DNA of 60,702 nucleotides, filler included, from Nemertoderma westbladi (Eukaryota > Animalia > Xenacoelomorpha), in assembly GCA_032718475.1 (NCBI GenBank). It is 3 parts of 3 records of this genome, joined end to end, with 100 filler letters (N's around TTAATTAATTAA, not from the genome) between each part and the next. Parts side by side here need not be neighbours in the genome. Positions count along the whole stretch, not along the records: positions 23,978 to 45,765 come from JAUCBJ010005168.1; 2 more parts are not named here. The stretch is one strand, 5' to 3'. The translations under genes were made by a program, and so were the position numbers. Shown here piece by piece: positions 1-60,702 of this stretch. The notes below the pieces were generated by a model. The model ran no database searches. It was not told where the DNA came from and was given only the letters and a program-made list of their open reading frames with translations. Position 1 is the stretch's first letter; the number at the start of each line of letters is the position of its first letter.

Positions 1-2154
1 ACAGGTGGCACCTCCTTTATGCTGCATGGAGGTGGCAAGTTTTCTTGATCAATGACCTAGAATACCTGACCTGACCAGTTTACGTGGTTATTGGCGTAGG
101 TTTAAAACATAACCATATTTCCCATAGCTGTTACGTCTTTCGTAGGACACTTTATGTTACAACAGGGGCTTGCGGAATGTCCACGGAAACCGCATTCTGT
201 GCAGAGGTTGTAAAGAATAGGACAAACCGAAACATCGTGGCCGGATGTCACGCAATAGGGGCAGTAAAGTATCCCAAGGAGAGGGAGGCACAAATCGGTA
301 ACCCGATTTCTCCTTCCGCGTGGACACTGCTCCGAACCACAATTTCCGCACACCTCCAGTTGCATCTCCCGGCCGAAGAATAGTGGAATCGGTATGCCGG
401 CGTAATACTCCAGTCGTCGGTCACTTTTGGGGATACTCGCCGTGGCCGGTAGCCCGCGGAATGCTGGGCTTTGGCGTAGTATGTTCTCACTACGATAACC
501 TTCTTTATAGCCTGCCGGTCACATCCCGGGCGCCCGTTTCTGGCGGTGGATCCACTCGGTTTGTTCGGCATACCATCGGGTAAGTCGCATAGGGTCTTGT
601 GGAACGGAGGGGGCCGTTGCCACGGCCGGTCGGCGAAGAGGTGCCGGGGCATTCGCCGGAGGAATTCCGAGGAGATCTATGGGAGTCGGAGCAACGCTGG
701 GACCCTTTGCAACCTGTATCGCTGAGCGGGTCCGCTGGGTGCTGGTACTCGGGATCTCCGAAGACCAGTCTTCTCCTCCTGGGAACGGATATGGGGATAG
801 CCTCTAATATATGTAGCCGAAGTCATTCAGCGCGAAGGTGGTTACTAGCTCCCTAGCAGGACTACCGGAGCCAAGTGGGGTGGATACGCCTGCTTCCGTC
901 GCAGGTTCGGCAAGGTGACCCGTTTGGCGGCCGGTTCATACACGACTTCTGGATCGAGTTGTCGCTTTGGGGTGGACAGCAGAACACCTTCCTGTAGCCA
1001 TAATTCTTCTGCATCCGAAGATATCAGTGGTTCCTCTGCACCGAGGAGATCGACAATCGTAGGGATGTCGAATGGTCCATTATCGTCCCAGGATGCAATG
1101 ACGTGGAGCATTTTCGTATCTCCCGGTGGAATATTCTCTACCACTTTGAACGTGTGGTCGATAACTTCGTTCCACTCATAGTCGATGAAGGATCTAGGAA
1201 CCGCATTAATGAGATTATCGAGAGTCCTGCAGATAAACTTGGCGACGGTATATGATTCCATTACGACGTAGATATATGTTCCATCGATCTGGATTCTCCC
1301 ACTTGTGGTGGATCGTCCATTTTCTTTCTACGTCCTTCCAACGACTCTCTCGCTCACTCTTTATCTCTAATACCGGGTATGCACCATATATTTTATTACA
1401 ATCCTGGAATTTCTGAGGTTTAAAGTCTATACCGCCGTTTAGCACCGCGAGGTAACCGATACTGGATTTCGTCGGTCTCACCTCCCAGAATCCACGCATA
1501 AATTCTGTGGATTGCAACCAGGCTAACAGTGTTTGGGTGTCAACGCAATGACTAATGGCGTTGAGATCTTCTCGACGGTTTCTTCCAAAAGGAGCGTTAG
1601 CGTAGTCGTTTTGGACGTCCGCCTTTATATCCGACCCAATTTTAATGACATCGAAATCTAATAGGATCTGTTGGATCTCCGGTGGTAATAGCCAGATTGC
1701 TCTGGCTGTCCACACCTCCTGTTTGGGTGTCGGGAATATTCGACATATCAACACCAGACCATCTAAGGTTCCGAGGACGACGACCAATGATCGACCGTAT
1801 TCCTTCGTCCCATACTTCTCCTGGTAGTTGTCGCGATTCTGGATAACTGATATACTTTCCTCTCGCAACGTCGCTGTACACTCCGCTAGGTTTCCCCAGG
1901 TGTCCCAGGTTTCCCCATTGTCCGGTTGCCTTTGCATTCCGAGTTCTTTTCAGGCTCGTACTAGCATCGGACAACCGGAGCTCTCATAGATTACGGGAAT
2001 CCGGTCCCTCCCGCCCGGAGAATTTAATGATTTGCACATTCTTGGTTATCAGGGCGTTCCATTCTGCATCAAAGTTAGGAGATCCAGGTTGTGGATATTC
2101 CAGTAAATCTAGTGTATTACGTAATTCGCCGAGAATTTGGAGATTTGGGTCCAT
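1..2154 (-). pseudogene. E1 extra ORF3: DEDDy-like 3'-5' exonuclease + Cys/His zinc knuckles, fragmented (ORF pieces 1215-1937, 845-1261, 248-652, 102-365)
   Basis: LPPEIQQILLDFDVIKIGSDIKAD and CVDTQ resemble the WRN/RNase D exonuclease core; CPYCVTSGHDVSVC and CTECGFRGHSASPC knuckles; homologous to E2 35558-37787; candidate ATG at 2154 (MDPNLQIL...). Confidence 0.75.
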
Positions 2155-2439
2155 ATTTTCAATTATGTCTGTTGCAAATTTAAATCAGTTAATTATAAAT
2201 CCAGAAAGTCTGATTCTATAGTGACTGCAGAATAATTCAGTTTATTTGTAATTCAGTTTATTAATTATTATTGCTATATAGGCATCTACCATCTTATTGC
2301 TACTACATTCAGTATTTACAGTTACTATAGCTATACATTAATATCCAACCAGTTTTGACTTTTTATGTCCTCTTCTTTTTCCAATTCTTTTCTTTTCTAC
2401 ATTTTATACATTTTTTTGTCTTTATTCATTTCTCATTTA

Positions 2440-3120
2440 TTATTTATTGTACATTTCATTATTTCTTTCCACATTTCATCATTTATTTCCACATTTCATC
2501 ATTTATTTCCACATTTCATTGGGGTTATAGCCCCCCGGCTATCATCATTTGTTATAAGCGCAGCACCAGGGTGCGCATCATTACATTTTCATCATCATAC
2601 GCGTCATCATTCAGTTTATAGTAGGGTTGTCTGTTTCTTTTCATCATTTCCAAACTACATTCAACCATCTTCTTTGGGAAATTTTCGTTGTGGAAGGGGT
2701 GTTACGTGGCAATCTGGGATCTACAGCTGGGCTAGTTACACCGCCTACGCCCCAAACTGCACACGTAACGGACAATGAAGACGCTGGAAGTGAAGTCACG
2801 TGGAATGTACCAGGGACCCACCAGAATAACACTCCCAGCAACATAAAGCTCAGCTGACGAAGTCATGTGGGATAGGGTTACGCAACATTCTGGGATCTAC
2901 AGCTGGACTAGTTACACCGCCTACGCCCCAAAATCCACGCAAAGGTTCCACCAGAATAACGCAACTGAGAAACATAAAACCTCTATCGACGAAGTCATGT
3001 GGATGCACCATGGACCCACCAGAATAACGGGATAGAGGGGGTGTTGCGCGGCAATCCGGGATCTACAGCTGGACTAGTTACACTGCCTACGCCCCGAACT
3101 GCGCATGCAACGGACAACAC
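2440..3120. repeat. Repeats in the E1 pol-ORF3 spacer: ~20-bp ATTTCCACATTTCATC units and three ~170-bp units (GGATCTACAGCTGGACTAGTTACACCGCCTACGCCCC)
   Basis: Copies near 2717, 2893 and 3059; short units at 2450-2520. Confidence 0.85.
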
Positions 3121-3379
3121 AATACAACACAATGGATACAATGAATTCCACTTCAAATCTTTACCATTTCCAATAATCCAATGTCGTTGGTCCCAATGAC
3201 CAAAATCAGGGTGAACAATACAAAAAACTACCCTGTGTCAGTCGAAACATCTGCAGGGTGACGCTGGACTCCGCATAACACACGAGGAAACACAAATACC
3301 ATTGTGTGTTTAAGGGGGGTCCATTATTCATTGTCAGTAAATCACATTTAAAAGAGTTTGTCAACAGGATGAGAAGGGT

Positions 3380-4992
3380 TTAAACGGGTTTAGCATTGTC
3401 ACCAATGTCTGCAGCAGGATCCGGAGTAGGAAACTTATCACCTCTTGTGGAGTCACCACTGTCATTGCCTTCAAGAAGGCACAGCCTCTGGATAGGGCGT
3501 TGGTAGTGGCCCTTTGCCGTTCGTATCGTCACAGTCCTCGCAAGTCCATCTTTACTTGAGGTTATTTCCACGACTTGCGCCACAGGCTAGTGGACGCGGT
3601 CTTTAAGGTCTTCCTTAACTAGCACCATGTCACCAACTGCGACGTTCCTGTAGGTGTTATTCCACTTCCTCCTGGTCCGGAGGGTTATGAGGTACTCTTG
3701 GGCCCAGATTCTCCACCAATGCGCTGCCAACGCTTAGGCCTTTTTCCAATTGGTATGTCTCGCAATATTGTTGGGATCTGGGAACATTGCCTCAGGAAGA
3801 ATGTTGATTTTGGGTCTTCCGTGTAGATGGTTAGGTGTAAGAGGCTCTAGATCTGTGGGGTCATCGTGGATAGGTACAATGGGCTGGTTGTTTAGGGTGG
3901 CCATGATCTCACAGAATGTAGTGCAAGGGTGTCGTGGGTTACCCGGGTGTCCCCTAACGCGACGCGCATGGATCGTTTCACCAAGTCGATGAGCTTCTCC
4001 CATACCCCGCTCCAATGGGGTGCCAAGGGTGTTTGGAAGTGCCATTGTATATGGTGTTCCCTCCATACTTGGGATGCAGTCTCTTCAGTGAACCATCCCT
4101 CGATCGCCTCTCTAAGTTCCCTTTCTCCTCCCACGAAGTTCGTTCCATTATCTGAGTACATATGCTGACATGTTCCATTGTTTGCCACAAACCGTCGCAG
4201 GGCGTTGATAAATGCGTGCTGCGTAAGGTTTATCACGAGGTCTAGGTAGATCGCCCTAGACCTAAGGCATGTGAAGATGGCTCCCCAGCATTTGATGTTA
4301 GATCATCGCTCGATGACTGTAAATGGTCTGAAACAGTCTACTCCGGATACGTAGAACGGCGGTGAATCGGACTGCAGTCGTGTAGCCGGTAGGTCGGCCA
4401 TTCTTTGTGTGAGCGGTGGCGCTAGGTATCTTCTACAAGGGAAACAACGCTTTAATACTTTCCGGATCAGTGGCTGGATGTGGGTGATCCAATATCTTTG
4501 CCGGATGTTAGCCATAATCCAGTTCTGGCCCATGTGATGGTTTTCCTCATGACACTGTTGGATTAATAGCTTGGCTAGTGTTGAGGTTCCGGGCAGAAGC
4601 GCTGGGTATTTGACTTCATATTCGACCGGAGCGTTTGCCATCCGGGTATTTAGTCGGATCAGTCCATCTTCCCCCATCATGGGTCTCAACTGGTAGACTG
4701 GACTGTCCGCACTGAGCTGTTCCCACTCATCGGGGAAACTTTCTTTCTGGACATATCTAACAATACATTTCTCCACAATAATGAGTTCTTGTATACTTCG
4801 TCGAACTATTGGTTTGTTATCCTTCCACTGCAGGAAGTTGCGAAGAGTTATGACGTGGTGGATAAGACGTCTCATTGAGGAGGTTTGCTCTATCAATAGT
4901 TGTAAAGATGCTGCTGGTTGCGTAATAGTCACAATGTTATAGTGCCTGCCCGAGTCCTTTGCAGGCTCGGTCAGGCAACTATAGATCTCCAC
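3380..4992 (-). pseudogene. E1 integrase (HHCC, DDE core, C-terminal DUF5641-like), frameshifted
   Basis: HEENHHMG...CFPC, GVDCF, YSDNGTNFVGG, WSGVWEKLI, LTPNHL, DGLARTVTIRT. Confidence 0.93.
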
Positions 4993-5067
4993 GGTGGCGC
5001 TTCCATGGACTTTACAAATCTCCTTGTCATCTTCGGAGTATTTTCCGCTATCTAGTTCGGGATCGAA

Positions 5068-7029
5068 TCAGGTACTCCAGGTTAATTGTGGCTGCTGAAG
5101 GAATTCCGGGCCTGTGAGCCAAAGTTTACTCTTACCGAGCTGTCGTGGGGTGGCGCCTCTGCTCGATAAGTTCACTGGGTTTTCTTTCCCGTTTACATGG
5201 TGCCACTGTTCTCGGCCGGTACACTGTTTTATTTCCGTGGCTCGGTTCGCTACGAACGTAGTGTGTCGCCGTGATGGTGAGTGGAGGTAGTAAAGTACGA
5301 TACTCAAATCTACCCAGAAATGCTGCGATTCGATGGGGATTCTTAAGTTCCGCATGATCATGCGGTTCTGCCTCACTGCCCAGACTGCGGCCTGTAGCTC
5401 GAGTCTCGGGATCGTTGCTACGAATTCCCCGGATACCATCTTATCCTTAGAGAATAAGAAGCTCGTATCGCCGTTTCCATCCTGACTTAATCTTCTTAGG
5501 AAGGTAACTATGCCAATTCCGGTATTCGATGCATCCGAGAAAGTATGGAGCTGGAATATATCGGTGGGTAGTTTATCGAGGAAGAACGGTCTAGGGATCC
5601 GCATAAGATGTAGATATTCGAGTTGTTCCGTCCACTTTCTCCATTTGGCACTGAGGTGTGGGGGGAGCTCTTCGTCCAATCCCAGTCCTTCTATCTACAT
5701 TTCTTTGATCAAATTCATTCCAGCCAACGTTACTGGGGATATGAAGTTTAGTGGATCAAATATGGCACTCTTTATGGATAAACATCCCCTTTTTGTCATG
5801 GGTTTGGGTAGGGGATTATATTTGAAGATGAACTGATCCAATTCTATGTCCCATTCGATACCGAGTACACGGTGATCCACACCCTCGGAATACATTTTGT
5901 TGTCGTCTAGCCTGATTTCCTCCGGGAACTTTTCCATAAGTTCCTTATCATGGGATCTAAACTTTACGAGAGGGAAACCTCCTCTCTTTAAACATTCCAC
6001 CATTCCCATAGCCAGCTGATATGCCTCGTTGACATTATCGGCACCAGTGCATCCGTCGTCTACGTAGAAACATCGTCGGATGGTCTCTATGACTGTCGGA
6101 GGGAACTCATTTTCGCACATAGCTGCTGTTTTCTTTAGCATGTCGCTACATGCCACCAGCGAGTCCTTAGTGCCGAAGATTCTGACAATCATGCGCATTA
6201 CATCCACATCCTTCAATGTGATTTGATTTATCTCCTGTGGAGTTAACGTTTTATCAGTCCACAATATACATAGGCAATCTGAGTCTCTTGGTAGCATTCG
6301 GACCTGGTGGAACATCGCTTTGATGTCACATGTGAAGGCTATTTGGTTTTCTCTGAACCTGTTCAATACGCCGATGAGTGTACTATAGATGTTGGGCCCT
6401 GTATAAAGTTGGCTGTTCATGGATTCGCCCTGATACATAGCCGCATCATCATTTACTACCCGGATTTTACCGCCCTTCCGGGCTTCTACCACATAGTGGG
6501 TTGGGAGGTATTTCTCCTTTATCTCGGGTAGCTAGTTTAACCGGTGTAGGATTCCCTTGAGCCTCCTAAGGGCCATGCTGGCATTATTCGCCATCGGTCT
6601 ATCTGGGTCTTTCCAAAGCATGGGCGAACACCAATGTCTGTCTTTGAACATTGCCTGATCAAGAACGTCAATACAATATTGATCTTCCTCGGATGGGTTC
6701 TCGTCCTTCTCAGCAAACTCTTGGGTCTCTAAGTTGAAATTCTTTGTCATCTCCTGCTGGGTTTTTTTGGTTTCCAGGAATAAATCCTCGTCCAGGTTGG
6801 TTGCTGAACAGTAACCCACAGATGTTACGTTCTCTTTGATCTGGCATTTAGGGAGATATGTATATGTGTCAGTAGTCTCCTCTTGGATAACGCAGAGTGT
6901 CCATCCCATGATGGTGCGCTCCGCATAAAAACCATTGTCCGGCTTTACGGATCGGGCGATGTCCCCAGTTGGTATATGTAATTCTGGTGTGTCAAGTCCG
7001 ATTAATAAAGTAATTCGGTTCACGTCCAA
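5068..7029 (-). pseudogene. E1 reverse transcriptase and Pao-type RNase H, interrupted by stops
   Basis: KIRVVNDDAA, AFTCDIKAMFHQV, FYVDDG, IFDPLNFISP, LHTFSDAS, TIPRLELQAA, WHHVNGKENP. Confidence 0.95.
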
Positions 7030-7038
7030 TGGCGGGCA

Positions 7039-9960
7039 TCATAAATCTACATCTTCCCGGTCTAACTGTATGAGGGGTGCGTATTCAGATGATTGTCGGA
7101 ACCGCACTCGGAGATCGGTGTGTACCAGAGCGTTTTTGATCATCAGTTTGACCATCTCGTAACCCTTCATAACTCCTTCCATCTTGAGTTGTACCTCCCC
7201 GGACTCCACTTCTTTATGGTCGGTTATAGTCTGTATGGGCCGCTTGCAGGGTTCGTAGTCTAGGCCTAGTTGTACGAGGAAATCCCGGTCAATGATGGTT
7301 CCGTCCGACCCATTGTCAAGGAACGCGAGTGTTGTTAGGGATTTTCCAACCCCTTGTATTCTTACTGGGATCACTTTGGCGAAGACCATATAACGGTGGT
7401 TTATTAAATTGACCATAGCTGATATACTGGTCACATGTGATACATCGGCGGTGGTCTTAAACGGATTGGTTTCCCTCTGCTGAATCGTCCGTGTACCCTT
7501 GGAGACGTGATTCGTTTCGCGGCCCGGCAGGGTGGTGTAGTCGAAATTGGCAGGTATGTTGAGGAGTGTGTGATGATGTAGGTCGTTACAGACCGCGCAG
7601 CATGACCTTTGGTCGCAATCCCGGACGTAGTGACCTGTTCCGAGACACCAGAAGCATCCTTGGTGTTTCATTATTGCCTCGAAGCGTGGAACGAGTTCAG
7701 CAAACTGGAACTTTCTGCAGAATTCCACCTTGTGTTTCTCCCTGCAGAAGAGACATAGAAGGGAGGTTGTGGTGCCTTCCCTTTCGGGTGCCCAATTCGC
7801 TAGATAACACGCCCATTCCTCGGCTGATGTCGGTTCCTCGTAGTCCTCGTCGTCGGAATCTTTGGCCATGGTGATGGCCATCGTACTCACCGGAGGGGGG
7901 CGGAATCTCGGTTTCGGAGTGGGTGCCCTGCTCCTAGAGTTGTTCTCTATTCCATCTAACTTGGAGAGACTTTGTTTGGAGAACATCGAGTCGTTCATGG
8001 CTTCGGAGATATCATCTAAGAATGCCGACATTTCGAGGAAACTGGGATCCCGATCCGGGTGTCTGCTTCGGAGATCGACGCATTTATACACCCATTTGCT
8101 TTGCAGCTATCCGGGGAACTTCTGAGCAATCTGTCGGAGGTTTAAGATGTTGTTTACTTGTTCCTCCTTGTTCAATGGTTTTAAAGTGTAGTAGGCATCT
8201 TTCATAGAGTCCGAGAACTCTTAGATATTCTGTGGGTCCCCTAGGGATCCAGCATCCTGTATCAGTTTTTAAAGCGTCTTATTAATTATAGTTCCGATGT
8301 TTCCATATCTTTTATCTAGAGTTTTCCATGCGTCGTGGTATGCTTCATGAGATCCTCCTTCGAAACATTTAACGATTCGATGTGGTTTCTCACGTTTATC
8401 ACCCAGGTATTGAGATAAATATACCAGTTTTTGTGCGTCGGTTATATCCGTTGATCCGATCTGAACGAAGAACCATTTCTTAAATCCAAGGTAATCGACG
8501 GGGTCTCCCTCGAAGGTACGGATCTCCATCTTGGGCATAGCCAGGCGGTTCTCCAAGGCTCGGATGATGCCAACGTCGTCCGAACTAGAATGACTAGGAG
8601 GATTGTAATTACTAACACTCTCTCCCATACATGATGGATCGATGAGAGGTGGAGTTTTAATGATGACGTGGTTACGGATTTTCGGTGTAGATGTGAACGG
8701 ATTATTGGATCGAGGGGTGGCATCCCGTTCCGAGTCCTTTTCAGGCTCATACTGGGGAACGCTTGGAGCCGTAGGATTGGATGGGAAGTAAGGTTCCTCA
8801 TTCTTAAGCATAACCGGTGGGGGATGGAATACTGGTGCTTGTGCCGATAACGTAGACTGTATGGCTGGCGAGAACTCAGGTTTCGGAGGTTTTGCAGTCG
8901 GTGGTGTAAATGACTTTTCTAATTCCAGGACCGGGATTGGTTCATAGTCCTGTTCTATACCCCTTTCCGAGTCCTCGTATAGTTGGAGGTCCCGTTCTAT
9001 TAGTGCGCTCTATTAGTCTGCGAGTTTAGCAATGTCCGCCTTCTTTTTGTGAACCAGAATCGCTTGGGCCTCGGCACTTCATTTACGCATTTCGGCCTCT
9101 TGTTTCCGTGTCTCTGCTTGTTGTTCGGCCTCTACTTTACGCATTTCGGCCTCTTGTTTCCGTGTCTCTGCCTGTTGTTCGGCCTCTACTTTACGCATTT
9201 TGGCCTCTTGTTTTCGTGTCTCGGCCTGTTGTTCGGCCTCTACTTTACGCATTTTGGCCCCTTGTTTTTGTCGTTCGGCCTCTTGTTTCCGTATGTCGGC
9301 CTGCATTTCGGACTCCTGTTTATGTCTTTCCTCAGCTAATACATCCTGTTCAATCTGCAGTTGGACATATTCGTCTTCCATTCGAGCTTTAAGGGCCAAT
9401 GCCCTCTGTTCTCGTAGCTGATCTCGGAGTGGTTGACCCCCTTGAGAACTGCGCGCTGAACCAGATATCTCGCTCATAGCGCTGGAGTGCTGGTGCCTTG
9501 AGGACCCAGTTCTTTTCCGCTGAGCCACGGTCCTGGTTCCAGAGGTCCGTACCGATTCTGCGTCCGCCCTTTCAGTTCTTTTATAGTACTGTTCCTCGTA
9601 GCCTCTTACGAGGCTGAGGGTCCTCCGATGTTGCTTGCGAAACTCGTCCAGATGTGCGACGTGTTCTTCCAGTCTGGGGTAGTTTCCCAGATCGGTTGCG
9701 GGAATGAGTTCCTGATATGCCGGTATCATCCGTTCATATCGTTGTAAGATACTTCGGATATTCTGTAGTTGAGTCTGTATATCGCTAAGGGGGGTCTCGG
9801 CTCCCTTTAGTTGTTTCTCGATGCGGTGATATGCTCTAGTCACTCCGCCTTTGATAGCGCCCAGTCGACGGGCCATGTTCTTCACATTCGGTATCTCGTC
9901 GGTTTCTGAGTCTGTGTGGGGGTCCATTTCATCAGTATCAGAGACGTTATTTGTCGTCAT
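7039..9960 (-). pseudogene. E1 gag plus aspartic protease (fragments 9079-9960, 8269-8811, 7039-8091)
   Basis: MPKMEIRTFEGDPVDY (DUF1759-like); BEL Cys/His boxes CLFCREKH, CFWCLGTGHYVRDC, CAVCNDLHH; protease AFLDNGSDGT. Confidence 0.92.
9078..9310 (-). repeat. 54-bp coding tandem repeat in E1 gag (MRKVEAEQQAETRKQEAE, coiled-coil-like)
   Basis: About 4 units visible in both DNA and translation. Confidence 0.9.
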
Positions 9961-10148
9961 TCTAGCGCCTCGTTGATTGCTAGATATGCGATATCGTAAA
10001 ATAGTTCTTCGTAGGTCTCGTATTCAGCTTGGACTACCCGAATGGTAATCCTGAATCGTCCAACGTTTGTTCCTTGTACTTCGACTTCAACGTGCCAGAT
10101 TCCTGGCTCAACTTGAATTATATCAATAGGTGTGATCAATACTTCCAT
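9957..10148 (-). CDS. 63-aa upstream ORF whose stop overlaps the gag start (ATGA)
   Basis: TGA at 9959-9957 overlaps gag ATG at 9960-9958; protein-like composition; no family recognised. Confidence 0.4.
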   Translation of the reverse strand: MEVLITPIDIIQVEPGIWHVEVEVQGTNVGRFRITIRVVQAEYETYEELFYDIAYLAINEALE

Positions 10149-10305
10149 TCCCTGTTAACGGCTCTCTATTTATGATCTGCCGACTATGAGTTTTAGTTTG
10201 AGTTTGTAAATTGATTGAACCACGGCTTTGTCTTAAATCAAATACCAGAGTTTCCTCGTAGTGGGTGCTGGGTAAGCACGGAGAGAGTTTTGAATAGTAC
10301 TGTAG

Positions 10306-10323
10306 AATTCCCAACTTCCACCA
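10306..10323 (-). promoter_or_regulatory. Putative primer-binding site of E1 (TGGTGGAAGTTGGGAATT)
   Basis: TGG start 2 nt after a CA; loosely complementary to a tRNA-Ala-like 3' end (...TCCACCA). Confidence 0.5.
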
Positions 10324-10325
10324 AT

Positions 10326-11896
10326 TGAAGTAGGCCGTGTCTTATTCTCAATTTTGTTGCCGTTATTCCCGACACCATGGGGGAAAAACGCCGATGCTGG
10401 AGGCGGAATTTTCAGACCACGGGATTCCAGCCAGTCACCGGATATTGGGAGTGGAGAAGGAGTACTTTCTTAAATGCAAGATTGCGATTGAGAAAACGTT
10501 GCATTGGTTGGATATAATCTTTTAATGTAACTTGATCGAATCTCATTGAATCTTGAACATTGAACACCAAATAATGCAGCCTTTTCTACGGTTGAACCCT
10601 GATTGAGAATAAGTTGGGCTTCCCCACACCAATATACACGAAATATTCACAATAATATACGACAATATAAATTCCTACAGTACGTTAATTAATTACCCAC
10701 TGTTCGCTTTAGAGTTTAACCTAACTAATGTTCCCCATTTTCCCTTGGTCCTAGTCTCGGTACTGTCGGTGTCGGTCGACCCTGTTGCGTGTCCGTCCCA
10801 CCCTTCCCGAACCCCGAAGGGATCGGTCATCAGGAAAGCAGTACAGCTTGGGTAAGGGTCGGTCAAGTCGGTATACCCAGTTGCGTGTCCGTCCCACCCT
10901 TCCCAAACCCCAAAGGGATCGGTCATCAGGAAAGCAGTACAGCTTGGCTAGGGGTCTGTCGAGTCGGTGGACCCATTTGCGTGTCCGTCCCACCCTTCCC
11001 AAACCCCAAAGGGATCGGTCATCAGGAAAGCGGTATGGCTTGGCTAGGGGTCCGTCGGTTCATCACAGGGACCCAACCACCTAAGCTTTCCGAATCCTTT
11101 TCAGGCTTGTAGTCGCTTCGGTAGCCGAGAAGCTGCTCCGAACAGTCAGTAGGCCAGTGGATTCCGGTCCTTTGTCTTTCGACCCCGTTGCATGTCCGTC
11201 CCACCCTTCCCGAACCCCGAAGGGGTCAGTCATCAGGAAAGCGGTATGGCTTGGCAAGGGGTCTGTCAGCCCGTCGTGAGTCCCAACTGTTGGTAGTTTT
11301 CCGAGTCCTTATTCAGGCTCGTACTAACGCCGGTCGTGGAACCCACTCCAGGAAGGCAGTCCTCGTCGAACCCTTCCTCCGTTTAGTCAATTGACCCGTC
11401 GCAAGTCCCTGGCGTAGTTGGCAAGCTTTCCGAGCCCTTATTCAGGCTCGTATTAACAGCCGGTGACCAGGGACCACTAAGGATCTGTCTGTCGGTTTCC
11501 GTCGCAAATCCCTGACACAATCAGCAGACTTTCCGAGTCCTTATTCAGGCTCGTAATAACTGCTGTTGGCCAGGGACCGCTAAGGGCAGTCCTTGTCCCT
11601 AGGCCTAGCGAGTTACCAAATCCACCTCTACAGGCAGCAGGAAGTTGGCTAGGCCTAATAGTATTCAGGTAAACCTGAGTACTGCTTGATTTTGCTCCCA
11701 CCCTTGGCCCTTAAATATCTGATATGAGTCCCATACCCCGTAAGTCGCCCCAATATTCGCCCGTGAATTGCCCCCAGTCCATTGAATGTAACCAAAGTTC
11801 ATGTTCCCTTGCCCAGTACTGATATTGGAATATTCATTATAAATAAATCCGAAAAATATTCAACTCGCGTTATGAAAATTTGAAATACCGTGAACA
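10326..11896 (-). repeat. Putative long (~1.57 kb) 5' LTR of E1
   Basis: Starts TGTTCACGG (compare E3 TGTTAACGG), ends CTTCA just before the PBS; second LTR is not in the window to confirm. Confidence 0.5.
10775..11570. repeat. Two tandem repeat families inside the putative E1 LTR (~96-bp GTCCGTCCCACCCTTCCC unit; ~100-130-bp TTCCGAGTCCTTATTCAGGCTCGTA unit)
   Basis: Copies at ~10789, 10885, 10981, 11192 and at 11088, 11299, 11428, 11531. Confidence 0.9.
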
Positions 11897-12742
11897 CTCA
11901 GTTAAACGCATCTTGATGCCACTTGGCTGCTCAGGTCCAGATACACCTGACCATCGGAAGCTGTTTAGATGAAGAAGTTGTTAAGATGGCCTTGCCAACG
12001 ACCAATGACCTGAAGATGGTACTGGTAACTCTGTACCACTGTAACAGTTAACAGTACCGGTACCGTACTGTAATCCTGTAGTCTCCTAGCAACCAGCTGA
12101 TGCCAAGCCTAATAATTTTTGGGTAGATTAATTTATTATAACTGTAAGACAGTTACACAGATGCTGCACGAAGACCCCACACAAATTCAACTTGGAAAAT
12201 TTCTAAACTTTGGCCAGACTACATATGTACCAAGTTTTGTTAAATTTCATTAACATTTGGCTGAGTTATTAACGTTTAAATTGGACACAACAGAACGACA
12301 GAACAACAGAACAACAGATCGACAGAGCAACAGAGGTTAGTGGTACCTGTATGCTAAGCTCGCTTACTTTCGTCGCTTGCCCCACAACAGGCCATGACAA
12401 GGACCTAACCTTCAAAATTATCGTAGGCTGACTGTGCTGATTATGGTACCTAAACCTGTAAACTGTACCTAAGCTCAGAAGCTATATATTGTTATTGGGC
12501 TTTGGAATAATCCATTCAGCCTTTTATTTTAACATTGAATCCCCTTATTTATTATAAAACCATCGGAAATATCCGTTTATTATTACTGTTATAATTATAT
12601 TATTATTATTATTATATATTATTATTAATTATATTATTATTAAATATATATTACTGATTATAATTACTGTTTGAAACGCTTCCGACAGTCCGATGTATCT
12701 GGACCTGAGCAGACGAGTGGCATCAAGATGTGATTAACTGAG
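11897..12742. mobile_element. Non-autonomous element bounded by ~70-bp imperfect inverted repeats
   Basis: CTCAGTTAAACGCATCTTGATGCCAC...CAGGTCCAGATACA at 11897 matches the reverse complement at 12670-12742; internal parts are similar to 17865-18230. Confidence 0.7.
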
Positions 12743-12849
12743 GAATAAATATGACGGAATTGCTTGCTTGTCAGTAAGATTCTATTTACTACACTGGGAA
12801 TACGGCGGTCGGTCGGATCGTAATGCGAGCCACTGTCAAGTTCCTCATG

Positions 12850-13240
12850 CTGTCATGCCTCACTCCGGCCTCCCACCTTCAGACCTTGGAGAGCGGTGGC
12901 GTGGGAAGAGTCCGACTTACGTCGACGACTGGACGAATCGATGATGATTGCGATCTGGGTTTAGCGGCGGCCCGGATCCTGGGATCGCCTGGGGGAAATG
13001 GTTAAAAGTTGGGCAGAATTGTATCGCACCGGATTACGTTCTCTGCGACGCGAATGTGTGAGGCGAATTCGTTGTCGAATTGGGTCGGAAGCTGCGGGAA
13101 TTCTACTGTTCTACGGGAATAAACCGCAGCGGTCCGGTGACTACGGACGGATACTGGGATGAGCAGGTATTTCGATCGAGTTTCTCGTATTCTCGATGCT
13201 CGAGGCGGATAGAGAGTTGGTTGTGTTGGGTGGAGATACC
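12850..13240 (+). pseudogene. Aldehyde dehydrogenase (ALDH3-like) exon remnant with many indels
   Basis: Piecing frames gives [61 protein letters not shown]. Confidence 0.8.
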
Positions 13241-13242
13241 TA

Positions 13243-13560
13243 TGTTTAATGTTTAATAGTTGAGGGTAAAGAAAGCTAAATGTTTATTGCACCCGTACAA
13301 ATCGAGAAAAACCAATTACTGGAAAGGTCAAACTGAAAGTAAATAATATGTATTACCGGTATGTATGTATGGACAGTATACGTGTAGCAAACGTTTAGTA
13401 AAATCCTGAAACTGAAAATTTTGTAAAATATTAGATAGAATCATCAGATCATGGCGTATAAAAACAGTACGGTATGTAAAATAGGTAAAAACATTTGAAC
13501 GCATAAATTTACATGGATTAGTTTACACTACACGTAGGGAAAACAATTACACAGTTTAAG
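13243..13560 (+). repeat. ~320-bp direct repeat, copy 1 (copy 2 at ~16671-17011)
   Basis: Near-identical TGTTTAATAGTTGAGGGTAAAGAAAGCTAAATG...CACTACACGTAGGGAAAA. Confidence 0.9.
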
Positions 13561-13731
13561 GCCGGTTAAAATGAAATACAAAATTAATTTAAAATATCAG
13601 ATAAATCCATGGCTATAAAAACAGTACCGGTACAGTATGTAAAATAGACATACCGTAATTTCACGTGTAATAAATAATAATAAAACGTGTAATTTCATAC
13701 ACTTTCATGTTACATTAGTGGCTCAGTAGTA

Positions 13732-14385
13732 CCGGTGTAGCAGGAGAATTTGCCCCCTATGGAATCTGTACCCACACGGGCATAATCTCCTAGGAGATTA
13801 TGTCCCCCCGGTCTCATTCTCCAAGGATATTTCTCTCCCCCCCCCCCCCCCCCCCCCCCATTTTCAAGCACACCACTCTGACAGCTGCCTATTCCAGTAT
13901 TCGCCTATTGCAGTATTCTGGCATTGCAGTATTAGCTATGTTGTTACCGTACTGCCTTTGTGCCTATGCCTACCGGCTGATTTTGGGGACCGACCTTATC
14001 CTTTTCAGCCGCTTCTAATTGTCATTCGACAGCTGCGTAGTGGTACTGGTACCTATTGCTTGAATGCCTGATTATTTGGCTACTCACTGTCTGACCATAT
14101 GGTTTCAATGAATTGGTAAAGTGGCCGTTTATTGTTTTGGTTAGAAAAGACTGCCTCTGTAACCTGCTCCTTTCCCTCAATTGGTATATATACAGTATAT
14201 TGGAATAACTTTGGAATAATTTTAGATTTTATATAGTTGGCCTAGTCATCTTTGCAATATAGGCCTATAAATATCCTAAACCGAAGATCTTTTCACAGAA
14301 CAGATGGGGGTGGGGGCATAATCTCCTAGGAGATTTTCCCGGGGGGCCATATTCGACTGGGGGGCAAATTCTCCTGCTACACCGG
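13732..14385. mobile_element. MITE with 26-bp TIRs and TA target-site duplication (Tc1/mariner-like)
   Basis: TA|CCGGTGTAGCAGGAGAATTTGCCCCC ... GGGGGCAAATTCTCCTGCTACACCGG|TA; subterminal palindrome AATCTCCTAGGAGATT at both ends. Confidence 0.88.
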
Positions 14386-14606
14386 TAAGATTGTCTTCTG
14401 AAGCGCAGTATGCAGTATGACCTGCTATCAGTAAGTCAGACTACAAGTTTCTCCCTATAAACAATAAATTTAATTAAATATTTTTGGTATTGTATATTGT
14501 ATACGTGGGCGTCATATGGAGGCAGATACTGTAACTGCGGGGGACAACAACTCTTTTGTTGGATATTAAATCATCTAAGGAATGGAAAGAGGGGTCGAAC
14601 TAGTTG

Positions 14607-16650
14607 CTACAGTAGTGCACCCACGAATTGGTGATACCTGTGGCGGACTAAGGCTCTGACCCGGCGTAGCATTCTTGTGAATGTGCCATCCAGAGATTTG
14701 GTGTCCTCGGCAGTTAGAGCCCAGCATGGACTCCCATAGAGGAGTACTGGAACTACTGCTGCTCTAAATAATCGGACCTTAAGTTTCCGATTAATTGTTG
14801 GTGACTTCCAAATCCTGGAAAGCCTATTCAAGGCTGCCCATGCCTTTGCCTTACGTATTCGAAGGTTCTCACCTGACTTCCGGATCCATGATCCCAGGTA
14901 ACAGAAGTCGTCCACATGCTCAAGCATACCATCCTTTGAGCTTATGCTCATCCGATCAGAGACTTGCTGAGAACCTTCAAAGTTAACTGTCAAAATTTTG
15001 GTCTTTTTAGAGATAATAAAAAGACCAACACTAGAAGCAGCATGTTCTAATGAGCTGAGGAGCCATGGGCTCCCTCTAGTGATTCTGAGAGTACTCCTAA
15101 GTCATCAGCAAAGTCTAGATCAGTTAGGTACTTGGCAGGATTTCCTCGACTTCTGGAGCCAGTAGATGGAGTTATCATCACCCCATCATCATTATGATGA
15201 TCTAAGGACATGCGTAGAACATAGTCAACCACAATTATGAACAGTGCAACAGAAAATGGTGCAAGTGTGTCTCCCTGGAGGACGCCCCATAACACTTCAA
15301 ATGGTTCTGTGTCACCATCAACAGTATACACAAATGTTGTCAAACCATCGTATACTGATCTGATTGCTGCAATAATTTCATCAGGAATCCCATATAATGA
15401 AAGTATGCTGAACATACGTGAGCGGGAGACTGTATCAAAGGCCTTGAAGAAGTCAACAAAGATAACAGGCAGATGCCTGTCATTCTTTTTTGATAACTCT
15501 TCAATTATCCTTCTAAGTGCCAAAATGGGTTCCATGGTCCCACGACCTTTACCGAACCCATTCTGATTTTTATGGAGCAGTCTCTCAATGGGATCCCTGA
15601 TGCGATTTAATAGAATTCTATTGTATAGCTTTGCAGCAATCGAGATCAATGAGATTCCCCGAAAAGAACCATAGAGTGTTAGATTGCCATTCTTGGGAAC
15701 TGGCACCAACTTATTTGTTTTCATTTCTTGTGGGACTCTTGTTGTTCGGTACATGTCTACTATGATGGGATAGATGAGCTTTAAACACTCAGGTATTTTA
15801 AAGACCTCAGGGGGAACACCATCTACTCCACTGGCACGATTAGTCTTAATGCTCTTTGCAGCAGCCTTCACTTCTGCAAAGGAGATATCGCCAATGGGAA
15901 TATCTGGGAGTACAGCCTCAGACACTTTTACTTCTATAAAGTTATCAGGCAATACCCTGTCATTATTGAGGAGCTTTTCAAAGTGGGCCTTCCAACCATT
16001 GAGGCGATCGGCTGGTGATTCAGCCTTAACCTTGGTGGTTGGTTGGCTTTTCCGCCCAGTAAGCAAGTTGATCGATTTCCATGCCTGGAATGATTGCCCG
16101 CTGTCGTCGGCATCATTGATGGCATCAACCTGTTGGTTTATTAGCTCCTGTAGATTAACAGAGTACTGCCTGTTCAGGGACCTAGATGCAGCCTTAACTG
16201 CATTCTTGGCCGCTGTAGTCTGTTTGAGTCGGGACTGTTTCTGCGCCTAATATAGGTCATTTCGGCACTTCTGGATTTTGTTGTCAGTCCAGGGGGCCCT
16301 TTTCCTGTTTTGAGGGTATACAGGAACTGTTTCTGCAGCTGCTAACTTAACTGCTTCTGTGAAGGCAGTATAGCCCTCACAGTGATCTGCCGCCTCAGAG
16401 GCAAGAACCTCATACCTGTTGCTCAGATGTAGTGTGAAGCTGGATCTCACACTTGGCTGTTGCAACAGAGAGGACCAGTCATGCCGCGGCATGGCAGATT
16501 TCGTTGTTCTGCTAGCACGCAGACTAAGTCTTACCTTGGCCACAATAAGGCGGTGATCACTGGAGAAGGGTCGAAGTGTAAATGCATTACAGTCTTGTAT
16601 AGAGCTCCTGTACTTCCTACGAAACAGAATATAGTCTATCGCTGACTATC
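14607..16650 (-). mobile_element. RTE-clade LINE fragment (RT, degenerate, truncated)
   Basis: FRGISLISIAAKLYNRILLNRI, FVDFFKAFDTV, GVLQGDTLAPF, DLDFADD, FCYLGS, KVRLFRAAVVPVLLYG; upstream SDH endonuclease end. Confidence 0.92.
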
Positions 16651-16670
16651 CCTTGCTGACTTGTACATAA

Positions 16671-17011
16671 TGTTTAATAGTTGAGGGTAAAGAAAGCTAA
16701 ATGTTTATGGCACCCGTACAAATCGATAGAAAAACCAATTACTGGAAAGGTCAAACTGAAAGTAAATAATATGTATTACCGGTATGTATGTATGGACAGT
16801 ATACGTGTAGCAAACGTTTAGTAAAATCATGAAACTGATAAAATTCCAAATAAAATAAGATACAAATAAAATTTTGTAAAATATTAGATAGAATCATCAG
16901 ATCATGGCGTATAAAAACAGTACGGTATGTAAAATAGGTAAAAACATTTGAACGCATAAATTTACATGGATTAGTTTACACTACACGTAGGGAAAATAAT
17001 TAAACAGTTTA
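16671..17011 (+). repeat. Direct repeat copy 2 of 13243-13560
   Basis: Near-identical sequence apart from a ~24-bp insertion. Confidence 0.9.
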
Positions 17012-17279
17012 GGTTTAAAATAAAATATAACGCCCTATAAATGTAACGCCCTTGTCATCTTGTGTAAAACTGTATTTACAGCCGATATTTTTCTATTATT
17101 AACAACTGGCTGACTGGGCTCAGCTAGTGCCATCTGATTATTTAAGTAAATGTTGTTCAATTCTATCAAAAATTTTAAATAATTGGTAAAATAATAAAAA
17201 AATATGGTAAAAAAAGGCCAAACTTATAATTTCCAAATAGATTATTCATATTATAAATATATTTTTGGTATTATTTTTG

Positions 17280-17537
17280 CAGATAGCGGGGGAAACTGGA
17301 CGTAATAAAAATTCATCCCTCTCCAGGGGAAATTGGACGCAAATAACAGCTGATAATTCTCAAAAATAAAACTGTAACCTGTTCTATTGTGTTTAGTTTT
17401 CTTGTTTTGGTTAAAATATCGTGCCACTGTAACCTGCTCCTTTCCCTAAATTGGGAATTTAATATTGAGGCGGGATATAAATTTGCCAAGATGAGATTTG
17501 CGTCCAGTCCCCCCCCCCCCCCCCCCCCCCCTGTCTG
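17280..17537. mobile_element. MITE-like element of a dispersed family (related cores at ~14130-14185, 46520-46660, 50378-50580)
   Basis: CAGATAGCGGGGGAAACTGGACG ... CGTCCAGTC(C)nTGTCTG ends; shared core GTAACCTGCTCCTTTCCCT. Confidence 0.6.
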
Positions 17538-19034
17538 TTGATTTCACTACAAAATAGAATACATTGCATTTTACTGTTATACTAATTAAGGTAAATGAAT
17601 AAATAATGAGTTTATTGTTTATTAAACCGTACTAAGCACGTTGAACTGGAGCTCTAACAATTCCCCCTAGCGGCAGACAGGAACTGTAAACGTCTGTCTT
17701 TGTGTATAATATATAATTAAGCAATGCTCTTAGGTTACTACTACTGTACTACCTAATTTCAGATGAATCGGTTGGATCTATAATTACAGCTATTTTTACG
17801 TTTCTGTAAATTCGCCCCCCTAGCGGCAGACAGAGGAACTGTATAAGTCTGTCTGTGTGTAGAATTTCTAAATGTTTTATAGACTACATGTGTACCAAGT
17901 TTGGTTCCATTTCATCCATGATTGACCGACTTATTAGCGTTCAAACATTCCCACAAACACAGCCAGAGGCAGCCACAAACAAACAAAAGCTACAGGAACT
18001 CGAGCGATAATTAAGTAATTAATTATTGATTGATTATTAATTAATTAATTAATTAAATATACTGTTTCAATTAAATTCTTTACGAAAATCTAGTTATCTT
18101 CTTTTAAATATGGACCCTGCATTCATGGGAAATATAATATTTGATAATTCAGCAGTCAGCCTACGATTAATTTTGCAGGCTAGGTCCTTGTCATTCATGG
18201 CCTGTTGTTTAGATGGCCTTGAGTTATACTAATTCACGAATTGTAGCAGGGTGAGTTGTGAGTACACAGGAACAGAGCATAATGTTCGCCCTGAATCGCC
18301 ATTCTCAATAAATATTAGTAAATTTGAGGTTGATGCAAGACACGAAGAGACTCGAGGAGTGGTTATGCACCTTCTCATTCATGTCTCACCCCTATATTAT
18401 ACATAAGTATGATGATGAGGGCTACACCCAAAATGAACCTGGTTGATACTTATGATAGCTGAAAGGAAAGCACCTCCACAGTAGGCCTACAGTAGCACAG
18501 TTCCCGAAGAGTAAAAATCAATCTGTCTCTCGAGACACGATGATATCGATATTGATATTGGTTTATTGAGATCATAAGTAATACTGTGATACAACAACCA
18601 AATGGATTATACCGGTAAATGTACTATTGATAAGATAAATAAAATACTGTAGTTATGTTCTGGTAAAAAACGGCAACTGTGTCTCGTAGGATTGCCCCAT
18701 GAGGCGTAGCCTCATCTCCCTGGGGGTCTGATGAAGTCGTCGATAAACATAAAAAATAATTTCCGTCAACTACATCTTGCATATTCGCATATAATCCGCA
18801 TATCATATTCGCAACTATGTAAATATAAATATATGCAAGTTGTCAGTGACAAACAGGCAGTATGGGGTCTGACTGGCTGAAAATAGATCTAGTAGTGGTA
18901 AACGTTATCGGCCTAACGGCCTGCTTCAGACTATAATTAAAGTAAGCAAATATGTGACGGGATCCACCGGAGTTGGCAGTAATGAATCCCAACCAGTGTG
19001 TGTTATACGCGTCGCCGCTTCCATAGGCTGCTAA

Positions 19035-19420
19035 TTTGTGGAGTAGGAATTCTGCTAAGCCCATTTGCACTTAAGACCCTAAACAACATCGAATCTATAA
19101 ATTCCAGGGTTATGATCGCAACATTTGATGGGAATCCCAAGACAACAGTTATATGTTGCTACAGTCCAACCAATGCATCAGAGCCAGAACAAGCAGTCAA
19201 GTTTTATGAAGAACTGACTGGACTTATTAAGGACATCCCGAAACACAATGTTAAAGTCATTGCTGGTGACCTGAATGCGCAAATTGGCCCAGAAGACATC
19301 AAGGGTTACACCTATAACACCAGTTCTAACAGAAATGGGTACTTACTCTTAGACCTAATGGAAGAATGTGAATTGATACCAACAAACAACACATTCGAAA
19401 AGAGTAAGGGGAAGCTTTGA
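19035..19420 (+). mobile_element. LINE apurinic-endonuclease (APE) fragment, RTE-like
   Basis: GVGILLS, TVICCYSPTN, IAGDLNAQIG, NRNGYLLLDL, PTNNTF. Confidence 0.88.
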
Positions 19421-19997
19421 TTGATTGATTGAATTTTTTCCCATATAAAAATACATACTGCACAATACTGAAATAATATATATAAATCACAATTTACCGG
19501 TAATTTATTTTACATTGCTTTATGTAAATTATGTAAATTAATGGATGGTAATACATTTGTTTGAAATTATATAATAAAATTGTCTTGCCTAGGTATCATA
19601 AATGGTCTAACTCTGTACAGTAGTTTACAATAAATCACGTGTACCGTATATACATACATTAAACTTGAAATAAAATAAAATTTACAGTTTAAAATATATC
19701 TGTTACGTAGCTACAGTTTAAAAAGTAGTATCACATACGTACAGTAAAATTTATTTAACAAGGTACAATAAAATACGAACACGTAGTTTAAAACTTATCA
19801 CATATTATGTATAGTAAAATTAACTCGGAGTATCAGTACGTAACTACAGTTTAAAAAGTAGTATCACATACATACAATGAAATTTATTTAACAAGGTACA
19901 ATAAAATTTATTTAAAAAGGTACAATAAAATACGAACACATAGTTTAAAACTTATCACATATGTACAGTAAAATTAACTCGGAGTCTCAGTATAATT

Positions 19998-20260
19998 TTA
20001 TACAATAAAACAAGGTATACAAAATAAAACAACGTAGACAAAATAAAACAAGGTAGACATCAATAAAACAAGGTAGACAAAAATAAAACAAGGTAGACAA
20101 AATAAAACAAGGTAGACATCAATAAAACAAGGTAGACAAAATAAAACAAGGTAGACAAAAATAAAACAAGGTAGACAAAATAAAACAAGGTAGACATCAA
20201 TAAAACAAGGTAGACAAAAATAAAACAAGCAGAACCTTAAAATAAAAAACAAGTAGAAAA
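19998..20260. repeat. 20-21-bp minisatellite (CAAAATAAAACAAGGTAGAC), ~12 copies; ~130-bp tandem duplication just upstream (19710-19990)
   Basis: Directly visible. Confidence 0.9.
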
Positions 20261-20491
20261 TGTGCATTAGATTAAAATGGAGGGATAGCCTTATGAGGTT
20301 TCACCTCGTTTCCATAAGGGTCCCTGTGCTCTATGCGGCAGACAATATTATTTGCACCAAAATTGTAATGAAAATGGAATGGCGCCAATGAAATGCTAAA
20401 AGTAACTGAAAAATACAATAAAAAATAGCAATAAATGCAATAATAAAAACACTGTAATATATAAAATATAGCCTATAAAATAAATAATTAT

Positions 20492-23400
20492 TGTTAACGG
20501 ATCCAGGTCGTCCCGTCCGCTATCACTTCGTCCCATCCAAATTACCACTCAATATATGAGTGCCAATATGACTCCCATTAAAGAGCCACTCCAATAATAG
20601 TAACACGTGGTACCAAAAAACCAATTTAGCGATACCCATACTGGCTGTTAACCCACAGGGTGTACTGTAGGGATCGCATTATTATTATAATAAGGTGCTA
20701 ACATTATTGCCTTGCCAATTACTCATCCTTAGAGGTTCCAACAGTGGAGAGCCAATGACAAGCCACAAACCAAAAACCAGCTGACACATATCTGATATAA
20801 TCCTATGTGGCTACTGTACCAACCTCAGATGCACACCTCAGCATATCAAGGTGCAGTACACATTTACGCCTGATAGTGTTGTATCGGTAGGTAGCCAGCA
20901 GACATTCAATACGGACCGAACTCAAATATTTATTACCAGTCAGTCATTAAGCTCCCGTTAACCTCCAAGGACGAGTAACCAGCACCACTACAGTTGCGTT
21001 GTGCAGTTACTAACGGCCATTATTACAATTAATCACCTACAAACTATTATCTGCTCCTTTTCTTATAACTCTGGTTACCTCCGCATACCTCAAAGCAGCA
21101 AAGCACCAACCTCAAGTGTGTCTCGGAGGCCCGTTTCGGACTGCACCCCGATCCGGGCACAATACAACACTACAGCTATGCGCGCATGTCTACAACAACC
21201 AGCAACGCGCGAATAAAACTTAATACTGTAATAAACTCGAGAAATCGCTGACGACTCAAGTTCGCTCAATACGATAAACTCGAGAAGGAGGAAAGTAACT
21301 AAATTCTTCGACGAATAAAATGAGCGCTACGAGAAGTGTGACAACGTCTCTGTCAAGCGCTGCGGGGGGCTCCACGACGCTAACCGCGAACGTAACGGGT
21401 AGGGAGGACGCCCAACGACGGAAGACCGACGACGGACGCCCGCGCTTTCCTACAGCGGTGAGCGACCATTCCATTACGGGGTCCGATGGACGACGGGGAT
21501 CAGGACCCGTCGTTCCGGACAAAACTCCAACCGCCGATCCGAATATCGGTGGTTCCAACCACGAGGAAGCGGGGAGCGAAGCGGACCAAACTCTCCGCGC
21601 TCCTCCGGAGAGATACGCCATATCGAATCCTACGACAACCCAAACGAACTCAATCACTACTCAACATCGAACCGGCGCTAAGACAACCGCAGACCTCGCC
21701 GTCCCAACGACGCTGACGGCTGGCAGGTCTATGTTGCGACAGGCAACGGCGGATGCCGGTGCTGGCGTTGGACAACTCGCCATTGCGGACCCACCGCGAA
21801 CTCTGGAAGGAGATCCGGACTGCCGCTGGACGAGATTAACAACCTCGATGCCTCTACCACCCACCACAACGCCGAGGACCCGCGCTACGACCCAAGATGA
21901 CGATCTAGTCTCCATCGACTCCAGCATTGTGGAACGACTGGGAAGACTCTTCCGGCGAGCCAAAGGGATTTTGGAGGACTGTCGACGAATTGGTAAGATT
22001 GTTCCTAACTCTGTTAATACACTCAGAGACATTAATTTATTTATAGAACACTTAATTAATTGCCAGCAGTATGCTGTTGCGGACGCAAAATCCGCAGAAA
22101 TTTTAGATATAATATTAGATTTACATAATCGTGAACTCATTTCCGGTTTGGTGAAAGTGGGAAAGCACTCTGTAGGGTCATCGCTACAGGGAGAGCAAAA
22201 TTGGATAGGGGGCGATGTGGAAGCCGGGGGTATAGAGTCTTCGATAAACCCTGAGGATTCTGTATCCGTGGCCTCCACACCCACAGGGGTGACAAAATCA
22301 TCCCGCCATTCAGTCTCGTCGTCTAGAAAAGCGAGACAGGCGGCAAAAATTAACGGTCAGTGCCTTCTAGAACAAATGGCTATAGAAGAACAAAATTTAA
22401 AAATGCGTATAGAGGATGAGCAAGCAGAACGCGAGAGAAAACGCACAGAACGTGAGAAAGAACGTGCACAACGCATTGAGAACGAGCGCGAGGAACGCGA
22501 GGTTAGAGAGAGACATGGGGCCATGCATGATAGGCTAGCCCAATTAGCCGTACAGCAGGTTGACACCAAACGTAGGATTGAATTAATGCAACTAGGTGCG
22601 CTAGACTTACTGAATGAGAGTATGGTTTCCAGAACGAGTAATTCAGTAAAAAGTGGGGTGTCGAGTAACTATCGAAAATGTGGGCCAAAATCCACATTAA
22701 TAGACTCACGGCCCATACAAGGACCGAGTACCGTGGGTGACAAACAAAAAATAACTACCTACCGGTACATAAAACTGAAGACAATGCCAACAAATAATAA
22801 TATTAATTCACAAGTAATAAATTCAAATATTACAAGTAAACGCACAATGCTAAGTCAAGATAAAGTTTATCCTAGAAGTAGGTCGCCAGTGTTGCTTTCT
22901 GCGGAAGATCGTCGCTCAGGCGCGTTCGACAACAGGTCCGATATAACAGGACGAGAAGATCAACTAGGGAATGGGGGTGGCGACGAGCACCGAGTTCATC
23001 GAGAACCAGGCGATCGATATTCTTATCGGGTTGAGCCTCGTGGCCAACCGTCGTCGTTCGGTGGGGAGTTTCACACTTCGAGATGTGATTATCCCGTCAG
23101 AATACACCAGGTAGAGAGTAACCCAAGTAGAAAAGTAGGCAACTGCCAGACTGCAGATAGCATAGGCCGCTCAGCCGTAGTACACACCATGTACGATCAA
23201 CATCTTAGTAGGCAGTTTGAAAATTCACAGACCGATGACCATGTGCGGACCTCGGTGTTAAACCCATCCGCGCCGGGATTCGAGCCGACGTTGGGACTGG
23301 TAGGCCATACTCCCACGCCGGATTCTGTAGGCTTAGATTCTATACCGCGTCCGGTGACTGTAGGCCCGGGGCCGGTGCAGGTACCGGTACCGGTATGCAC

Positions 23401-23877
23401 AAGCAATACTGCTGCTACTGATGTGTGTGTACAGCAGCAACCATGGCAACCACGTCTCAGCCCAGCTGGAACGTGGGTGTACAACCAATCTGGGGCTGCT
23501 GTAGTACACAACATACAGCACACAAGTAACCAACGGCACATTACATCTGATAACAACAATGATACAGCTATAATGACAGGTCCACTACCTGCAATGCAAT
23601 ACCCAACACACCAAGCAGGGCAACGCGGGCATACAGCGCCAGCACCAATTTTAAATAACCCCAGTACAACGGAGGGGCCAATTAAGCAGCTATCCTCACT
23701 CATAGAAGCACTGAGGGTCAAATTGGATTTGCCTGTAGTGGAGCCGTTCGTGTTCGATGGAACACGTCCAGAAGAATACATTCAGTTTCGGCAAATGTAT
23801 TGTGACGAAATCCTGTCAAAGGATTTACCAAAGTATTCCTGCCTGAAGTACTTGCAATCCTATACAGATGGGGAAGC
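20492..23877 (+). mobile_element. BEL/Pao element E3, 5' part, cut by the assembly linker
   Basis: Begins TGTTAACGG at an AT-to-mixed composition shift; long gag follows. Confidence 0.7.
21320..23877 (+). CDS. E3 gag N-terminal region (intact >850 aa up to the gap)
   Basis: LPVVEPFVFDGTRPEEYIQF...LKYLQSYTDG closely matches E2 LPPVEPFKFDGSKPEEYLQF...LKYLQVYTGG; INPEDSVS motif and coiled-coil. Confidence 0.85.
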
Positions 23878-23977
23878 NNNNNNNNNNNNNNNNNNNNNNN
23901 NNNNNNNNNNNNNNNNNNNNNTTAATTAATTAANNNNNNNNNNNNNNNNNNNNNNNNNNNNNNNNNNNNNNNNNNNN
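23878..23977. other. Artificial 100-nt gap/linker (N-TTAATTAATTAA-N)
   Basis: N runs flanking a six-frame-stop spacer. Confidence 0.97.
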
Positions 23978-24782
23978 ACTATTATCAACTGTCTCTAGAA
24001 TAAGATTGGAAATTTCATCACGACCCCTTAAATCGATTACCTGTACTTCAGGTATGTTGTTTGATTCATTAGATATTGGGGCAATCATTTCAATTTCATT
24101 AAATAGCGGCTCAAGATTCTCTTTCCCATCGTCTAAATCAAACAGGTCGAGTATTTTATTTTTACAACGTTTACGCGGTGGTGAACTATCACTATCTGTA
24201 TCACCATTAGAGGGCTGCAGGGACTTTGCTAAATCGTCATCGGTACAAAGATAAAGGACTATGTGCTTATACTGCTTGCCAATATTGTTCTTGAACAATT
24301 TCAAAACAAAGGGGGTTGGTTGATGTTCCTGGAATAATTTTCGATATTTCGCCATTGTCTAAGCACAGGCAATAAATCTTCCTTGAGTTAAAACAGTTTG
24401 GATTATAGACTTTCCACTTTTCTAATGCTTTACTAAGTATCTCTTCATATCCATCCGATTCCGACACCCGCAAAGGTAGTCGTTTACCTCGTTTCGATTT
24501 TAACTGTTCTGACATATCACACCACTCAAATAAACCAATTGTGATAACTACATCGGAAGAAGGCTTTGGCTTAGAAACAGTTTGTTTCCATTGCTTACCC
24601 TTTGCAGTCACATAATCATTTAATGACAGCACATGGGCTGGTCTTGGCATAACGTTTTCACCACTAATACTCGAAGGATTATTAATAGCTGTACTCGGGG
24701 AATCATAGTTCACGGGTGAACCACAGTATTTACAAAACATGTCTCCATCAACAAGATACTTTCCGCATTTCGTACAAAACAT
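23978..24782 (-). pseudogene. Zn-ribbon plus putative ubiquitin-like domain protein, frameshifted near 24310; resembles N-termini of G2E3/HECT-like repetitive proteins
   Basis: MFCTKCG...FCKYCG; ITIGL...LKSKRGKRLPLRV...EILSKALEK...IPGT, then in another frame FVLKLFKNNIGKQYKHIVLYLC; recalled similarity only. Confidence 0.45.
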
Positions 24783-25407
24783 TTTCCTTCATTTACAAGG
24801 AAAGCAAGAATACAAGGAAGAACAGCTTAACCTGTTAACACTAACAGTCCTATATCTAGGCCTAGGTACCATACCTAATCATTACCGAATTATGTCTAAC
24901 CTAACTGTATTAACCAAACAGACTTAATACCTACTACTGTACTATAGTTACAGTAGGCTACTCCAGCACTCTGCTGCTCTGGTACGTACTAGAGCGCAGT
25001 CCACTCCGTTACTACCTATTTTCTAATCCCTAATCAATCTATCAATACAGGTTCCGGCATCCAACAGTTCAAGTAAGATGATAGGGCTGTAGGGGCCTAA
25101 TCCAGTAATCTCTGAATCTAGTTCATAGTTAGCTCTATCATCTGTCTGTCTGTAGCTACATATAGTCATGGTACACTGGTACATGTACATGTCAAGGTAC
25201 ATGTAGCTCCTTGGATACTGGGATATTACCGAACCGGTACCGGTGAGTACATCAGTACTCTACTGCAGTATGTAATACAGTACCGGTATCGCAGCATCTA
25301 CAGGGTTACAGCTTAATTAATGTAACTCAATGTAACTCCACAACATGCAACTCTCTGACTTTTACAGCTTTCTGACTTCAACTTTCTGACTAATACTTTT
25401 TTATATT

Positions 25408-26790
25408 TTAATTTCTGCACTGGCTTCTTTGTATTTTGCCCTGCTCTTTGTTTTCTGCCTTGGCTTCTTTGTATTTTGCCCTGCTCTTTGTTTTCTGACC
25501 TGGCTTCTTTGTATTATTGTAGTGCAGAATAATGTCTGGTTTGTATTTTATCGCAACATCAACCTTAGTGTCGTGGTGCATTGAACTAATGAGCACAACA
25601 GCACGAGCTTTCTTGGGAACATAGCTAACCATGGTGAGGTTTCTATCGAATCCAAATGTAGATGATAATACCTCACGACTCCTATTTGGCAACATTGCCT
25701 TGGGGACATCCCTCCTGTTCTTTCTGATCGTCCCAACTAATGTGGTATCCACAGCAAGTAGATCTTCCGCCAATTTGCAATCCGTAAAGAAATTGTCACA
25801 TGTGACATTTTGCCCAGAACGTGTCCATGGTCTCGTTAGAGATTTCACCACGCTCACTCCAAGGCCTTGCGCTCTCTCTGCCCCAGGCTGTCGCCCCAGG
25901 TATATTTCACCGTTCAATGGGTATGAAGAACTGGCATCGCAATTCCAGAATATCTTCACCCCATACTTGCCTGGTTTGGAAGGAATATACTGGATGAAGG
26001 GGCAGCGACCACGAAATGAAACGAGTTGTTCATCGACTGTCATATCAAAGCCTGGTTGGTACATCAGTGGGAGCCTGGCTAAGAACATCTCCCAGACATC
26101 CCTGAAGGCAGCGAGCTTATCAGTTTCTTTACGTTCTGGGCGGGTGTTGATATTGTCGAACCGAGTGAATCGTAGAATGTCCTTGAACCACATCAATGAC
26201 ATGGTGGACCGAAATACTGGGCGGGATGACGGGCTCCAGAGTTCCTCAACAGATTCGTGGGCGGATTTGTATACCCCGGCCAAAAGCAGCAAACCGATAA
26301 AAGCCCGAATATCGGCCGAGTCAACACGCCCCCATACTTTTGGATCCCGTGCTGGATTAGCCGTATTCCAATCCAAAAGGACTTTCTGTGCGCGGCGATT
26401 TGTTTCACGGACAACAACCAAGATGATATCATCTGTTATGAAGAGATCATAACTCTCTGCGATTCCCTGTACTCGTCCCTGGCGACTAACTCCACTTGAT
26501 TGCTTTACCACATTACTTGAACTAGCCCGGACTGTAGCTGGCTGATTTGGCTCCGCATTCCACTCTCGACCACTCTTTGAAACGTATGTAATGCGACGCC
26601 GTTGTGTGGGTGGTTGGGGAATCGAAATTCCTAATTCATCGTCAACTGCAGCATCAGTTTCGCAATCTGAACTGTTGTCAGTGTCGGAACCAACAGCAAT
26701 GTCTGTTTCACACCCATAGTCGCTTTCATCAGGGCTATCTTCATCGGAAAGCAGATCATATCCATCAATCTCAGAGTCGGAGGAAGCCAT
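25408..26790 (-). CDS. piggyBac (PGBD4-like) transposase, C-terminally truncated
   Basis: Acidic N-terminus; MTVDEQLVSFRGRCPFIQYIPSKPGKYGVK; VTCDNFFT; homology ends at LHYNNTK, before the GGVD motif. Confidence 0.92.
   Translation of the reverse strand: MASSDSEIDGYDLLSDEDSPDESDYGCETDIAVGSDTDNSSDCETDAAVDDELGISIPQPPTQRRRITYVSKSGREWNAEPNQPATVRASSSNVVKQSSGVSRQGRVQGIAESYDLFITDDIILVVVRETNRRAQKVLLDWNTANPARDPKVWGRVDSADIRAFIGLLLLAGVYKSAHESVEELWSPSSRPVFRSTMSLMWFKDILRFTRFDNINTRPERKETDKLAAFRDVWEMFLARLPLMYQPGFDMTVDEQLVSFRGRCPFIQYIPSKPGKYGVKIFWNCDASSSYPLNGEIYLGRQPGAERAQGLGVSVVKSLTRPWTRSGQNVTCDNFFTDCKLAEDLLAVDTTLVGTIRKNRRDVPKAMLPNRSREVLSSTFGFDRNLTMVSYVPKKARAVVLISSMHHDTKVDVAIKYKPDIILHYNNTKKPGQKTKSRAKYKEAKAENKEQGKIQRSQCRN
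25421..25514. repeat. 40-bp tandem duplication (x2.3) at the transposase truncation point
   Basis: TGGCTTCTTTGTATT recurs at 25421, 25461 and 25501. Confidence 0.9.
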
Positions 26791-27848
26791 ACCGGTAGTA
26801 AGAATAATAGTAAGAACAGAACAGTATTGTAGGTACCTACTACTGGCTACTCAATATACTGAAGTAGCTAGGGCATAGGGCCTAACTGCACAATTATTGT
26901 ATTTCCGGTACTGGTATGGGTAGGCGATTAGTAATATGAGTACCGGTATGGTTTATTACTATAGATAGGCCTAATTTAGCAGTACTCAACTGCGTTTTGA
27001 TTGGGGTAAATATTTACCCCAGGTTAACTTTTGGGACAACTTTTGAAAACGTTGATTTTAACCATGGACCCCCCGCAGTTTCCAAAATTATTTTTGTGCT
27101 GTCGTGTAGGCCAGTAAAAGTTAGGAAAGTACCTAGGAGCTCAGGTTGTCAAATATTTCCATTCCAAGATAAAAACGCAATTAAACAGTGCTGGGGTAAT
27201 TTTTTACCCCAAGTATACTGACGAAGGTTAATGGAGAACGCATTGCCAGCACACATACCCCTGTATGAGAGCATACCGCAACTGTTATTAACAACATTTA
27301 TAAGTAGTTTTTAATTTTTAAGCATCCTGTTTGTTAAACAAACTACCCCGGCCTAACCAATAAAGACACAAACTGCTCTATTTACTAGACGGGGCAATCA
27401 GGAGCGTATAATTGCTAATGTAGGGCTGCTAAATACAAAACCGCTACTCACCGTTAGATGGCGCTAACCTGCCGTCCGCTAATATATTTCCTAATTTTCT
27501 ACGGCTCCTGCTAATTTCTTGTTCCTTTCTCTACCGATTACTCGATAGAGAGCTAACTGTTCGAATATATGAGCCACGCGGGAATAACCAATACAATACA
27601 AAATAATAATTCTAACTTAAATATACAAAATAATCCTAATTCTAAATTAAATATACAAAATAATAACCCTAACTTAAACGCACAAAATAATCCAAATAAA
27701 ATAATTTAAATTCAAACGAACAAAATAATCCTAATTTTAATTTAAATATACAAAATAATTTAAATAATGATCCGAATTCCGAACAAAATAATTTAAATAA
27801 TTCAAATAATTTAGACGGTAATATTTTTGATCTAACGGTGCTATTAAT

Positions 27849-30800
27849 ATGAACGCAGCAAACGTAGGTGGTCCGACCAGCGGGAGCCTGCAAGGCCACG
27901 TAGTTAGTACGCAGGGAGTAGCGGGGGTGAGTCACCCCGACGGGAGCCTGCAAGGCCACATAGTTGGGCAGGGAGGAGCGGGGGTGAGTCAACCTGACGG
28001 GAGCCTGCAAGGCCACGCAGTAGTAGAGGGTGAGGCGGGGGTGAATAGACCCAGCCGCAGTAGAGATAGTGCGTCGACTAGAGAGGGGCGTAGAAGCGAA
28101 GTAGGAGATAGTGAAGTAATAGGTGGCGAGTGGGGGGGGGGGGGGGGGGCTACAGGCACCCCACCACGGGAGATTAGTGGCGGGAGGGGGGGGGGGGCAG
28201 AGAATGTCCCACGAGCGTCGGCGGATAATGCGCAGGGCGAGTCAGGTGAACCGCAGCACCCGGCGACGGAGAATAGCAGGGGGATTACAAATATCCCCAG
28301 CAGCGTCCAACCGGCTAGAGGGAGAGAGGTTGGCGTCATGAGCGGTCGAGCGACAAGACGTCGAGCCCACTCGGAAGACGGAAGAAGAACAGTGGAGTTT
28401 AACCGGGAGGTCGAAGAGAGATCTCGTGAGCGGGAACGCTACACTGAAGAGAGAAGAAGTGAAGAGAATAGAAGAAGCATTGCTACGAGCGACGGGAGAG
28501 CGAGGACAGATAGCGAGCCGTCGGTAGTAGAGATGGAGTTGGAGAGTCAGTGGTGTTGAACTCCGGGAGATTGCCGTCGCTCCGGAGAGACACAGCCTGG
28601 CGAGATATACTATACGCCGGGAGAGGGGTACAGGATGTACCGATACGAGGACGAGAACAGGAGAGGGGATCGAAGAGAAACTTCCCGACGGGATATACCT
28701 GCCGATCGAGAGTACGGTAGTCGCGGGGAGGACTTCTTGGAATATTCGAGAAGATTAAACTTCGGTCCGGAAGGACACAGGCAGACTGCAGGACATACTG
28801 TAGGCCTTACTGCACATACTATAGGCCATGCTGGGAGAGATAGTGTAGGCGATAGGGTAGCGTGAACAACGGGATTAGATCCGGAAGTCGCGGCCTACAT
28901 ACCGGTAGGCAGGCAAGAAGTAGATAGGCCTATACCAGTACCAGCACAGCAGTATGACTATAATATGCAGGGACATAACATATATCCAGGGGAGGGGAGA
29001 GTTATTGCAGATAGGTGTATGGGCCCCATTATATTAACATAAACCCCAGTACCAAACATAACACAGGTGGGGGGGAGGACAGGGTGACATTCTCCCATTA
29101 CAATATCAACAATACACTCAACCGGGAATGAGAACATCGAACCCCCTGGACCAGAATAGGTCATGCGACATGGAGATATGGAGGGGGCCGTTGCCCCCAA
29201 TGATATATCTGACACAGAAAAGATCGACAGGCCCGACGGGTGGACCGCACACAACAGGAGAATCTGTACAGCATCCCTCGAACCCATTGGAAGCACAGGC
29301 GATGGGAATGGCAACACTTATCGATGCGCTCAAGACCAGGATCGAGCTACCACCAGTTGAGCCATTTAAATTCGACGGAAGCAAACCGGAAGAATACCTG
29401 CAATTCCAACGCATATACAGCAACGAAATATTAACTAAGAACCTGACGCAGGCGGAGTGCCTAAAATATTTACAGGTATACACAGGAGGCCCAGCGTACG
29501 ACATTGTGAGGCAGTATCAGGGCATCGAGGGTGGCTTCACGACTGCATGGCGGGCCCTAGACAGGGAATACGGACACCCAGCCAAGATCATCTGGCTGAC
29601 CCTTAGGGGAATAACATCGGGTGGCCTATAAGATAACCCTGTTAGTATAAAGACCTTCGCGAATAAGGTCGAGAAGGCGTTAATCGTGCTGAAGATGCTA
29701 GACGCGCCATACGAACTCAACGCATCTAATAACATCACCATGATAGCGCAGGCACTGCCAATCTGGCTACGCAACAAATGGAGGAAGATCGCCTTCTCCA
29801 CCCGGGAGAAGGTGCGGAACCGGGCCTAGAGGTAATGTCGAACTTCCTCAATTACGAAGCGGAGTTGATCACGGACCCAGTCTATAGCGAGGATAGTCTG
29901 GGGAGGGCGCCAAAGACCGAATATAACAGGCCGAAACCGGAACATAATGTGGCAAATGCATTACCAAAGCTTAGACAATCGCTGCCATACACGGCGACGC
30001 AAGGGACTGCTAGTCCACATATAGCCGGGGGTAGGGCCACACCATGGCATGGACAGGGGCATAATAACAACACAAATAAATATAACCCCAACACGCCCAG
30101 TAGGCCAAACCCAAACGATAAGCACAGTAGGGAACTAGGCATGAACGTGAGTGCGATACGTAGCGCACTGTATAGGGACGGCTATAATCCAGGAAACAAA
30201 TGCCAATTACATTGGAATGCACTTCATCAGACCATGAACTGCAGGTACTGGAAAGCGTTGCCCAAACAAGATCAGATAGAATACGCAAGGAAGAGTGGAA
30301 TCTGTCATCGATGTGTGGCGGGTGGACACAAGGCTGAGCAATGCAAAGAAACATCAATTAAGTTTGGTCAAGGCAAAGGGCAGACGATGGCGACAAGCAC
30401 TGTAGGAGCAAAGAGAAGGGGAACGGTACTACTCGGGGTAGTGCCAGTGAGGGTAATGGGTGAAGGCGGTCGATCAGTTACTACGTTGATGCTGATCGAC
30501 AGCGGAGCAGCCTTCACATTGGTGAAGAATTGGGTGGCCGAGGAGATAGGGTTACAGACAAGGCCAAGCAGGATGGTGGTAACTACCATCTCCAGCAAGG
30601 ATGAGGTCCTGGAGATGAGAACAGGAAGGTGCGAGATATCAGTGATAGCACCGGGATGTGACTATGGGGCGACCATCGACCCCATCCAGGTATTAGAATC
30701 GATCAATATAAATGCCAGGCGACCAACTAACATCGAGGTCGAGCAATACAGATTCCTGGACAATATCGATTTCTTGATACTGGAGGTGGATGTCAGGAAG

Positions 30801-31280
30801 GTATCCATCATAGTGGGAATGGACTGCCCGACGGCCCACGAGAGAGTACAGACGATCTTCAGGGAGGACAGACAGCGTGATCCGATGGCAATTCTCACAC
30901 CATTCGGATGGACGCTAAGCGGCCCAATCAAAACCAAAATTCCATTTAGGATGTCGGAGACATCATGGTGCATGTTCGCAGGAACCATGAGGGAGATGGA
31001 AGATGAAGGAGTGGAGGAACAGCTGAAGAGACTGTTAAGACAGGACTTTGAAGGACTGAAGGAGACTGGGGTCGGAACCTCGGTAGAGGATAAACAGGCA
31101 GTACAGAGTGTGAAGGAGTCAATGAGGTGCGACGAGGGACGGTACACCATAGGCATGGTGTGGAAACAACCGAAGTTACTGTTGCCTGACAACAAGAGGA
31201 TGGTACTCACGAGGCTTCGCAAACTGAAGCAAACGCTCAAGCGGAGCCCCGAGAAGGATGAGTCATTCATAGGACGATAA
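27849..31280 (+). pseudogene. E2 gag plus protease (fragments)
   Basis: LPPVEPFKFDGSKPEEY; CQLHWNALHQTMNC; CHRCVAGGHKAEQC; LIDSGAAFT; three GSLQGH tandem repeats (57-60 bp) at 27880-28030. Confidence 0.9.
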
Positions 31281-33130
31281 AGAAGTACCTCGAAAAAGGA
31301 TGGGCCATGGAGTTGCCGGTCGACGAACCAAACACGGACAGGACCTACTAGCTGCCACTCCATGTGGCTTTAGACCAAAAGAAGGGTAAACTGCGGATGG
31401 TGGTTGACGCATCGGCTAAAACCAATGGCAAGAGCATAAACGACTATCTGCTGGAGGGCCCCAATATCTACAACTCGGGGATAGAGGTCTTGTTGACATT
31501 TAGGAATGGGAGGCACGCCTTCACGTGCGACATCGAAGGCATGTTCAACCAAGTCCGTGTGACGGAGGAGGACAGTGACAGCCAGCGCTTCCTATGGTAC
31601 AATGGCGACGAGGAACCGTCGGCGATACCGATGTACAAAATGGTGGTGCAGAACATGGGGGCCAAGTCGTCCTCATTCACGACGACTATGGCTATTAGAG
31701 ATACGGTAGAGGGGAAAGAGGGAAAGTACAGTGCCAGAGCGATCGACATGATTCGACGCGGCTTCTATGTAGACGACAGGATGGAATCTGGAAATACGGC
31801 TAAATAATTACTGGAGACAGGGCGAGAGGTTCGCGACATCCTGAAAGGATCCGGATTTAACCTGACTAAGTTCCAGTCCAGCTCTAAGGAGTTCATGAAC
31901 GCCATAGAGGACAGGCGGCCAGAGTCAACCATGGACAACCCCACAACAGCCAAGGTACAGGACATGGCAAACAAGAGAATGGAGTCTCAGCAGAAGGCGC
32001 TGGGGATCGTGTGGAACCGGGAGACGGACGAGTTCAAGTACCAACTGAGCCAGGAGGGAGCGGAGATCCACACAAAGAGAGGCTATGTATCATACATAGC
32101 AATGATATACGATCCATTAGGCCTAGCATCCCCATTGTTAGTCACGGGGAAACAGATACTAAAGAAAGTATATAAGTTAAAGGACGAGTGGGATACGGAG
32201 GTCCCAGAAGAAATTAGCAAGCAATGGAGTAAGTGGATGGGGAGTTTAGAACAGATGGGGACGTGTATTTCGGGACGCGTGTATTTCCGGACGGGGAAAT
32301 GACAGATCTGGACCTACACATGTTCTCCGATGCATCATTGGAAGCATACGGAGCGGCACTCTACCTGGTACAGCAAAAGGGGGCTCATAAGCCCAGACTT
32401 GCATTCAGTAAAGCAAAGTCGACGCCACCAGATTCAGTGTCAGTCCCGAAACTCGAGTTGACAGCTGCGAGATTAGGAGTAAGGGCCACAGCCTACTTGA
32501 TGGACACTATACCCAACATAGTGGAGACACACTACTGGACGGACTCCATGGTGGTGCTCAGGTGGCTGCACAACGAGAAGACGAGATACCCTATATTCGT
32601 CGTGAATAGGGTAGATTAAATAAGGGTGACAACAGACTTGGAAAGGTGGCACTACTGCCCTACAGACGAGAACCCAGCAGACTTGTTATCGAGGGGCGTG
32701 GCACGCCACATTTTCTCAAAGAAGGAGGTGTTGTGGCAGCACGGGCCACACTTCCTGAATGATAGATTGGCCTGGCCACCAATGAAGAAGGTGGACCCGG
32801 GCTCAGAGGAAGTAGCACTGGAAGGAGAAGATTCAGAAGGAGAAGAGATATATAGTCAAATGGTGAGGGAGGTCAAGGAGGTGCAACCAAAATCAGAAGA
32901 GCCATGCGACAACCCGACGGATAGGTTACTCAACTACAGCTCCAGCTGGTATAAGACCAAGAAGTTGGTAGCGTACTGGAGGGCCTACGGGGATTTCCTC
33001 AAGGGAGTTGGCAAGGACGCCAAGAGGAAACCAAACATTGACCTGGAGGGAGCGGCCAAGGCCGTGACACGGTACGAACAGAGAAGGAACTACGCCGACG
33101 AAGTGGATCGAGTTAGCAAGCAACAACATC
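31281..33130 (+). pseudogene. E2 RT and RNase H (fragments)
   Basis: KLRMVVDASA, AFTCDIEGMFNQV, FYVDD, YDPLGLASP, LHMFSDAS, SVPKLELTAA, WHYCPTDENPADLLSRG. Confidence 0.95.
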
Positions 33131-34376
33131 TTCATCAGGACAGCGAGCACATCGCGCTGTCCCCACAACTAAACGAAGATGGGATTCTGGTGATGAACTC
33201 CAGAGTGCTGAATAACAACAGCCTAATCATCCCACCAAAACCCATTATCATTCCCAACAGATCGCCGATAGTCCACCAGATCATTTGGGACTCCCACGAG
33301 TCGATATTACACGGAGGCACCAACCAGACTCTCACAGAGATACGGAGGACCTTCTGGATCACGCAGCTAAGGAAGAAGGTGAAGGCGGTAGTGCCAGACC
33401 TGCCGACGGACGAGAAAGGAGAGGGCCGTACAGGAGATGGCGCCATTACTGGCCAGTAGGGTGAGACAGCACGGCCCGCCATTCACGCACTACGGCGTAG
33501 ACAAGTTCGGGCCGATTAAGATCAAGGTGATGCGACAGACAGAGAAACGCTACGGCATCATCTTTGTATGTAACAACACGAGGGCGGTAGGAATAGAACT
33601 TGCCCAGGACGCTACGGCATCGGCATTCATTAATGCCTTAGAGAGATTTAGAGACCGCAAAGCTGGAACGATCGCAGTGATCTATTCCGACAATGGGACC
33701 AACTTTGTGGGAGCAGAGAACGAGTTGGCAGAGGCCTTTGACATCCAAGAGGGAGACAATGTCAGGGCAGCCATGAGGAGGCGACAGGTGAAATGGGAAA
33801 GGAGGACGCCGTATGCGCCACAGGCTTGTGGGTAGTTCCAAGCATCTGATGACAAAGTTGATGAATTCCCACATGGTTACAGAGGACATACTAAGAACGG
33901 TGCTAGCTAAGTGTGAGGGAATCATTAATAGCAGACCGTTATACCCGGAGAATGACGACCTGGAATCACTAGACGTGCTGACACCGAGCCACTTTCTGAT
34001 GGAAAGGCCGGCGACCATCGACATGCGGGGTGTAGACCCAGGTGACATACACTCCCGACAGAGTTGGAAAGTCGCCAAGGCGATAAGCGCCGAGTACTGG
34101 AGGAGGTGGGTCGAGGAATACCTACCCACATTACATAGGAGGAGCAAGTGGAGAAACATCACTAGAGAGTTAAAGAAAGGTGACTTGGTGATCGTCACTG
34201 ACGACACAATCATCAATAACCAGTGGAGACTAGCGAGAGTAGTAGACACTTACCCCGACGAGGACGGAAGAGTCCGATCAGTAGAAGTGCGGATAGGGGG
34301 TAAGATAGGAGCAAAGGACAGGAAGAGGTACAGGAGGGCTGTAGGGAAGTGCTGCCTATTAGAAGGGGCACCATAG
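33131..34376 (+). pseudogene. E2 integrase
   Basis: SHESILHGG, GVDKFGP, YSDNGTNFVGA, INSRPL, LTPSHFL, WRRWVEEYLPTL, DGRVRSVEV. Confidence 0.95.
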
Positions 34377-34582
34377 TTTAGTCGTCCAAGTGTTGGACTG
34401 AGGGGGTGGGATTGAGGGCGAGACACCCTTCCCATACAAAATATAAAAAAAAATAAAAAATAATAAAATAAAGTAGTAGAAATAAATAGAAAGTTAGAAA
34501 GAGAAAGTAATAGTAGATAGTACGTAGTAGTAAGTAAGTAGGCAGATAGAAGTATAGGGAGTGTGGTATATAAACATACCAC

Positions 34583-34965
34583 GAGAGTAAGAGGGTATAT
34601 AGTACCGTTAGTAGAGTTAGAGAGTAAGAGGGTACATAGTACTGTTAGTAGAGTTAGAGAGTAAGAGGGTATATAGTACCATTAGTAGAGTTAGAGAGTA
34701 AGAGGATACATAGTACCGTTAGTAGATTTAAAGTTAGAGAGTTAGTAGAGTTAGAGTATAAGAGGGTACATAGTACCGTTAGTAGAGTTAGAGAGTAAGA
34801 TGGTACATAGAACTGTTAGTAGAGTTAGAGAGTAGGAGGGTACATAGTACCGTTAGTAGAGTTAGAGTTAGAGAGTTAGTAGAGTTAGAGAGTTAGAGAG
34901 TTGGAGAATTAGTAGAGTTAGTATAGTTAGTAGAGTCAGCAGAACTAGTAGAGTTAGTAGTAAGA
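34583..34965 (+). repeat. ~37-bp purine-rich tandem repeat (AGTAGAGTTAGAGAGTAAGAGGGTACATAGTACCGTT) in the E2 pol-ORF3 spacer
   Basis: About 7 copies plus short AGAGTT sub-repeats. Confidence 0.9.
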
Positions 34966-35557
34966 GAGTGGAGAGTATGATATGTAAATATATCATAGGA
35001 ATAGTGGTGATAGGGTACGTAGTACCGTAGGGGCCATGGGCATGGAAAGCGCCATGAAAGTGAGAGAGGGGCACGTGGGTACAGTAGGATAGACCGTGTA
35101 GTCCGCACGAGACAGACTACTGTACTGAACAGCCCGTAGAGTAGGTTAGAATGTTTGATACAGGGCTAGGAGGCTACCTGGTGCAGACTAGCACAGTAGA
35201 GAATAGCTAGTCTACTCTGTATGTAAACTATAGGGGTTATCTAGGCAGAAATAACCCACTATGAGTATTAATAGCACATTAATAGGATTAAAATTAATAT
35301 TAAAATAAAAATTCTAACAAATTATGGTAACAGTAGGAGGGAAATTCTAGAACATAATAAAAGTAACTGAGAAATTTGGGGAATTTAGGAAAATTAGCAC
35401 TTTGGGGGGTACATAGGTCAAAATATAGTACAAAACTTAGTGTTCTGAGAGAGATAGGCCATTACCGATCCATACAGACCACCTTAATAACGTCACTCAT
35501 TTATTTTGAGCCTTGGCAAGGCACCACCAAGTGGGTGAGCGATCGGGGGTGTTCGTA

Positions 35558-37787
35558 ATGACGGAGAGACTTGTCAGGAAGAGAAAGGTGGAAAGAAGTG
35601 GGAAGGAGATACTAGTAGACTTCACCCAAAGGCATCCGGAGGAGAAGACGAGGGGATACTATGAGCCGTTAGCGAAGGGTCACAAGGCGCTGCAGGACCA
35701 TTTCAGGGAGATGCACGAGAGGCGACTGGTCGGGACCTACAGAACACCGTCGCTAGACAACGCAATCCTTGAGCATTTCCACTACGTAGTAAAGGGAGAC
35801 GAGGCGAAGTTCGGGATACCGAAGTACCTGAGGGAACCACCGAGAAAGGACTGGAGGAGGTTCGTAGAGTCTGTAAAAAGTGGAGGATACATGGTCCTAG
35901 ACGACGAAGGGACTGTGGAAGACGACGAGGGTTCGAGAAGAGGGTCGGAGGGGTTGGCCAGAACCATACTACTGCATTTGGCTGCGCCGAATGGAGACAT
36001 ATTCCTGTTCAATCTAGGAACATATGGGAAGAAGAGCGGGCCGAAATTAAACCGGTTGCCAAGGGCGGTGCAGAACCTAGTAAGGGAGAAGTCGACGATG
36101 AAGGTGGATCGGCGATCCGCGACGATGCGGAGAGGATCGTCAGACTGGAGACCCCCAACCTCCTGGACATGCAAGCGGTCTACATGGCCATGACAGGGCC
36201 AGACAGGTTGGGATTGGTAGAGAAGACAGGACATTGCGGAGCAGTGGCGATGGGCAAACTCATGGGGCTCGTCTGCCACAAGCCAATGGACTGGGGTAAA
36301 TTCAGGGAGGAGTACGGAGTGGAGCTGGCGAACTCGCTGAAGTGGGGAGCGAGGCCAGGGAAACAGGAGGTATATCAGTTCCGGAGAGGAGCGATAAAGA
36401 TATATCAGAAGCGATATATCCTACAGGAGGATTGGATAATGATAGGTTTACTAAACCTATTCATGGCCGTGGTTATCGGAAGAGAGCCAACGGCGTTTCT
36501 GCTGTCAGGATCACCCCTGAACTACAGAAGAGCCTTCAAGGTGGCCTTCGAAGGTCTGGCAGACCACCTGGGGCTGAAGGGCGAGTCGGTATACTACAAC
36601 TGCCGGCACCTAGTAGACAGGGAGGTGGATACACCATATCAGAGGTGGGAGAAGCTGGAGGCGGATAGACTAGAGGAGAAGCGACTGGAAGAAGTCACCA
36701 GATGAGAAAGGAGGGAGGCAGACGAAAGAGAGGCGGAAGCTAGAGGAGAGGACTACGTGTTCGAGGCCCAGAACTTGGACGAGTTACGGTGGGGATCAGG
36801 GAGCTCGGGCGAGTTTCTGGGGGAGGAGTTAGGATGGACGGAAGAATCGCCGAAACAGTCAATATCAGGATTGCAAGCGATGCCCATGCCAGCGGGCTCT
36901 GATGGCGATTTCGCGAGGAAGAGACCGAGAGAACTGGAAGGATGGAAAGTTACGGGAAGAGCCAAGGTGGGAAGGGACACAGTGGGTCTGCCGGGATACC
37001 TGGTTTGGATCCACTTCCAGCGGGGGATGAGGATGACGATGAGTTCGGGGAGATGCCGCCCATCGAGAGGATCGGCCACTCAGACACTGACTGGGTTGGC
37101 GGGAGAGTGGTGACGGCCAGCGGGGCGAGGGCCTTCTGGGATAAACCCGGCAAGCGGACCTGGATGCACGAGGAGCCAGAAATGGATTTCGCGGGGAGCA
37201 CCATCAGGTTGGGCGAGCAACCAGGAACGGCACCACGAGTAGTGTTTGGAGAGACGATGCCGAGGCAAGACGAGGATGTAGACATGGACAGAGATGTTAA
37301 CGTCCAGAAGTTTGCTTACCAACGGCTCCATAGACCTAGGAGACCGCTTGGGGCAAAAGGCGACTTGGGGCGGGATGTGTTGATACACGGCTGCGATTAC
37401 TGCGGGAGGCTTACTCACCAGGAAAAGAGCTGTTTGTATCGATTCCAGAAGGGGACGAGTTGCCTCTACTGCCGTGAGTCGAGTCATAGGATGGGGGCGT
37501 GTCCGAGTTTGCACAACCGGTGTTCTAAGTGTAACTTCCGAGGGCACTATGGGCGCCAGTGCGACTGGATGGACGATGAGGAGAAGTTCAAGATCTTCGA
37601 GGAGTGGGCCGACGTCGGCGTCATAACACCAGCGCCCAAAGAATCAACCACGGGAATTAGTATGGCGGTAACGGCGAGAATGAGGAGTCTCAAAGAAGAC
37701 AAACCAGAGGGAAGGAAGTGGCCCAGACAGGACGACGATAGAGGGAAGGAACTGAGATGGTTCCCGAAGACGGGAGGAGAGAATTAA
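35558..37787 (+). pseudogene. E2 extra ORF3 (~740 aa reconstructed): DEDDy-like exonuclease + three Cys/His knuckles
   Basis: ExoI-like YMVLDDEG; LLHLAAPNGDIFLF; LPRAVQNLV..KV[fs]GSAIRDDA; LLDMQ; QKRYILQE; CDYCGRLTHQEKSC, CLYCRESSHRMGAC, CSKCNFRGHYGRQC; frameshifts at ~36107 and ~36960, in-frame TGA at 36703. Confidence 0.8.
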
Positions 37788-38467
37788 GACTCGGAGGGGG
37801 AGATGTGGGGATGCCTGGAAGGCACCACATATGAGGTAATACGAACTCCTAAGTGCAAATTTAATAAAGTGCAATTAGTATATACGTATGTAATAATCAA
37901 TAGAATATAATTAGAATCAATATAATCAAAGTAACTACTATAGTCATGTAACCTTTTCCAACTAGCTACTGGGACTGGGGACCAACTGACTATACTAGGA
38001 GCACGGGACAGTAGACGAATCACATTTTCTGAGTGCGACGGCACAAAAGGGGAGGGTGAGGCTTGTCAGGAGTGAGTGGAGTGGAATAAATGTGGGTTGA
38101 GTATAGGAACATGGGGGAGGAACGGAGAGGTGTTGACGTGCGCAGAATGTAGACGGGTGCAATTCAAATGTGGGGAGCGAGCAGAGTGGAGTTAGAGTGA
38201 GTTCAGAGTGGAGTTAGAGTGAGTTCAGAGCGAAGTTAGAGTGAGTTTGGAGAGAGGTGATATAAAATTGTGTGAGAGGAGTCCACAATTGTCTCGAACA
38301 GAGACGTCAGATGTCTTGGTGCAACATAGGTTGCGATTGCACCAAGAAGGGGTAGCAATATCATACCCAGAGGGAGCGGCCTGGAAAGCCGACTCCGAGA
38401 AAAGAACTCCACCACACACCCGATACTAGATCGGGTTCCAGCGGAATTGAAGCGCACTTGAGGTTGA

Positions 38468-38502
38468 TGCTATCTTCTCACCGGGAAGATAGCAAGGGGG
38501 AG
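38468..38502 (+). promoter_or_regulatory. E2 polypurine tract (AAGGGGGAG) preceded by a hairpin
   Basis: TGCTATCTTC-7nt-GAAGATAGCA, then AAGGGGGAG|TGTAAG. Confidence 0.7.
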
Positions 38503-38900
38503 TGTAAGCGGATTCAATTCCACCTCATTACCCACCAGTAAATGGGATAGTGGCATTTTCAGCAATATGTTGGAAATACGAGATTAGCAATATTAATCTC
38601 GTATCACAACCAACATTGGGGGGGGGGGGGGGGGCAACACAAGCCCCGAAGCCATACACAAAGGAAGGTTAGAGGTCAAACCACCTCGGAGGGGACACAG
38701 CTAGTAGAGGCTAGCTGCAGAGGGGAAACACTCCCAGAGAGTGAAAGGGTGACAAGTAGAATATTAGCCAATAAGGGGGGAGGAAAGCACTGGTAGGGCA
38801 CAGAAGAGCATCCATTAGGTAACAGGCCAAAGTAGCGTAGGAGTTGAAGCAATATTGGTATATCAATCATATATTACCTTCCGTTGCCGGTTTGTGATTC
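38503..38900 (+). repeat. Start of the E2 3' LTR (end uncertain)
   Basis: TGTAAG immediately after the PPT. Confidence 0.55.
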
Positions 38901-39249
38901 AGTTAGTTAGTTACCCAGTTTCAGTGCAGACCGGTAACATTGTTTCACCGTCATCAACAGTGGCTATCAATCATATATTACTATTACCGGTATCAACATA
39001 AACAGTCATCTGCCATCATATTAATTGTGCTATTATTATTATATATTACAACGGCAAGGAACAACATCAATCCTGAACGCTTTTCTCCAACGGCCTCGGC
39101 CAAGCTATCAGTAACACCATCTTAAAGCTTGCGGTGACGCGTATAGCAACTTACCCGGTCGGGATCTCTGATCCTGTCACATAACGCCTTATGAAAACGA
39201 TTATCTCTGTTCATCGTAATGGTGGATTTGTAGTTGCAATAACTATGGC

Positions 39250-40420
39250 GAGTGCCCCTGGCACTCTTACATTGGTGTGCCCCTGGCACTCTTACATTGG
39301 TGTGCCCCTGGCACTCTTACATTGCATTGGTGTGCCCCTCTAATTACTCTAATTTCTTTGTTCGCTAATGTTGGCTAATTTCTGGATCGCATTGGGGAGT
39401 TTATTCCATAGATATGGGCCAAGGTAGGAGAACGACTGTGTGGCTGCTACAGTGTGTTTCTGGTGTACTAAGCGTGCAGCGTGAGCGTGTGCAGCTCCGT
39501 TATGTAGGGGGTGAGAAGGTTCAGTAAAAATAACCATGTCGCGCATATAAGCCGGGGCTGTCTTTGCATGGATATTAAACATGTGGGTTAGTATTATCTG
39601 GTGGGTACGTTCAGTAATTGGAAGCCAGTTAAAATCTACAAAATGGGCAGCACAATATGCGCTTGAGAGTCAAGTCATGGGCAGAACCTGATGCACTTGC
39701 GTTGGAGTGCATCGACTTGATTACGTAGACGACTCGCAGCACTCGGATACCAGCAAGGGGCTGAAAAGTCTATAAGCGGCTGTATCAGCGAGTTACAAAG
39801 CAACCGACGCAGGGGTTTATCAAGGACTTGCGAATTCCGATAAAGGAATTTGAGACATGCGTTTCCCCTGCGTATAATATTATGTGTGGACTCCGATCCG
39901 GATAAGGTTGGATCCATCACGTATCCCAAGTACTTTATGGTATCTGTTGGTTCGAGTAGTTTGTTTTTGTAGTAGACTTCAAGGCTTCCGGCTGATGCAA
40001 TGCATTGGTGCGTTCCTAAAAGGAAGACCTCGAATTTCCTGGGGTGTATACTGAGGCGATTATCAACTGCCCAATCAGCTACGCGCGACAGAGTTTCAAT
40101 AAGGCATGCAGAAATTTCTTCGCAGTTGTCTCCGGCTTTGATGAGGTTGGTATCATCAGCATACTTCAGTGCAGTGGCGGATTCGTGGCAGGCAGTTTTG
40201 GCTGGGCTGGCATTATTGACGTCGTTAGTCTGGGATGCTGTTTTCGACAAGGATTTGACAGGAGGCAAGGCAAGGTCTAAATCGTTCATATAGATCAGGA
40301 ATTAGAGGACAGCGAGTAGGGCTCCTTGAGGAGTACCGCAGTCAATTCCAAGAGTTCTAGAACGAGAGTTTCCTACCTGGACAAACTGGGATCTGCCAGA
40401 TAGGTATGATCGGGAACCTT
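39250..40420 (-). mobile_element. CR1/L2-like LINE RT fragment, 5' truncated, with a 25-bp tandem repeat (x3.5) at 39251-39340
   Basis: SYLSGRSQFV, GTPQG, FLIYMNDL, KYADDT, IKYLG, SFSYLGPYLWNKLP. Confidence 0.88.
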
Positions 40421-41944
40421 CCTGTAGTTCTTAGTTGGGCAGGCGCAGGCCTCAACCCAGTCAACCCTAAATTGTAGGCCTAATATGTAATAATATAAGA
40501 AATTTAGTGTATTTTTGGGCAGTTGAACATTTACAATGCATTGTTTCCATTTATGACTTAGGGCAGGGGTACTGACTTCTGGACTTATTATTTATTTATA
40601 CAAGACTTATATATTTTTTTTCATTTTAATTTATTGTGTTAGTCAGTTAATCCACAATATAATCAATCAGTGCGGCTTACTGGCCAATGCCACGGTAGTT
40701 ATGTTTTATGTATTAGTCAGTTTGTTGTTTTGTTTGATTTTCAAAGCATTTTGACAAAATTTCGCATTCAATACCGGTATTTTTAAAAGGCACTGCATCC
40801 ACAAAATAGCTCATCAAATGTTACAGATTTTTTAGCATTTTTATGATTTATCTGTATCAGTTTATAGCGCTTGTATTTTTCACCAATACATTGTTTTTGG
40901 TTAGGCCTACTTTATTCGCCCTGTTCAGTCAGTCTGCTGTTTGTATCTGTGTATAGCTTTTTTTAAAATTTCCAATGGCCTGATGGCAGAATGGTGCCCA
41001 CATACGGGGTATGTTTAAAGCAAAAACCAAGCTAATTTATGTTTTAAAAAACCTATTGCTGTATTGACTGATTGAAGAGTCAGTTAAAATGCCCACTCTA
41101 TGCTGCTATGGGGTAGAACTGTTTCTTTACCTTAAAGTGGGCACTTTTTAAATTTTTTAAAAATGTACAAAAAACTGAAATAAAATAAATTGTTAAATAC
41201 TTATCTGCTTATTATGAAGGTTAGATATCAAACTTTCATTTAATTATACTTTGTGATACTTCCCTTAAAATTATGATGTAAAACTTGGAGAGGTTTTTAA
41301 AAAGTGTGCCCAGATTCGGGTGTTGACGCTTGACGGTAGGCTTAAATCGAATTTAAATTATATTGAATTTTAAATTATCATGGGGGTAGGCTAAGAATAC
41401 ACGTTGTGGGGTCTTCGAGCAGCACGTGTTCAAATGTTCAATGACTGAGCAGCGACTAATTAACAAATTTATGAGAGATTCATTGACCAGCTACCGACAG
41501 ACCAATATTGTGACATATATTTTAGTTTAATGTTTGATTCAATTAGAGGCACAAATTAAAAAGGCTACAAATATATAGGGGTGAAGAATTAAATTAGTCA
41601 CCCATTAGGCCTAAAAGGTCCCCAAATATAAGTTGCAATCTATATAAATTTTTAAATTCAGTAGTGTGCGTGTGTTGTGTATTGATTCCGTAGATTTCAT
41701 GTTTAAATAGCGTTCATTAATTTAATTTCTATTTAATGATTCATGCATACTAATACACACATTAAATTAGTTCGCGTGTGTTAAGTGTGTAAGATTTGAT
41801 TGTTTCGTCACGAAACCATTAGGGCACAGAAACTGACGGATTCTTCGCGAATTTCGCAAACGTCGCAAACTTCGGGAATTTGTTCTACAATTTTGACTCC
41901 TTAAGCAAAAGGGTCCCGAATGAGTTTTTTAACCTTTATTTTTT

Positions 41945-42230
41945 GTGATTTTGAGTCCTTTTTTTATATTAGTGAATATTCTAGAACCTTAGTAGATTTT
42001 TAATGGTATATAGCTAGTATTTTTTACTAGCTAGTAATTTTTGGAAATTATTTTGGTCATTAATATATTCTTCAACAGTTTAACCTGAAATATCATGGAC
42101 TTTCACATTTTTTATAATTTCAAAAAATACTAGCTAGCAAAAAAACACTAGCTATCATAAAAAACATATCTACTAATGTTGTAGAACTTTCACCAATACC
42201 AAAAAAATTAAAAAACTCTAAAAAAGGATT
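41945..42230. repeat. Imperfect fold-back (~100-bp arms)
   Basis: TAGTAGAT...TAGCTAGT..TTTTTACTAGCTAGTAATTTTTGGAAATT mirrored by AATTTCAAAAAATACTAGCTAGCAAAAAAACACTAGCTA...ATCTACTA. Confidence 0.7.
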
Positions 42231-42279
42231 GGTGAAAAATGGCTGGGGTGTCGACAGGGCGAAGTAGGGACCGTGTTGC

Positions 42280-42351
42280 TTAACCCCTTAGAGCCTATGA
42301 CGTCCACTGCACGTCACCATGGACAGCACGAAGACGTGCAGTGGACGTCAT
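42280..42351 (+). mobile_element. piggyBac-MITE-like end: TTAA-CCC followed by a perfect 19-bp hairpin
   Basis: TTAACCCCTTAGAGCCT; ATGACGTCCACTGCACGTC-17nt-GACGTGCAGTGGACGTCAT. Confidence 0.5.
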
Positions 42352-42523
42352 GCTGGAATACATGTTTTATTGGAAGGCTCTTGGAGTAGGTATGCTGGTG
42401 GATAGTATTAATGACATTTATTGCTCTTCGTGGCAAAAAATCCATTCTGTACTGTAGATAGGCTGTATTGTAGACTGTATTATTAGTGTTAGGTATATGG
42501 CGTAATGCCAACCACAGTACAGT

Positions 42524-44745
42524 AGTTCAGACTGACAGAGAGACCGACAGACAGACAGACTAGATTTATGTAAACGTGTAAACTGACATCATAAATGAAA
42601 TCAGCAACCCTTAAAACCCCCATAGCGAGAATGTTAGTTAATTTGAATTATCTTTTATGTTTTGACAGACTGACTGACAGAATGACCGACAGACAGACAG
42701 ACTAGATTTATGTAAACGTGTAAACTGACATCAGAAATGAAATCAGCAACCCTTAAAACCCCCATAGCGAGAATGTTAGTTAATTTGAATTATCTTTTAT
42801 GTTTTGACAGACTGACTGACAGAATGACCGACAGACAGACAGACTAGATTTTTTTAAACGTGAAAACTGACATCTGAAATAAAATTAGCACCCATTAAAA
42901 CCCCCATAACGAGAATGTTAGATAGTTTGTATTCTTTTTTAAGTTTTGACAGACTGGCTGACTGACAGAAAGACCGACAAACAGACAGTCTAGATTTATG
43001 TAAACCTGAAAACTGACATCAGAAATGAAATCAGCACCCCTTAAAACCCCCATAGCGAGAATGTTAGTTAATTTGAATCCTCTTTTATGTTTTGACAGAC
43101 TGACTGACAGAATGACCGACAGACAGACAGACTAGATTTATGTAAACGTGTAAACTGACATCATAAATGAAATCAGCAACCCTTAAAACCCCCATAGCGA
43201 GAATGTTAGTTAATTTGAATTATCTTTTATGTTTTGACAGACTGACTGACAGAATGACCGACAGACAGACAGACTAGATTTATGTAAACGTGTAAACTGA
43301 CATCATAAATGAAATCAGCAACCCTTAAAACCCCCATAGCGAGAATGTTAGTTAATTTGAATTATCTTTTATGTTTTGACAGACTGACTGACAGAATGAC
43401 CGACAGACAGACAGACTAGATTTATGTAAACGTGTAAACTGACATCATAAATGAAATCAGCAACCCTTAAAACCCCCATAGCGAGAATGTTAGCTAATTT
43501 GAATTATCTTTTATGTTTTGACAGACTGACTGACAGAATGACCGACAGACAGACAGACTAGATTTATGTAAACGTGTAAACTGACATCAGAAATGAAATC
43601 AGCAACCCTTAAAACCCCCATAGCGAGAATGTTAGTTAATTTGAATTATCTTTTATGTTTTGACAGACTGACTGACAGAATGACCGACAGACAGACAGAC
43701 TAGATTTTTTTAAACGTGAAAACTGACATCTGAAATAAAATTAGCACCCATTAAAACCCCCATAACGAGAATGTTAGATAGTTTGTATTCTTTTTTAAGT
43801 TTTGACAGACTGACTGACTGACAGAAAGACCGACAAACAGACAGTCTAGATTTATGTAAACCTGAAAACTGACATCAGAAATGAAATCAGCACCCCTTAA
43901 AACCCCCATAGCGAGAATGTTAGTTAATTTGAATTATCTTTTATGTTTTGACAGACTGACTGACAGAATGACCGACAGACAGACAGACTAGATTTATGTA
44001 AACGTGTAAACTGACATCATAAATGAAATCAGCAACCCTTAAAACCCCCATAGCGAGAATGTTAGTTAATTTGAATTATCTTTTATGTTTTGACAGACTG
44101 ACTGACAGAATGACCGACAGACAGACAGACTAGATTTATGTAAACGTGTAAACTGACATCATAAATGAAATCAGCAACCCTTAAAACCCCCATAGCGAGA
44201 ATGTTAGTTAATTTGAATTATCTTTTATGTTTTGACAGACTGACTGACAGAATGACCGACAGACAGACAGACTAGATTTATGTAAACGTGTAAACTGACA
44301 TCATAAATGAAATCAGCAACCCTTAAAACCCCCATAGCGAGAATGTTAGCTAATTTGAATTATCTTTTATGTTTTGACAGACTGACTGACAGAATGACCG
44401 ACAGACAGACAGACTAGATTTATGTAAACGTGTAAACTGACATCAGAAATGAAATCAGCAACCCTTAAAACCCCCATAGCGAGAATGTTAGTTAATTTGA
44501 ATTATCTTTTATGTTTTGACAGACTGACTGACAGAATGACCGACATACAGACAGTCTAGATTTATGTAAACCTGAAAACTGACATCAGAAATGAAATCAG
44601 CACCCCTTAAAACCCCCATAGCGAGAATGTTAGTTAATTTGAATTCTCTTTTATGTTTTGAGTCCAGACTGACTAGATTTATGTAAACGTGAAAACTGAC
44701 ATCAGAAATGTAATCAGCACTCCCATAGTGAGAATGTTAGCGACA
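42524..44745. repeat. 142-bp satellite, ~15.5 copies, with embedded GACA microsatellite and a 6-unit higher-order pattern
   Basis: TAGATTT recurs at 42561, 42703, 42845, 42991, 43133...; variant unit recurs after 856 bp. Confidence 0.95.
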
Positions 44746-45765
44746 AGTTTTAATTATTAACCATAGTTCGTAAGATATATTTTAAAACATTTATTTAATA
44801 ATAATGCAATAACTGAATAACCAGATAACGGAACGACAAACCGAATTGAAACTTTTAATTACTAATAATAATTGTGGTGAGAGGTGATGGAAATCAAGGA
44901 TATATGTTGTTATGTTATGGAGCACGCGTTGGTAGGCACAGGCAATGAATTGATGTCTGTTGAGATGTATTGAAGGAGCACTATTCCTTCTTTAGTAATA
45001 ATATTAATGTCAATGAATAACTGATACCTAAACACACACACACCCCCCGTCAGCCAGTTCTATGGAGAGTGAGTGAATGGATAGGGAATTAATGCTATCC
45101 TACCAGCATAGCAGCAGTCTGCCTCTAACAGGCCAGGACATTCTCAGCGTGGCTAAGACACGGGAAGGAATTACTCCGTATTGACTGTCATTAGGCGGTT
45201 AGAGCCTGCCTGTGAATTAATTGATAAAAATGCCATTTTAATTGTAAATCAATAAATAACTATAAAACTTGACATTAATCTCGAGTATAAAGTAAAGACT
45301 TTGATAGAATGGGACACGGCGAATCTACCCATGTTAATTTTATACCAGATGGGATAAATGTTACCCCCCTAAATAATTAATTACCGATAGAAGAATCGAA
45401 ATAATTCGATTCAACCATACAATTTAGCTGAAGATATAAATTTAGATTATGGCTTCCGACATTTATGGCTTCCGACACACACACTGACACACACAGTGAC
45501 ACACACACACACACACAGACTTTTGAAAAACGGCCATAGTATAATTATATCAGTTCGCTGATGGCTCGCCATACGTGTCTCGCCCCACACTGCTGCACTG
45601 AGGGGTGCTGCTGTGCTGGCGTTGGGGTGTTAAATTTCACTAAAAAATCACCCAGATAGTTTCGCGTTCTCCTGTCTCCCCCGGCACCCGGTCAGCCGGT
45701 TAAAATACAGTACCGGTCTGCCGGTAGGGCGGTAGCTGCCTAGCAGGGATGGCAAAAACCATGGT

Positions 45766-45865
45766 NNNNNNNNNNNNNNNNNNNNNNNNNNNNNNNNNNN
45801 NNNNNNNNNTTAATTAATTAANNNNNNNNNNNNNNNNNNNNNNNNNNNNNNNNNNNNNNNNNNNN
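45766..45865. other. Artificial 100-nt gap/linker
   Basis: N-TTAATTAATTAA-N. Confidence 0.97.
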
Positions 45866-46759
45866 ATTTTTTGAATTCTGTCTCACTATAAACTGCTATC
45901 TTGATTTTGCACAACATTTATTTGTAATATTTTTTTTTTATTATAATTCTTGTTATAAATTTAACTCTGTATGCGCCATGATGGTCGTCTCAAAATTTAG
46001 ATTACTTGCTATCATTTTGGAATATTCTAGAACATTACAATTTTCAATATTAATAAATATTTATATATAATAAATATTAATAAATTAATAATTTTCAATT
46101 ATTTGACTTTATTTTGAATTAATTTGACTTGCAGTTTGGAGATGCACTTCGATTCCGGTGTGCACACGGCACACCCGATGTTCGCTCGTATGGAGCCGTA
46201 CGGCGGTGCGTCACCGGGTTGTTACCAAGGTTTCACTAGACGTAGGAGAGTGCCCAGTTTTTCCCACCTTAAACACCAAGTTAGTTAGCATTGCATTACT
46301 CAGTAACACGCCTCACAGTATATTTGTTATTTACTTATTTATTATGTGATGTAAAAATATGCATAAATACATCATTTTCAAGTCACCTATTATAAATCAA
46401 AGGTAAAATTGTGAAATGTACTTTTTATACTTTTTTCACACGTTTTCAAGCTAAAGTGCACTAAAATCTCAGTCAAATTCCCAACTTATTTGCAACATAA
46501 TTTTGAGATAGGAAGGAAGAGGGTGTGTGGGGGGGGGGGGGGTCTGGACGCAAATCCCATCTCCCCAATTTTAAATTATTAATTACGGGAAAGGAACTTG
46601 GAACAGGTTAGAATGGCACGTTTTTCTAGCCAAAATAATAAATAAAACACAATAGCACATTATTTAGAGCAGCATTAGAACCCGTACTCTTATATGGAAG
46701 TCCATACAGGTCTTAACTTCTTAGGTTACCGAATATCTGGATGAGGCTTCTACAAGAAT

Positions 46760-47340
46760 GCTGCGTCGGTTTCATTGAGTCAAGTACAATACGTCAATTC
46801 ACACGTCTCAAACAAACCATATAACTCAAAGCAGTAAAACTCTACAACCTACTCTCAGATTGGAAAATATACAACAGAAGAGGCATTCCGCAAGGTACAA
46901 AACTAGGTCCATTACTTTTTCTACTGTACGCTAACAACATTGCTAATCAACTTAACCTGGAATCAATACATTACGCAGATGACATGCTACTTTATTTCGC
47001 CAACAAAAATATCCACACAGCCATAGACCTCCTAAAAATGTTGAAATTATACACATTGAAAATATCGTAAAATCTATCGGTTTGCAACTAAACACAGAAA
47101 AAACAGAATTCCTATTATTATCGCCTCAAAAAACGAACACTTGGAACTGATTCCCTACACCTAACCTTAAAGACAAAGATCATTCAACAATCCTCAAATA
47201 TAAAATATATAGGAGTAATAATTGATAGAGAACTCTCATGGAAAAAGCAAATAAATAACACAGTTAAAGAAATGAACTCAGCAACATCAATAATAGTCAA
47301 TTATAGGACAATTAACCCCAAAGACAAAATTACTTATTTA
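46760..47340 (+). mobile_element. Degenerate LINE RT fragment
   Basis: GIPQGTKLGPLLFLLYANNI...HYADDMLLY; LNTEKTEF; KYIGVIIDRELSW. Confidence 0.8.
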
Positions 47341-48356
47341 TATCACTTCACTATAGTACTACCATATCACAACTTTTATTACAATTTTTGCGTACCTGCT
47401 TGAGTTTTTGAGATATTGGATGGTTATACATACACACACACACACATAACCACATCGTGTTTTTGAACGGCTCAACACTTGACAAGAACTACCCTGGCCT
47501 ATTAATAGGCAGGTTCGTTATTAATGCCACTCCATTACAGACACGGTTACAAATCCCTCTTATATAAAATAGACTAAATCCAAAACGACTGAGTATTTAA
47601 CAATGCAACTGGCACAGAACTAATACGACTTGAAAAACTACCAAATCGAATGGCTAGACGCCAACTTTACGCAATATAAATCGAAGAGTTGTCCTAAAAT
47701 GGTCATAGAGTGAATAGGCATTGTGGACAGCCCATGACTTTCTTGAGACGCATCTTAAAGGACATTGGCCCTTCATGGTGCGTAAAATCTCACAAAAGTC
47801 AAGGGCGAATGTGAGTTGTGGCGTCGCAATTTTGTTGAACTGTGGGCATGTCATTCATAATCCATCCACAATGTATACCATACCGGTTATATAGATGGTA
47901 CAGTCTCGAGCTCAACTATCTATTTTGGGATGTAGACTGATAATGTGGTTTAGGTCTTGTTACGTAAAAGCGAAACGGATAACAATTGAAGTATATAATG
48001 TGTTTGAACAGAACATGTTTTACATTTTCCAATTGATAATAATTTGTTACTAATTATTTTTGATTTTAAAGCCCCAACACCGCAATTTACCACTGTAAAG
48101 AATTAAATAAAAACGTTAACACAATAAAAATTACAATAACATTTCTTGATTTTTATAGTTTGGTAAGAAATATAATAAATCATTAGTGTTTTTATTATTA
48201 TAAACACTATGAATGGTATGAGAGGGAATACCCATGGCGTCACCCATCCAATCACAGCATATCTAAAAGTAATCTATCCAATTACCAACGTTCTAGAATC
48301 ATTCCATATTAACACAACTGACATCGAATGGTCATCCGGAAGTCACAGCCGTTTGC

Positions 48357-48555
48357 CTAAAAGTCAGCCATACTGGCGCAGGTACAGAGGAGGTTTCTGT
48401 CGCCATAGACGTCGTCTATACGGCCCACGGTGGGCCAGACCTTGGTCTCCGGGGTCACCCAGGGCAACGGATAGGCGGCTCTCTCGCGGGAATAACGTCG
48501 GTCCCATTGTTCCGCCGTCACTGCCCGCAGTGTGTGGGGGGCGTGTCGCAAGGGA
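48357..48555 (-). CDS. GLDC: GLDC last coding exon
   Basis: CAG|PLRHAPHT...[21 protein letters not shown]; AATAAA on the minus strand at ~48195. Confidence 0.95.
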
Positions 48556-51500
48556 CTGCAAGGTAAAATAAATACACATGTATCCGTTGGGGGGCGTCTC
48601 AAAGAGCTGCAACCTATATAGTGAAGCCTCCGCTTTTTACCAACTCACCTATCTTCTATGCTAAACTTTCCATCGACAACTTCTTGAATTTCCTCTCTAA
48701 TTACCACCAAGGCGTCTATGTACCTATCGATCTCGGTTTTATCTTCACTCTCGGTCGGCTCTATCATTAGCGTCCCGGGTACCGGCCACGACATTGTCGG
48801 CGCGTGGAACCCAAAGTCCTGGAGTCTCTTCGCCGCGTCCGTCTCAGTCACTCCGTGGCCTTTGAACTGTCGGAAGTCGAGAATGAACTCGTGGGCGCAG
48901 AGTCCGTGTTTGTTCGTAAAGGTTGTTGGGTAGTAGGCTTCCAGCCTCTTTCTCATGTAATTAGCATTAAGAATTGCGATCTCAGACGCTTTTGTAATAC
49001 CTGTAGAGCGAGTAATAGGATTTTGTAGGATTCAATAGGATTCAGGATTTCATCAATTTTAACTATGAATTTTTAACTATGACTTTTTTATTTATTTATA
49101 CATGTAAAATGTTGTTTCGGCAAGGTCATGCACGGTTTTACCAACGAACGTACAATAATTAATTTGTATTATAGAGTGTTGTTAACTTCACGCACCACCC
49201 ATTAACTAACAATCTGAGCCAGCTATTCTATTACTACGTCCGGCATGGTTACAAATTATAAAAAGTTGTTAGTTTTTAGAATAAATAACAATTTTGACAT
49301 ATATAAAAGCAAATTTTGTTGGCTGCAGCCCATGATGGGCTCTGACTCCAACGTGACATCCATTGCGCTACACTTTAAGTAACAACGTAAAGCTTTGCTT
49401 TGCTTAAAGGAGAGACAAACCAGTGACATTGAGTAGATGAGAAATAACGTAATTGGAGTCAACATTTGTAACAAAATTTATCGCAATCGGTTATTCAATA
49501 TTAAACACTATTTATTTAAAATTTTAAAAGTGTGTGTTGTTAAAGGTGGAGGAGTTTAGAGTCTAGAATTTAGTGACAAACTTTCTATACGGAAAAGATG
49601 AAAGGAAAAATTCGCTTAAAACAACCGTGACATGATTGATGACGTCATTGGATTTCTACTCACCGATGCTCCCCATCATCTTTATGTAGGTCCATGATAT
49701 GGGAAGGATTGAGGGCGATCCCCAGGGACTACCGCTGATCACCCCGAAGGCGGTATCGGCCCCCACGGGTTCGGCCGACGGGTGGGACGGGATGTAGGGT
49801 ATCAGATGCCGCTTCACTCCTATCGGGCCCATCCCCGGCCCCCCGCCCCCATGGGGGATGCAGAAGGTCTTGTGGAGGTTGAGATGGCTGACGTCACCAC
49901 CGTAGTCGCCCGGCCGACACAGACCGACTTGGGCGTTCATGTTGGCGCCGTCAATGTAAACCTGATAATATTTTGCAAATGATGTATTGCATATAATTTT
50001 TTTGCAAAACAGGCCGTAGTGAATGTAAACAATTTATCTGACACATGTAACCCTATTGTAGACAAATATGATTTATTAAAAAAATTGAAATATAAAAAAA
50101 GAACATGAATAGACAAATATTTTAATTTTAAACCTTTCAGTTTTCGTGTCTCGTTTAAAAGGATAAATAGGCCTAATAAATGTTTAAAAATATTTTATAA
50201 AAACACAGCAATATCTGAAGCACCAAATTTAGTATTTTCATCACGAAATTAATTTTTTGATTATGGATTGGTTTGTTTTTATTTTTGGGTTTGAGTTAGG
50301 TGCTCATCACATAGCCTAAAGAAAACTGTCATGAAAACATGTTACATATTAAATCAAGTACTTTGTCGTAGGTAGGTGTAAAACGCGGATCCGGATCCGG
50401 ATTCAAAAATTATCAATTAAGGGAAAGGAGCAGGTTACAATGGCACGTTATTTTAACCAAAACAATAAACTAAAGTCAATAGAACAGGTTATAGTTTTAT
50501 TTTTGTGAGTTATAAAAATTTAAAAAAAATCGACTTCCGTAGGGACAATGTTAAATGTAGAATCTGGATCCGCGTTTTACTCTGACCCCTTTTTCGTCAA
50601 TTTCGGACGTGTTGTTGTTACCTTTGGTCGGTTGCCACTCCTATAAGCAGCGAATTGCATTTAGTGTTTGAAATTTATTTCGGTAGTTGTTCTTTATTTT
50701 ATTTTTATTTGCCTTTAAGTGGCAGCCAAAAGCCCAGACAGATGTTGGGAAACACACATAAGGAAATATAAGGAAACTCGTGAAATTGATTGCTTGAGAG
50801 ACAATAAATGTTATTTAATGTAAGTTACTGGTTACTCTGTGTTACCGGAAGTTTAAGTGGGACGTCATTATTGCCCGGAAGGCGTCATTCAATCGCCTAA
50901 CGATACTCAGCTCAATACCATTGGGCCAATCGAATTACTTAGCAATAACTGAGGGTCGAACTCGTGATTTTTTACAAACGAAACTCACAGTAGTGTAAGT
51001 AACATCTGCCAAACATACCTGTCCTCCATGGTAGTGAATCATGTCGCATACCTCCTCCACGTTCTCTTCAAAGACCCCGAATGTTGAGGGATAAGTGATC
51101 ATTACTGCCGCTAAATCCTTGGCGTGTTTCTCGCACAAACTCTTGAGGTGTTTCATGTCAATCTCTCCTCCTTTACAATGGTTCACAGCAACCACATCCA
51201 TTCCTGAATTTCAATAATGTATTAATATATTTTCAAACAAAATAAAGGTGTCTGGTCTTTCTGTAAAATATTGTGAATAAGATAGCCTTCACAACAATAA
51301 TTATTCATTACATGGGAAAAAAAGTAGAACTTTTTTTCACTATTCTCGAGGCATTTTATTTACCGAGCGTCAGCGAAGTTAATAAAGGGTCGAGAGAATA
51401 TTGAAAATAAAATTTTCAACGTTTTTTCCCATGTAATACGTAATTTTATTCTTAAATTGGTACTTTTTTGTTGCTAAATTCTCTAAAGAGATAGAGCGAT

Positions 51501-54500
51501 ATACAGTAGTGTAACAAAACTAATTGAACTGCTATATTTTACTATATTGCTTCCATAGTTACTGCGATTCCAATTATTGTACTCTTCAACTCCTGACCTG
51601 ATGCTGCCTTACTCAATGTTAAAATAATTTAGTGTTCTCGAATATTTATTACGTAACTAGAGAGCCGCTTAACTACATAAACCAATAATCTGATAGGCCT
51701 ATTGGATATTGAGTTCCGTTTTGGAGTTCGCCTTGCAGACACCAAAGTTGCAATAACTTTTGAGTGCGTGCATGAATTTTGCTCAAATTATTTCCAAGCC
51801 TTTTCTACGCCGATGCTCTTTCAATATATACCATTGACGATAGCCACCTATTAATAATAGCCACCGGGGCCATGAACCGGTAATGAAATGAAATAACTCT
51901 GAATGCGTGAACTATTATAGTGATAACATTTTCTTAAATACACAACATGGCATCGAATGTAAACAGTACAGTACACTCTTGTATTTAGGTATATATTTTT
52001 GAAAAATGATTAATCCCAAAATGAAAATAAACACAATTCTAACCTTTCAACCCCCTACCCAATAACTGTATGCTGTGGAATTGTTTGCCGTAATTCATTA
52101 TTTTATCAGCAAATTATTTATTTATTTTTTTCTAATTATTGTTGAATATAATGAGTAATGATATCTTTTTACCGATTTCACATTTTCTGCCAACCCGATT
52201 TGATTCCGTACTCCAGCCTATGTACGTCAACAACGAACCTGCGATCTGCGCTGACGCTGGATTGGTCCCGTGGGCCGAACGCGGGATCAGACAGACCTTC
52301 CTCCCGCCCTCGCCCTGCGCCTGTAGGTAGGCTAGGATAGTCCTGAGACCAGAATACTCTCCCTGGGCGCCGCTGTTAGACTGAAAGGAGATCGCATGGT
52401 AACCCGTAATCGCACATAAATCTCGTTCTAATTCTTCGAATAATTTCATATATCCTAGGAAATACGAAAGGAAATAAATCAGGATTGATTTAATATCGCG
52501 ATAGAGAAAGGAATTCCGTTTAAAAGTTTTAAAGAACCGGTTTTAGGTGCTGATGGTGGTGCGTACGGTTGTATAACAATGCCAACCTTTAGTTTGTGTT
52601 GGTGGTGGGGCGTACTGGTGTATAACAATGCCAACCTTTAGTTTGTGTTGGTGGTGGGGCGTACTGGTGTATAACAATGCCAACCTTTAGTTTGTGTTGG
52701 TGGTGGTGCGTACAGTTGTATAACAATGCCAACCTTTAGTTTGTGTTGGTGGTGGTGCGTACGGTTGTATAACAATGCCAACCTTTAGTTTGTATTGGTG
52801 GTGGGGCGTACGGGTGTATAACAATGCCAACCTTTAGTTTGTGTTGGTGGTGGGGCGTACTGGTGTATAACAATGCCAACCTTTAGTTTGTGTTGGTGGT
52901 GGGGCGTACTGGTGTATAACAATGCCAACCTTTAGTTTGTGTTGGTGGTGGGGCGTACTGGTGTATAACAATGCCAACCTTTAGTTTGTGTTGGTGGTGG
53001 TGCGTACTGGTGTATAACAATGCTAACATTTAGTTTGTGTTGGTGGTGGTGCGTACGGGTGTATAACAATGCCAACCTTTAGTTTGTGTTGGTGGTGGGG
53101 CGTACTGGTGTATAACAATGCCAACCTTTAGTTTGTGTTGGTGGTGGTGCGTACTGGTGTATAACAATGCTAACATTTAGTTTGTGTTGGTGGTGGTGCG
53201 TACGGGTGTATAACAATGCCAACCTTTAGTTTGTGTTGGTGGTGGGGCGTACTGGTGTATAACAATGCCAACCTTTAGTTTGTGTTGGTGGTGGGGCGTA
53301 CTGGTGTATAACAATGCCAACCTTTAGTTTGTGTTGGTGGTGGTGCGTACTGGTGTATAACAATGCTAACATTTAGTTTGTGTTGGTGGTGGTGCGTACG
53401 GGTGTATAACAATGCCAACCTTTAGTTTGTGTTGGTGGTGGGGCGTACTGGTGTATAACAATGCCAACCTTTAGTTTGTGTTGGTGGTGGGGCGTACTGG
53501 TGTATAACAATGCCAACCTTTAGTTTGTGTTGGTGGTGGTGCGTACGGTTGTATAACAATGCCAACCTTTAGTTTGTGTTGGTGGTGGGGCGTACTGGTG
53601 TATAACAATGCCAACCTTTAGTTTGTGTTGGTGGTGGTGCGTACTGGTGTATAACAATGCTAACATTTAGTTTGTGTTGGTGGTGGTGCGTACGGGTGTA
53701 TAACAATGCCAACCTTTAGTTTGTGTTGGTGGTGGGGCGTACTGGTGTATAACAATGCCAACCTTTAGTTTGTGTTGGTGGTGGTGCGTACTGGTGTATA
53801 ACAATGCTAACATTTAGTTTGTGTTGGTGGTGGTGCGTACGGGTGTATAACAATGCCAACCTTTAGTTTGTGTTGGTGGTGGGGCGTACTGGTGTATAAC
53901 AATGCCAACCTTTAGTTTGTGTTGGTGGTGGGGCGTACTGGTGTATAACAATGCCAACCTTTAGTTTGTGTTGGTGGTGGTGCGTACAGTTGTATAACAA
54001 TGCCAACCTTTAGTTTGTGTTGGTGGTGGTGCGTACGGTTGTATAACAATGCCAACCTTTAGTTTGTGTTGGTGGTGGTGCGTACTGGTGTATAACAATG
54101 CTAACATTTAGTTTGTGTTGGTGGTGGTGCGTACGGGTGTATAACAATGCCAACCTTTAGTTTGTGTTGGTGGTGGGGCGTACTGGTGTATAACAATGCC
54201 AACCTTTAGTTTGTGTTGGTGGTGGTGCGTACTGGTGTATAACAATGCTAACATTTAGTTTGTGTTGGTGGTGGTGCGTACGGGTGTATAACAATGCCAA
54301 CCTTTAGTTTGTGTTGGTGGTGGGGCGTACTGGTGTATAACAATGCTAACATTTAGTTTGTGTTGGTGGTGGTGCGTACGGGTGTATAACAATGCCAACC
54401 TTTAGTTTGAGTTGGTGGTGGGGCGTACTGGTGTATAACAATGCCAACCTTTAGTTTGTGTTGGTGGTGGGGCGTACTGGTGTATAACAATGCCAACCTT

Positions 54501-57500
54501 TAGTTTGTGTTGGTGGTGGTGCGTACAGTTGTATAACAATGCCAACCTTTAGTTTGTGTTGGTGGTGGTGCGTACGGTTGTATAACAATGCCAACCTTTA
54601 GTTTGTATTGGTGGTGGGGCGTACGGGTGTATAACAATGCCAACCTTTAGTTTGTGTTGGTGGTGGGGCGTACTGGTGTATAACAATGCCAACCTTTAGT
54701 TTGTGTTGGTGGTGGGGTGTACTGGTGTATAACAATGCCAACCTTTAGTTTGTGTTGGTGGTGGGGCGTACTGGTGTATAACAATGCCAACCTTTAGTTT
54801 GTGTTGGTGGTGGGGCGTACTGGTGTATAACAATGCCAACCTTTAGTTTGTGTTGGTGGTGGGGCGTACTGGTGTATAACAATGCCAACCTTTAGTTTGT
54901 GTTGGTGGTGGTGCGTACAGTTGTATAACAATGCCAACCTTTAGTTTGTGTTGGTGGTGGTGCGTACGGTTGTATAACAATGCCAACCTTTAGTTTGTAT
55001 TGGTGGTGGGGCGTACGGGTGTATAACAATGCCAACCTTTAGTTTGTGTTGGTGGTGGGGCGTACTGGTGTATAACAATGCCAACCTTTAGTTTGTGTTG
55101 GTGGTGGTGCGTACAGTTGTATAACAATGCCAACCTTTAGTTTGTGTTGGTGGTGGTGCGTACGGTTGTATAACAATGCCAACCTTTAGTTTGTATTGGT
55201 GGTGGGGCGTACGGGTGTATAACAATGCCAACCTTTAGTTTGTGTTGGTGGTGGTGCGTACAGTTGTATAACAATGCCAACCTTTAGTTTGTGTTGGTGG
55301 TGGTGCGTACGGTTGTATAACAATGCCAACCTTTAGTTTGTATTGGTGGTGGGGCGTACGGGTGTATAACAATGCCAACCTTTAGTTTGTGTTGGTGGTG
55401 GGGCGTACTGGTGTATAACAATGCCAACCTTTAGTTTGTGTTGGTGGTGGTGCGTACAGTTGTATAACAATGCCAACCTTTAGTTTGTGTTGGTGGTGGT
55501 GCGTACGGTTGTATAACAATGCCAACCTTTAGTTTGTATTGGTGGTGGGGCGTACGGGTGTATAACAATGCCAACCTTTAGTTTGTGTTGGTGGTGGGGC
55601 GTACTGGTGTATAACAATGCCAACCTTTAGTTTGTGTTGGTGGTGGGGCGTACTGGTGTATAACAATGCCAACCTTTAGTTTGTGTTGGTGGTGGGGCGT
55701 ACTGGTGTATAACAATGCCAACCTTTAGTTTGTGTTGGTGGTGGGGCGTACTGGTGTATAACAATGCCAACCTTTAGTTTGTGTTGGTGGTGGGGCGTAC
55801 TGGTGTATAACAATGCCAACCTTTAGTTTGTGTTGGTGGTGGGGCGTACTGGTGTATAACAATGCCAACCTTTAGTTTGTGTTGGTGGTGGGGCGTACTG
55901 GTGTATAACAATGCCAACCTTTAGTTTGTGTTGGTGGTGGGGCGTACTGGTGTATAACAATGCCAACCTTTAGTTTGTGTTGGTGGTGGGGCGTACTGGT
56001 GTATAACAATGCCAACCTTTAGTTTGTGTTGGTGGTGGGGCGTACTGGTGTATAACAATGCCAACCTTTAGTTTGTATTGGTGGTGGGGCGTACGGGTGT
56101 ATAACAATGCCAACCTTTAGTTTGTGTTGGTGGTGGGGCGTACTGGTGTATAACAATGCCAACCTTTAGTTTGTGTTGGTGGTGGGGCGTACTGGTGTAT
56201 AACAATGCCAACCTTTAGTTTGTGTTGGTGGTGGGGCGTACTGGTGTATAACAATGCTAACATTTAGTTTGTGTTGGTGGTGGTGCGTACGGGTGTATAA
56301 CAATGCCAACCTTTAGTTTGTGTTGGTGGTGGGGCGTACTGGTGTATAACAATGCCAACCTTTAGTTTGTGTTGGTGGTGGGGCGTACTGGTGTATAACA
56401 ATGCCAACCTTTAGTTTGTGTTGGTGGTGGTGCGTACGGTTGTATAACAATGCCAACCTTTAGTTTGTGTTGGTGGTGGGGCGTACTGGTGTATAACAAT
56501 GCCAACCTTTAGTTTGTGTTGGTGGTGGTGCGTACTGGTGTATAACAATGCTAACATTTAGTTTGTGTTGGTGGTGGTGCGTACGGGTGTATAACAATGC
56601 CAACCTTTAGTTTGTGTTGGTGGTGGGGCGTACTGGTGTATAACAATGCCAACCTTTAGTTTGTGTTGGTGGTGGTGCGTACTGGTGTATAACAATGCTA
56701 ACATTTAGTTTGTGTTGGTGGTGGTGCGTACGGGTGTATAACAATGCCAACCTTTAGTTTGTGTTGGTGGTGGGGCGTACTGGTGTATAACAATGCCAAC
56801 CTTTAGTTTGTGTTGGTGGTGGGGCGTACTGGTGTATAACAATGCCAACCTTTAGTTTGTGTTGGTGGTGGTGCGTACGGTTGTATAACAATGCCAACCT
56901 TTAGTTTGTGTTGGTGGTGGGGCGTACTGGTGTATAACAATGCCAACCTTTAGTTTGTGTTGGTGGTGGGGCGTACTGGTGTATAACAATGCCAACCTTT
57001 AGTTTGTGTTGGTGGTGGGGCGTACGGTTGTATAACAATGCCAACCTTTAGTTTGTGTTGGTGGTGGGGCGTACTGGTGTATAACAATGCCAACCTTTAG
57101 TTTGTGTTGGTGGTGGGGCGTACTGGTGTATAACAATGCCAACCTTTAGTTTGTGTTGGTGGTGGGGCGTACTGGTGTATAACAATGCCAACCTTTAGTT
57201 TGTGTTGGTGGTGGTGCGTACTGGTGTATAACAATGCTAACATTTAGTTTGTGTTGGTGGTGGTGCGTACGGGTGTATAACAATGCCAACCTTTAGTTTG
57301 TGTTGGTGGTGGGGCGTACGGTTGTATAACAATGCCAACCTTTAGTTTGTGTTGGTGGTGGGGCGTACTGGTGTATAACAATGCCAACCTTTAGTTTGTG
57401 TTGGTGGTGGGGCGTACTGGTGTATAACAATGCCAACCTTTAGTTTGTGTTGGTGGTGGGGCGTACTGGTGTATAACAATGCCAACCTTTAGTTTGTGTT

Positions 57501-60500
57501 GGTGGTGGGGCGTACTGGTGTATAACAATGCCAACCTTTAGTTTGTGTTGGTGGTGGGGCGTACGGTTGTATAACAATGCCAACCTTTAGTTTGTGTTGG
57601 TGGTGGGGCGTACTGGTGTATAACAATGCCAACCTTTAGTTTGTGTTGGTGGTGGTGCGTACTGGTGTATAACAATGCCAACCTTTAGTTTGTGTTGGTG
57701 GTGGTGCGTACGGTTGTATAACAATGCCAACCTTTAGTTTGAGCCGGTGGGGCGTACGGGTGTATAAGATTGAATTTTTCCCAGGTTATTGGCACCAGTT
57801 CGGTGGTGCTATTGAGTTTCATTGTGCACGACCCCAAAGGTATCATCGAGTGCACCAGAGAGATATCTTTATTCTCAAGAACCTTCATATATCTTATTAG
57901 TTTGGTTTCGGAGTGATGGGTATTGAAAACTGGATGAGTTAGAAATTCTGATTTCCTGTATGAAATAAATGATTCATGGATTATATTGGTTTAATATATT
58001 TAAGGTGCGCCACCTTTATGGCCGGTTTTGTAATCTTTTTTATTCTCCCGACTTTTGCAGTTTCGAACGACTTTACGGAAATAAATCTAATCTAATTGGC
58101 TAGAATTGTTCCCATACCAACAAACACCTAATCAATATAGTTTCCTTAAATTTACGCAAACTAGATCTCAAACTAATTATATCAAACATTTGTTGTTATA
58201 ATCATTTTATTTTGTTTCTCAAACTTTTGTCAAGTCGTTCGAACGAGTTTCTATTTCTAAATGTCGGTGAAACAAAAATAAATATTATAAAACTGGCCAC
58301 TCATTGCGACCATAGATAATCGTTATTTTAACTTATTTATATTTCGTAAATAAATAATGCGGTAATTAATTATTATTTAAATAAAGATCAATAACATTCC
58401 CTTTCAGATAATTTATTTGTGCGGGGTTACTATAATAATGTTATTATACTGCTTTGTTATCTGGTAACCGTCGTACATTTTTATGGTTGTTTATTTAATA
58501 TTAGTGCCTCCATTTGGCCGGTAAGAAGATGACATAGATAATATACGATTTTTAATTAATTTTAATTAATATAGATTATAATATAAGATTCATTAAAATT
58601 CATATAATGTGACGTCACTAAACTTACTTGGCCGGCAAAGGCTACTTACCTAGAGAATGGACCGTGACCTATTTGCTTGGGAGGGGTGTCCCCAAGCTCA
58701 GTTGCTAAGTCCTCAACCGATGCGGGGCACTCGAATATCTCGAGTATGTCGTCCAAATCCTCGAGTTCGGTCGTTTCGCTCAACGCTATTCCGACATCCT
58801 GTTTATTGTCCTCGTGGATTCTGAAGTTTATCTTCTTCGCGAAACCGCGTTCTACAATACGTACTGGGCCGTCCTTGTGAGGGGGGGGGGGGGGGGGGGG
58901 AGTGTTAAAAAACAAACATATTATCACTAAGTGGTTATAATATATATCTATTTTTTATGTGAATAATTGAATATTTAGACTTAAAATGTTACAATATTTT
59001 TTTAGGTATACCACACGGCAATGATAGGGTAAAACTTAAATAAGAAACCTGGTACAATGTTTAAGATATCATTTTAATTTTATTACTGTAAGAGTTACAA
59101 TAATTAATTAAATATAAGGTTATTATCTAAATAGTTAAATAAAGTGTTCATACCTTTTACATTTTTAAAGATTAATTTTAAACATAGACAGGCGAATTTA
59201 ATAGTGTTCTAGAATTCTAGGGAATACCTTAGGTTCCACTCTAAGTGTATCGAAGAAGGAGTCATTGAGAACTCTATGTCCCGCTCGCTCCAGCCCCATA
59301 GCCAGTAGAACCGCCATGTTGTGGGTCCGATTGGCTATCTTTGTTATCCCTTTGGGTCCGTGGTACACCGTATACATTGCAGCGACGTTGGCTAACAACG
59401 CCTGAGCGGTGCAGATGTTACTCGTGGCTTTGTCCCGTCGTATGTGCTGGAAAATTACAATCCAGAAAATATTAATCGACAATTTTTTTTAAATAAAAAA
59501 AATGAGTATGGTTAGTGCGATTTGGAAAAACATTGTAAAAGCTAATATAAAATCCGGAACGTTTCCTATATAATTAATTATTTTTTACTTCATCAGCCGA
59601 TATAATAAAATTTAAGAAATTTTACATATATTAAATAAAGCTTCTGTATTAAATTTAAAAATAAATACATATCTAATTAAAACAAATAATAAAACTTCTG
59701 CCTTTCTGTTCAGCTGCACTCTGTTCTGCTGTACCGGTACCAGTACCTGTTCTCGTGTCTGCAACGCCAATCGTAACACCTCGTTGCCCTGAGCGTCCCG
59801 CGAAACGCCCACGACGCGCCCGGGCATCATTCGGGCGAGCCGATGGTCGCAGGAGAAGAACCCGGCGTGCGGCCCTCCGAAACCGAGTGGAACGCCTAGA
59901 CGCTGAGAGTTACCCAGAGCGATGTCGCAGCCGAATTCACCTGCGTGTCAAGTAGAAACAGACCCGAAATTAAAGACTGAAGTACCGCAGTTTTAGATTT
60001 TTCGGATAATCTTTAATATATATATTTTTGAGTTTATTTTTTTAAATTTAATTATTTCCACAAATTGTTACAATTGAACTGAATTGTCCTAAGTCCCAAT
60101 TGTCCGGGTAACTATTGTCCGGGTCCGAATTGTCCGGGTGCAATTTGAAACCTGAAAATTTGGACACATACAAAAAAATGATTTTTTTAAATTATCACAA
60201 AATTATATATCCTTTTTGAATGCCAATTTTGTTTTCGTTTTTCTTTATCATTTTCGTTAATAAAACAATTAGCTATTTAAAATATGAGAAAAGTAATTCC
60301 ATATATAAAATTATTTGCATTTTAAGCGGATTTATTCGGATTCAATTGGCAGCCGGACAATTTGAGCCCATTTTTATAAGACGTAATTTTTGTCCGGGTC
60401 CGAATTATCCGTGTCCAAATGGTCTGTATCCCAAAATAAAACCCAGTAAACACGCATTTGATGTTTTGCCTTCATTTTGCGCCATCAACTCGGCTTCCCT

Positions 60501-60702
60501 TACCTGGCGGTTTTATTATCGCCAGTGCCAGCAGATCGGTCGCACACGAGACCAACGCCCCGGCCGCCTTGGCCCTTCTAACGACCTCCGAGTAATCAGA
60601 TATGGTCCCATCGGTGTCTGGATACTGAAACAAAACCCCGCAATAATTCCCGGACCCAAAGTCCGCGGTCATGCAGTCCCCGACCACAGTCTCTATCCCC
60701 AT
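48357..60702 (-). CDS. GLDC: Glycine dehydrogenase (decarboxylating), glycine cleavage P protein; 10 exons visible, 5' part beyond the window
   Basis: Exons join in frame through GT-AG sites; motifs [66 protein letters not shown] (PLP Lys), HAPTMSWPV. Confidence 0.98.
48649..49000 (-). CDS. GLDC: GLDC exon
   Basis: CAG|[15 protein letters not shown]...EPTESEDK...FSIED|GTGAG. Confidence 0.96.
49664..49961 (-). CDS. GLDC: GLDC exon
   Basis: CAG|[13 protein letters not shown]...LHKTF...YIKMMGSI|GTGAG. Confidence 0.96.
50378..50580. mobile_element. Intronic MITE
   Basis: GTAAAACGCGGATCC ... GGATCCGCGTTTTAC inverted ends; core shared with the 17280 family. Confidence 0.7.
51019..51203 (-). CDS. 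GLDC: GLDC exon
   Basis: CAG|MDVVAV...[12 protein letters not shown]...HGGQ|GTATG. Confidence 0.95.
51293..51452. mobile_element. Intronic palindromic MITE-like element
   Basis: TTACATGGGAAAAAA...TTCTCG mirrored by CGAGAGAATA...TTTTTTCCCATGTAA. Confidence 0.6.
52239..52454 (-). CDS. GLDC: GLDC exon
   Basis: TAG|[13 protein letters not shown]...[14 protein letters not shown]|GTTC. Confidence 0.95.
52551..57731. repeat. 49-bp intronic minisatellite (~106 copies) derived from the GLDC exon/5' splice junction
   Basis: Unit GCCAACCTTTAGTTTGTGTTGGTGGTGGGGCGTACTGGTGTATAACAAT (e.g. starts at 52581 and 52630). Confidence 0.97.
57732..57955 (-). CDS. GLDC: GLDC exon
   Basis: CAG|[17 protein letters not shown]...[11 protein letters not shown]|GTTGG. 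Confidence 0.95.
58650..58873 (-). CDS. GLDC: GLDC exon
   Basis: poly-C tract then AAG|DGPVRIV...INFR...GPFSR|GTAAGT. Confidence 0.88.
59228..59446 (-). CDS. GLDC: GLDC exon
   Basis: CAG|[15 protein letters not shown]...[10 protein letters not shown]|GTAT. Confidence 0.95.
59747..59940 (-). CDS. GLDC: GLDC exon
   Basis: CAG|[28 protein letters not shown]...LQTREQ|GTAC. Confidence 0.95.
60504..60702 (-). CDS. GLDC: GLDC exon (partial)
   Basis: [11 protein letters not shown]...[14 protein letters not shown]|GTAAG. Confidence 0.95.

Follow-up and report, generated by a model that had tools for sequence, protein, structure and literature searches.

We found that a BEL/Pao retrotransposon of the xenacoelomorph Nemertoderma westbladi (assembly GCA_032718475.1) carries a third gene, ORF3, in sense orientation between pol and the polypurine tract (PPT). 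The variation among copies of this element family indicates that ORF3 is a real accessory gene of BEL/Pao under purifying selection. It ends in three zinc knuckles, and remote sequence homology makes it probable that its N-terminal region is a domain of the DEDDy family (PF01612, WRN/EXD2-like). We tentatively favour the reading in which ORF3 is a WRN/EXD2-like DEDDy 3′–5′ exonuclease which, together with its knuckles, would act on the element's own RNA or on replication by-products. The stretch of DNA that was analysed as a whole (the window, 60,702 nucleotides) holds one copy of this element, E2, and one copy of a second, divergent BEL/Pao element, E1, both of which are dead.

E2 was assigned to BEL/Pao by Pfam matches to DUF1759, Asp_protease_2, Peptidase_A17, Integrase_H2C2, rve and DUF5641, which give the order gag, protease, Pao-type RNase H, integrase and DUF5641 on the plus strand. 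Its parts are as follows:

27849–34376, plus strand: gag-pol, from Pfam matches and ORF pieces, with many stops and frame changes
34377–35557, plus strand: non-coding spacer holding tandem repeats (37-nt units and related ones) as well as TATA-like and AATAAA motifs
34396–34411, plus strand: purine tract right behind pol, resembling (by sequence, in side-by-side view) the tract that precedes the 3′ LTR
35558–36106, plus strand: ORF3 piece 1, with basic residues at the N-terminus (RKRK), about 100 unassigned aa, the putative ExoI D-x-E (35900, 35906), strands 2–3 and the run-in to ExoII
36109–36702, plus strand: ORF3 piece 2, with the putative ExoII Asp (36124), a DxQ motif, W-x-x-x-P, the candidate ExoIII Tyr (36415) and Glu (36427), and a charged tail
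36703–37391, plus strand: in-frame stop (36703–36705), then an acidic, proline-rich linker with the second frame change
37392–37562, plus strand: three CX2CX4HX4C zinc knuckles
37793–37803, plus strand: polypurine tract, six bases past the ORF3 stop, followed by TG (from the sequence)
37804–38616, plus strand: presumed 3′ LTR, which starts with TG; its end is uncertain and it has no partner LTR in the window

ORF3 runs from an ATG at 35558 to a TAA at 37785–37787 (approximately 743 codons) and is now in four pieces (35558–36106, 36109–36702, 36706 to about 36995, and about 36995 to 37784), the second frame change, at about 36995, being positioned by eye only. A preceding examination of the DNA alone (the sequence-only reading) had described a sense ORF of about 740 aa broken by two frameshifts and one stop, lying behind a repeat-rich spacer and before the PPT, and we recovered precisely this arrangement, with all of the quoted E2 and E1 motifs in their places. 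The spacer between the pol stop (34376) and ORF3 measures 1.18 kb. As the pol frame is closed by a stop 1.2 kb upstream, ORF3 would need a message of its own; TATA-like motifs and a weak resemblance to the LTR are present in the spacer. This resemblance, between 34873–35000 in the spacer and 38175–38280 in the presumed 3′ LTR, ends in a TATA-like run and was equalled by 1 of 200 block shuffles, in low-complexity sequence. Two similar purine tracts (34396–34414 and 37788–37805), each followed by TG, flank the spacer and ORF3. One possibility is that the spacer derives from an old LTR and serves ORF3 as its promoter; another is that some forms of the element lack ORF3.

E2 has a PPT and a TG start at its 3′ end; no matching 5′ LTR was found in the window. 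A DDE_Tnp_1_7 transposase gene (25408–26850, minus strand), which we take to be of the piggyBac type, and a zinc-ribbon ORF (24267–24788, minus strand) lie just upstream of E2 and may be the reason that the 5′ LTR is missing. There is also an assembly gap upstream. Elsewhere in the window, an open frame of 859 aa (21299–23877, plus strand) resembles the beginning of a further BEL Gag, the third in the window, and its end is similar by eye to the DUF1759 region of E2; it is cut by an assembly gap and has no Pfam match. Pieces of RVT_1 reverse transcriptase at 14607–16645 and 39675–40301 (both minus strand) probably belong to non-LTR elements. A satellite with over 100 copies of its 49-nt unit occupies 52400–57900, and an array of 142-nt tandem repeats lies at 42530–44740.

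The second element, E1, was identified as BEL/Pao by Pfam matches to DUF1759, Peptidase_A17 and rve, and has an ORF3 of its own in the same place:

3383–10023 (approximate ends), minus strand: gag-pol of E1, from Pfam
1218–1949, minus strand: exonuclease-like piece of E1 ORF3, with the ExoII block intact and no in-frame ExoI D-x-E; the gene probably starts near 2154
162–340, minus strand: knuckles of E1 ORF3, two canonical (263–222 and 203–162) and a degenerate first one

The two elements are indeed very divergent, with 32% identity in pol (982-column alignment). Both fall among BEL integrase relatives and they group together in pol trees (0.96 FastTree, 99 SH-aLRT), as two long, compositionally odd branches, so that a single ancient capture of ORF3 is allowed and no more than that. 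The E1 ORF had been called clearly homologous to that of E2. This holds for the knuckle regions (47% identity over 34 aa, E 1e−9); for the exonuclease region alone the pairwise match was not significant, with 177 of 2000 shuffles scoring as high, even though the best local alignment falls in the register originally noticed. The linkers could not be aligned. The pattern C-x2-C-x4-H-x4-C is satisfied three times in E2, in agreement with the three Cys/His knuckles that had been described, and twice in E1, and these five are among the seven occurrences of the motif in all six frames of the whole window. The Pfam family zf-CCHC_4 matched the E2 knuckles weakly (E 0.011, below the cut-off). Since both copies are broken between the nuclease and the knuckles, a single fused protein is something that we can only infer. 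Ahead of the candidate ExoIII, both ORF3s have a K-W-x3-P-x4-Y-x2-R-R-x-G/A-I motif (36340–36430, plus strand; 1310–1225, minus strand), an insertion which has no counterpart in the bacterial family alignment.

Other copies of the E2 family were surveyed in the contigs of publicly available DNA runs, all from a single organism. These contigs cover all 30 bins of E2, ORF3 included, and the nuclease stretch of 601 bases was represented by 916 and 1,467 contigs, so the gene is present in many copies of the family. Selection was tested over 35860–36460, a stretch within the nuclease half of ORF3; the codon counts rest on the 40 variable places listed out of 48. Among places varying between copies, 22 of 28 were at third codon positions (P = 1.2e−6), and the bias held in the frame predicted for either side of the first break (10 of 13 and 12 of 15). 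Such a bias among copies points to purifying selection, as the sequence-only reading had supposed for this accessory gene. Where E2 alone differs from nearly all other copies, only 3 of 12 places were at third positions (Fisher P = 0.003 against 22 of 28), as expected from neutral decay after insertion. Thresholds of 0.8 and 0.9 gave the same codon-position picture, and none of the six candidate catalytic codons was among the 40 listed places. At the first ORF3 break, 11 and 13 contigs from other copies have a sequence unlike that of E2, so this break is not family-wide. Among the contigs listed for other copies, none joins pol to ORF3. In a wider integrase scan we found 79 BEL-like metagenome loci, 22 with at least 1.5 kb beyond pol and seven with at least 3 kb; in none of the 79 did sequence beyond pol match the nuclease or the knuckles, the 22 being those with at least 1.5 kb to inspect.

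The motif pattern of ORF3 had been read by eye as that of the DEDDy family. Standard libraries returned nothing: Pfam, NCBIfam and PDB sequence searches with the ORF3 nuclease gave no match even at E 10, and the curated cut-off of PF01612 was not reached, the separate pieces having no match at E 10 and the E2 domain being split by a break. Word-seeded searches of 5.8 billion proteins found no ORF3 homologue, nor did one turn up when metagenomic and viral sequences were scanned with ORF3 piece 2 or the integrase, and tblastn against phages gave nothing better than E 4. The sole HMMER match in 1.84 billion proteins, a repetitive protein of 350 aa matched over 33 residues, was rejected as chance. 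A fold comparison with AlphaFold and Foldseek, which had been suggested as a check, was made with E1; the models (pLDDT 36 and 44, the second alignment having one row partly misaligned) were too poor for a fold test, and fold searches with them, in which the lowest Foldseek E was 0.24, the highest Z was 3.5 and the matches listed included no DEDD protein, count neither for nor against the domain.

As the standard searches and AlphaFold were uninformative, we built our own PF01612 profile from 65 bacterial proteins of the family, one locus having been left out for a stop. E2 was entered with an X at its break and E1 was entered twice among 298 targets, which included the frames of the window. 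E2 ranked first (P = 6.7e−5, reached by 0 of 3000 shuffles) and E1 second (P = 2.2e−3, reached by 7 of 3000). The E2 value alone is not significant across Pfam, since 6.7e−5 multiplied by 24,736 families gives about 1.7. With a narrower profile of 27 sequences E2 was still first (2 of 3000 shuffles reached its score) and E1 dropped to rank 3. HHalign of the E1/E2 pair against the PF01612 family gave 92.8% over 132 columns (score 46.4), and placed both the D-x-E of ExoI and the Asp of ExoII in register; single copies gave 53% for E2 and 4.9% for E1. None of 150 column shuffles reached the score of the pair (best 19.6), and the highest score among 22 decoys was 24.2 in comparison with the pair and 33.1 in comparison with the family, the 47 decoy-source proteins coming from a motif scan that is biased towards ExoI and having no reference exonuclease among them. 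Neither the profile nor the HHalign test was blind, as PF01612 had first been picked by eye. E1 was also used in an ESM Atlas search, which was blind to the family. Of its 30 matches, 25 belong to a set headed by ‘Werner syndrome-like exonuclease’ (score 0.92), in which 38% of members carry PF01612; the recognition value of 2258 was below the tool's mark of 2300 and the top three matches were unnamed clusters. Taken together, the profile ranks, the HHalign match and the Atlas result support the DEDDy pattern through remote homology, and the blank Pfam and PDB searches keep this identification at the level of probable.

On the same comparisons ORF3 appears likely to have an active site. The ExoI D-x-E of E2 (35900/35906) aligns without gaps to the D-T-E of the family at the end of strand 1, and the ExoII Asp is in register in both E2 (36124) and E1, where the ExoII block ranked first of 45,264 windows. 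The E2 candidates for ExoI (rank 42 of 59,998 windows) and ExoIII (rank 13 of 53,033) are each the best-scoring window inside ORF3. The ExoIII candidate reads Y-x3-E followed by D-W-I, where the family has Y-x3-D-x-W-I; it needs an insertion of about 10 residues and HHalign stops short of it. The fourth catalytic place would then be a Glu at the best-fitting position after the insertion, where EXD2 has Asp. We would expect a two-metal site to be formed by D115, E117, D190, Y287 and E291 (E2 numbering), for comparison with D108, E110, D171, Y242 and D246 in EXD2 (PMC6648332). E1 is decayed, with frame changes near the catalytic places; no in-frame ExoI D-x-E was seen in its open piece and there is no Tyr at its ExoIII place. 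The order and approximate spacing of the ExoI D-x-E, the ExoII D and the ExoIII Y-x3-acid are those of the WRN/EXD2/Mut-7 subgroup of PF01612, and the nearest named Atlas cluster was the Werner syndrome-like one. ORF3 differs from this subgroup in having inserted residues at three places (behind ExoI, behind strand 3 and ahead of ExoIII), in the Glu at the fourth site, in lying below every library threshold and in being joined to knuckles, whereas the subgroup is joined to helicase, HRDC or HNH parts.

CCHC knuckles bind single-stranded nucleic acid. The product of ORF3 would be a soluble 3′–5′ exonuclease with nucleocapsid-like knuckles, translated from a separate message, and the knuckles may tether the nuclease to single-stranded RNA of the element's own cycle, where its task would be to trim, from the 3′ end, transcripts of the element, primers or the by-products of reverse transcription. 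A role in 3′-end processing was also the first suggestion made for comparable rotifer genes (PMC5408684).

That ORF3 is a neutral passenger, such as a captured host fragment or an unrelated insertion, or an env gene, is very improbable. It could be argued from the purine tract right behind pol, which might mark the end of the element, and from the lack of a contig bridging pol and ORF3 among those listed for other copies. A passenger is largely refuted by the codon-position test, and it would not account for a second family in which ORF3 has an equivalent at the corresponding position, or for an ORF3 that abuts the PPT. An env glycoprotein was rejected as a candidate, because the E2 pieces have no signal-like start and no clear membrane anchor; the N-terminus is basic, and the most hydrophobic 19-residue window of E2 in a hydropathy scan averages 1.59 and lies on the ExoIII helix. 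We also regard it as improbable, though less so, that ORF3 is real and selected while its N-terminal domain is not DEDDy, the likeness coming from common alpha/beta motifs, or that nuclease and knuckles are two genes. The blank standard libraries, the low HHalign values of the single copies and the break between the modules in both copies would fit such a reading; E1 and E2 nevertheless match the same profile positions independently, the pair lies far above either copy alone, the order and spacing of the motifs are right, and the blind Atlas search points to the same family.

If the domain is DEDD, it may be catalytically dead or weakened and serve with the knuckles as an RNA-binding scaffold like EXD1 or Maelstrom, which we consider doubtful. 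Both copies have an unusual ExoIII, an in-frame ExoI was not seen in E1, and inactive DEDD derivatives do function in piRNA biogenesis (PMC5408684). Against this, E2 retains acidic residues at all three motifs (the D-x-E, the Asp of ExoII and the acid of ExoIII), the listed variable places include none of them, and E1 is a decayed copy in which the frame changes near these residues. Somewhat more plausible, yet still not likely, is a counter-defence factor that trims or destroys piRNA or siRNA guides or their element-derived source RNA, or competes with the trimmers Nibbler and Mut-7. ORF3 is separate from Gag-Pol, its nuclease region diverges much faster (to the point of no significant pairwise match) than pol, the family is highly multi-copy, and the basic N-terminal cluster could be a nuclear signal. 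In its favour, too, Nibbler trims piRNA 3′ ends (PMC13269885). On the other side, the fast divergence equally fits relaxed constraint. The mature piRNAs of animals are protected by a methyl group at the 3′ end, which also speaks against this reading. The most specific form of this idea, an old BEL/Pao lineage in which an active WRN/Nibbler-like exoribonuclease from a separate message is aimed by its knuckles to destroy or shorten small-RNA guides, and is thus an enzymatic suppressor of piRNA/siRNA silencing, seems to us unlikely. A role on the element's own RNA is the reading we would place ahead of counter-silencing and of the dead scaffold, although no result separates the first two.

Juno and Vesta are elements of the gypsy type. 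A DEDDy ORF3 has been described in these bdelloid rotifer LTR retrotransposons and in Athena/Terminon elements, with its activity untested (Rodriguez et al. 2017, PMC5408684). We compared the rotifer ORF3s with that of E2 by published description. Both are in sense orientation downstream of pol in the env position, as is that of E1, have an RNase D-like DEDDy domain visible to remote-homology methods only and no membrane segments, and have one catalytic Asp replaced by Glu (DEED in the rotifers). The precedent named in the sequence-only reading for rotifer LTR elements is therefore real (PMC5408684), whereas the one named for nematodes was not found in the literature searched. The host differs, being BEL/Pao here, while the accessible text of the rotifer paper does not contain BEL or Pao as whole words. 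E2 has three C-terminal CCHC knuckles in about 740 aa, where the rotifer paper reports a Cys-His-Cys motif in two ORFs only; and the E2 family shows purifying selection, where the rotifer ORF3s showed no significant departure from neutrality (PMC5408684).

Reviews mention a DEDDy ORF3 in rotifers only, as far as their accessible text goes (PMC5718144, PMC6431247), and the domain is listed as a known accessory in PMC6338049. Env-bearing BEL/Pao elements (Belpaoviridae) resemble E2 in having a third gene between pol and the PPT, but that of E2 is not a membrane glycoprotein. Env is the only third gene named in the ICTV profile of the Belpaoviridae (PMC8742986) and the only one in the accessible text of a BEL/Pao survey, in which ‘exonuclease’ occurs 0 times (PMC3118150). 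In the literature searched we found no DEDDy third gene in BEL/Pao, nor a WRN-like subtype, knuckles or a selection signal for such third genes; subscription journals, Repbase Reports and supplements lay outside this scope and could hold one. What is new in ORF3 is the host superfamily, the knuckles and the evidence of selection, and probably also a different DEDDy subtype; a DEDDy third gene in itself was already known from rotifers.

With ORF3, third genes encoding nucleases would be known from a further superfamily of LTR retrotransposons besides the rotifer elements, and the env slot would have been filled by DEDD nucleases more than once. The purifying selection seen among copies is evidence which the rotifer study was without. 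The knuckles suggest an RNA substrate, which leads to the testable idea that animal LTR elements may carry enzymes for processing their own RNA or for acting against small-RNA silencing.
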